A stretch of 64,000 nt of DNA. Source: Eledone cirrhosa (lineage: Eukaryota). The notes under the pieces were generated by a model. It saw only the letters and a program-made list of their open reading frames with translations, made no database searches and had not been told where the DNA came from. This document shows, in pieces, positions 1 through 64,000 of the stretch (its first letter is position 1; every line of letters begins with the position of its first letter). The translations under genes and the position numbers were made by a program. The stretch lies in assembly GCA_964016885.1 (NCBI GenBank), contig OZ024742.1, positions 229,586,001-229,650,000 of the forward strand, read 5' to 3'.

Positions 1-333
1 TTTCCTGGATTCTCTCGAAGCGTCTGTTCGTTCAGGATTGATGGGTACCCGATTCATCCCTGGGTGGTTCTCTCTCCCTCTTCATCGCGGAAATCTGTTG
101 TTTATATTTTTTGTTAATTGCTTTGTTATCTTTTTACTCAATTTTATCGTAAATCACCACCGTCCCCGTCTTTTTATATTGTTTCCTATGTGTAGGCCCT
201 TATGGTCAATACAAATTATTACTGTGCACTTTATTCGGAATTATTGTAATCCCCCCTGAACGTCTCTTTGTATTGTCCCCTACATGGCAACTCTTGTGGC
301 CAATAAATGAAATCATTATTATTATTATTATTA
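1..333 (+). mobile_element. 3' end (3' UTR and (TTA)n tail) of a Tx1-clade LINE
   Basis: Ends TGTATTGTCCCCTACATG...CTTGTGGCCAATAAATGAAATCATTATTATT, matching the Tx1 ends at ~8310-8370 and ~17438-17501. Confidence 0.8.
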
Positions 334-335
334 AG

Positions 336-541
336 GGTGGTGGATTGGCAGTATCGGTAGAGGGTCGGACGCCATGCTTTGCAGCAACGAGGTACAGCCC
401 TTTATGGTCTGAGTTCAAATCCCACCGAGGTTAACTTTGCCTTTCATCCTTACGGGGTCGATAAAATAAAGTACCAGTAATACACTGGAATAATTGCTGG
501 CCTTGTGCCAAAGTAGAAACAATTATTATTATTATTATTAT
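336..541 (+). mobile_element. tRNA-derived SINE (abundant octopus-type family), full length
   Basis: A-box-like TGGCAGTATCGG, B-box GAGTTCAAATCC, body ACTTTGCCTTTCATCCTTACGGGGTCGATAAAATAAAGTACCAGT, (ATT)n tail. Many copies in the window. Confidence 0.9.
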
Positions 542-3500
542 TGTTACTCCTTGAGTCTCAGTCATTGATGTTAGTTAACTGGAAAGTCCGTTGGAATGAA
601 TATCAAGCCACTACCTGCAGCCTCAGATATTCAGGACGTATCGGAGGATTCTTGCTGTTCCCAGCAAGCATGCCTTTTGAAGCGTTCCAAAAAGCGTGAA
701 GGGGCCGATTTTCTTTAACCATCCCTGGAAACTTTTGGAGATAGTTCCCAGTGCGCCTATGACAATCGGGATCACTTTGACTTCATGGCAGTTCCAAATC
801 CTTTTTACCTCCCACTTTAAGTCCTGGTATCGGTTAATTTTCTCCCTCTCCTTCTCTTGCACTCCCGTGTCGAATGGGCAGGCCACATCCACAATCAGAC
901 ACGATCTTTTTTCTTTGTCCACAACCACCAGGTCAGGTCTATTGTGTTCCAGTTTCTTGTCCGTCTGTATCCTAAAATCCCACAGCACCTTCACCTGATC
1001 GTTCTCTATCACCGCCTCTGGCTTATGCTCATACCATTTCTCAGAATGTGGTAAATTGTTTGCTTTGCACAGGTGCCAGTGGATTACCCTGCCCATCACA
1101 TCATGTCCAGCCCTTATAGTGGGTCTGGGCTAGGTGTTTACACTCGGATACAATGTGAGCCACAGTCTCCTCTCTCTCTCTACAGATCCTGCACAGTGGG
1201 CTAGCCTCCTCCTTGTAAATATGGTGTTTCAACCACTTCGTTTTGAGAGCCTGCTCATCCGCAGCCATTAACATTCCTTTTGTAGCCTTTTTAAGGTCTC
1301 CTCTTCTCAACCAGTTACATGTCTGTGGATCTCTAAATTCAGTTTTCTCAAAGAAGGTACTATGAAGGGATTTTTTCTGAAGGCTGCTCTTTCTCCTTGA
1401 TGTTATTTCCTCCTTGGACATCCCCTGGCCTATTGTCCCCTCCTTCAGTACAGTTCTGAGCATTGGCTCCTTACTATCAGTCACGTATTTGTGTAGGTTG
1501 TTTTTCTCCATCTGAACATAGTCCTCTATGCTGATAAGACCTCTTCCACCCTCAGATCTCCTTAAGTAGAGTCTATCGACATCACTCCTCTTGTGGAACA
1601 TGTTGTAGATAGTCAATAGCTTCCTCGTCTTCCTATCCATTTCTTTTTGTTCAGCAACATTCCATCTCAGAATTCCCGCACTGTACCTAATAATAGACAC
1701 AGCTCGGGAATTTACTGCGCTTATGGCATTTCTGCTGTTCAGATGTGACTTCAATACGCTCCTTACTCTCCGAATGTATTCAGTTCTTAACAATTCCTTC
1801 ATTCTTTTGTTGTTTATGCCATCAGCCTCCAGAACGCCCAAATACTTGTATCCTTCCTCAGAGTCAATTTCCTTTATCATCTCACCTGTTGGTATCTAGA
1901 TTCCGTTACTTCTGCTCAACATACCCCTCCTCATCACAATGACTCCACACTTACTAATACCAAACTGCATACATATATCACTGCTGAAAATACGGACAGT
2001 GTCAACAAGCACATCCAACTCCTTCTCACTCTTCCCGAAGAGCTTAAGATCGTCCATGAAGAGGAGGTGATTGATGGTAAGCCCTCCCTTTCCCAACCTG
2101 TATCCTGCTCTCACTTTTCGCAGTACACTGGTCAAGGGCATCAGGGCAAGGACAAACAGCAGAGGGGACAGGCTATCTCCCTGGAAGATACCTCTCTTGA
2201 TCTTCACGCTTCCCAAGGATTCTCCAGTTGATGTCAAATCTGTTTCCCAGGACCTCATACTTTTTCCCAACAACTGTCTGATGTTATCTGCCACCTTGAC
2301 GATCTCCAGGCTTTTGGTGATCCAAGAATGAGGCACCATGCCAAATGCCTTTCTGTAGTCTATCCATCCCATTGGAAGATCAGTGTGTCTCCTCCTGCAA
2401 TTCCCCATTACCATCTTATCAATAAGTAACTGGTCCTTTGTACCACGTGACTTCTTTCGGCATCCTTTCTGTTCGTCCGGTAACAAGTTGTTTGTGTGGA
2501 GGTGATGGTAGATTTCCTCAGACACAATGCTCGTCAACAGTTTCCACATTACGGACAGACATGTGATAGGTCTATAGTTGGTAACATCATTACCCTTGAT
2601 TCGGTCTTTCATTATCAGAACTGTGGTACCTTTTGTCAACCACTCTGGTACCTCACCTGACATCAAGCAGTCATTGAACATGGTTGTCAGTTTCGGGTAG
2701 AGGGATGTTATATTTTTAATCCAATACCCCTGCACACCATCTGGGCCTGGTGATTTCCAGTTGGTTAGTTTTTTGGCCTGCCCCTTAAGAGTTTCAACTG
2801 TGATACTCAAATCAGTTTGTTGGTGTGCCTGTTAACCGATCTCTTTCTGTACTGTCTCAATCCACACTGCCTGGTCATTATGTATAACATCCTGCTCCCA
2901 TATTCCTCTCCAGAATGTTTTAGTTTGTTCCGCCCCAGGGATCAAGTCGTTGCCTCTTTCTTTCCTCTCAAGCTGTCCAAACAGCATCTTCTGGTTGTTG
3001 TCGAACATGCGGTTCTGTTTATACTGACTGACTCTGTTCTCGTATCGCCTGATTTTTGCACTCTTTGCTACAATGCGTTGCTTCAGTTCCTCTATGATAA
3101 TATTTAGCTTTTTCCTCCTAGTTTTGTACTTTATTTCCAGTCTATTTTTAGTGTCTATGTTTTTTAGTGTCCCATTCAGTAGTGACTCAAGCTTTCCAAT
3201 GTCATTTCTCATTTCCCTGATTTGACCATTCAGTCGTTTCTTCCACCAAGGCTCTGCTCTTTCTTGTCTGTTGTTTCCTCTCGCTTTTATACCAAGTAGT
3301 TTCCTCACCGTATTTGCTGTTGCTTTGAGGATATTGTTGCACTGGTGAAGGCTCCTCGCCTCAAGGTATGGGATGACTTTGTTTACCTTAGCTGTTGTTT
3401 CTTTTAACTTTTTCCTGTCTACAAATCTTAGGTTCATAGGTCTCCCACTATCATTGTTCAATTTATCTACCACTAAATTTAGGATGTCAACCAAATCTTG

Positions 3501-4333
3501 TTCTAGCCCGTCAGCATTCATCTCCTAGGTGGCCGTATCTCTGTTCCAGGTTTTATTTATCTCAGTATTCATATCATTGTCTGCTTCGGGTGGTTCCTCC
3601 GTTCTCTCGACCTCTTCACCTTCATTTCCCACTGGCTCGTTTGCCTGGCATACTCCACCCTCCATCTCCAAGCTAATCTCAGTTCCTCCAGTTCCAGCTC
3701 GCTTATCCACCCATTAGTTCTTATTACCCGAGCCTGCCCGGCCAATTTTTGTTCATCTAATTTAAATAGACCAATCTCGTTCCAGATGTTATGCATCCGT
3801 CTCCTATAGCCCCTCTCCTTGGGGTTACTTTTCAGGTAATATTGCATAACAGTTCTATTCAATTCTTTCGTCCAGTTGGTTCTGGTCCGTTTCCTTCTTC
3901 TTCCTCCGACACCAGCAGTATTTGGTTGACAGCCAGGTCCCTGCTGCTGAGCCAGGGAGCACCTGTTGGGTGAGAGTCTGTCACATGATGTTCTAGTCTC
4001 CATTTCACCGTTATTTGAACTGTTTAGGTTCGGTATTTAAACACTCTTATCGAGGATTGCCGAATGTATGGTTACATAACCACCTGTGGATTCACCGTCT
4101 CCGGTGGTTGCGTCGCTCCACGTGGCTCTTGTCTGGCATTATCACGCTGTAGACGAACACAAATAAAGAAACAAACAAACAGGCAGAAATAATCCCAAAA
4201 CTGAATAAGCATAAATTTCATTGTAATGTAGTGTTCGAATGTCTGACTTAGTTTTTCCCTTCCCTTCTCTGTCCGTCCGTTTGTTTCTCTCTTCATTCTT
4301 ATTTTCTTTACGTTTTTTTGTTTTTGTTTTTAT
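542..4333 (-). mobile_element. R4/Dong-clade non-LTR retrotransposon (family A), near full length, decayed
   Basis: One broken ORF with RT followed by a restriction-like endonuclease, flanked on both sides by (TAA)n on its own strand. The 5' boundary is approximate. Confidence 0.85.
623..4003 (-). pseudogene. RT + CCHC zinc knuckle + restriction-like endonuclease ORF of Dong-A, disrupted
   Basis: Fragments 3569-4003 (WTKELN, RGYRRRM), 2832-3521, 1896-2810 (KSPGPDG, NYRPITCL, GIFQGDSLSP, LFMDDLKL), 1101-1880 (CRIC..ETVAHIVSEC) and 623-1099 (NRPD, DVACP, EK..RYQDL). Confidence 0.9.
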
Positions 4334-4335
4334 TG

Positions 4336-4344
4336 TATTATTAA

Positions 4345-4388
<44 letters not shown>
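4336..4388. repeat. (TTA)n microsatellite between Dong-A and Tx1-A
   Basis: Read directly from sequence. Confidence 0.95.
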
Positions 4389-4389
<1 letters not shown>

Positions 4390-7300
4390 ACAACAAAAAA
4401 TACAGACACCACTAACGCAAACACTTCGCCAATAACATCATCACCAACAGCAACATCGACACCACCTCCACAATCCCCGAAACGCAAACAACCTAAACAA
4501 ACACAAGTACAAATAAACACACAAATACCTGAAATTGCAGACACCCCACCTACAACAAACACTGACATATCCGAAACAACACCACCAAAACCATCACCAC
4601 CACAGTCACCAAAACGAAAACAAATAAAACCACACCAACAAAATGTTAAAAACTTCGTGCTTGTCAGAAGGGCCAACGATAAACTGATGGCCCTCTTAGC
4701 ACGAAGCGAGGACATTCAAACAGAGGGGGAGATTTTTGAAATGAGCACATTTTGCGTGCCAGAAGATTTGCTTCTGGTCCGAATGTCACTCAAATTCCTT
4801 CAAATAAATTCGAGAGAGCTTTCCTCAAGACGTGGAAACCCCGAATGTGAAAACCACATCAAGACTTTTAAAGGGGTTCCCCCCAAAAAACCTACCAACC
4901 ATGGGGTTCGAACCACCCGGCCTTCACAAAACCCCGGGAGGTAAGTAAACCTTCCCTCTCTCTCTTAGCTTACCAATATGGCCAGATTAAGAGTAGGAAG
5001 TTTAAATGTTCGCGGCCTGGGTCACCCTGGAAGCAGGGTCGCCTGCTCAACGACCTCAGGTCGCTGGAAATGGATGTGATTGCCGTCAGCCAGACCAGAA
5101 TTTCCAACACGCGCGCACTAGCCCCCATTTTCGACGACTATCAGATCTTCGCATCTGTTAGCAGACCAGTAATGGGGGGTGGGGTGGCAGTGATGTTTAG
5201 GAAAGGACTGAATCTCGAGGTAAGGCCGATCTTCCGGGACCCGGACGGGAAGTTGGTGGTCCTGGACGTGAACAATAATGAAGGTGGTGCCTTTAGACTG
5301 CTGGCCGTCTACGCCCCTACAGGGGCCGGACGACCGGACTTCTTTAGGCGCCTGGAGACCTTTCTGGGTACGCCTCGCCCTTAACTGTTAGCGGGGACTG
5401 GAATGGCATCTTAGACTCACGCTGGGATCGTGTAGGAGTAGCCGATAGGAGTGAGAGGTGCAAAAGCCTCAAGCACCTACTCAGTCAATTCCAACTGTCT
5501 GGCAGGTATCGACTAGATTTCCCCAATGTGCCAGTATGGACATGGACCAACCGAATGGGGTCATCTAGATCGTATAAAAACATGATCTTCATTAGGAAAA
5601 TAAATAGAAATAGTGTGGGCTGCCCACTTTTTAAAACGGTCGCCTATTCAAATCTCAAATTTGTGATCTGTACGGTCGACCTAGATAAAACGCGTAGGTT
5701 AGGACCGGGTTACTGGAAGCTGAACATGTCATTTCCGGCACGTAAGGCTTACAGGGACCGAGTCAACAATGTAGTTAAGCAAAAGTTGACAGGGGGGATC
5801 ATTAACAACAGATGGTGGGGGGCTCTCAAAAGAGAGATTAGAGTAACTTCGATAGAGTTCAGCAAAGAACTAGCGTTAGAGAAAAATAGAAAGGAGGGGG
5901 AGCTGGTAGATAAGTGAGACGAGGCTATGTGTAGTGGCATTGCAACTGACGTGCTAGCGGCGAGAATGGCATTAGACCATTTCTTCCATGCGAAACATGA
6001 AGGTTGCATTGTCAGAGCTAAGGCGGGTGCGCTGAGAAACGATGGAAACAAAGCTGTTCGATGGGCCCGCGTCGCGGAGGCGCAGCGTGGTAATAAAACC
6101 ACAATTCGGTCTTTGGCGGACCAAGACGGACACGAGATGAGCGATTCCAAGTGGATGTCTGAGGCCTTTCGCCAGCACTTTGCTGGGATACATTAGACAA
6201 CTTCAGGCCCATAACTCTGCTCAACACAGAGTTTAAGATTTTGGCCAAGGTGTTAGCAAAGGGATTGGCGCTTGTCGTCGAGGATTTGGTTGGGGAGGCG
6301 CAAACTTGCTAAATTCCAGCCATGTCCATACACGACAATCTCCACCTCATACGATACATCACAGAGAGGGTTGGGTGTAAACCTGGCTTCGGTGGGGCAC
6401 TGATCAATTTAGATCAATCGATAGCATTCGATAGGGTCGACCATCGGTATCTGGAGTTTGTCCTCAAAGCAGCTGGCTTCGGCCCTGTCTTCAGAAGCTG
6501 GATCGCTGCAATGCACAGCGGCACACGCTCGGTGGTCAAGGTTAATGGCCACCTCTCGGAACTATTTCGGCTCTCCCGATCGGTCCGTCAAGGGTGCCCT
6601 CTTTCTTCCCTTCTGTACGTATTGACTCTCGAGCCTTTACTGCGGAAGCTGGAGCTGTTGCAGGGCATCCCGCTCGAACCGGGACGTAGAAAGGCGGTGT
6701 CGGCTTATGCGGACGACATCACCGTGATGGTGTCGAACACCTCAGAAATCGAGGTGGTTGGCACCTTATTGAAGGAATATGAAAGGTTGACAGGAGCCAA
6801 ACTTAACCCGGAAAAGTCGGTGGGCTTGAAGCTCGGAACCTGGAGAGGCAAGCCCATGCCGTCCAACAGCGTCGTGGGGTGCTGGACGGACGGACCGGTA
6901 AAGTTACTCGGGGTTTGGTTCGGACCAGACCTCCAGGTGGAAAAGAATTGGGACGAGGTAACGAGCAGAGTAGCCAGTCTCACCCAAAAATGGGCTGGGA
7001 GGAAGCTATCACTGAAAGGTCACGCGGAGGTGGCGAATGCGTACATCGCGTCCGTCATCTACTACCGCCTGACCGTCGTGCCTTGCCCCCGTCCGCGCCT
7101 CGTCAAGTTGGAACGGCTCCTCTTCAAATTCTTGTGGAGAGGATAAGTTCCGTTGGTGAGGCGGTCCATCTGCTGCCAGCACCCTCTACGCGGAGGGCTG
7201 GGCATGCCGTGGCTAATGATGCGCAGACATGCGTTGAGGCTGCAACATCTCCAGACATTCTGCCTCAACGGTGAACAGGTGTGGTCGCCGTTGATCAGAC

Positions 7301-8370
7301 GGGCCTTTCCGCAGCTCATTTCTTTGACTGAGCTGCAGTCCTGGGTCAAGAAGAGACCGAGACTGGGTTACTGGCACCTGGAATGTTGCCAGGCACTCAC
7401 TGCCCTCTACCAAGCGGACAATGCGATCAGTGGAACTTCCACTCTCGAGTTCTATAGAGGATTAGTGGTGGGCAAGTGCGATGACGCACTCGGAGAAGCT
7501 TTGGGCCTCGACGAAGTCGAACTGACCAGTCTGTACCGGAGGACTTTTGAGCCAGGGACGATGGACAATTTTCAGAAATCCCACGCTTGGCAGTGCTACC
7601 GGGGGCACTTCCGGTTCGGGATAAACTCTACAAGCACAGAAGTGCTGTGAGACGGACCTGCCCAAGATGCGCACAGAGCGACGAAACCGTTATGCACGCA
7701 CTTGTCCAATGTCCGTGCATTACTGACTTGTGGAGTTATGTCGAACAGCTACTGTCCCGTGTGGAACAAATCCAGCTATCGGCCGAGTTCATAGTGAAGT
7801 TCGATCCACCGCCTTCCTTAGGTCAGGAAGAGCAGGAAATTTTCCTCTGTCTGGTGGCAGTTGCGAAAGAGTTTATATGGTGGACCAGGTTAAAAGGACT
7901 GAAGACAGACACTTTTCTCTTCGGCCAATCCCTCATCAACTTCTTCAAGTTTCACCTGGAAAGGAAGGTGAGGGTGGAGAGAGAAGTGCTGCCTCCCAGT
8001 ACATTTGCTAAAAGGTGGGTGAATGTGGCGAGAATGGCTCGTGTGAATGGGCCTACTCTGACCATGCGCCTATAGGTTAGCTAACTTGAGGAGAGGGGTG
8101 TTCTCCCTAGGTGCCCTAGAAGCACAGGGTGGTTCAGGATTGGTGGGGTACCCGAGTCACTCCAGGGTCGTCCACCTCCTATCGGGGAATTTATTTTTTT
8201 ATATTTATGCATAGTTTATTTTATATTTTTATATTTTCATTGTTAAATTAGTCTTGCCATTGTGCACTTTTACTCGACCTTATTGTATACCCTCACTGTC
8301 CCTGTCTTTGTATTGTCCCCTACATGTCGGCCCTTGTGGCTAATAAATGAAATCCTTATTATTATTATTA
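4389..8370 (+). mobile_element. Tx1-clade (L1 group) LINE, subfamily A, copy 1, 5'-truncated
   Basis: ORF1 C-terminal remnant (stop at 4944), APE-RT ORF2, and a 3' UTR ending AATAAATGAAATCC(TTA)n. Confidence 0.9.
4978..8075 (+). pseudogene. Tx1 ORF2: APE endonuclease, RT and C-terminal CCHC, with frameshifts and an internal deletion
   Basis: Starts MARLRVGSLNVRGL. Contains VYAP, GPGYWKLN, AFDRVDH, RQGCPLS, YADD and CPRC..ETVMHALVQC. Confidence 0.9.
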
Positions 8371-10342
8371 CTACGGCTGCATTTATCTTGCGTTATGTTC
8401 ATACGAGTTATCACCAAATCACAACCAGTGATCTCAAGAAACAACAAGGTCCGCCATGTTCAAGAAAGAATATACATACTCACACATGCGCCTTTAGTTG
8501 TTTAGACTTGTGATGTACTTATATTGACAGAATCTTCCTTAGTATATGGGCAGTTCCCATTAGTACTATCTTTTGTATTTCTCCTATACGCGAGTTTCCT
8601 GGGATTTGCGATAAGTAATCATTAGACCCCTTAGGTATCATTCCTAGAGCGCCTACAACCACTGGTATTGTTTTAGTTCTCAATTTCCACATTTTTCCAA
8701 TTTCTATCTCCAGGTCCTTATACTTGCTCAATTTTTCAAATGTTTTTATAGATACATTCTTGTCTATTGGAACGGACATATCAATTAGCAGGCATACCCT
8801 CTTTTTAAAGTCCTTCCGTATTATATCAGGTCTATTTGCATCTATTTTTCGGTCTGTTTGGATGCTAAAGTTCCACAAGATTGAGATGTGATCTTTTTCA
8901 AGTATGGGAGGTGGTTGATGCTCCCACCAATTCTTTTGATGGGGCAGGTCAAAATGCTTACACATTATCCAATGTATGTATTGTGCAGCTCTGTCATGCC
9001 TGTTTAGGTATTCGGTTGGAGCTATAGGACTGCACATTGAAATTATATGGTCAATGGTCTCTGGTTGTTTTTTGCATACACGGCATAATGGGCTGCATCC
9101 ATTTTTTATTATGTTGGCTTGGTAATTTTTTGTTGGCAGACACTGATCTTGTGCTGCTATAATCAGTCCTTCAGTCTCCGATTTCAGTCCAGAGGATGCC
9201 AACCACTGATGGGTTAAAGTTTTGTCAACATCAGGATTGTTAGCTCGTTCTGGGTATTTTCCATACAGAGGCTTTTCTTGCCATTTCTTAGCCAGTTTCT
9301 GTAGCAGTTCTTTCTTTGCAGTTACTTTTACCTGCTTTGCTTTTTCTGTATTTTCCATTTCAGCAGTAACTGGGACTTCTGAAATTTGTAGTCCATTACT
9401 GTATCTTTGTGCATCTTTTGTAATGGAGTATGATCTTTTGATGCTTTCGTGTTTCAAAACGAGATTGATCATCCAATCATGTGATTCCCTTAGATATTTA
9501 GATAACCCAATTGTTGCAGTTTTCAACGCAATGTCTAACTGGATTAACCCACGTCCTCCTTCTTTCCTAGGGAGATATATTCTATCTGTATCTGCCTTAG
9601 GGTGATGCATTCTGTGCATGGTTACGAATTTTCGAATTTTTGTATCGAGCCTACGGATCTCTGTGCTTGACCAGTTGATGACATTGTAACTGTAGGTTAC
9701 TACTGGTATAGCAAGCGTGTTTATGGCATCGATCCTATTCCATGCATTCAATTCCGTTCTTAAGATTGCTCTTACTCTGCGGTATCATTCCTTCCTTCTT
9801 CTTTCCCTCATTGTCGAGTGCTTGATTCCGTCTCCTTCACAAACACCTAGATATTTGTAAGTTTCTTCTTGATCAAGTTCTCTTATCACATTCTCCCGAT
9901 CAAGATTAATGTCTGAACTCTTCAGCAGCTTTCCTCTGGTGAACGTTGCTTTGGCGCATTTATCTAGTCCAAACTCCATTTTAATGTCATCCATTTTAAT
10001 GCCTTTGCAATTGTTCATCATTTTTTGCAAATAGTTTCAGGTCATCCATGCAGAACAAGTGATTAATGGTTTTGTCATAGACTTTATATCCATGTTTTGT
10101 TTCATTGAGCATTTTACTTAATGGTATAAGTGCGATGCAGAATAAAAGCGGTGATAAAGAGTCACCCTGAAAAATTCCACAATTAATATTAACTTCTCCA
10201 GCTTCCAGTGATTTTGTTTCACTATTCAAAAGGAGTGTCGTTTTCCACGTCTTCATACTGAATGACAAAAACCTCCTGACAACGGGAGATATTTTGAAAA
10301 TCTCTAAACATTTTTCAATCCAACTGTGTGGCAAACTATCGT
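8371..10342 (-). mobile_element. R4/Dong-clade LINE, family B, 5'-truncated
   Basis: GIFQGDSLSP, LFCMDDLKL, AAQDQ, CRVC..ETIDHIISMC, NRHD, NRPD and EK..KYKDL in ORFs 8519-10406. The 3' UTR runs into the TAA tract shared with the Tx1 tail. Confidence 0.88.
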
Positions 10343-10418
10343 TTGGCCGACTGAATACACAGGTGTGTTTTTTTTTTCTCGTTTTCCCCGTCGCCTTTCT
10401 TTTCAATCATTATTTTCT

Positions 10419-10523
10419 CAAATCCTGCCGAGGTTAACTTTGCCTTTCATCCTTACAGGGTCGATAAAATAAAGTACCAGTAATGCACTGGGTATTTGTG
10501 GCGTTGTGCCAAAAGTAGAAACA
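10419..10523 (+). mobile_element. 5'-truncated SINE with ATTATTTTCT target-site duplication
   Basis: SINE body. ATTATTTTCT occurs at 10409-10418 and 10524-10533. Confidence 0.8.
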
Positions 10524-10583
10524 ATTATTTTCTGTTTATCTTCTATTTCTAAATCTATCTTCTGATAAAGGACTATTATTATC

Positions 10584-10721
10584 AGCATAGTTACATCCCT
10601 TTACGATCTGAGTTCAAATCCCGCCGAGGTTGACTTTGCCTTTCATCCTTACGGGGTCGATAAAATAAAGTACCAGTAATACACTGGAATAATTGCTGGC
10701 CTTGTGCCTAAAGTAGAAACA

Positions 10722-10754
<33 letters not shown>
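10584..10754 (+). mobile_element. 5'-truncated SINE with (ATT)n tail
   Basis: B-box and body match the 336-541 copy. Confidence 0.85.
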
Positions 10755-10755
<1 letters not shown>

Positions 10756-11985
10756 TTTGAGTCTCAATCATTGATGTTAGTTAACTGGAAAGTTTGTTGA
10801 AATGAATATCAAGCCACTACCTGCAGCCTCAGATATTCAGGACCTATCGGAGGGTTCTAGCTGTTCCCAGCAAGCATGCCTTTTGAAGCTTTCCAAAAAG
10901 CGTGAAGGGGCCAATTTTCTTTAACCATCCCTGGAAACTTTTTGAGATAGTACCTAGTGCGCCTATGACAATCGGGACCACTTTGACTTCATGGCAGTTC
11001 CAAATCCTTTTTACCTCCCACTTTAAGTCCTGGTATCGGTTAATTTTCTCCCTCTCCTTCTCTTGCACTCTCGTGTCGAATGAGCAGGCCACATCCACAA
11101 TCAGGTACGATCTTTTTTCTTTGTCCACAACCACAAGGTCAGGTCTATTGTGTTCCAGTTTCTTGTCCGTATGTATCCTAAAATCCCACAGCACCTTCAC
11201 CTGATCGTTTTCTATCACCGACTCTGGCTTGTGCTCATACAACTTCTCAGAATGTGCTAAATGGTTTACTTTGCATAGGTGCCAGTGGATCACCCTGCCC
11301 ATCACATCATGTCTCCAGCCCTTATAGTGAGTCTGGGCTATGTGTTTACACTCGGATACAATGTGAGCCACAGTCTCCTCTCTCCCTCCACAGATCCTGC
11401 ACAGTGGGCTAGCCTCCTCCTTGTAAATATGGTGTTTCAACCACTTCGTTTTGAGAGCCTGCTCATCCGCAGCCATTAACATTCCTTCTGTAGCCTTTTT
11501 AAGGTCTCCTCTTTTCAACCAGTTCCATGTCTGTGGATCTCTGAATTCAGTTTTCTCAAAGAAGGTACTATGAAGGGATTTTTCCTGAAGGCTGCTCTTT
11601 CTCCTTGATGTTATTTCCTCCTTGGACATCCCCTGGTCTATTGTCCTCTCCTTCAGTACAGTTCTGAGCATTGACTCCTTACTATCAGTCACATATTTGT
11701 GTAGGTTGTTTTCTCCATCTGAACAGTCCTCTATGCTGATAAGACCTCTTCCCCCTTCAGATCTCCTTAAGTAGAGTCTATCGACATCACTCCTCTTGTG
11801 GAACATGTTGTAGATAGTCAATAGCTTCCTAGTCTTCCTATCCATTTCTTTTTGTTCAGCAACATTACATCTCAGAATTCCCGCACTGTACCTAATAATA
11901 GACACAGCTCGGGAATTTACTGCACTTATGGCATTCCTACTGTTCAGATGTGACTTTAATACGCTCCTTACTCTCAGAATGTATT
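10755..11985 (-). mobile_element. Dong-A copy 2, 5'-truncated
   Basis: Closely similar to ~548-1780. ORF 10844-11905 has the zinc knuckle and NRPD endonuclease. TAA tracts on both sides. Confidence 0.9.
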
Positions 11986-12185
11986 TATTATTATTATTAT
12001 TATTATTATTGGTCTAAGCGGACGTATTTTGCTCGCTCACAGTAAGTCGCTTTATTTGCCTGTTTAAATTATTTGTTGTTAAATATTTCTTGTTGGATAA
12101 GGGATATAAGCCCTTAGACTTTGCCCCGTGAAGGGGAAAGTATATTATTTGGGCCTTTTGGTCCAAATATTGGAACTTTTTTTAC

Positions 12186-14181
12186 ATGTTAACAAATTTA
12201 CGAAGAAAGAAAAACATGGCCGAGCCACGACCCCCAACGATATGTCGACTGTCGTGCGACAACGACGTAGAAGTTGAGAGGAGCGCTACAGCGAAATTAA
12301 CACACATTGATAACACAAACACCACCACAAACAAGGTAAACAAAGACACCAATGATACCAATAAGAACACTAATTTTGAAAAAAATGACAGTAACAGCGA
12401 CAACGAAAATACAGATAACAAAAAAAAAAATAACAAATACAACAACAATATCAACACCACTAACATGGAAACAAATAGCGACAACACCAACAGCAACAAT
12501 ACCAACTGCACCGAGAACAACGGTGGCAACAAAGACAACAATGATAACAGCGACAGTGCTAACAACAACACCAACAAGAACAACGTCAACAACACCCCCA
12601 ACGAAAACAAGACCACTTTCGCTGCGACAGCAGCAAAAAAGAGGCCATGCTTCAACATGGACCTCTCAAACAAAGATGAAAAGTTGGCCCAGGCATGGAA
12701 GCTCATCAAACAAGAGCAAACTTGGGCCAACTTAACTGTCCCGGTAGAAGCTATTGAGGCAGTGGAGCGCAAAACGGTGCATTATAGATGCATCTCAGCA
12801 CAAACCAAAAGGGCAGCGTTAATCCCACAAGAAGATATCGAAGTCGCGCTGAGGTGCATCAGAGAAGACACCCAGTACATAGAGAGGGGCAGACAGTACG
12901 GCACCATTTCGGTGTTGTTCACGTCAGAAGCCCTCGCGATGAAACACGCCATGACTCCTTGCAAAACCAGCATGTACCACTCCCACATGGGAAAAAGAAC
13001 GGCCCGTCTCCGCATTCCCAGAATCCCACCAGGACTTGACATGTGGTGGCTTCTGGGATGTGTGATTGTGGAGGGGACAGATGCAGTCCCTATAGAAGTG
13101 ACCAGAACGGCCAGAGAGGACTGGTCCGGGGTTGACCTGGAGATCCTTCTCCAGATCAGGCCCGAGAATGTGAAGACAATCCCAGACCACATCCGCCTTC
13201 AGAATGGGACTGTCATTCACATTATGACCGAAGGCAAAAGGCCGCAGTGTTTTGTTTGTTGGGAAAAAACCCTTTTGCGAGCCTTCTGCCCTCAACTGCT
13301 GAAAGAGGCAAGGGGTCGAAAGGCTCCACTGCTGCCGACGCCGGGGCGACGACCACAACCAACACCTGCACCGGCAAAACCACCAACAACAACACCAATA
13401 GAAAGACCACCACCAACATTGACCACCCAGGGAGGAAACGAGGAAACCTGTCAAATTCCCCCTCCCCCACAAAATACACACACCGATAAAACCTTAAACA
13501 TACATACAGACATACTTACAGAAACAGACCCCTAATCTACCAGTAGTGAAAATGAGGGAAATCCAAAATCCCCCAAAATACACAAAAGGAAACACAAAAA
13601 TAAAAAAAAAAAACTCAACAAAGCACAAAAGCACCCACAATAAAAAACGCAGACACCACCCACGCAAACATCTCTCCAATAACACCAACATCAACACCAC
13701 CATCACCATCACCAGAATCCCCCAAACGCAAACAACCGAAACAAACGGAAGAACAAATATACACACAAACATCTGAAACCACAGTCATCGCACTCACAAC
13801 AAACACAGATACAACCGAAACAACACCGCCAAAACCATCATCACCATAGCCACGCAAACAAATAAAATCACACCAACAAAACATAAAATTTGGTGCTCGT
13901 CAGGAGGGCCAACAAGGAACTGATGGCCCTCGTAGCACGAAGTGAAAATATACAAAAAGATGGGGAAATGTTTAAATCGAGCACATTTCGCGTGCCGGAA
14001 GATTTGGTTCTGGTGCGAATGTCGCTCGACATATTCAAAGAAATACGAGACAGCTTTCCTCGGGACGTGGGAACCCCGAACGTGGGAACCCCGAACGTAA
14101 AACCAACTTCAAGACTTTTAAAGAAACCCCACTAACTATGGAGGTCGAACAATCCGACATTCACAAGAGCCCGGAAGGTAA
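12186..14181 (+). pseudogene. Tx1-A ORF1 (gag-like; Asn/Thr-rich N-terminus, degenerate CCHC knuckle), disrupted
   Basis: The 449-aa ORF has GRQYGT and GKRPQCFVC...RAFCPQ, homologous to 58337-59785. The C-terminal part matches 4657-4944. Confidence 0.8.
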
Positions 14182-14216
14182 GTAAACCTTCCTCTTTCTC
14201 TGTTTAACCTGCCAAC

Positions 14217-17207
14217 ATGGCCGTATTAAGAGTAGGATGTTTAAATGTTCGAGGCCTGGGATCGTCCTGGAAGCAGGGTCACCTGCTCAGCGACCTCAGG
14301 TCTATAGAAATGGATGCAATTGCAGTCAGCGAGACCATGATTTCCGACACGCGCGCACTAGCCCCCATTTTCGACGACTATCAGATCTTTGCATCTGTTA
14401 GCCAGCCGGTATTGAGAGGCGGGGTGGCAGTGCTGTTTAGGAAAGGCCTGGATCTCGAGGTAAGGTCGATCTTCCGGGACCCGGACGGGAAGTTGGTGGT
14501 CCTGGACGTGAACAATAATGAAGATTGGTGGCCGTCTATGCTCATACTGGGGCAGGACGGCCGGACTTCTTTAGACGCCTGGAAGCCTTTCTGGGTACGT
14601 CTCGCCCTTTACTGTTAGCGGGGGACTGGAACGGCATCTTAGACGCACGCTGGGACTGTGTGGGAGTATCCGATAGGAGACGGGGGTGCAAAAGCCTCAA
14701 AAACCTGATCAGCCAGTTCCAACTGTTTGACATGTACCGACTAGATTTCCCTAATGCGCCAGTGTGGACCTGGGCTAACCGCATAGGGTCATCTAGATCG
14801 TATATAGACATGATATCCATTAGGAAAATAGACAGAAATAGTGAAAGCTGTCCACGTTTTGAAACGGTCGCCTATTCAGATCACAAGTTTGTGATCTGTA
14901 TGGGCGACCTAGATAAGACGCGTAGGTTACTGGAAGCTAAACATGTCATTTCCGGCACGTAAGGCTTACAGGGACCAGGTCAACAATTTAGTTAAGCAAA
15001 AGTTGACAGGGAGGTGGGATCATTAACAACAGATGGTGGGAGGCTCTCAAAGGAGAGATTAGAGTAATGTCGATAGAGTTTAGCAAAGAAGTAGCATTAG
15101 AGAAAAATAGAAAGGAGGGAGAGTTGGTAGATAAGTTAGACGAGGCTATTGGTAGTGGCATTGCAACTGATGGGCTAGCGGCGAGAATGGCATTAGACCA
15201 TTTCTTCAATGCGAAACACGAAGGTTGCATTGTCAGTGCTAAGGCGCGCGCTCTGAGAAACGATGGAACCAAAGCTGTTCGATGGGCCCGCGTGTCAGAG
15301 GCACAGCGTGGAAATAAAACCACGATTCGGTCTTTGACGGACCGAGACGGGCTCGAACTGAACGATTCCAAGAGGATGTGTGAAGCCTTTCGCCAACATT
15401 TTGCTCGGTTGTTCGGGGGAAGTGGCGGACTTCAGTCCCTACCTCGATGGATTGCCGCAACTCTCGACGGCTGACGCTGGGCGCTGCGAAAGGCCAATTA
15501 CTTCAGCCGAGATTCAGGACGCCCTTGTAGGCTGCATGAGGCGCAAGTTACCCGGTTTGGATAGTCTGCCCTACGAGCTTTACGTAAATATGCCAGACTT
15601 GTTCTCCAATCTCCTCGAAGCCCTCTACCGCAACTGGCAGCAAAACGGGAGTATTCCCAGTTCTGTGAGCCGGGGCGTAGTGACGCCGATAAGGAAAGAC
15701 GAGAACAAGAGCGACACATTAGACAATTTCAGGCCCATAACTCTGCTCAACACAGAGTTTAAGATTTTGGCCAGTGTGTTAGCTTGTCGTCGGGAATTTG
15801 GTTGGGGAGGCGCAAACTTGCGCAATCCCAACCAGGTCCATACACGACAACCTCCACCTAATGCGATACATCATAGAGAGGGTAGGGTGTAAACCTGGCT
15901 TCGGTGGGGCTCTGATCAATTTAGATCAATCGAAAGCATTCGATAGGGTCGACCATCGGTACCTGGAGGCTGTCCTCAAGGCGGCTATCTTCGACCCCGT
16001 CTTCAGAAGCTGGATCGCTGCAATGCACAGCGGCACCTGCTCGATGGTCAAAATTAATGGCCACCTCTCAGTGGATAAGAATTGGGACGAGGTGACGGGC
16101 AGGATAGTCAGTCTCACACAGAAATGGGCTGGGATCAAGCTATCACTGAATGGTCGGGCGGAGGTGGCGAACGCGTACATCGCGTCCGTCCTCTACTACC
16201 GTCTGACTGTCGTCCCTTGACTCCGTTCGCGCCTCGCCATCTTGGAGCGGCTCCTCTTCAAATTCTTGTGGAGAGGTCAGGTTCCGCTGGTGAGGCGCTC
16301 CATCTGCTGCCAGCACCCTCTACGTGGAGGGCTGGGCATGCCGTGGCTAAGATGCGCAGGCACGCGCTGAGGCTGCGGCATCTCCAGATATTCTGCCTAA
16401 ACGGTGAACAGGTGCGGTCGCCGTTTGTCAGACAGGCCTTTCCGCAGCTCGTTTCTTTGACCGAGTTGCAGTCCTGGGTCAAGAAGAGACAGAGACTGGG
16501 TGACTGGCATCTGGAATGTTGCCAGGCTCACACTGCCCTCTACCAGGCGGGCAATGCGGTCAGTGGAACTTCCACTCTCGAGTTCTATAGAAGATTAGTG
16601 GTGGGCAAGTGCGACGACGCACTCGGAGAGGCTCTGGAAGTCAACGAAGTCGAACTAACCAGTCTGTACCGGAGGACTTTCGAGCCTGGGACGATGGATA
16701 ATTTCAAAAAATCCCTCGCTTGGCAGTGCCACCGGGGGCACTGCCGGTTCGAGATAAACTATACAGGCACGCAAGTGCTGTCAGACGGACCTGCCCGAGA
16801 TGCGCGCAGAGCGACGAAACCGTTCTGCACCACTCGTCCAGTGTCCGTGCATTACTGACTTGTGGAGTTATGTTGAAGAGCTGTTGTCGCGTGTAGAACG
16901 GATCCGGCTATCAGCCGAGTCCATAGTGAAGATCGACCCGCCGCCTTCTTTTGGCTAGGAAGGGCAGGCAATTTTCCTCTGTCTGGTGGAAGTAGCGAAA
17001 GAGGTTGTATGGTGGACGAGGTTGAAAGGACGGAAGACAGACACTTTTCTCTTCGGCCAATCCCTCATCAACTTTTTCAAGTTTCACTTGGAAAGGAAGG
17101 TAAGGGTGGAGAGAAAAGTGCTGCCCCCCAGTACATTTGCTGAAAGGTGGGTGAATGTGGCGAGAATGGCCCGTGTGAGTGGGCCTACTCTGGTCATGCG
17201 GCTGTAG
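14217..17207 (+). pseudogene. Tx1-A ORF2 (APE-RT), frameshifted, RT core deleted
   Basis: MAVLRVGCLNVRGL, GDWN, SDHK, NFRPITLLN and KAFDRVDH are present. The QG/YADD segment is missing. Confidence 0.9.
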
Positions 17208-17940
17208 GTAGGTAAATTTGAAGAGGAGAGGGGTGCCCTTCCAGGGTGCTCTCGAAGCGTTGGGTCGTTCAGGACTGGTGGGGTACCTGAGCGAACCCTA
17301 GGTGGTCATCCCCCCTATTGGGGAATTTTTTTCTTGTTTTAATTTTATTGTTACTTTACTGTTACTTTGTTATTGTTACTTTGTTTATTCATATTGTTTA
17401 CTCGATTTTTCTGTAAAACCCCACTGTCCCAGTCTTTTGTATTGTCCCCTATATGTCGGCCCTTGTGGCCAATAAATGAAATCATTATTATTATTATTAT
17501 ATTTGATGTTATAGTTGTATTTATTGTGATAATACTAATAATTATTATTATTGCCTTAGATATTTTGAAACACCCAGTAGTCAATCCTTTGATTTCCAGA
17601 CCTCATACATAAAATAACAACGCTACCAGACAATTATCTTCTAGCTCATTATCCTTACATTAGTCACTTTAGTGGTACATTTGTGACTTATATTCCCATT
17701 TGCGACATTATTATCGTTACATCAAAGGTTCTTTTCCTCTGTAATGCCGACTTTGAGACGGCTGATTAGCAGAGTAGTTAGAACCTCATATATAAAGCTT
17801 TGCAGTAATCAATTTGACTGTTTTCTGTCCTCATTTCAATTCCTGTAATTATCAATTTATATTTCATCCTTTCGACGTGGATAAATAAAGTAGTCGCCCA
17901 GTACTGGTGTCGGGTTTTCTTCTATATGTCTCACTAAGAT

Positions 17941-18147
17941 GGCCGACTGAATACACAGGTGTGTTTTTTTTCTCGTTTTCCCCGTCGCCCCTTCTCTTCA
18001 ATAATTATTTTCTCAAATCCTGCCGAGGTTAACTTTGCTTTTCATCCTTGCAGGATCGATAAAATAAAGTACCAGTAATGCACTGGTTTATTGTGGCCTT
18101 GTGCCAGAAGTAGAAACAATTATTTTCTATTTATCTTCTATTTCTAA
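17941..18147 (+). repeat. Second copy of the 10345-10552 segment, including the truncated SINE
   Basis: GGCCGACTGAATACACAGGTGTG...TCTTCTATTTCTAA at both loci. Confidence 0.85.
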
Positions 18148-18230
18148 TAGTGCCCCAAACTAGTGCCCCAAACGTTAAGTTACTCTTCCTGCTATTTCAA
18201 TCGTCAAACTAATATATTTCTTCCATGCAA

Positions 18231-18299
<69 letters not shown>

Positions 18300-18393
18300 T
18301 TAGAAAGTGAACAAAATAAAATATGACTACTCCATTACCAAAGTTTTCTGGATCCCAGACAATAATAATATACGTCTGGATCGAGCATAACAT

Positions 18394-18462
18394 CTCTGTC
18401 TGACGAGTGATCCAGACATGTTATTATTATTATCTGGGATCCAGAAACCTTTGGTAATGGAG
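18394..18462 (+). ncRNA. Type I hammerhead ribozyme motif
   Basis: CTCTGT-CTGACGA-[GATCC..GGATC stem II]-GAAA-CCtttGG-TA-ATGGAG. Stem I CTCTGT/ATGGAG pairs using two G-U pairs. Confidence 0.7.
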
Positions 18463-18567
18463 TAGTTATATTTTGTGTTCTTCACTTTCTAATTAAATAG
18501 CTCTGGTCTATACATAGAGCACGCTTTTTTTTCCTTTGCTTTTCCATCGGAATTACCTAACACATAA

Positions 18568-18679
<112 letters not shown>

Positions 18680-18696
18680 TATATGTGTGTGTGTGT

Positions 18697-18925
18697 ACGA
18701 AAACAGAAACAAATTCAAGGTACGTCCAATAATCTATCATATATCTCAACCCCAAAATATGCGGAAACATACAACATTATTCACAAGAACATCCCACTAT
18801 TGAAACAAGACCCAAGAATGAAAAAAGCACTTGAAACACACAGAATAATAAAAAGCAAAAGAACCGAAATCACTAAAAACATTACTCACCAATGCCAAAC
18901 CCACAAGCAACTGTCAAAAAATGTA
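18697..18925 (+). mobile_element. Penelope-like element coding remnant (RT to GIY-YIG linker)
   Basis: [37 protein letters not shown] followed by a frameshifted PKSLKTLLT, resembling PLE linker sequence. Confidence 0.7.
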
Positions 18926-18938
18926 GTTGCTCTAATTA

Positions 18939-19365
18939 TATTTATCGTTTTCGGTGCGCCGGCCGACTAACTCACTCGATATGCAAATTAGGCTGCTCAG
19001 CCGTTAATATGCATAAGGAAAGTATATACTTTCCAACGTTCAATCATCTGACAGAAAGGTATACGTTGCTGACGATAGCTAATAACCTTGAAACTAGTAC
19101 ATCGTTCCTGTGTCAGTGTTGAACAAAAGGGCGACGATGGTTGCCGAGCACTGTATGGCGTAATTCAGGCTGTTTGTTTACAAACAAACCGAACATTATA
19201 ATGAATGTTTGGTAAACCCATACGTACATATATATATGTGTGCATGTATGTATATTTATATATACTACTGTACGTCTGTACACATATATGTATGTACGTA
19301 TACATACTTATATTTAAGTATCAACCATACTAAGAGTGAGAAATGAAATTTCGTTTCATTCTTTT
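18939..19365 (+). mobile_element. ~430-bp non-coding HHR-bearing repeat unit (PLE pLTR/retrozyme-like)
   Basis: Inverted homolog of 44525-44960. Followed by (TA)n. Confidence 0.75.
19064..19104 (+). ncRNA. Minimal hammerhead ribozyme motif, slightly mutated copy
   Basis: CGTTG-CTGACGA-TAGCTAATAACCTT-GAAA-CTAG-TA-CATCG. Confidence 0.7.
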
Positions 19366-20469
19366 CTATATATATATATATATATATATATATCCCACCT
19401 TCTCACACCCTCTGCCTTCTACCCCTTCTCTCTTCCGGTTCCTTCGTCTTTCTCTCTCTCTCTGCGCTGGCTTTCACTGAGAATAGACGTGGATTTACCT
19501 AGTTCCACTGTTATTATGGCCCCTGGGCTTAAACCCAACGGCTTTTTTAAAAGTTGATCTTATTTCTTCTCGGTTACACACTTATATGCCATTGTCCTAT
19601 GTTTTCCCCTTTTATCGGTATGTGCATTCCTTTTTTCCTTCCTATTATCTTCTCTCTTTTTTTCTTTCTTTCTCTCTCTTCGCTTTCTCTTCTTTCCCTA
19701 ATGGCTTTTTGATAGATAAAAGGCTATGGGGACGCCGAACCATCCCTGGCCCGTAATAGACAACTGACGAAAGTAATCTGTTCAAATCTTGTTTGTGTCG
19801 CCTTACCTTCTAACACTCGTTATCAGTAACCACACAGCCTCGTCTCCTTCAATCCATATTTTTGTATATAATATGTATATATATATATAGTGAAAAATGG
19901 AACGGGAACAAAACAGAGAGGCAGTACAAACAAATGTTTATTAGTTTCACGCTCTTGAGAGTGGGAGGGGGGGACAGGTAGGAGAGCTTGAGGGCCGAGG
20001 GGAAATAGCAGGGTGGGAGGAGGGGGATGAGAAAAAGTTTGAGGCGGGTGTGGAGTTGGTGGAGAAATGATCTCAGGCTGGGCATGGTGGGCGTGGAGTG
20101 AAAGCAGGGGGACGAATGAGAAGGGAGGTGTGTGATGCGGGGGGTTGAACGAAGGGGTGAGTGCGAAAGGTAGACAGAGACGGGGGAGGGAAAATCAAAC
20201 AGAAATAACGTAAGGAGAGGAGAGTATACACAGGAAAATCATAGACAAAAAATCATATATATATATATATATATTTATTAAAATAACAGATTAAAGTTTG
20301 AGGAAAGAATCGCTGCTTTCACCCTTAACGGGATCTTCTGAAACTAACAAAGTCAATCTGTGAACGCAGAAGTGAATATTTCAAAAACCGTTGCAACCGG
20401 AGGAAGACAGGAAGACGATACTTTGGTTCGTGGAAACGTTCCCTGGCAAAGAACGGGAAAAATCGAATA

Positions 20470-20553
20470 TAATTGTTTCTACTTTTGGCACAAGGCAAGC
20501 AATTACCCAGTACATTACTGGTACTTTATTTTATCGACCCCGTAAGGATGAAA
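20470..20553 (-). mobile_element. 5'-truncated SINE
   Basis: Reverse-complement SINE 3' half, flanked by GAAAAA(T)CGAATATAAT repeats. Confidence 0.8.
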
Positions 20554-20957
20554 AACGAATATAATACGTCATTAATAGGAGCGGTGAAAAACAATTACAC
20601 GCAAAGACAAAACCACGTTTATGGTATAAAAGAAGCCGTAGACTAAAATTCTATTAGGTGGTTCATGGAGACGTTCTCTGGCAATGAACGGAAAAAACGA
20701 AAATAATACGTCATATGTGTAGCGGGGAGAACAATTGCACGCAGAGACAAAACCACGTAAATGGTATAACTGATGTCGTAGACAAAAATTCTAACTAGGA
20801 AACCGAATGATTCTCGGCTTCAGAGTTAAGAATAAAATAAAGTTCAACAGTATCATGAAATGAAGTGTTTTTCTCAAAAACACAATACACAACCCAGCCC
20901 AGTAATTTAACCCACAACATCCTTACCACTAGGCCACGCGCGTCCATATATATATAT

Positions 20958-21886
20958 TTTCCTTTATCCTCCTCTACTTTTATTTAACTGATACCTTAAA
21001 ATATGTATCTTTCATATTTGTCTATAGAGATTGACGGAAAACCTAAGTCGTAGTACATTTCGTGCGGAAACATAAATGTATATATCATCTTTAAATAAAT
21101 GTAAAGATGACGTTCTTAATGCAAGATTAGTAAAATCTGTAACATACTTTTGAGTACTGGTACATCGATGATGTTGGACTGACGTCACTGTCGAAGCTTT
21201 AGATACTTGCATTTCCCACTATACATATATTTGTTGTTACTTTATCAACATTAGTGTTACATAAGCCATTTCATATAATCATATCTTTGCTATGTTGCAG
21301 TTTTTATCGTTGCAGACGCGCTCTTACTGCTACAACAGAGACTCTACTGTTCCGTTACCCACTTTACAGGCTTGTTAGCGGTTTACCAGGTTGTTAGTGG
21401 TTTTACGTCACATTAGCCACTTTATGGGTAGTTAGCGGCTTCTACGTTACATTAGTCTATTGTCGTTTCGTTATCTTAAGCAGCTTTATCGCAGCAACAG
21501 ATTTACCAAAACATCAATGCCTTTACATTTATTCCAGTAGTGTTGTCTGTACGCCAGCGTTTCATTAGTTATGTTTTCGTTACAACCGAACCAAACATCA
21601 TTCCAACTGAGCCAAACATCATTCATTTCACTGTTTTATCCGCCATTTCACCGCTTCGACAGTGACGTCAGTTCAACATCATCGATGTACCAGTACTCAA
21701 AAGTATGTTACAGATTTTACTACTCTTGCATTAAGAACGTCATCTTTACATTTATTTAAACATGATATATACATTTATGTTTCTGCACGAAAATTACTAC
21801 GACTTTGGTTTTCCGTCAATTTCTATAGACAAATATGAAAGATACATATTTTAAGGTAACAGTTAAGTAGAGGAGGATAAAGGAAA
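20958..21886. repeat. Inverted repeat with ~240-bp arms (20958-21198 and 21653-21886)
   Basis: TTTCCTTTATCCTCCTCTACTT...CACTGTCGAAGC is mirrored by GCTTCGACAGTG...AAGTAGAGGAGGATAAAGGAAA. Confidence 0.9.
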
Positions 21887-22519
21887 TGTGTTTTAAATTG
21901 AATGGAAACTGGTTCGCAGGATTTTATTTGCTTGGACATTGTCAACATCCCTATGTCTATTCGTATTAATAATAAATCAATATCTCTAATACATTTACAT
22001 CTACGTGAATCACTTTAAAACTTTAGAACCATTATAAATTCTGATAGATAGATGGATAAAGTTGGGTAACATATATTACGATATGAGAAACGAAATACAT
22101 GAAAAATTAAGGCGGCATCAGTTAAATGAGTTCCTAAAAGTAATCGCTAAATGCGTACTAATTTTAATTTTATAACACTCCCTTTCTTTTCATTTTGATG
22201 TTTGACTATATCAAATATTGATGATGGTGACAAGTTACAAATCACACAAACTTACTTGCTCCTACAAACATCGGTTATGTCGCGGATCGTTAATAATAAA
22301 ATATCAATATATATAACTGGTAATTGACATGAAAATAATTTTCGGAAAATTTCTCCTTAGTATATATAAAATGGAGTATGATATATCATGACAGTGATTT
22401 ATTGCATGATATGACATGATATAAATATAAGCTAAGTCGTATCTCTTTGCCGACATTTAACATGACACAGGATTAACTTTTATAATTACTACAAGAAAGT
22501 GAAATGAAATACCGTCGGT

Positions 22520-23105
22520 TTTAGCTTTGCCTTTCATCCTTATGGGGTCAACACAATAAAGTACCAGTAACGTACTGGGGTCGATTTAATTAACTTTCTT
22601 CTTCCCCCAAAATTGATGGTCTTGTGCCTGAATCAGAATTATTATTATAATTTAATTTTGTGTGAGTGTGTGTGTGTGGGGGGGGGGGGTCGATAAAAAC
22701 GAAACCACTACTATCTACCTCAGAAGAATGAAAAGCCAGGATTACCTCGCGGGGATTTGAAACCACAATGTAAAGATATTCTGAGTTCAAATCCTGTCGA
22801 GGTTAGCATTGCCTTTCATCCTTACGGAGATTTGAAACCAGAATGTAAAAGACTCGTAACTAAATGACGTAAAGCATTGTATCCAACCCCCATAAAGATT
22901 CTGCCAATCCACCGCCTTAAACTTTCGATTCAATAATAATTTCCGATTTAGGTACAAGGCTTGCAAATTGGGAGTGGGAAGAGAAGTCGATAATGTCGAC
23001 CTCAACACTTGATTAGTATATTATTTTATCTTGGTAAGGAAAAGTAAAGCTGACCTCAATGGGATTTGAAACAAGAACATACAGATGCTTTAACGATTCT
23101 GCATT
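22520..23105. mobile_element. Cluster of degraded SINE fragments in both orientations
   Basis: Repeated GCCTTTCATCC, GAGTTCAAATCC and GGGATTTGAAAC pieces. Confidence 0.7.
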
Positions 23106-23404
23106 TACACTGTATTTTACTTTACACTTAATATGAAGAAAAACAACAACGAATATTTAGCTAATATTATGTGTCATGTAATAATTGAGAGCTTTTTACT
23201 ATAATGGTTCAACAAGTTTTGTATGTGATTTGTTTATTAGGGTGAAAAAGAAAATGATCTAAGCAAAGGTATGGTTGTGTGATAAAGGATTTCAATTTAC
23301 AATCATTTAGAGATATATGTGTCTGTGCTTGTGTGGGTGTGTCTATATATGAATACACAGTGACACTTATCTTATAATCTACAGTTGTTGTCTTCCTGTT
23401 TCTT

Positions 23405-23720
23405 CTACAACAACTACAACGGTCAACTACAACGGTACGCGATGGGGCCCACCCACAGCCCCGGCGGACAGAATGGAGAAGGCGTTCCCCCGAAGGACGG
23501 CGAGAGAGACGCGCTGGAAGAGCCACTCCAACTCGCGGGGCTCATACCTGCGGCTGGCCAGCTCAGCGCCTATGGTGGTGAGTAAGGAGGTAGCCCTGAG
23601 GCCGAGGACACCAGAAGTCTCCACTGCCAGAGGTACGACCGCAAACCTGTCGGAGAGCGACCGGTAGATGAGGAGTTTGGCCCCCTCAGCCCGACGTGCG
23701 GCAGAACCTGGGTCAGACAA
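23405..23720 (-). mobile_element. 3' fragment of a CRE-like (RLE) non-LTR element
   Basis: YRSLSDRFAVVPLAVETSGVLG...WLFQRVSLAVLRGNAFSIL, typical of the CRE endonuclease C-terminus. GC-rich relative to flanks. Confidence 0.7.
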
Positions 23721-24204
23721 ATTACATACAAAACTTGTTGAACCATTATAGTAAAAAGCTCTCATGCAGGCTGAAAGATAAAAAAAAAATTGAGAGCTCA
23801 TGCGAAGGCTTGAATTTAAATTCAAACATTGAAAGAAGCAGTTCTCAGCGTTAATATAACAATTTTAAGGAATCAAAAGGAGCAGATGCTGTGGACAGAT
23901 ATAATTAAAATCTGTCACCCAGAGCATAGGACTTTCAACTATAGATTATTATATTTGAGAAATCTTTCAAATAATTACATTAGATAAGCTGAAGTTTTGT
24001 TGGCTTTTAAAAATATTCTCATACAAGCACGCAATTATTCAACCGAAAGCTACGGTATTTTCAATCAATATACTTATTATTTCCGTGGGATATTTTCTTG
24101 GTTTTTTTCTAGAAAAGTAAAGACATTGCAGATTTCAAAGTTAGCTGATAATATCAAAGAAAACATATGAGTGTTGTACTATATATTATATTAAATAATG
24201 TCAG

Positions 24205-24428
24205 AGCAGTGGACTGTCAAACTATTTAGAGCGTAGGATAGAATGCTTTGCAATATTCGTTCTCGCTGCGTGCTCTCTGAGTTCAAATAACGCTGGGGCC
24301 AGATCTGCTTTTGGTCCTTTCCTGTTCGATAAAATAAAGCACCAGTTATGTAATGTGGTCGAAATAAATGGCTTTACAACCCTACACTACAAACATTGCT
24401 GACCTTATGTCCATGTTAAAAACCATTG
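24205..24428 (+). mobile_element. Old, degenerate SINE
   Basis: TCTGAGTTCAAAT, TCGATAAAATAAAGCACCAGT and GCTGACCTTATGTC motifs in SINE order. Confidence 0.65.
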
Positions 24429-24659
24429 TATTGAATCATTTACACACTTATTTATTTGATATCTTGTGGATATGATTTATGGTTTTATTATCAACTGATT
24501 TTACCTTGAATGCAATGGTAGTTTGTACTCACGTTGATCATCATCATCAAAACCCAATCAATGATAGTACATCTACTATTAGATAGGAAAGACAAGAAAT
24601 TAATTCATGCATAAAACATAAAATTCATGCATAACAAGATAAAACAATAATATTAAACA

Positions 24660-25625
24660 AGAAACCAAATAATTACTACGTGATATTAATGAAATTGGAG
24701 AAGCATATTTACGAAAAATTAAAGTCCCCAACATTTTGGCAAATCAACGTCTATCTATAGACCCTGGCAGTAAGAGCGAAACATTATCTTGGTGATAACA
24801 GAGATGTTCACAGAAAAAATACACCACAAAAATGCCATCATATATTACAAAAATAGAAGATTGCTGACCTACGGGAAACTATAGGATATGTGACAATGCT
24901 CTTTACATGCAAACAAAAACCCCAAAAACTACACTCCTCACCAACAACATAGATATGATGTTTTGAGACAGTAAAACCTAACTCCTCAAACAAGTTGATC
25001 ATATCCAAATAAGAATTGTGAGCTATCCGCGAGTAACTTCGAAAACAGAAGAGGGTAGCTGAAAGAAAAATAAGTAATAAAGCATTCAGCCGAAACGAAA
25101 CATCACTCTACAGAGATTTGAAGGCCAAATAAAAAAATGTCACTGAGGCTCCATCTGGAGAAAAATCTGGGGCGAAGAAAAAAATTCAACCAAGATGCAG
25201 TATGGCCGAAAGAGACCCAAGCGAACTATTGTCCCTGCACTACAACAAAAACATACATCAATGATGATACACTTCAGACTGTCATAGAAAACTCCAAGAT
25301 AAGAAAGCACCAGGAAGAGACTTGACTGTCGGCTACTGGTACAAACAACTAACTTTCTATCAGATGTATCTTATCAAACTCTACATGCAAGCTCTCAAGG
25401 GAGATGTACGTATATCTGGGTGCTTGACACTAACAGAAACAATATGGGGCCCCAAAAAGAAAGTTTTCCAATTGGCAAAAACTACCGACCCATTGCATGC
25501 CAGAACCTAATGCATATAATGTTTACAGCCTGGCTGAAATCATTGCTCCAAAATCACTGTCACCATAATGATATCATTACAGATAAGCAAGCAGCTTGGA
25601 AGAAAGGAGGCGGGGTGTGTGCTGA
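24660..25625 (+). mobile_element. Highly decayed non-LTR RT fragment (R4/Dong-like)
   Basis: GYWYKQL, KNYRPIACQNLM and NDIITDKQAAWKKG remnants. Confidence 0.6.
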
Positions 25626-25779
25626 ATATTCTACTTTCAACGGGCACAGTGAATTCAATCAAAATCAGATGCTTTGAAGATTTGGAAAGGAGTACTATAT
25701 CCCACCTCAAGCCACTCTTCTTGTTGTTTTCTTTGTATTATGGGAGGTCCAAATGTGCACACCTAGTCATCCACTCTAA

Positions 25780-27640
25780 GTAGATGACACCACTATTGCA
25801 CGCCGTATGGTGTAGTTGCTCCTGGCCATGATTTGCTGCCTCCTTCTGTGTTGGATGTTGTTGGAGATTCCATGGCTCTGGACTTTACATTTGCCGTACA
25901 TATCGCATATGTTTTCCTTAAGCACAAGATTTTTCCGCCAAGTGTATCTTTCTTGGGCTAGTGTTATTCTGCATGAGCTCAGAGAGCGTTCCACTCCCTG
26001 TCTACTCTAGCAGAGTCATGTGATTTACCACACTCCTCTAGATTCGTATTCAAATTCAGGTCATAGAAAGATCTGAGAATGAAACTGTTTCTAAAAGGCG
26101 CCATATTCCACAAGTACTTCTGGTTGAGATACGTCTGTAATGCACCTCCACACGTCGTCTACTGGTCTTGTTGGCTCTGCTCTACTTCTTTCCGGATTCG
26201 CCATTCACCTCCTATGAAATCATATTTCTCCTTTACTGTCCCCTGGCATCTGACTTCCATTCCATGTTCGTTATGCCTGGTTTCTGTCTATTGGCCTGAG
26301 CGTGTCCCATTATTTCTCTGATCATAAGTATTTCGTTTGCTGCATCTACCGTTTTCTGGACCGTCCACTTTCTGCATGTCTTCAGAATCGTCCTCGGGAA
26401 TTTGTCCCGAGTCCTCAGGTATGGTCAAGATCCTTGAGTATTTGATGATTTTGACCTCCATAGAATTCACTGTACTAGTGCTCATATCATATATAAGCAG
26501 AAGCCCGAGATTCTTTGCGATCAAAATGAACTGCAGACACCAAACCTTGTATTTGCCACCTGGGCCATGTTGATTTATGACCTACAGTCCTTTTCCACCG
26601 TTTGCTTGGTTTCGGTTTCCCTATAATTTAGAGTGTCATCATACCACCGTCTCAGTCTTTTGATTCGTTCTTCTTTCACTGTTGGGATATATGGTTTGCT
26701 ACTGTGAGCACGATTGTTCCCGCTACTTTCCCTTTCCGCAGGGGTTTCTTTGGTTTGAACCTCATTCTGTAAGATACAATTATCTCATCTAACTATTTCA
26801 GTATTTTACGTGTTTCCTTCTCTTTTGTAGAAAGTATATTAGTGTCGTCCATGAAGGCTTTGAGGCGTGGCATTCGAAAGCCTTCTTCGAGTTGGGTTTG
26901 AATTGAAGAGACAAATGCTAACTTCAGGGTGATTTCCATTGGCAACACTTATATTACATTGCACAGCTCATTGTTATACCAACTTCTGAATTGATTCAGA
27001 GGGTTGTGTACTCTTTGGTGGATAATCGCATAGTGAAACCACGAAAATACTTCTTCAGCATTTCTCGGATGCTCTTTGGAACATAATACATCTCAACTGC
27101 TCGTTGGATCATCTTGTGTGTGACCCAACTGAAGGCATATGCCAGATCAAGCCACACCATTACACGTTCTCTCCATTATACACTACCACTTCGGGTTGCG
27201 TGCCGCCCGAATCATTGAGGCATTCTCTATATAACCAAGCACTTCAGGTATTTATTCTCTGAGATGTTTAGTTAACATTGCTGTCAAAATAGAGAAGATT
27301 TTTCTTTCAACTTTCAGAAATGATATTGATCTGAATTATTTGATGTCACTTGAGTGCTGCAGTTTCGAAAGTTATATTGCTTCGGCTCTCGTTCATTCGT
27401 CGCTGATCTTCAAGGTCTTCGATGCTACCGTATCATTTTGTTGATTCACTCAAGTACACCGAAAAATATCAACAGGTAGGGTTATTACTTAACCACTTTC
27501 TTTACTTCTCCCAGTGTTGGTGCCCTGTCATTGAAGAATTCCCTTTGAAGAACAGGCTGCACCAGACTCTGAATTTCAAGTGGCGTCACCATCTATGAGT
27601 TTGAATATGTTTCCTTAAGATACCACTCTAGAAATTCAGC
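25780..27640 (-). mobile_element. Highly decayed RLE-type LINE (HERO-like)
   Basis: VWLDLAYAF (27135-27160), a mutated FxDD-like position (FMDD at ~26846) and LSSCRITLAQERYTWR. Confidence 0.6.
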
Positions 27641-27645
27641 ATTAA

Positions 27646-27744
<99 letters not shown>

Positions 27745-27913
27745 CTTGGTCGTTTCTATGGCTGTGCGGATAATGATTTAACCATCGTCCCAGTGTGTTT
27801 GGCCTTTTAACTTATGTTGTAGCTCTAGTTCACTAGCTTCTATGGAGCGCTTGCCACACATCTCGGAAGTTGTTTTTCGCTAATTTCCAATAGCCGAAAT
27901 ACGATTCTCGGTA

Positions 27914-27945
<32 letters not shown>

Positions 27946-27949
<4 letters not shown>

Positions 27950-28131
27950 GTTTCTACTTTTGGCACAAGGCGAGCAATTATCCCAGTGCATTACTGGTAC
28001 TTTATATTATCGACCCCGTATGGATGTTAGACAAAGTTTACCTCGGTGGGATTTGGAAGCAGACCGGAAAGGGGCGTAACTTTATCGTGCAAAGCATGGC
28101 GTCCGACCCTCTACCGATACTAGCAATCCAA
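27946..28131 (-). mobile_element. SINE, near full length
   Basis: Reverse complement of the 336-541 family. Confidence 0.85.
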
Positions 28132-28278
28132 GCCCTATATATATATATATTATATTATATTATATATATATATATATATTTATATATATGTATATAGAAG
28201 TGATTAACCATTTCTACCTAACTCGTCCCATGGACTGAGTGCTCTACCACTACTGATATTACCTTCCTTGTTTTCTAC

Positions 28279-28315
<37 letters not shown>

Positions 28316-28318
<3 letters not shown>

Positions 28319-28472
28319 TTAAGGATACTATTTATGGTTATGTATATACTAAAACTTTTTATAGTTATATATATTTTAAACCCTAAACAGTGAAGTGAAA
28401 GACAGTAATTTATTACTACCTTATTACCAGTAAGATAAATAGCTCAATGTAATAACATCAGTTGTTCTACAG
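28316..28472. repeat. Dispersed ~155-bp repeat beside (TA)n; second copy at 31731-31883
   Basis: TATTAAGGATACTATTTATGG...CAGTTGTTCTACAGA at both sites. Confidence 0.85.
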
Positions 28473-29056
28473 AAGGACATATAATCTATATATTACGTTT
28501 CCTGGATTGTGAAAATGGTGGTGTATACAAAAACCATAACATTATTCTGCTTCTCATTTTTAATATTTCTCTGCACACAAGCTTCTTTATCATACATAAA
28601 AAATACTTTACCAATACAACCCCCATAATACTCTTGATTACCCGCTTAAAGTGCTTGTATTGCATATAACACCTTGCCGCACAATAATCTTATATAAATA
28701 AGACACACATGCATGCCCCACGTGTAACTATTGCATGCACTAACTACTTCAAATGTCTAAAATCTATCCTCTTGCATTATCTTCGTAAACTACCGATCTT
28801 GTATTTTAACTTTAATTTTGTTTTAATATGATTTGGATTTTAATTTTTGAATTTAAATTGCCATGCAAAAATATTATAATGGATGTCACCCCACTGTGCA
28901 TCGATATATACATATGTTTCTGTATGTCTCTTGTATTGGAAAGGAGGTCATGTATGTAAACAATCATTGAAAAATTGCTCCGAAGACTCCAAACCTCGGT
29001 TTGGACGAAACAATTGTAAGCTAATAAATGGTTTGAACAGAACTTTGATTCATGTG

Positions 29057-29105
<49 letters not shown>

Positions 29106-29144
29106 ACAACAAACATACATATATCTATGTATCTATACAACATT

Positions 29145-29428
29145 GGTGGAGACATGTAGCCTTGTGGTAAGGGTGTTGGATTTACGAACATAATGCCGTG
29201 GGATCGATTCCTGGTCCTGGGTTGCCTGTTGTGTTCTTGAGTAAAACACTTCACTTCTCGTTGCTCCAGTATACTCAGCTGAAAATGACTACTAGCAATA
29301 GCTGGTTGTTCAACCAGGCATTGGACTGGCGTCCTGTCTTGTACTCTCAGTCGATTCCCGCCATGAAACCGGGATAAGCACCGGCCAGATAAGCCTTCTG
29401 GCTTATGACAGAGTTTAGACTTAGACTA
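29145..29428 (+). mobile_element. Second tRNA-derived SINE family with a conserved central domain (Meta/CORE-like)
   Basis: TAGCCTTGTGGTAAG A-box, GGATCGATTCC B-box, TTGTGTTCTTGAGTAAAACACTT, GGACTGGCGTCCTGTC, GAAACCGGGATAAGC and a short TTAGAC repeat tail. Confidence 0.65.
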
Positions 29429-29450
29429 TATGCCATTAAATAAGATACTT

Positions 29451-29642
29451 GATTGGTGGATTGGCAGTATCGGTAGAGAGTCGGACACCATGCTTTGAAG
29501 CATAGAGTTACGTCCCTTTATGATCTGAGTTCAAATCCCGCCGAGGTTAACTTTGCCTTTCATCCTTACGGGGTCGATAAAATAAAGTACCAGTAATGTA
29601 CTGGGTACTGCTGGCCTTGTGCCTAAAAATAGAAACAATTAT
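29451..29642 (+). mobile_element. SINE, full length, 11-bp TSD
   Basis: ATAAGATACTT at 29440-29450 and 29643-29653. Confidence 0.9.
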
Positions 29643-30026
29643 ATAAGATACTTTCTCTAAATCTATTCACTATATGCATTTTAGTTGCTGACAACTGTTA
29701 TATATTGTACTTCCGCATATTTAAATATTTAATTGTTACAATATTTTTCAATTAAATATCCTTTTCAGTTAATAAAGAAAAACAAGATTTTTCTTTACAG
29801 ACGAGCAGTAAATATAATATTCACTTCAACAAATATATATTTTTAATTCTTTCTTTCTTTCTTTCTTTCTTTCGTATTTTCTTTCTTTCTTTTCCTGCCA
29901 GTTTATTAATTTTTATTTTATTTGTATACATAATTAGATTTTTAAACGTGTTGGTATCTCTTCGTATTCTTTACCCTTACACACACACATAAACATAAAA
30001 CATACAACACTTATGTATGCACTTAT

Positions 30027-30525
<499 letters not shown>

Positions 30526-30766
30526 GTTATACATATATATACATACATATAAACTTTCAGATATATGTCCCTTGTTGTCTTGTTAATTTTTTCAGTCTCC
30601 TCTCTCTACTTTCACTTTCATAAGCTGAGAAAGTTAATTGAAATATTCTAGTGAAGTTATTGCATTGTTGACGCTCAACAAGTCTATTTTCTTTGATCTT
30701 TTCTTCATTTATTTATTCACGTGAAATCTTTGTTTTCAATGGCTTTTATCTATCTACGTAAATATG

Positions 30767-30832
<66 letters not shown>

Positions 30833-30962
30833 TGAATATATGTGTTTAGGTATAAAGGTATTGCCTGGGAAGCTTGTCAAAACATTGTATATAATGATAA
30901 GCTTTGCATTATTCGTGTGATAATATAAACAGAACTACACACACACACATCTATATTTCTAG

Positions 30963-31049
<87 letters not shown>

Positions 31050-31128
31050 GGGAACCTGTTACTAAATGAAAGCCAAAAATGGCCATAACTCTATAAAAGT
31101 TAATCAGTTGCAACAAAACGGTGGGAGG

Positions 31129-31200
31129 GAAGAAGAAGAAGAAGAAGAAGAAGAAGAAGAAGAAGAAGAAGAAGAAGAAGAAGAAGAAGAAGAAGAAGAA
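31129..31200. repeat. (GAA)n microsatellite
   Basis: Read directly from sequence. Confidence 0.95.
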
Positions 31201-31913
31201 ACTATCTTAACAATTTTCATTAACAAAAGATATTAAAGAAAAATTCGAAAACAATCTCTTTCAACAACACCTCCATCGCTACCATCAACACACTACACCC
31301 TCCGTCCCATCTAACTCTTCTACCACTACTTCTTTTACAACCAATATCCCGACCAACACACCACGCACCACCACCCACTACCATCACTAACAACACAACT
31401 CCACCCTTCACCAGCACCACCAGCATAGCAACAGTAGATATATATTTAAGTAGTAACAATTTAACAAATGTAATTATTTCTACACATAATGATTAGGTGA
31501 ATGTGTGGTAACATCTGGATCAGGATAATAAGTGCTAGGTATAAAGTTATAAGGGAATGTAAAGGTGGCAGGCCTGACATTGTCATTATGTCCAACTAGG
31601 CAGCTAGGGCGGACAAGTGTTGGTGGTGCATTACGAAACCTTAAAGAGTGGGAGTCTTATACAATTGATATAATTAACTTAATTAAATAATCTATGAATA
31701 TATGTGCGCGTATATAATATATATATATATATTATTAAGGATACTATTTATGGTTATGTATATACTAAAACTTTTTATAGTTATGTATATTTTAAACCCT
31801 AAACAGTGAAGGTCAGTAATTTATTACTACCTTATTACCAGTAAGATAAACAGCTCAATGTAATAACATCAGTTGTTCTACAGAGCAGTTATATAGAATT
31901 ATATATATATATA

Positions 31914-32278
31914 CAGTGTACCGTCGGCATTCGCGGTCGCGGTTATTCGCGGTATTTTCCTTAGAACCTAACTAATAATTGTTCGTTTGTTCGTGGAAAC
32001 CACCACATATTCACGGAATGGTAAATATCTTCAACGATTTTTTATGGCTTTTTGTCGTGACAATATATATTTTTTAACGCTAAAGTATAAATAGCAATAT
32101 ACCGTATTTGCCGGTCTATTGGGCGCCCCTTCGCATAAGAAGGTCCCTCAATTTTTATAATATTTTACGTTATATTTTGACATTTATAGGCATTTTTATA
32201 GACCACGTCCAATATTCGCGGTTTTTCACTCTTTGTGGGTGTTCTAGAAACATAACCCCTATGAATACCGGGGACTGC
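31914..32278. mobile_element. Degenerate pogo/Tigger-like MITE
   Basis: TA|CAGTG start, several TTCGCGG motifs, and an end AACCCC..GAATACCGGGGACTGC|TA. Confidence 0.5.
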
Positions 32279-32299
32279 TATGTTTATATATATATATAA

Positions 32300-32421
<122 letters not shown>

Positions 32422-32439
32422 TATGTTTTAATATAGATG

Positions 32440-32490
32440 AGATTCTACAGGACTAGAACTGTTTCATACTTTAGAAATCATCAGGAATCT
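32440..32490 (-). ncRNA. Type I hammerhead ribozyme motif
   Basis: AGATTC-CTGATGA-TTTCTAAAGTAT-GAAA-CAG(ttctagtc)CTG-TA-GAATCT. Perfect 6-bp stem I; stem II is weak. Confidence 0.8.
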
Positions 32491-32982
32491 GGCTATCCCA
32501 AAATAAATGTGGTATTTATAGGTCTTTTCAGGTGGTAGGAGAGGGTGGGGGTGGGATGGGTAGAAGTAATTGGTTGATAGAAAAGGGAATTCATTAAAGG
32601 CTAATTCTTTAAAGCTATCATTTATATTCAGAGTAACAAAGGCAGAAAGAATTCTATAAACAAGTTCAGATTAGGGTGCCACTCCTTATTTTTAAGTTTC
32701 TCTTAAGCTAACAATGCCTATATTTCAGGTGTCTATAAGATCGTTGGGGGTCGGTCAGGGTTGATGGATTTAAGGAAAATGGAAATTCTTTAAAAGCTAA
32801 TTCTTTAAAGTTCTACTTAGAGTGACAAAGGCCAAGAGAATTCTATAGACCAGTTCAAAATATTGGGTGCCTATCATTATCTTCAAGTTTCTCTTAAGCT
32901 ATTCCAGGTGTCAACATACACATTCACAAACACACACACACGCACCCACACACACACATATATATATATACATATACATATA

Positions 32983-33016
<34 letters not shown>

Positions 33017-33018
<2 letters not shown>

Positions 33019-34151
33019 GTAAAAAATTGAACGGGAACAAAACAGAGAGGCAGTACGAACAAAGGTTTATTAGTTTCACGCTCTTGAGAGTGGGGTGGTG
33101 GTGGGGAACGACGTTTCGGGCATAAGCCCTTCTTCAGGTGAAAAGTGTGTGGGAAGAGAGTTCCAAGGGTGTGTAGGGGAGTGGTGAAGAGACATATAGA
33201 AAAAAGGGGGTGAGAGGAAACGGTACAAATGAAATTAAATATAAAGGCATGATCAAAATAAAATTAAAAATACACATGGAGTAAAACAGGCGGTGGAAGG
33301 GTGTGGGGCGTGTAGGGGTGGTGGCGGGTGGAGTGGGAGAGGGAGAAAGGGTGTCCGAGCGGGGAGGGCTGAAGGTGGTGTGTGTGTGTGTGTAGGTGTA
33401 CGTGTGTGTGTGTGTGTGTGTATGTGAAAGTAGGATTTCGGGGAAGAACGGGTTGCATGTTCAGGAAGAGGTGTGTGTGGGGTGGGGAGTAGGTCGGAGT
33501 GTGTGTGCGTGTGTGGATAGAGGGGTGGGGGGGAGAGGGGATTCCGGAGGCTGAATGTGTAAATATGTGGTGGTACGCACGTGTGTGTGTGGTGTTTATG
33601 CGTGTTGTGGATGTAGGTGGCGTGTGGGAAATATATTTTTTGGGTGTATGTCCGAGGGTGACTCGTTAAGGTAATTCCGTAAAAGGATGTGGTGGAAAGC
33701 TGAGTAATATCCTTGGGATGTGGTTGATTCCCGGGATCAAGGTTCACATATGTGTAATCCGTGAAGAGATTGGTCGGAAGCGAGGAGATGTGGGGTGCGC
33801 GCGCTACAGGAAGTGGTCAGAGGGTCAAGGCAGGAGGAGGGTTGTGTGTCTGTGTGTGCGGGGAGGTGGTTAGAGAGGCATAGCAGCAGTAGGGTAGAAT
33901 GGTAAGTGAAGAAAGTCGGTGCGTGAGTGTGTGCGGAGGTGCGATTGGACAGGGGAGAGGATGGGTAGGTGTGAAAGTTGGAGTGAGGAGGGGTGTATTA
34001 GTAGAGGTGTTAGTGGGATGTGTGTGTGTTTGAGAAAGGATGTGGGTGGAGCGGGGAGAGAAGGGTGTGGGGACCGATGGAGGGAGTGTAGTGTACTGGT
34101 GTGTGTGTGTGCGTGTTTGGATGAGTGTGTGTGTGGTGAAGGGGTTGTTAG

Positions 34152-34152
<1 letters not shown>
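33017..34152 (-). mobile_element. Penelope-like terminal region between (TA)n tracts
   Basis: Carries a minimal HHR. Its end (33017-33094) is repeated at 19887-19964, also next to (TA)n. Confidence 0.55.
33105..33142 (-). ncRNA. Minimal hammerhead core
   Basis: CTGAAGA-AGGGC-TTAT-GCCC-GAAA-CGTC with palindromic stem III (ACGT). Stem I pairs poorly. Confidence 0.65.
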
Positions 34153-34182
<30 letters not shown>

Positions 34183-34238
34183 ATACATATATATATACAT
34201 ATATATATATACATATATAAACATATATATACACATAT

Positions 34239-34298
<60 letters not shown>

Positions 34299-34300
<2 letters not shown>

Positions 34301-35604
34301 GAAAAGCGAAGTAGTTTCAGATGTTCAAGTCTTTTAATAATAATTGTTTCTACATTTGGCAGAAGGCCAGTAATTATCCCAGTGTATTACTGGTACTTTA
34401 TTTTATCGACCCCGTAAGGATTAAAGGCAAAGTCAACCTCGGCGGGATTTGAACTCAGAATGGCAAGGGCCGTAACTCTATGCGTCAAAGCATGGCGTCC
34501 GACCCTCTACCGATACTGCCAATTAATAATGCTGTGATATATATTTCAATGGCGACAGTGGTCACACTGTTCCGTGCGCCAGTGTCGCGACATCGTCAGA
34601 CGCTCTATGATGTAACCGATATGGTGGAGAACAGAGGAACCAGCCACGAGCTACACCCAGAAATCCCCCCTACCATGGGGATGGAAACCCCTGATACTGG
34701 ACGGACATAATAATACCTTTCGGCAGGATAAATACGCGGAAACAAAAACAAAGATAAACGCCTATTTTCCTGCACCAAATCGCATTTGAACAGAAGCCCC
34801 CTCAATTCAATCTATACATGGACAAATTGACAATCATTATTGATCATCTATCTCATTTTTCATATATGTACTCTATGTGTTTTTGCATTCATTCATTAAT
34901 TGTTTTTCTTCTTTTGTGAACGTTATATCGTTTTTTTTTGGTTCTGTTCCATGTGATGGAAATTCTAACTATATACCGGACTAAATACTACCTTTCATAC
35001 CGTAATTTACCCTCCGTTCTACTCTACGGTCCTATCGTTCAGTATATAGATAATATAACCGTAACATTAATACCCATTTCAAAACTCCTTACTTAAACAT
35101 CTCTCTGCATATTATTTACTCATTTCAATCTATATTTTTTTACTCGCCTCAATCCAGATTCCCACTTGAAAAAGTATTATTCTGACCCGTGGATACTCAC
35201 ATTCTCCCATCCCCACTGGCTTTCGACTGACAGCCACTGACGGGATAGGTAGCAGTAAGCTATATTACAGGCGCTTGGCTGAGCGGGGAAACTGACTAAG
35301 CGAATTTCGTTGAAATCTGCGGTAGCTAATGGTCAACTTCCTACGGACCTGCGCCTGCTCAGACCGGTGGGAATGATTTGGTACTCACAGGGGAATGGAC
35401 GAAGAACCCAAGAGCACACACTTCGTCCGTTCCCATGTCGATTCAATTTGGATTGCCTCGGAAACATAACCTTATTATGTAAAAAGCTGTCTGACGATGT
35501 CGCGACACTGGCGCACTGAACAGTGTGACCACTGTCGCCATTGAAATATATATCACAGCATTATTATTAAAGGACTTGAACATCTGAAACTACTTCGCTT
35601 TTCC
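34299..35604. repeat. Inverted repeat (34299-34601 and 35489-35604) with a SINE in the left arm
   Basis: GGAAAAGCGAAGTAGTTTCAG...CATCGTCAGAC is mirrored at 35489-35604. Confidence 0.85.
34340..34523 (-). mobile_element. SINE, near full length
   Basis: Reverse complement of the family consensus, with TAATAAT on both sides. Confidence 0.88.
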
Positions 35605-35686
35605 TTATTCGATATTTACTCCCTCACTCCTATGTGGAATAAGTACGTCGAGTGCTTGATTTGTATTGCATCAATGTTTACCCTAA

Positions 35687-35756
<70 letters not shown>

Positions 35757-35762
<6 letters not shown>

Positions 35763-36920
35763 AATATATTGAGAAACACACAGATACATGCGGACACATA
35801 CATATACATGAATATATCCACATCCATCCTTGAGTTAATGGTGCCAACCTTAACCGATTTTGCTCTATGAATAACTGGGACAAACCAATCCGAATGGATT
35901 AGACTGAACCTGTATCAGAGCTAAAAGTACATTATGAAGAGAGAAAAAATATTTAGATATAATTAGTAATAAGATGTATCATACCTAAACTGCTTCTAGA
36001 TTCCTCGACTACGTAGTTTCGTGGCATAATCAAAAGCAATACATCATAGAGATATAGAGCCTTTGTGAGGTCTGCCGACTTATGAAGAGGATACCTCATT
36101 TTACTAGCCTCAAGAAAACGTCTATAAGATGTGAGATAAAATCCCAAAAGGCGGAGGGGGAGTCAGTCACGTGATACAACGGTCAAGAAACAGAGCTAAG
36201 CCCCTTATAACCCTGAAAAAAATACCACGGAGGCGGAGGGGGTATTTATATCGAGGCCGTAGAAGAGGTGGTTAAGGGGGCGAGAAGTATGAGTAATGGC
36301 AGCTTTCCAGCAGTCACTACACTTCAAAGATTATTCGACCAGAGGGAGTTATAAACAATATATTGAGAAACAAACAGATACATGCGGACACATACATATA
36401 CATGAATATCACCACATCCATCCTTGAGTTAATGGTGCCAACCTTAACCGATTTTGCTCTATGAATAACTGGGACAAACCATTCCGAAAGGATTAGACTG
36501 AACCAGTATCAGAGCTAAAAGTACATTATGAAGAGAGAAGAAACATTTAGATATAATTAGTAATAAGATGTATCATACCTAAACTGCTTCTAGATTCCTC
36601 GACTACGTAGTTTCGTGGCATAATCAAAAGCAATATATCATATAGATATAGAGCCTTTGTGAGGTCTGCCGACTTATCAAGAGGATACCTCATTTTACTA
36701 GCCTCAAGAAAACGTCTATAAGATGTGAGATAGAATCCCAAAAGTCGGAGGGGGAGTCAGTCACGTGATACAACGGTCAAGAAACAGAGCTAAGCCGCTT
36801 ATAACCCTGAAAAAAATACCACGGAGGCGGAGGGGGAATTTATATGTATATAGCTCTGTTTCTTGACCGTTGTATCACGTGACTGACTCCCCCTCCGACT
36901 TTTGGGATTCTATCTCACAT

Positions 36921-36925
<5 letters not shown>
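35757..36925. repeat. 594-bp-period direct repeat plus a short inverted copy (36852-36925)
   Basis: ATAAACAATATATTGAGAAAC at 35757 and 36351. 36852-36925 is the reverse complement of ~36717-36791. Bounded by (TA)n. Confidence 0.9.
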
Positions 36926-36982
<57 letters not shown>

Positions 36983-37027
36983 CACACATATATGCATATA
37001 CACATACATATATACATACATATACAC

Positions 37028-37100
<73 letters not shown>

Positions 37101-37338
37101 CACACACATATACATACGCATATATATATTTATATATATATACACATATATATATATATACACACACATACGTATATATACATATACACATATATATATA
37201 TTTAAAAAAAATGTATATATATACATACATATATATATACATATATATATATATTTAAATATACCCACACATATACATATATAATTACACACACACATAT
37301 ATATATATATATACACATATACAAATACATATACACAA

Positions 37339-37383
<45 letters not shown>

Positions 37384-37519
37384 CACATACACACACATAT
37401 ATACATACACACACACACAAATACACACACAGACACGTACATATACACGTAAATACATATATACACATATATATACAAAACAAAAATATATATATATATA
37501 TATACATATATACATATAC

Positions 37520-37584
<65 letters not shown>

Positions 37585-38267
37585 AGCTGCCAACGCGTTT
37601 TCGAGTACGGCCACTACTTTATATCCATGTAGGAGAACCCCTACCGATGCGCTGAACAAGTGTGACTTTTTAGTCCAGCCAGCGACTTGTAAACTCTGGT
37701 ACAAACACTACACTTGTGACAATTATTGACACATAGTGCTAGGCCCATGGTACCATGTGACGACAAGTGCAGAGAGATCTCTAGATATAAAGCAATGCCT
37801 GTGCCGTGAAGATTTTATAGTGAGAAAAGGCACTGCACAAAGCCAGTCCCACTCTCTTAACCAAGATGATATTTACCAAAAAGAAGAGTAAGTCAACATC
37901 ATTGGATACCATCAGGGTTGCAGGTGTTATATCAGAGTTTTCCTTCTCCTTGAATTCTGCCTTGACAAAGGCTAAGGGGTCATCTCTCCCGGTTATTTTG
38001 GATGGCCATTGACTCTTAAGAGCTCCTTTGCCCTTTGACAATTTTGTTTTTAGTCCTGCAGGATGTCCAAAGTCACCCTCCTCACCAATATATATACATA
38101 TATAAACATATATACACACACATATATACACACACATATATATACATATATACACATACACACATACACACACACAAACATATACATACTTACAAACATA
38201 CATATACACACACATATAAACACATATATATACACATATATATATATACATATATATATATACATAT

Positions 38268-38308
<41 letters not shown>

Positions 38309-38369
38309 CACATACATATATATATATATACATATATATATATGTATATATATATATATACATATATAT

Positions 38370-39686
38370 AGTATAAAAGAGAAAACACAAGTAAGCATTA
38401 AGAGAAGTATTTTATCCAGGTATTTACGACCGTTTCATTGGTAAGTGCAACCTTATATTGCTATACTGCAAATAGCAGCCACTCAATTATAATTGTTGTT
38501 CACAGTCCAAATTTTCAAAATAGTGAGTAAGTTACTCTTGAAATAATTCTTAATATATAGAGAAAAATATTTATTTGGAATTGTATTTACTAGTATATAG
38601 AGAGAGAGGAATCAGAAGGTGAGGGGACAAACGAAATAGTATAGAGAGAGGAAGGGGGAGAAGTGTTAGGAAATAGAGTGACAAACTGAGATGGAGGGAT
38701 GGGTAGAGGTGGGAGGATTCCTTGATCAGTTTTCATAGCAGACTTCATGTCGTTGAATGTAGTGAGTTAAAGAGAATTAAATTGATCATAGTGGGAGGGA
38801 TGGATAGAGAGAGAGTGAGGGGTGGGGGGAGTTATAAAGAGATAAATATATATATAAAAAATAAAGATAAAGATAATAATGACAAAAATAAAAGTAAAGA
38901 AGGTGGGATAAAGAAGAAAAGAAAATATAGCGAAGAAGGGGAGGGAAGGAAGGAAGAAAACGAAGAAATAGAAGAGGAATGAAAGGGAAGGGGGGATATA
39001 GGTATTGGCTTTTGTGGGTAATTAAAAGGGTTTAGATACAACAAGAAGCTATAAAGTCTAAGTATATGCAGTTTGTCAGTTGGTTGTAAGAGGTTAACGG
39101 TTCGATCCCTTCTTGGCTATCTTTTCTTTTCTTCTTTCTCACCCCCTTCTTTGCTATTATTTTTGTTGTTATTATCTTTATCTTTATTTTATATATATAT
39201 ATATTTATCTCTTTAAATCTCCCCCCCCCCTCTCTCTCTCTCTCTCTCTATCCATCCCTCCGACTATGATCAATTTAATTCTCTTTAACTCACTACATTC
39301 CACGACATGAAGTTTGCTATCAAAACTGATCAAGGAATCCTCCCACCTCTACCCATCCCTCCATCTCAGTTTGTCACTCTACTTCCTAACTCGTTCCCCT
39401 TCCTCTCTCTCTATACAATTCCGGTTGTCCCCTCACCTTCTGAATCCTCTCTCTCTCTATACTAGTAAATACAATTCCAAAGAAATGTTTTTCTCTATAT
39501 TTTAAGAATTATTTCAAGAGTAACTTACTCACTATTTTGAAAATTTGGACTGTGAACAACAATTATAATTATAGTGGCTGCTATTTGAAGTATAGAAATA
39601 TAAGGTTGCACTTACCAATGAAACGGTCGTAAATACCTGGATAAAATCCTTCTCTTAATGCTTACCTGTGTTTTCTCTTTTATACT
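38370..39686. repeat. Long inverted repeat with ~570-bp arms (38370-38940 and 39107-39686)
   Basis: AGTATAAAAGAGAAAACACA...GAAGGG is mirrored by CCCTTC...TGTGTTTTCTCTTTTATACT. Confidence 0.92.
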
Positions 39687-39838
39687 TTATACTCCAAGAT
39701 TGAACGGAATTGTTACAAACTTGTGGAGTCGCCCCTAACCGTACGTTGAAACCATCCATGAAATTGGCTTTCTTAACCAAGAACTGGATCACAGTAAGCA
39801 ATTTTCTGCTTCCCTAACTACATATATATATATATATA

Positions 39839-39909
<71 letters not shown>

Positions 39910-39924
39910 TTATTTTATAGAAGG

Positions 39925-39975
39925 AGATTCTACAGGACTAGTACTGTTTCATTCAGATGAAATCTTCAGGAAGCT
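39925..39975 (-). ncRNA. Type I hammerhead ribozyme motif (same family as 32440)
   Basis: AGCTTC-CTGAAGA-T(TTC-ATCT-GAA)T-GAAA-CAG(tactagtc)CTG-TA-GAATCT. Confidence 0.78.
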
Positions 39976-40532
39976 GGGTGTCATATTAAGTTCTGGTATT
40001 TATACATTTAGGTAGTGGCAAGGGAGGGGTGGTGGATGGGGGGGATGGTATTTAGATACACAGGACCACTTCATGGCACAGGCCGTTTTTTCTATGGGGA
40101 GTGGTCAATTAGCCAGAGTGCTTTTTTGAAATAAATAAATAAGTAAATAAATAAATAAATGAATAAATAAATAGACAAATGAATAAATAAATAAAATAAA
40201 CAAAGAAATAAATAAAAAATAAATAAATAAAAATCCCAAGAATAGTAATTCAACAGATATATAGTAGGGAAATTTTTTAGGTGGGTTGGTAATAGAAATT
40301 AAATATTTAACAAGACCGAATCATGGCACAGACTGGGGTGAGTGGTCAAGTTAACATACAAGCCACAGGTGGCCAGAGTGTTTTAGTAGGATGGAAAGAA
40401 TTAAATATATTTACATACTCACAACCACATACAAAAACATTTGCACACACACATACATATATACTTATATATATATACATACATATATACATATGTGTGT
40501 GTGTGTGCACACCTACACATTCACACACTTAT

Positions 40533-40585
<53 letters not shown>

Positions 40586-40802
40586 TGTGTGCGCATACAC
40601 ATATACACACACACATACATATACACACACACACATACATACATACACATATATACATATATACACAGGAAAAACACAAACACACAAATATACACACACA
40701 CACGCATACACATACACACACATATATAACTACACATACACACGCGCGCATACACATACATATATACATATATATATATATATTATTATTTCTGAAGACG
40801 GC

Positions 40803-40980
40803 GGATTGGTAGTATCGGTAGAGGGTCGGACGCCATGCTTTCTAGCATAGTTACGTCCCTTTACGATCTGAGTTCAAATCCCGCCGAGGTTGACTTTGCC
40901 TTTCATCCTTACGGGGTCGATAAAATAAAGTACCAGTGAGGCACTGGGTAGTTGCTGGCCTTGTGCCTAAAGTAGAAACA
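40803..40980 (+). mobile_element. SINE with 18-bp TSD
   Basis: ATTATTTCTGAAGACGGC at 40785-40802 and 40981-40998. Confidence 0.92.
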
Positions 40981-41324
40981 ATTATTTCTGAAGACGGCAT
41001 ATATATGTGTTGGTATGTATATTAAATTTGATAGTTTGTATAATTTTGTATAATTTTGTACATAGATCTGTTGAATATGCATGCCAATTCTAACACATAT
41101 ATATCCTAGAAACGATCGTTAAATAATGAACTTTTTTTGTTTAATATAAGGAACTGTTTCATTGTTTTATTCATTATTTTTTAAATATTTTATCTTGACT
41201 CTGTATTCCGTTTATCTTTCACCGAAAGTGATTTTTGAATGCATCTCTTCTTTCCATGATATCCGTATTACATTGAGTTCTTCATACGGATTGGACACTA
41301 CCGTAAACTCTTGGTAGATTTATC

Positions 41325-41423
<99 letters not shown>

Positions 41424-41586
41424 CTACAAGTACGTATGTCTCTCTCGTGTAAACTATACTATACATACACATACATACATTTGCACACACATACATACAC
41501 ATACACACACACACACACACAAACACATACATTCACACATATATATACATATATACACATACACACACACATACATATATAATCTC

Positions 41587-41652
<66 letters not shown>

Positions 41653-41656
41653 ATAC

Positions 41657-41709
<53 letters not shown>

Positions 41710-42455
41710 CATATATATATATATATATACATACATATACATACACACACACACACATATATACGTATATACATACACACGCATACACATTTACAAGCAA
41801 ACACGCATACATACACATACATACATACAAATAAGTACACAAACGCAAATGCACAAACACGCACTCGTTCGCACTCATACATGTGTCTATAATATAAAGG
41901 TAGTGGAACAACAACAACACCCAAACAAACAACTCTGACCTAAGAGAAGTATAAATAAGTAAATAAAATAAAATAAAATAAGATAAATAAATACATACAC
42001 AAGCACAATAACAACAAGCACATAAACACACACTAGTCACCCAGCAGACACAACACTATACACACTAGTCACACAGCAAACGTAACACTATACACACACG
42101 CAAACGCATGCGCAAAGAAGACAAAATAAAATAAATAAATAAATATATAGACAGACTGAATAAAAAAATGGCGTAGACATACAACACAACAGGAGGAAAA
42201 AAAATATAACACCACTGACGATGTTGCAGATGTGCAACGAAAGATTTATGTAAATTATGTAAACTATATATATGTGTTTGTGTCTATATTGTATCTGTAT
42301 TATTTTTGACCGTCGGTCAGTCAATGGCAACATTGAGGACCGATTAAGTTAGATCGCAGATATAAAAGACAGCGAGAAGCGAAAACCAACCAAACAGTGA
42401 GTGTGTTCTGTTATTAATTCTGACAATATTACACAAATATGACCCTCCCCAAGTA

Positions 42456-42540
<85 letters not shown>

Positions 42541-43019
42541 ATGGATGTAGTAAAAGCCTATTAGAACGTTACTAACCACAGTACTCGATACTTGGTGTAG
42601 TAGAGTATGGTAATGGGTGTGTGTGTGTGGACAGGGCTGGCGTTAGCATTAAGGCCAACTAGGCAGCCGCTATGATGGAGTTCGGAGAGAGGCATATTAC
42701 TGAACATTATAGGATCAGAGTTTTATACAAATTAATATAATCAAATTAATTATATGAATTTATTCTGATCAATAAATACATAAAGCATTTTGCCACATAA
42801 CATCGTTGTTGAAATATGCAAAGTAATGGAGAGGGTCGTATGATTTGCTGTGGGTGACTGTGGTCTGTGTAGTGGACAATTTAGTGTTATTAATTTCCGC
42901 AGTGCGGAATGCAAGAATTAAAAATTAGATTCTTATCATTACACTATAAAGGCAAATTATATTTTTTTGGAGAACGGGGCGAATAACTATCAGGAAGGCT
43001 CGAGTACTGAATGAGTGCT

Positions 43020-44061
43020 TGTAGGACAGTTTTGTCGCCCTGCCCGCATCTTGGACATGGTCAACTAACGATACTTCAATGCGTGTATAGTTAGTCTATC
43101 TCGAACTGGCAAAGCTCCCAGATAACACTGCCATGCCAGGGATTTCTGAATGTTATCTATCGACCCTGGACCAAAAGTTTTCCGGAAGAGAGGGGCTTGT
43201 TACTCGTCTTTCAAAACCCAGAGTGTCCCCAAGAACATTGTCGATTTTTTCCGCCACCTACTAATCCTCTATAGAACACCCGGCCGAGTGAGCGCTTGAA
43301 GACATTCCACTTTCTAAGCGCTGACTCTTGGTCTTTGCTTGGCCCAGAAATGTCGCTCTGATAAGGGGGCGATCTTGGGAAAACCTGTCTGGCGAAAGGT
43401 GACCACGACTTTTCACCGTCAAATAAACGCTGGAGAAGTCGCAATCTCAGCGCATCCAAGCGAATCATCAGCCATTGCATGTCCAGTCCTCCACGCAGTG
43501 TGTGTTGACAGTTGATGGACCGCCTCACCATGGGAACGTGTCTCTTTTAAAAGAAGCGAAAGAACAAGCGCTCAGTGCAGTCGGACGGGGCTTAGAACAA
43601 AGCAAGATGGGCAGGCTGTAGTAGATGACGAACACGATGTAAAGTTCACCATCTCTGCCCGACCTTTCAGGCATAGCTCCTCTGTGGGTGAGAGAGGACA
43701 CTATGCTCGTAATCTTCTGGTCGTCCCTATCGAAAGTTTTCGGTTGGTCTATGTTAATCAGAGCTCCACCCATGCCAGGTTATTGTGTATTGCATGAGGT
43801 GGAGTTTGTCGTAGATGGATCTGTTCGTGATGGCGTATGTTTGCGCCTATTCTACCAAACCACTGACGACAATCACTAACCTCATCCCTACCACCTTGGC
43901 AAAATATTTATCAGAGTTATGAGCTAAAATTATCAATATCATCACCCGTATTCGAATCCTTTCTCAGCAACACCAACGCTTCACGGCTCACAGAATTAGG
44001 AATACTTCTGTTCTGCTGCCAGTTGAAGTATATATCTGCCAAAATGTCAGCCAACAAGTCT
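43020..44061 (-). mobile_element. Old Tx1 ORF2 fragment with internal deletions
   Basis: DLLADIYFNWQQNRSIPNSVSR, GGALINIDQPKTFDR and MVRRSINCQHTLRGGL match the Tx1 copies. Confidence 0.8.
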
Positions 44062-44229
44062 GAAGAAGAAGAAGAAGAAGAAGAAGAAGAAGAAGAAGAA
44101 GAAGAAGAAGAAGAAGAAGAAGAAGAAGAAGAAGAAGAATACGAAGAAGAAGAAGAAGAAGAAGAAGAAGAAGAAGAAGAAGAAGACGAAGAAGAAGAAG
44201 AAGAAGAAGAAGAAGAAGAAGAAGAAGAA
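44062..44229. repeat. (GAA)n microsatellite
   Basis: Read directly from sequence. Confidence 0.95.
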
Positions 44230-44483
44230 ACGATGATAATGCTGATGCTGATGATGTATGTTTCAAATAGGGTATGCTCAACCATTCTACACATGTGTTT
44301 AGGATTGTATAAAACTACGGGTGTTTCAGTGACAAAGCAAATAAAAACCTTTTCATGTCTATGCTCTGTGTTTATTTAAATAGCACAGATAATTTATAAG
44401 TGTATATGTACCCATTTGTTTCCTATTGCAAATACTTGTCCGTTTGCGAATACGTGTGTGTGAGAGGGCAAAGGTTAGCGCTT

Positions 44484-44524
<41 letters not shown>

Positions 44525-44530
<6 letters not shown>

Positions 44531-45436
44531 GGAAAAAATGAAACGAAATTTCATTTCTCACTCTTAGTACGGCTGTTACTTAAATATAAGTATGTATACG
44601 TACACACATATATGTATACAGAGGTACAGTAGTATGTATATATATATATATATAGATACATGCACACATATATATATGTACGTATGGATTCACCGAAAAT
44701 TATTATAATGCTGGGTGTGTTTGTAAACAAACATCCCGTATTAAGCCGTAGTGTCTAGCAACCATCGTTGCTCATTTGTTCAACACTGACAAAGGAACGC
44801 TGTACTAGTTTCAAGCTTATTAGCTATCGTCAGCAACGTATACCTTCCTGCCAGATGGTTGAACGTCTGCAAGTATATAGTTTCCTTAAACATATTAACG
44901 GCTGAGCAGCATAATTTGCATATCGACTGAGTTAATCGGCCGGGGTACCGAAAACGATAAACGGAAAAAATGAAACGAAATTTCATTTCTCACTCTTAGT
45001 ACAGCTGTTACTTAAATATAAGTATGTGTACGTACATACATATATGTATACAGACGTACAGTAGTATGTATATATATATATACATACATGCACACATATA
45101 TATATATATATATGTACGTATGGATTCACCGAACATTTATTATAATGATCGGTGTGTTTGTAAACAAACATCCTGGATTATCCCGTACAGTGTCTAGCAA
45201 CCATCTTTGCTCATTTGCTCAAAACTGATAATAAATATTCGGTGAATCCATACGTACATATATATATGTGTGCATGTATGTATATATATATATATATATA
45301 TACATACTACTGTACGTCTGTATACATATATGTATGTACGTATACATACTTATATTTATGTAACAGCCCTACTAAGAGTGAGAAATGAAATTTCGTTTCA
45401 TTTTTACCGTTTATCGTTTTCGGTACCCCGGCCGAT
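44525..45436 (-). mobile_element. HHR-bearing non-coding element: 432-bp-period partial tandem plus inverted copy
   Basis: ATAAACGGAAAAAATGAAACG at 44525 and 44957. 45228-45436 inverts 44935-45145. TA-rich flanks. Confidence 0.8.
44798..44838 (-). ncRNA. Minimal type I hammerhead ribozyme, intact
   Basis: CGTTG-CTGACGA-T(AGCT-AATA-AGCT)T-GAAA-CTAG-TA-CAGCG with palindromic stem III ACTAGT. Confidence 0.85.
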
Positions 45437-45535
45437 ATATATATATGCTTTTCTGCTTATTTCCTTCGAATGAAACAGTTCTCATTTATGTATCGAGTAC
45501 CTTACTCCCTTTGGTTGCCCCCGACTGAACCCGAG

Positions 45536-45637
<102 letters not shown>

Positions 45638-45846
45638 AAATCAACACTACTCCTACGCACATAAAGTCCTCACGAACCAAAGTATCGTAGTCCCGTTTCC
45701 CTTCGGCTGCGACGTTTTTCAAATAATTTCCTTCTGCGTCCACACATTGTTTTTTTTTTGTTTCAGAAGATCCCGTTAAGGGGGAAAGCAGCTATTCTTT
45801 GCTTAAACTTTAATCTGTTATTTTAATACAAAATGTCATTTATATA

Positions 45847-45889
<43 letters not shown>

Positions 45890-45963
45890 AATGCTTATAT
45901 ATCTATATATATATATATGATTATATATATATACACATATGCTTAAATATATATATATATATA

Positions 45964-46524
45964 TATATCATAAAGCATGTCTATAGAATAACCAGATAAA
46001 ATATATACCATTTCCTCTCACAATTAGCATAATTAACCATATAAAAAATCGATTAGACCAAGCTATAAGAATAAAGGCTTCTATGAAGAAATCTCCGACA
46101 AATAACCGAAATCAGCCCGTCGCGGCCGGCCGCGACGGAATATTTATTGAGTATTTCGACAGCGTGTATGAATCGCCCAGATATACAGTTAATTAAACAG
46201 AATTAGGTGTAAAATAAATTAGGAGAAAAGAGAACATATTTAGTTACCTCGACCATGGTTTCGTCCGCATTTTAAGATATCCGATAGCTTCGGACACCTA
46301 GAGCACCGGACTCTTCGGGAAGTTATCTCAAATTTAGACAATAAATTTTCCAAAGTGATCGCGCCAAGAATGCATTAAAAAATGGCTAAGAATCGTGACG
46401 TAGAAGCGGTCAGGTTAGAAGGAATGTGGTTAGTTGCTTACGGCTGATGGCTTTTTGCTAGAAAGCGCAGCACAATACAGCCAAAATTGTATCTCAACCT
46501 AACGGGAGATTATTACATATAAAG

Positions 46525-46566
<42 letters not shown>

Positions 46567-46965
46567 GTGTTTTGCAACGAGTCACTTTGTGGCTCAATGA
46601 AAAGTTAATAAATTAAATAATCAGAGCTATATATCATAAAACATGTCTATAGAATCACCAGATAAAATATATACCATTTCCTCTCCCAATTAGCATAATT
46701 AACCATATAAAAAATCGATTAGACCAAGCTATAAGAATAAAGGCTTCTATGAAGAAATCTCCCACAAATAACCGAAATCAGCCCGTCGCGCCGGCTGCGA
46801 CGGAATATTTATCGAGTATTTCGACAGCGTGTATGAGTCGCCCAGATATACAGTCAATTAAACAGAATTAGGTGTAAAATAAACTAGGAGAAAAGAGAAC
46901 ATATTTAGATACCTCGACCATGGTTTCGTCAGCATTTTAAGATATCCGATAGCTTCGGACACCTA
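45964..46965. repeat. Direct repeat of ~335 bp (45964-46300 and 46630-46965), period 666 bp
   Basis: ATCATAAA.CATGTCTATAGAAT...GCTTCGGACACCTA occurs twice. Confidence 0.9.
46247..46322 (-). ncRNA. Hammerhead-like motif with long stem II and one core substitution
   Basis: CTTC-CCGAAGA-GTCCG...CGGAC-GAAA-CCATGG-TC-GAGG. Confidence 0.6.
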
Positions 46966-47519
46966 AATATTCCGTCGCAGCTTGAGCTCAGCCGTCGGGG
47001 TCCTACTCGTTCCTATTACCAACTCTACTACCCTAAGTATTGAGTACTTTATTGCGTCATGGTCCATCTGGTTCCTTACCACATATCCTTCGTTATATAA
47101 ATATATATATATGCTTATATATATACATATGCTTATATATATATACACACACATATGCTAATATATATATATATGAATGTATATATAGTTTTTTTTTGCA
47201 ATACAATGTATGCTTAATTAAAAGTATTTTGAAGACCTTGCGCTATTGTTTTAAAGTAGTGACTACATCACTTACTTCTATTTTCAGCAAACAATCGGAG
47301 ATAAGCTGACAGACCTCTGTTTCCGTACTGTTGGTACTTGTCAAAGTCTAGCACTCCTCCTCTCTGCTAAAAATTATGAATGTTGGATTCTTATAGAATT
47401 CCAGTAATAATCAGGAACAGATCAAGGTCTTCAAAATGCTTTTAATTAAGCATACAGTATATTGCAAAATACACTATATATACATTCATATATGTATCGC
47501 TATTTTAGAGCACCAATTC

Positions 47520-47552
<33 letters not shown>

Positions 47553-47557
<5 letters not shown>

Positions 47558-47638
47558 AACCAGTAAGACCCCGACAGCTGAGCTCAAGCCGTTTCGAAAC
47601 GGCTTGAGCTCAGCTGTCGGGGTCTTACTGGTTCCTAT
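47553..47638. repeat. 86-bp perfect palindrome
   Basis: ATAGGAACC...GCCGTTTC|GAAACGGC...GGTTCCTAT. Confidence 0.95.
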
Positions 47639-47714
47639 TACCCACTCTACTACCTCAAGTATTGAGTACTTTGGTGCGTTATGGTCCACCTGGTTCCTTA
47701 CCACATTTCCTTCG

Positions 47715-47766
<52 letters not shown>

Positions 47767-47973
47767 ATACATTGGGAGGGTCATGTTGCCAATAAACAAC
47801 TATCTGGTTGTGGAACCAACCAACCAACCAGAAATTTATAAATTCCTAAATTTATAAATTTATTATAATAAATTGAAATGAAAGCAACTGGTGCGTGTGT
47901 TTCTTATTGGTTCATCCCTCGTGTTCATCCCTCTTGGTTCATCCCTAGTGTTCATCCCTCTTGTTTATTCAAT

Positions 47974-48051
<78 letters not shown>

Positions 48052-48092
48052 ATATATATACACACATATGCTTATTTATATATATATCGCAT

Positions 48093-49530
48093 ATCAGTAA
48101 GGTCATTGAGGGAGTCGTCAGAAAGAAACTGATCACTTTCCTCGAGGAAAATGACCACCTGACTAGTACGCAGCATGGCTTCCGCCCCGGAAGAAGCTGC
48201 CTCACACAGCTGCTACATCACTACGACTGGGTATTGAAACAACTACTAGACAGCTCACATGTGGACGTGATACATCTTGACTTTGCGAAGGCCTTTGACA
48301 AGGTCGACCACGGAATGATATGTCACAAACTACACGGACTCGGTATAACTGGAAAAGTAGGCGAGTGGCTGCATGACTTCCTAAAGGACAGAAGCCAAAC
48401 AGTCGCAGCAATCGGGGCTCTCTCAAAGGAAACAGCAATAACAAGTGGGGTGTCCCAGAGGACAGTCCTGGGACCACTACTGTTTTTGGTGGCTCTCTCA
48501 GACCTGCTCTCTGTAGTATATACAACAAAATCCCTCACTAGCTATGCTGATGACACTAAGGTAGCACAGGCAATCAAAAACCCGGCTGACGCTGCCTTTT
48601 TACAACAAGATCTGGATACCATATACAAATGGGCGGAAGAAATCAACATGCAGTTTAATGCTGGCAAATTCCAAGCCCTACAATACAAACCTCCAAGCAA
48701 ACCTGCAAACGCACATATAGTACAATACAACTACACAAGACCAGGAGGGACCGATATCCCCGTGTCAAAATCTATACGAGACTTGGGCATAGACATGAGC
48801 GATGATGCATCTTTTTCCTCACACATCATGAAAATGGTGACAATGTGCAGACGACACGCTGGCTGGATCTTGAGGACTTTCCGGACAAGACACCGAGACA
48901 CCATGTTGAAATTATGGAGGACATTTGTCCTAAGCCGCCTGGACTACTGCTCCCAGTTGTGGTCACCCCATAGTGTCAAACTAACCACGGAGCTTGAGGC
49001 AATCCAGCGAAGCTACACCAAGAGGATTGCCACGATGAAGGAGACAAGCTCCTGGGAGAGGCTAAAAGAACTGAACCTCTACTCTTTGGAATGAAGACGG
49101 GAGAGATACGCAGTGATCTACATGTGGAAAATCCTGGAGGGACTAGCACCAAACTTTAGCATTGGGAGCTGGACCAACCGTCCAACAGGACGTCACTGTA
49201 TGGTGCCAATGGTCCCGTCTTCCACATCTAGAATAAGGAGATATTGCAATAGCCTGGGATTCAAGGGCCCTCAACTCTTCAACAAGCTTCCGAGGGATCT
49301 GAGAGATTTGCATGACGTGGAGGTGGATGTCTTCAAGAAACATCTCGACAGCTTGCTATCCAGGATCCCGGATGAGCCCACAGCAAGATACAGGGGAAAC
49401 CTAAAGGCAGCAGCAATAAACTCCCTCTTACACTAGTGGCCAACCTATACAGGCTGGAGATACAATGTGTAGCAACAAGGGCGGTGCCCCAGCATGGTCT
49501 CAGGTAAAAGAGTAAAAGAGTAAAAGAGTA
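48093..49530 (+). mobile_element. CR1/L2-group LINE, 5'-truncated RT
   Basis: QHGFRPGRSC, LDFAKAFDKVDH, YADDTK, RDLG, SRLDYCSQLWSP and an 8-bp (GTAAAAGA)3 tail. Confidence 0.85.
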
Positions 49531-50026
49531 CATGTAGTATACTTGGTATTTTACGTTGAGATATTTTCATATTTGTAATTTGGTAATATTTATTATTACC
49601 CACATTATATATCTATATATGTGAATTTATCTGTAGTCTCTTTCCTGTACATACTATATACAACGTTCGTAAAACAGGATTATCTGCCGGTACTTTATGA
49701 AAGAAGTCCCACCACATGGGATTGTTCTTTGTCTGGAGTAACTCTCCCTTCTCATCCTTATTATGTAACGCTGTTACACGGAGCATTATGTTAAGGGTCA
49801 CGTGTTTCTGGAATGCTCAACAACATGTATATTAAATTTACCAGCATGTTAACCAATCGTTAACCAATAGAATTGGAACACACCATAATTGAACCGACAG
49901 GGATCCCCCCATTCTCACACGTCTATCTATAGAATTCTCAGCCACTTTCACATTAATTTGATGAACAATTTGTTCCATTGAACAAGCAAATGGAACATTC
50001 GTCGTTGGAAACGTTGGAAGTGGAAC

Positions 50027-50207
50027 ACAAACACACACACACGCACACATACACACACATACACACACATACACACACACACAAACACACGCACACACAC
50101 ACACTTACACACACATATACACACACACACAGACACACACATACACACATACACACACCCACACACATACACACACACACACAAATACACACACACACAC
50201 ACACACG

Positions 50208-50283
<76 letters not shown>
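50027..50283. repeat. (CA)n microsatellite
   Basis: Read directly from sequence. Confidence 0.95.
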
Positions 50284-50285
<2 letters not shown>

Positions 50286-50706
50286 AAAAAAATACACTCA
50301 CTTACTGACGCCTCGACAAACATATAATCTCCCCAATCCACACACAATTAAGGTTATCAGAAGTTATTTATTCCTTAGTTTCGATGACACTTAGTAGAAT
50401 GTCACGCGGGACAGAAACGAAAAAAGGAAAAAAAAAAAAAATCTCACGAGGGACTGCTTCAATAATCAGCAAAATATTACGTGGGTAGGAAAGAGTGAGG
50501 ACGCCATTTAAATAAACGTTGACAATGAACTAAATGTTACTCTAGAGACAAATACGAATTTGCTTCCCATTATCTTGCCAACCATTACGATTTTCTCGAC
50601 ATTATCGTTGTTATAACAATATCATATCTAGATATACATTACATATACACATAGATGCGTTGATACAAACACACACACTCTTACACACACAATCTCTCTC
50701 TATCTC

Positions 50707-50779
<73 letters not shown>

Positions 50780-50855
50780 GATGTATATATATATTTTTTA
50801 AACGTATTAACGTGTTGAAGGTACTAATATATACTTCGTTCCTGCTCTTTAAATG

Positions 50856-50935
<80 letters not shown>

Positions 50936-51269
50936 TATATATATATTCATTTAGGTTTGTTGGTTCACAACTGGATAGAACTGGTCATTCCGTATGGTCA
51001 ACCTCGATGTAATATTAGGGAGAGCACTCGACGTAATGCAACTCACCCGTCTACGTTTGTGTTGTTGGTGGCGCGAGTACCGAGTTAATTATTATAAAAT
51101 AACAGGAGGGATGACTTATCCCTCTGCCTTTTCAGCCCCATGGATTATATTCCTTTGCTAAATTTCGAATACCTGATGATGTCACCGGATTCATACTGAA
51201 CCCGGTCATTGAAATGTTCTTAGTATAATATACCTTTAAGGAATTACACCAGCCCAGCCTCCTGTTATT

Positions 51270-51399
<130 letters not shown>

Positions 51400-51879
51400 T
51401 GTATATATATATATGTATGTATATATATGTATATATATGTATATATATATGTATATATATATATATGTATGTATATATATATATATGTATGTATATATAT
51501 GTATATATATATTTGTATAAATATATATGTATATATATATGTATATATATATATGTACATAAACATTTTTGGTCATTTTGGAAGCTTCAACACTGCAGAT
51601 GGGTAAATCTCCTGTTAACAGAATCCGGTAGTGAAGAGAGAGATGTAAGTGAATGTAGAATGAGATGTATAGTGTGTAGAAGAACGTAGGAAAGAGCGTA
51701 AAAAATAAAAATAATAACACGAGACAGATTTACCTTGGGGGAGATTTAATTATCCCTATATTTCGGATTTCGCATCCATCAACTGGGGGGGGGGGTCCAG
51801 GTTGAACGTTATCTGTCGGAGAGGAACGGTACGTGGCTTCTGTTGTCCATCGTTTGTGTGTAACTGAGATATATATATC

Positions 51880-53235
51880 TCAGTTACACACAAACAGAAA
51901 CAGAATGACAGTTCATCGCCTACAATTACGAGATCCAACCACGAGACAGATACCACTAAGTGCACATCTAGACATTTGCGCAAGTAATAAGACACCCAAA
52001 TTTCAAGTCTTCCCATTTTACCTTTGCGCTGACAATACAACAGAACAAATACGAATAAATAAGGAAAATATGTTTATTCAAAAATATAGACCAGCATTAA
52101 ATATAGTGTAATATACATTATGTCAACACCATAACATGCTAACCACACCCACGCACACACACATACCTCCCTCCCCCATTTCTACTAACGGAATCATTTT
52201 CCTACACACACACAAAATATATATATTCTCTTCATCTTAACATGCTAACCATATTCCCACACACACATAACATCCGTACAGACACATAACCCTCCCCCCC
52301 CACACACAACCCCCCCCCCAATTTCTACTAATAGAATCACTTTCCTACACACATACACACACACAAAATATATATATTCTCTCCATCTTAACATACTCCC
52401 ACACACACACACATAACACCCATACGCACACACACAACTCCCTCCCCCATTTATACTAATAGAATCATCTTCCTACACACACACACACACACACACACAC
52501 AAGCACACAAATAAACATACATATATCTACTTTCTTTATTTCAATAGAAAGTCTGAATTGTGACACCCCAGCGAACCAGCCATATTCACTGAACCAGAAC
52601 AATGCTCCCCATCCCATTTCTCTTGACCATTATCTTTTGTTTGTCATAAAATTCTCCATAAGGTTACAAAATAAATTCCCAAATACGGGCGCGAAATTTA
52701 ATGAACTTGTTCACGTGACAACCATAATTTCATTTATAACCAATCAAATTACATTTATAAAAAAAGTCTTTGAGACACTTTTTTTAAGTAAAAAGAAATT
52801 CAAACAAACTGGCGCGAAAGCTGATGTGCTTATTCACGTGACTGCATCAACCAACCAAACTTCACTCATATATGAAAAAACAACCTGAGCCACCCTTTGT
52901 TTGAAGAACTTTGTCACGCGAACTGGCGCGAAATTTATTATACATATTCACCAACCAATCAAATTACTTCTCTAAAAACCTGGCGTTTCGAGCCACCTTT
53001 TTCCATATAAAACAGGTAACATTCAAAGACCAACCAGTTGTGAGAAAAACCACAGACCCTCCATCTTAACTCTACTTTTCAATAGCAGAAGAACTGCGAA
53101 ACCGGTAAAGGAACCAAATAAATATATATATATTTTTAAAAATAAGACTCCAGTTGCATTTTCGATTTCATCTTTTTTCCTTATACTTTCACTCGTGTAG
53201 GACACCTCGATAATTTTTCATTTTGTAAAAAAAAC
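51880..53235 (+). mobile_element. Penelope-like element 3' part: GIY-YIG C-terminus and downstream terminal region
   Basis: RNRMTVHRLQLRDP..RQIPLSAHLDIC...FPFY...RINKENMFIQKYRPALN (stop at 52111), then tandem sub-repeats. Confidence 0.75.
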
Positions 53236-53243
53236 CTCACTTT

Positions 53244-53292
<49 letters not shown>

Positions 53293-53298
53293 GTGAGG

Positions 53299-53374
<76 letters not shown>

Positions 53375-53476
53375 GTATATATAACGAAGGAAATGTGGTA
53401 AGGAACCAGGTGGACCATAACGCACCAAAGTACTCAATACTTAGGGTAGTAGAGTTGGTAATAGGAACGAGTAGGA

Positions 53477-53570
53477 CCCAGACGGCTGAGCTCAAGCCGT
53501 TTCGACGGCTAATTCTGGAATAAATGAAAATTTTTATCCTGGTCTATGAATAGCCGACCTCCTCAGGGGG
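53477..53570 (-). ncRNA. Type I hammerhead ribozyme motif with extended stem II
   Basis: CCCC-CTGAGGA-GGTCGGCTA...TAGCCGTC-GAAA-CGGCT(tgagctc)AGCCG-TC-TGGG. Related copies at ~46980 and ~47596 read TC-GGGG. Confidence 0.78.
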
Positions 53571-53811
53571 TAATTCCATATATGGTAAAAGTGATTGTCA
53601 CAAGATTGGTCAAAAGTTTGTTGTTGAGACATATAATTCTATCATGGCAATTTGTGCAAGGAAGGGGTAGATGAACCTGCCAGTAGAAGAAAGAGGGAGA
53701 GGGAGAAGGAGTGGAGGAAACCCAGTCGTGCGTTGATAGTGCCAACTACAGCAGAGCAAGAGGTCAAGCAAGTATACTAGGGAGGGGAGGGGGTGGAAGT
53801 CGAATCTGTAG

Positions 53812-53940
<129 letters not shown>

Positions 53941-53942
53941 CA

Positions 53943-54400
53943 TATGTTAGTGGTGTTGATATTGTTGCATTTGTCATTTTTTTTTTTTTCGTTATCTGTA
54001 TATTCGTTGTCGCTGTTACTGTCATTTTTTTTCAAAATTAGATTTCTCATTGGTATGATTGGTATCTTTGTTTAGATTGTTCGTGGTGGTGTTTGTGTTA
54101 TCAATGTGTGTTAATTTCGCTGTAGCACTCCTCTCAACTTCTACGTCATTGTCGCACGACAGCCGACATATCGCTGGGGGGCATGGCTCAGCCATGTTTT
54201 TTTTTCTTCTTAAATTTTTTAACATGTAAAAAAAGTTCAAATATTTTGGCCTTTTGGCCCAAATATTATACTTTCCTCTTCGCGGGGTAAAGTCTAAGGG
54301 CTTATATCCCTTACACAACAAGAAATATTTAACAACAAATAATTTAAACAGGCAAATAAAGCGACTTACTGGGAGCGAGCAAAATACGTCCGCTTAGATC
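53943..54400 (-). mobile_element. 5' fragment of Tx1-A (5' UTR and start of ORF1)
   Basis: Reverse complement of 12011-~12466. Confidence 0.9.
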
Positions 54401-54604
54401 AATAATAATAATAATAATAATTGTTTATACTTTTGGCACAAGGCCACCAATTATCCCAGTGTGTTGTTGGTACTTTATTTTATCGACCCCGTAAGGATGA
54501 AACGTAAAGTTAACCCCGGCGGAATTTGAACTCAGACCATAAAGGGGCGTAACTCTTTACTGCAAAGCATGGCGTCCAACCCTCTACCGATACTGCCAAT
54601 CCAC
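54401..54604 (-). mobile_element. SINE with (ATT)n tail
   Basis: Reverse complement of the family consensus. Confidence 0.9.
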
Positions 54605-54638
<34 letters not shown>

Positions 54639-54881
54639 TTTTCTTTATTAACCACAAGGGTTCACATAAAGTAGACATTAAGGACAGTACAGGACAATAC
54701 AGGACGGTACAAATGGGCATTTCTGCGTGAAAAAAAAACAGAGGTTGAAATAAAATAACAAAGAAAAATTCCCCAATAGGGGGGAGACTTCCAAGGGACA
54801 TTTGTGGAGAAAGCCCATTAAAAGACCACAGTGGCCCTGACCACCAGGGCAAGTGCCCTCTCCCAGTTTTCCACCTTTAAT

Positions 54882-57800
54882 TTACAGACACATACTCAGA
54901 GAAGGCCCATTCATTCGGGCCATACTTGCTTCTCTCACCCATCTTTCAACAAAATGCTGGGAAGAGAGCACTTCCCTCTCTACCCTGATTTTCCTTTTCA
55001 AATGAAATTTGAAAAAGTTAATCAGGGCATCACCGAAGAGGTAAATGCTCGTCTTCAGCCCTTTCAAACGTGTCCACCATACTATCTCTTTCGCCATGGC
55101 CACCAGACAGATAAAAACTGCCTGCCCTTCCAGGCTAAAGGAAGGGGGCGGGGCAATCCTCACGATGGACTCAGCTGATAGCTGGATCCGTCCTACACGT
55201 GACAGCAGGTGTTCGACATAAACCCACAAGTCAGCAATGCTCGGACACTGGACGAGTGCGGGCAGGACGGTTTCGTCGCCCTGCGCGCATCTCGGACATG
55301 CCCGGCTGACGGCACCTCCATGCCTGTAGAGTTTATCCCGAACTGGCAAAGCTCCTCGGTAGCACTGCCAGGCCAGGGATTTCTGGAAGTTGTCCATAGG
55401 CCCCGGCCCGAAAGTCCTTCCGAAGAGATTGGCTAGTTGATTTTCGTCGACGCCTAGAGTTTCTCCAAGTACGTCGTCGCTCTTCCCCTCCACTAATCCC
55501 CTATAGAACGCCAAGGTGGAGTTTCCACCGATCACATTGCCCGATTGGTGGAGGGCTGTGAGCGCCTGAAGACATTCCAGTCTCCAAGCGCTCCCTCTCG
55601 GTCTTCGCTTGACCCAGGACTGCAGCTCCGTCAAGGAGACGAGCTGGGGAAAAACATGTCTTGCAAACGGCGACCACACCTGATCACCGTCGAGGAAGAG
55701 GTGGAGATGTCGTAGCCTGAGTGCGTGTCTGCGCATCATCAGCCACGGCATGCCCAGCCCTCCACGTAGCGGGTGTTGACAGCAGATGGACCGCCTGACC
55801 ATCGGAGCGCGTCCCTTCCACAAGAAGCGAAAGAGCAAACGCTCCAGCGCAGTCAGGCGGGGCTTAGGACAAGGTACGACGGTCAGGCGGTAGTAGATGA
55901 CGGATGCGATGTACGCGTTCGCCACCTCCGCTCGACCTTTCAGGGATAGCTTCCTCTCGGCCCATTTCTGGGTGAGAGAAGCCACCCTGCTCGTCACCTC
56001 GTCCCAGTTTTTGTCCGTCTGGAGGTCTGGACCGAACCAGACCCCTAGCAATTTAACCGGTCCGTCCGTCCAGCGCCCGACGACGCTGTTGGACGGCATG
56101 GACTTGCCTCTCCAGGTGCCGAGCTGCAGGCCCACTGACTTTTCCTGGTTGATCATTGCTCCTGTCACCGCTTCGTATTCTCTTAGTGTAGTGCCGATCG
56201 CCTCGATGTGTTTGGCGTTCGACACCACTACGGTGACATCGTCGGCATATGGTGACACGGATCTTCCGCATCCTAGTTCGGCGGGACCCCCCTCAACGTC
56301 TCCAGTTTGTGCAGTAATGGTTCGAGAGTCAATACGTACAATAGGGACGAGAGGGGACATCCTTGGCGGACCGAGCGCATGATGTTGAACGGTTCCGAAA
56401 GGTGACCGTTCACTCTCACTACAGAGCAGATGTCGCTGTGCATGGCAGCGATCCAGCCTCTGAAGACGGGCTCAAAGCCAGCCGCCCTCAGGACTGCCGC
56501 TAGGTAACGATGGTCGACCCTATCGAAGGCTTTCGACTGATCTAAATTGATCAAAGACCCACCCGTGCCAGGTTCCTTAGCTACCCTCTCTACGATGTAT
56601 CGCATGAGGTGGAGGTTGTCGTGGATGGATCTGTCGGGAATGGCGCATGTCTGTGCCTCTCCCACCAGACCACCAACGACAAGCGCGAACCTCTTTGCTA
56701 GCACCTTGGCCAAAATCTTGAACTCTGTGTTTAGCAGAGTTATGGGCCTAAAATTATCTATGTTATCCCCCTTGTTCGGATCCTTTCTCAGCAGCGCCAC
56801 CGCTCCTCGGCTCACAGAGCTGGGAATTCTCCCGTTCTGTTGCCAGTTGCAGTAGACGTCCGCCAAGAGGCCTCCGAACAAGTTTGGCATTTGTACGTAA
56901 AGTTCATAGGGCAGACCATCCAAACCAGGCGATTTACCCCTTGTGCAACTAGTCATTGCATCCCGTACTTCAGCGGTTGTTATCGGCTTTTCGCAACACT
57001 CCGCCTCAGTGGCCGAGAGCCGCGGCAGTCCGTCGAGGTAGACACTAAAGTCCATCCCTCGATCCGGCCCGCCACTGCCCCCGAACAGTTGAGCGAAGTG
57101 TCGCTGAAAAGCTTCACACATTTGCCCGGGATCGAGTAGCATGCGCCCGTCGTGGTCCACCAAAGACCGGATTGTGGCTTTGTTGCCACGACGCGCCTCC
57201 GCCACTCGGGCCCATTGAACGGCTTTCGTCCCCTCGTGTCTGAGAGCACGCACCCTAGCTCTGACAACGCAGCCTTCGTGCTTTGCATTGAAGAATTGGT
57301 CAAGGGCCAATTTCGCCGCAAGAACGTCGGTCGCGATGCCTTTGCTAAGCGCCTCATCTAATTTTCTAACTAATTCTCCCTCTGCTCTATTTTTCTCTAT
57401 TGCTAAAGTCTTACTAAACCTAATGGACTCTATTCTAATTGCTCTTTTCTTCAGAGCAAACCACCACTTGTCGTTGACGATGGCCCCCGTCAACGCCCGC
57501 TTAACTAGTTCGCTAATCCGGTCTCTGTAGGCCTTGCGCGCTGGTAAGGACGCGTTTAGCTTCCAGTAGCCGGGTCCTTGTCTATGAAGCCTATCTAAGT
57601 CAAGCACACAGATCACGAATTTGTGGTCCGTGTAGCTGACTATCTTGAATTGTGGACAGCCTATGCTAGACCTATCTATTTCCCTACAAAATACTCTATC
57701 TAGATATGATCTGGATGACCCTATGCGATTTGTCCAAGTCCACATTGGTACATTCGGGAAATCCATTCGGTACCTGTCAGACAGTTCAAAACGTCTGAGC

Positions 57801-58302
57801 AGGTTGGTGAGACTCTTGCACCCTCCTTCCCTATCCACTAATCCCACACAATACCAGCGTGCATCTAAGATCCCGTTCCAGTCGCCCACTAACACTAAAG
57901 AGCGGGACGTTCCAAGAAAGGTCTCCAGACGCCGGAAGAAATCAGGCCGCCCTGCTCCTGTCGGGGCATAGACTGCCACTAACCTGAAAGCTTGTCCGTC
58001 TCCGCTGGTCACGTCCAGCACCACCAACTTACCTTCTGGGTCCAGGAAGATGGCCCGTATGGCAGGATCCAAACCTCTCCGAAAAAGCACAGCAACTCCT
58101 CCCCCGATCCCGGACGGCTGGGAGATGCGTACACATCGTAGCCGCCGAAGATCGGTGCGAAAGCCTGTGCTTCGGAGATTCTGGTCTCGCTGATGGCCAC
58201 TACATCTATGTTTAGTGACCTGAGGTCGTTGAGCAGGTGGCCCTGCTTCCATGACGACCCCAAGCCACGCGCATTTATGCTGCCTATTCTGAGTGAGGTC
58301 AT
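54882..58302 (-). pseudogene. Tx1-B ORF2 (APE-RT-CCHC), two frameshifts
   Basis: Starts MTSLRIGSINARGL. Contains GDWN, YLDR, TDHK, KSPGLDG, QGCPLS, YADD and CPRC. Confidence 0.92.
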
Positions 58303-58336
58303 GTTGAAAAGGAGTGGAAAAGATGGGAAAGACCAC

Positions 58337-60165
58337 TTACCTTACTTCTCGTAGGGGAAGGGCGGCTTTTCCATCCTTTTCACTGCTTGTGGCCTCCTCA
58401 GGAAGGATGTCCTTATAAATCCTCCTGGAGAGTGCTTGTCGGAAGGTTCCGATGTCTTTGGGGAATTTTTGCTTTCGTGTCATGTACGTTTTCTGTGTGA
58501 TGCGAGGGATTTGTATGTGTGGAGGTGGTGTGAATTTTGGGGTTGTTGTGTAGTCTTTTTCTGTGATGCTGGTGTTCTGTTGGATGTAGTGTAATAATTG
58601 CTTGTTGTTCAAATTTAATGCTGTGTAGTGTGTATCGTTTTGGTTGTTTTGTTTTGTTTGCGTTTGTTGTGGGTTTGTTTCTGTTTCGCATTTTGGTGAC
58701 TTTTGTGGTGTAGGTGATGGTGGTGTTGGAGTTAATGATGGTGATGGTGTTGGTGTTTGGGTTGATGGGGTTGGTGATGCAGGTGTGGATGGTGGCATAT
58801 CTGTCCTAACTTTTTTGTTTCTTAGTTTATTTGTTTCCCTCTGTATTTTGTTTTTGGAGGGGGAAGGAAGAGAATTTTTTCTTTTTTGGTTTCTTTTTTT
58901 TTTTCCGGATATCGTTTCCCACTCCTCGTCGTCACAATCTGTCTCCAGTTGTGATAGGCCGGGGAGTGGAAAATCCTCCACAGCCGTTAGTTTTGGTTGT
59001 GGTGTGGTGGATGGTGTAGGCGCTGGTGCTAGTTCTGAAGCGTTGGGTGGTGGTGGTGTTGGTTTTGCTGGTGGTGGTAGTGGTATTGGTTTTGCTACTG
59101 TTGCTGGGGTTGTTGCTGTTATAGTTGCTTCTGTTGTTGCTGCTACAGTTGTTGCTGCCATCTCTGCTACTGGTGGTGTTGATGGTTGTGTCACTGGGGC
59201 GGGTAGGAGAGGTGGCCTCAACCTTTTAGCCTGAGGGCAGAAAGCCCTTAGGTGGGTTCCTTCACCACAAACGACACACCTAGGTCTTCTGCCCTCGACA
59301 ATTACCGTGAGGTGGCTGCCGTCAGTGAGGTCTATTACCTCTGGGATCTCCTCAATGCTTTTTTGGTCCGCTTGGATCAGGAGCTCCATCCCAGATCCGG
59401 ACCAGTTTTCCTGCTTTTCTTTTGCTACTGCTATTATTTTCATGTTGGCTTCGATGCCGGCGAGGACAGCCGCTATTAGCCAGGGAATTTCGATGGCCGG
59501 TGGAACGTGGGTCACCCTGATCTTTACGAGTCTCTGGCCACAATAGCTTGGGACGAGAGTGAGGTCGTCACTTTTTAATGGGGCCATGGAGTGTTCTCTA
59601 GCCTCCTCTGGTGTTTCAAAGAACACATCCACGGTTCCATACTTTTGCCCACGTCTGATGTGGGTTTTTCTTGCCCACACATGTCCCAAAGCTTTTTGGA
59701 TTTGGGACTCGGATGCCCGTTCCACTCGGCGCGATTTTACATTTATTGTTCTATACGACACGGTGCACAGGCGCCGATGCTCCATTTTATTAGGTGGGGG
59801 GGGGGGGGGGTGAGGCTGACCCTGTACCCATCTTTCTTTACCATTTGTTTGGAATTTTCTAAATCTTCTTGAGTTACCGTGAACGCTTCGAATTGTTTTG
59901 CTACGATGGCGAAACTGTGGGTCGGTTTTATAATGTCATTGTTGTTGTTGTTGCTATCGTTAATATTAAGTTTAGTTTCAGTTGTGGTGTTGGTGACGTC
60001 AGTCGTCTTTGGTGCGGAAGAGTCCATTTTGCTTGATTTCATTTCGACATCACGAGTTAATTTATTTTTTTTCTTCTTTTGTTTCTGTTGTCGCGGTGGT
60101 GGTGGGGGTGGTGGTTGTCGCGGTGGTGGTGGTGGTGGAGGCTTTAACACCTGCAGTCATTGGTA
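58337..60165 (-). pseudogene. Tx1-B ORF1 (gag-like CCHC knuckle, Pro/Thr-rich), frameshifted near a homopolymer at ~59793-59810
   Basis: GQKYGT and GRRPRCVVCGEGTHLRAFCPQ. The start is uncertain. Confidence 0.8.
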
Positions 60166-60540
60166 ATGGCGGGAAATGAATGTCTGCCTGAGACAAATTT
60201 AAAATATTGCTACTGCTTATATTTTTTTTTTGTGTTGGCAAACGTAGTAACATTTACAATGGTGGTGTCGGTGTGAGGTGTTATTTTGTGAGGAAGGCTT
60301 TCAGCTGCTTCGTGCAGAGGGGAATTAGCCATTTTTTTTCAAAGAAATTTTTGGATAATAATAAAAGTTAAAATGTTGGGCACAAGGCCCCAATCTTTTT
60401 GGGTGTCCTTTTCGGAAAACAATGTATGTGCGCTTATAAACAGTTAACAATAAAATTTTCCATAAATGACAATTTTTAACAAACGGAAATAACAAACCTT
60501 TGCGGAGCTAACGATGATACGATTTACTAAGTAGGTCGCC

Positions 60541-63500
60541 AATAATAATAATAATAATAATATTAATAATGATTTCTTTATTAACCTCAAGGGTTTACAT
60601 AAAGTAGACATTAAGGACAGTACAGGACAATACAGGGTGATACAAATGGGCATTTCTGCGTGTAAAAAAAACAAGAAACAGAGGATGTAATAATAGAACA
60701 ATGAAAAAATACCCCAATAGTGGGGAGACTCCCGAGGGACATTCGTGGAGAAAGCCCATTAAAAAGCCCCAGCGACCCTGACTACCAGGGCAAGTGCCCT
60801 CTCCCAGTTTTCCACCCTTAATTTACAGACACATACTCAGAGTAGGCCATTCACTCGGGCCATTATTACCTCTCTCACCCATCTTTCAACAAAATGCTGG
60901 GAAGAGAGCACTTCCCTTTCTACCCTGATTTTCCTTTTCAGATGAAATTTGAAAAAGTTAATCAGGGCATCACCGAAGAGGTAAGTGCTCGTCTTCAGCC
61001 CTTTCAAACGTGTCCACCATACTATCTCTTTCGCCATGGCCACCAGACAGATAAAAACTGCCTGCCCTTCCCGGCTAAAAGAAGTGGGCGGGGCAATCCT
61101 CACGATGGACTCAACTGATAGCTGGATCCGTCCCACGCGCGACAGCAGGTGTTCGACGTAAACCCACAAGTCAGCAATGCTCGGACACTGGACGAGTGCG
61201 GGCAGGACGGTTTCGTCGCCCTGCGCGCATCTCGGACATGACCGGCTGACGGCACCTCCATGCCTGTAGAGTTTATCCCGAACTGGCAAAGCTCCTCGGT
61301 AGCACTGCCAGGCCAGGGATTTCTGGAAGTTTTCCATAGATCCCGGCCCGAAAGTTCTTCCGAAGAGATTGGCTAGTTGATTTTCGTCGACACCTAGATT
61401 TTCTCCAAGTACGTCGTCGCTCTTCCCCCCCACTAATCCTCTATAGAACGCCAAGGTGGAGTTTCCACCGATCACATTGCCCGATTGGTCGAGGGCTGTG
61501 AGCGCCTGAAGACATTCCAGTCTCCAAGCGCTCCCTCTCGGTCTTCGCTTGACCCAGGACTGCAGCTCCGTCAAGGAGACGAGCTGGGGAAAGACGCGTC
61601 TAGCAAACGGAGACCACACCTGATCACCGTCGAGGAAGAGGTGGAGATATGGTAGCCTGAGCGCGTGTCTGCGCATCATCAGCCACGGCATTCCCAGCCC
61701 TCCACGTAGCGGGTGTTGACAGCAGATGGACCGCCTGACCATCGGAGCGCGTCCCTTCCACAAAAAGCGAAAGAGCAAACGCTCCAGCGCAGTCAGGCGG
61801 GGCTTAGAACAAGGTACGACGGTCAGGCGGTAGTAGATGTCGGACGCGATATACGCGTTAGCCACCTCCACTCGACCTTTCAGGGATAACTTCCTCTCGG
61901 CCCATTTCTGGGTGAGAGAAGCCACCCTGCTCGTCACCTCGTCCCAGTTTTTGTCCGTCTGGAGATCCGGACCGGACCAGACCTCGAGCAATTTAACTGG
62001 TCCGTCCGTCAAGCGCCCGACGACGCTGTTGGACGGCATGGACCTGCCTCTCCAGGTTCCGAGCTGCAGGCCCACTGACTTTTCCTGGTTGATTATTGCT
62101 CCTGTCACCGCTTCGTATTCTTTTAGTGTAGTGCCGATCGCCTCGATGTGTTTGGCGTTCGACACCACTACGGTGACATCGTCGGCATATGCTGACACGG
62201 ATCTTCCGCATCCTAGTTTAGCGCGGGACCCCCCCCCCCCCTCAACGTCTCCAGTTTGTGTAGTAATGGCTCGAGAGTCAATACGTACAAGAGGGACGAG
62301 AGGGGACAAACTTGGCGGACCGAGCGCATGATGTTGAACGGTTCCGAAAGGTGACCGTTCACTCTCACCACAGAGCAGATGTCGCTGTGCATGTCAGCGA
62401 TCCAGCTTCTGAAGACGGGCCCAAAGCCAGCCGCCCTCAGGACTGCCGCTAGAAACGATGGTCGACTCTATCGAAAGCTTTCGACTGATCTAAATTGATC
62501 AAGGACCCACCCGTGCCAGGTTCCTTAGCTACACTCTCTACGATGTATCGCATGAGGTGGAGGTTGTCGTGGATGGATCTGTCGGGAATGGCGCATGTCT
62601 GCGCCTCTCCCACCAGCCCACCAACGACAAGCGCCAACCTATTTGCTAGCACCTTGGCCAAAATCTTGAACTCTGTGTTTAGCAGAGTTATGGGCCTAAA
62701 ATTATCTATGTTATCCCCCTTGTTCGGATCCTTTCTCAGCAGCGCCACAACTCCTCGTCTCACAGAGCTGGGAATTCTCCCGTTCTGTTGCCAGTTGCAG
62801 TAGACGTCCGCCAAGAACCCTCCGAAAAAGTCTGGCATCTGTACGTAAAGTTCATAGGGCAGACCATCCAAACCAGGCGATTTACCCCTTGTGCAGCTAG
62901 TCATTGCCTCCCGTACTTCAGCGGCTGTTATCGGCTTTTCGCAACACTCCGCCTCAGTGGCCGAGAGCCGCGGCAGTTCGTCGAGGTAGACACTAAAGTC
63001 CATCCCTCGAGCTGGCTCGCCGCTGCCCCCGAACAACTGAGCGAAGTGTCGCTAAAAAGCTTCACACATTTTCCCGGGATCGAGTAGCATGCGCCCGTCG
63101 TGGTCCACCAAAGACCGGATCGTGGCTTTGTTGCCACGACGCGCCTCCGCCACTCGGGCCCATTGAACGGCTTTCGTTCCCTCATGTCTGAGAGCACGCA
63201 CCCTAGCTCTGACAACGCAGCCTTCGTGCTTTGCATTGAAGAATTGGTCAAGGGCCAATTTCGCCGCAAGTACGTCGGTGGCGATGCCTTTGCTAAGCGC
63301 CTCGTCTAATTTTCTAACTAATTCTCCCTCTGCTCTATTTTTCTCTATTGCTAATGCCTTACTAAACCTAAGGGATTTTATTCTAATTGCTCTTTTCAGA
63401 GCAAACCACCACTTGTTGTTGACGATGGCCCCCGTCAACGCCCGCTTAACTAGTTCGCTAATCCGGTCTCTGTAAGCCTTGCGCGCTGTTAAGGACGCGT

Positions 63501-64000
63501 TTAGCTTCCAGTAGCCGGGTCCTCGTCTATGAAGCCTATCTAAGTCAAGCACACAGATCACGAATTTGTGGTCCGTGTAGCTGACTATCTTGAATTGTGG
63601 ACAGCCTATGCTAGACCTATCTATTTCTCTACAAAATACTCTATTTGGATGACCCTATGCGATTTGTCCAAGTCCACATTGGGACATTCGGGAAATCCAA
63701 TCGGTACCTGTCAGACAGTTCAAAACACCTGAGCAGGTTGGTGAGGCTCTTGCGCCCTCCTCCCCTATCCGCTAACCCCACACAGTCCCAGCGTGCATCT
63801 AAGATTCCGTTCCAGTCGCCCACTAACACTAAAGAGCGGGACGTTCCAAGAAAGGTCTCCAGACGCCGGAAGAAATCAGGCCGCCCTGCTCCTGTCGGGG
63901 CATAGACGGCCACTAACCTAAAAGCTTGCCCGTCTCCACCAACTTACCTTCTGGGTCCAGGAAGATGGCCCGTAGGTGAGATCCAAACCTCTTCGAAGAA
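60541..64000 (-). mobile_element. Tx1-B copy 2 (ORF2 and 3' end; continues beyond the window)
   Basis: Closely similar to 54605-58085, with extra stops and small deletions. Confidence 0.92.

What the first reader, a model, noticed from the sequence alone, without database searches (positions are those of the whole stretch)
1..17501. Self-extending chain of three retroelement types joined at (TTA)n/(TAA)n, with strict polarity
Seen: Tx1 tail(+), SINE(+), TTA, Dong-A(-), TTA, Tx1-A(+), TTA, Dong-B(-), then SINE(+), TTA, Dong-A(-), TTA, Tx1-A(+), TTA. Nearly every junction is a TTA tract; the Dong-B 5' junction is the exception. Tx1 and the SINE always read on the TTA strand, and both Dong families on the TAA strand. 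Known: Dong (R4 clade) targets (TAA)n, and some Tx1 families (Kibi, Koshi) target other microsatellites. Inference: an APE-type and an RLE-type LINE use the same microsatellite on opposite strands. Each insertion leaves a new tract, so the array supplies its own targets.
Basis: partly seen in the sequence, partly recalled or inferred. Interest (0 to 1): 0.75.

Follow-up and report, generated by a model that had tools for sequence, protein, structure and literature searches.

The report
Opposite-strand jumping genes share TTA repeats
Two unrelated kinds of jumping genes sit end to end in the same short TTA repeat, each kind almost always facing its own way, here and at many other places in this animal genome, likely because their enzymes cut opposite strands and each insertion leaves fresh repeat for the next; a short passenger element likely borrows one kind's machinery.

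Summary
The chain is real and the polarity holds genome-wide. Tx1-like APE LINEs start directly after (TTA)n in 30/30 Tx1-A and 30/30 Tx1-B copies (background 0.6%). Dong-like RLE LINEs carry (TAA)n at 38/39 3' ends and 28/30 truncated 5' ends. Only 3 of 303 tract junctions point the wrong way. Mixed chains occur in 4 of 60 random 10-kb pieces, so this locus is one of very many.

Corrections: the SINE is not tract-specific (8/59 random copies). It inserts at short ATTA sites with 8-23 bp duplications, and shares a CTTGT hairpin and duplication type with Tx1, its likely driver. A 240-bp non-tract block with a third SINE splits the chain in two. Self-supply is passive: Tx1 shows no clear preference for element-made tracts (43/60 vs 21/38). 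Full-length Tx1 copies dominate (32/39) and join in one fixed phase (58/60), suggesting that a UUA leader anneals to the target.

Each habit has precedents (Dong, Kibi/Koshi, TRAS/SART, SINEU); I found no paper on a TTA-targeting Tx1 or on this sharing. The scan already reported this system at several other places in this genome. New variant of a known kind; interest 0.45.

The parts
1..315 (+). 3' end of an old Tx1-like LINE (Tx1-C); continues about 525 bp left of the window, 5'-truncated, no TTA at its 5' junction
   Evidence: 69-77% to Tx1-A; best 70% to any copy held
316..333 (+). (TTA)6 tract
334..522 (+). Full-length SINE, 189 bp; A/B-box-like head (recalled motifs), 3' GGC-CTTGT-GCC hairpin
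   Evidence: no ARAGORN or Rfam match
523..540 (+). (TTA)6 tract
541..4336 (-). Dong-A copy 1: RT, zinc knuckle, PD..D..K nuclease; lacks about 0.9 kb of 5' leader; ORF broken by stops and frameshifts
4338..4388 (+). TTA tract (14 perfect units at 4347-4388)
4389..8355 (+). Tx1-A copy 1 (subfamily A1): 5'-truncated inside ORF1 (position about 1613 of a 5828-bp natural copy), APE-RT-zf ORF2 with an internal deletion
8356..8370 (+). (TTA)5 tract
8371..10342 (-). Dong-B, 5'-truncated; a second RLE lineage, 39% protein identity to Dong-A; no TAA at its 5' junction
10343..10552 (+). 93% copy of 17939-18147: host DNA with a 5'-truncated SINE (about 10419-10523) flanked by a 10-bp duplication starting ATTATT
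10583..10722 (+). 5'-truncated SINE, preceded by an 8-nt ATTATTAT run
10723..10752 (+). (TTA)10 tract
10753..11984 (-). Dong-A copy 2, 5'-truncated, 95% to copy 1
11985..12008 (+). (TTA)8 tract
12009..17484 (+). Tx1-A copy 2: complete 5' end, ORF1, broken APE-RT-zf ORF2 with a deletion of about 325 bp, 3' GGCC-CTTGT-GGCC hairpin and AATAAA
17485..17499 (+). (TTA)5 tract, right end of the chain
53944..64000 (-). Second chain of the same guild: Tx1-B, TTA, full-length Tx1-B (54637-60542), TTA, SINE, TTA, 5' 480 bp of Tx1-A

Best explanation
The region is a pile of independent retroelement insertions in TTA/TAA microsatellite, in which Tx1-like APE LINEs face the TTA strand and Dong-like RLE LINEs face the TAA strand, likely because the two enzymes nick opposite strands and each RNA tail pairs with its own nicked strand. 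Shown: both ends of both LINE kinds sit in the tract with fixed polarity across the genome, and each insertion leaves a tract on either side. Inferred: the Tx1 APE nicks the (TAA)n strand, the UUA tail pairs with the freed end and primes reverse transcription, and the second cut lies about 9-20 nt away, as read from SINE and truncated-Tx1 duplications. Dong does the same from the other strand. Inferred: the SINE is mobilised in trans by the Tx1 proteins through a shared 3' CUUGU hairpin, and needs only a short ATTA site. Inferred, weaker: full-length Tx1 RNA carries a short UUA leader that anneals to the tract and fixes the 5' junction. Chains grow passively, because each insertion raises the local number of tracts.
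For: Tx1-A 5' ends 30/30 and Tx1-B 5' ends 30/30 have (TTA)2 within 12 nt (queries did not contain the tract); background 0.58%. Of 39 Tx1-A copies chosen by the 3' end, 32 are full length and 32/32 follow TTA. Dong-A: (TAA)3 at 38/39 3' ends and 28/30 truncated 5' ends, (TTA)3 at 0/30. Census of tracts of 4+ units: 44/45 junctions in random DNA and 256/258 in element-centred loci have the expected strand; the tail-independent 5' junctions give Tx1 8+47 on the TTA side and 0 on the TAA side, Dong 8+57 on the TAA side and 0 on the TTA side. APE at the N-terminus and best match human L1 ORF2p, E 6e-56; no APE, best match R2, PD..D..K near the C-terminus. Many Tx1 3' flanks run on into GTA or TTG compound microsatellites, which a UUA tail would not make. 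SINE duplications in 50/88 copies against 8-13/88 in shuffled pairings; 41/50 begin ATTA or TTA by my count; truncated Tx1 copies show the same type, 15 and 18 nt. Hairpin stems differ on both sides between families: AACC/GGTT 35, GGCC/GGCC 30, SINE TGGC/GCCA 77. Copies in the chain differ in truncation point and divergence.
Against: 5'-truncated Tx1 copies are less strict: of three plain truncations among the 39 copies chosen by the 3' end, one has ATTATT and two have no TTA; in a set biased towards tracts 13/21 rows had TTA within 25 nt (about 6 of the 8 misses look like other families or chimeras). The old Tx1-C in this chain has no 5' tract. Tx1 5' tracts have a guild element on their left in 43/60 cases against 21/38 for random tracts: no clear excess. 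Dispersion 4.8 is inflated because one element gives two junctions. The hairpin search patterns required a CYTGY-type loop, so loop conservation is partly built in; stem changes count families, not independent events. No cleavage data, no RNA data, no phylogeny with named Tx1 or R4 references.
Confidence: 0.8

Rival explanations
1. Tx1 has only a loose ATTA preference, like the SINE, and brings its own (TTA)n at both ends (5' leader and 3' tail). The strict 5' pattern would then be mostly element-made, and only Dong is a true tract specialist that later colonises those tracts.
For: Fixed phase TTATTA|TT in 58/60 full-length copies; truncated copies less often in tracts; the SINE, probably moved by the same enzyme, is in a tract in only 8/59 random copies.
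Against: If full-length copies landed at short ATTA sites they should show duplications with unique DNA; by eye I saw none in 32 copies with both ends. Most 3' flanks are long or compound tracts, and 43/60 5' tracts abut another element's end. 13/21 truncated rows still follow TTA.
Confidence: 0.12
2. The chain arose by local duplication, unequal crossover or co-mobilisation of a SINE-Dong-Tx1 unit, not by separate targeted insertions.
For: The order SINE, Dong-A, Tx1-A occurs twice; a 210-bp direct repeat brackets the second half (10343 and 17939), and short-read contigs of one sample join 17939 to the 10344-type sequence.
Against: The two halves differ unequally (Dong-A 95%, Tx1-A 83-86%) and have different 5' truncation points and internal deletions. 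Neighbour pairs vary freely across 219 tracts. This could at most explain how the two sub-chains were joined.
Confidence: 0.05
3. Insertion is not targeted; copies survive or pile up in TTA-rich, low-constraint DNA, and the polarity only reflects each element's tail.
For: 3' polarity is set by the tail; LINE junctions are confined to 7 of 60 random windows.
Against: 5' junctions, which tails cannot explain, are base-exact and one-way; sister Tx1 families in the same genome end in ATCT or TCTG repeats instead.
Confidence: 0.03

Closest known systems
Dong (Bombyx mori), DongAg, DongBg; R4 clade
   Same: TAA microsatellite target (PMC3812793, passages); single ORF with RT and C-terminal PD..D..K nuclease; Dong-R4 is listed as recently active in Octopus vulgaris (PMC13282606, part 1 of 3 and passages).
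   Different: Two lineages only 39% identical share the target here, and share it with an APE element on the other strand. No named Dong sequence was available for a tree.
Kibi (TC)n, Koshi (TTC)n and crocodilian (TTCC)n/(TTTC)n Tx1 families
   Same: L1-group APE LINEs inserted in one microsatellite (PMC4494074 passages; PMC3812793 passages).
   Different: Repeat unit TTA is not among the targets named in the passages read; invertebrate host; mostly full-length copies with a fixed 5' phase; sister families on ATCT and TCTG.
TRAS and SART in Bombyx (TTAGG)n
   Same: Two LINE families inserted in one repeat in opposite directions; nuclease domain sets the target; RNA-target annealing proposed (PMC7265360, passages).
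   Different: TRAS and SART are both R1-clade APE elements (recalled) at telomeres; here the pair is APE versus RLE in dispersed microsatellites.
SINEU with Tx1-Mar (crocodilians); maize ZmSINE2/3 with LINE1-1_ZM
   Same: SINE mobilised by a Tx1 family, inferred from shared target, with tandem copies (PMC4494074, section 16 and passages); L1-clade SINE/LINE pair sharing a 3' hairpin with compensatory changes (PMC3472496, passages).
   Different: Here a SINE with a tRNA-like head shares both the 3' hairpin and the duplication signature with Tx1; the passages read on SINEU rest on shared target, age and 5' heads.
R1 (APE) and R2 (RLE) in 28S rDNA
   Same: APE and RLE elements converging on one repeated locus (recalled, no call).
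   Different: Separate sites in a gene, same orientation (recalled); no self-made targets.

Membership tests
Tx1 clade (L1 group) | ORF2 with N-terminal APE, RT and C-terminal zinc-binding domain, closest to L1 among solved proteins | tested here: met
   L1 ORF2p E 6e-56 over residues 14-864; PF03372, PF00078, PF13966
Tx1 clade (L1 group) | Separate ORF1 with a CCHC zinc knuckle (feature recalled) | tested here: inconclusive
   CX2CX4HX4C present in Tx1-B ORF1; the pattern was not found in the window's Tx1-A copy 2 (His absent in that copy)
Tx1 clade (L1 group) | Target-site preference in more than 20% of flanks (criterion of PMC4494074) | tested here: met
   60/60 and 32/32 full-length 5' junctions
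Tx1 clade (L1 group) | RT phylogeny groups it with Xenopus Tx1L, Kibi, Koshi rather than other L1-group clades | not testable with these tools
   No named reference sequence was returned: 64 homologues carried no informative name; Atlas look-ups gave no result
Dong / R4 clade | Single ORF, no APE, RT closest to R2-type, C-terminal zinc knuckle and PD..D..K nuclease | tested here: met
   1141-aa ORF in L213, best match R2 E 4e-30; RPD motif in all three window copies
Dong / R4 clade | Insertion into (TAA)n in sense orientation | tested here: met
   Dong-A 38/39 3' and 28/30 truncated 5' junctions; Dong-B seen only as a neighbour in censuses
Dong / R4 clade | RT phylogeny places it in R4 rather than NeSL, HERO or R2 | not testable with these tools
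   No named R4 references on hand
tRNA-derived SINE | tRNA-like head with A and B boxes | tested here: inconclusive
   Box-like motifs seen by eye (consensus recalled); ARAGORN 0 genes; Rfam no match
tRNA-derived SINE | High copy number, variable target duplications, no ORF | tested here: met
   101 matches in 600 kb random DNA; duplications of 8-23 bp in 50/88 copies
Stringent SINE/LINE pair (SINE with Tx1) | Shared 3' sequence and hairpin; same target signature | tested here: met
   Dong-A and Dong-B 3' ends lack the CTTGT hairpin
Stringent SINE/LINE pair (SINE with Tx1) | Mobilisation in trans by the LINE proteins | not testable with these tools
   needs a retrotransposition assay

The most novel reading that the evidence does not exclude
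These Tx1-like LINEs choose and seal their target by RNA-DNA pairing at both ends: a UUA tail primes at the nick and a co-transcribed UUA leader anneals to the tract, which explains the rare excess of full-length copies in one fixed phase. The same proteins drive a SINE of roughly half a million copies through a CUUGU hairpin. Together with two Dong lineages on the other strand they form a genome-wide community that makes most of its own (TTA)n targets, while sister families keep the hairpin but have switched tail, nuclease loop and target to ATCT or TCTG.
Probability: 0.4. Interest if true: 0.65.

Novelty: new variant of a known kind. Interest (0 to 1): 0.45.

Why it matters
It gives a clean natural pair, an APE and an RLE enzyme, that read one three-base repeat from opposite strands, with young near-intact copies of both (open frames of 1140-1200 aa). 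Sister Tx1 families at 66-67% protein identity use other repeats and differ in the nuclease hairpin loop, so loop-versus-tail swaps could test how far enzyme or RNA sets a LINE's target. It names a likely driver for one of the most abundant SINEs of this genome. It also shows that most long TTA tracts here (26 of 38 sampled) abut these elements, which matters for microsatellite origin and for repeat annotation. It does not overturn a rule: every ingredient has a precedent.

Tried and rejected
Tandem duplication as the source of the repeated order: rejected. SINE as a strict tract specialist: rejected. Four reference ORFs that I first labelled Dong were Tx1-B; one search corrects this and its counts are the ones used. 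Naming the clades through databases: homologue and cluster look-ups gave no useful names; the Atlas returned nothing. Rfam and ARAGORN found no RNA family in 1-18,500 apart from three below-threshold matches on a TA repeat. Expression and transcript starts: no RNA holder listed. Empty-site alleles: short-read contigs of four runs were too fragmented in the repeats. The 5' junctions of the ATCT and TCTG sister families were not seen: one runs off its locus, the other abuts a satellite. A search for papers on heteroduplex-primed 5' junctions in R2 gave 0 papers with all six terms, so that precedent is recalled only. The random sample is 60 pieces, not the 80 planned. No RT tree was built.
Full report
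Setting. The window is G000:C3:229586001-229650000 in a 3.0-Gb animal genome. The host is likely an octopod: the SINE resembles octopus SINEs as I recall them, and Dong-R4, L1-Tx1 and SINEs are the families reported as abundant or active in octopuses (PMC13282606, PMC8967140). That label is inference and was not tested.

Observation. Seven perfect tracts of 5-14 TTA units join the elements in 1-17,500. Three points need adding. First, 10343-10582 is not LINE: 10343-10552 is a 93% copy of 17939-18147 and contains a third, truncated SINE with its own 10-bp duplication. The array is therefore two sub-chains, and this block is the Dong-B exception. Second, the leftmost Tx1 is an old family, about 70% identical to any copy I hold, and its 5' junction left of the window has no tract. 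Third, a second chain of the same elements lies at 53944-64000 on the minus strand.

Identity of the elements. A natural open copy of the Tx1-A group (L270, 1150 aa) has an N-terminal APE, RT and zinc-binding domain; its best solved match is human L1 ORF2p, E 6e-56. Tx1-A and Tx1-B ORF2 are about 75% identical. A natural open Dong-A (L213, 1141 aa) has no APE, matches R2 best (E 4e-30) and carries a PD..D..K motif near the C-terminus. Dong-A and Dong-B are only 39% identical. The names Tx1 and Dong rest on anatomy and target; no tree with named references could be built.

Not a duplication. The two Dong-A copies are 95% identical, the two Tx1-A copies 83-86%, with different truncations and deletions. 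Nearest relatives among the loci held range from 70% (Tx1-C) through 94% (Tx1-A copy 1) to 98% (Dong-A copy 1, Dong-B). This fits accretion over time, though the figures depend on which families I searched.

Targeting, Tx1. Searches with the first 292-293 bases, without the tract, gave 1555 and 1708 candidates; I examined the 30 loci returned of 40 scored for each (each set includes the window's own copy). All 30 Tx1-A and all 30 Tx1-B copies have (TTA)2 within 12 nt upstream; (TTA)3 within 20 nt in 26/30 and 30/30. Backgrounds in 600 kb of random DNA are 0.58% and 0.16%. Of 39 other Tx1-A copies chosen by the 3' end, 32 reach the 5' end, all after TTA. The other seven: three run into other Tx1 sequence, one is a full copy with an inversion that also starts after TTA, and three are plain truncations, of which one has ATTATT with a 15-nt duplication and two have no TTA. 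In a wider set biased towards tracts, 13 of 21 non-chimeric truncated rows had TTA within 25 nt, after 2 rows were dropped as chimeric. Truncated copies are thus less strict than full-length ones.

Targeting, Dong. Of 39 Dong-A copies chosen by the 3' end, 38 have (TAA)3 downstream; 30 are truncated within my reference, and 28 of these have (TAA)3 within 60 nt upstream, none (TTA)3. The nine longer copies have a TAA tract further up by eye. Dong-B was not searched by itself; it appears as a neighbour in the same orientation.

Polarity. I classified the neighbours of every tract of 4 or more units. Random DNA: 38 tracts, 45 junctions with a family call, 1 on the wrong strand (an inverted piece of a Dong). 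Element-centred loci: 181 tracts, 258 junctions, 2 wrong. The 5' junctions, which a tail cannot set, are one-way without exception in this census.

The SINE. It gives 101 matches in 600 kb, roughly half a million copies if the sample is typical. Among 59 random copies with an intact 3' end, 8 have (TTA)3 and 18 (TTA)2 within 30 nt upstream (background 0.2% and 1.9%); none has (TAA)2. Duplications of 8-23 bp were found in 50 of 88 copies, against 8-13 after shuffling the pairs; 41 of 50 begin ATTA or TTA by my count. It prefers a short ATTA site, in the Tx1 orientation. Truncated Tx1 copies show the same kind of duplication (15 and 18 nt). SINE and Tx1 tails share a four-pair hairpin with loop CTTGT followed by an A-rich stretch, GAAA and TTA; stems are GGCC/GGCC in Tx1-A (30 of 101 LINE tails), AACC/GGTT in Tx1-B (35) and TGGC/GCCA or GCCT in the SINE (123 of 165). 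The patterns required such a loop, so only the stem changes are independent evidence. Dong tails lack it. Tx1 is the likely partner.

Mechanism. Inferred from the standard target-primed model: Tx1 nicks the TAA strand, its UUA tail pairs with the freed end, and the second cut falls about 9-20 nt away; Dong works from the other strand. Full-length Tx1 copies join in one phase, TTATTA|TT, in 58 of 60 cases, whereas duplications of variable length should give mixed phases, as truncated copies do. With the excess of full-length copies, this suggests a UUA leader that anneals to the tract. No RNA data were available to test it.

Self-extension. Every targeted insertion leaves a tract on each side. 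Of 38 random tracts, 26 abut a guild element and 19 do so on both sides. LINE junctions fall in 7 of 60 random pieces with variance/mean 4.8, where about 2 is expected from paired junctions alone; 13 of 20 pieces with a tract have none. But tracts used by Tx1 have a guild element on their left in 43 of 60 cases against 21 of 38 for random tracts, no clear excess. Growth is passive: more tracts, more hits. Four of 60 random pieces hold both Tx1 and Dong at tracts, of the order of ten thousand such chains; the sample covers only the larger contigs.

Known systems. Dong on TAA, Kibi and Koshi on TC and TTC (PMC3812793, passages), crocodilian Tx1 on TTCC/TTTC and SINEU with Tx1-Mar (PMC4494074, passages and section 16), TRAS and SART in opposite directions on TTAGG (PMC7265360, passages), L1-clade SINE/LINE pairs with a 3' hairpin (PMC3472496, passages). 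Also seen: PMC13282606 (part 1 of 3, passages), PMC8967140, PMC5786205, PMC4758252, PMC3747384, PMC4640811 (passages only); none of these passages mentions a TTA-targeting Tx1, shared Tx1/Dong tracts or a Tx1 partner for an octopus SINE. Searches. Kojima and Fujiwara 2004, Ohshima and Okada 1994, Repbase and Dfam were not seen, no supplements were opened, and any of these could already record the target.

Earlier notes of this scan. Nine unreviewed notes on other pieces of this genome describe the same system or its GATA sister. They are not independent support. One led me to test truncated copies more widely.

Verdict. A real, genome-wide pattern; a new variant of known microsatellite targeting, notable for APE/RLE sharing, the SINE partnership and the sister families on other repeats. 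Interest 0.45.

Noticed in passing
window 10343-10552 and 17939-18147: A 210-bp direct repeat (93%) brackets the second half of the chain. In three runs of one sample, the single contig over 17500-17939 continues into the 10344-type sequence, not the 17940-type. Could be another allele, an unequal crossover product, templated capture at the Dong-B 5' end, or an assembly join. Unresolved.
   Followed up: partly
L289, L238, L069, L285 (ATCT); L271 (TCTG): Sister Tx1-like families keep a similar 3' hairpin but end in (ATCT)n or (TCTG)n. The nuclease hairpin loop reads TNRIGSSRSY in both TTA families and RNHSGQSRSY in L289, whose ORF2 is 66-67% identical.
   Followed up: partly
window 4939-4980, 14177-14220, 58298-58342(-); L265, L270, L271, L289: Every Tx1 family checked has GGTAAGT or GGTAGGT and a pyrimidine run just before the ORF2 start codon; it looks like a conserved splice-donor-type or reinitiation signal at the ORF1/ORF2 boundary.
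   Followed up: no
window 60356-60395 (-): The Tx1-B 5' UTR contains a GGGC-CTTGT-GCCC hairpin-like motif followed by (TTA)3, like a captured SINE tail and tract.
   Followed up: no
L244, L247, L259, L273; L021, L179, L242, L263; L004, L141, L168: At least three further, unidentified repeat families end at (TTA)n tracts with recurring left flanks; the guild is larger than the three types in this chain.
   Followed up: no
L159, L165, L176, L266, L166: Tx1 copies fused to other Tx1 copies, internally deleted or partly inverted are common, suggesting template switches or deletions between neighbours in chains.
   Followed up: partly
window 43014-43908 (-) and 47949-49094 (+): A diverged Tx1-like fragment (64-67% to Tx1-A) and an RT fragment of another LINE, outside the chains.
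   Followed up: no
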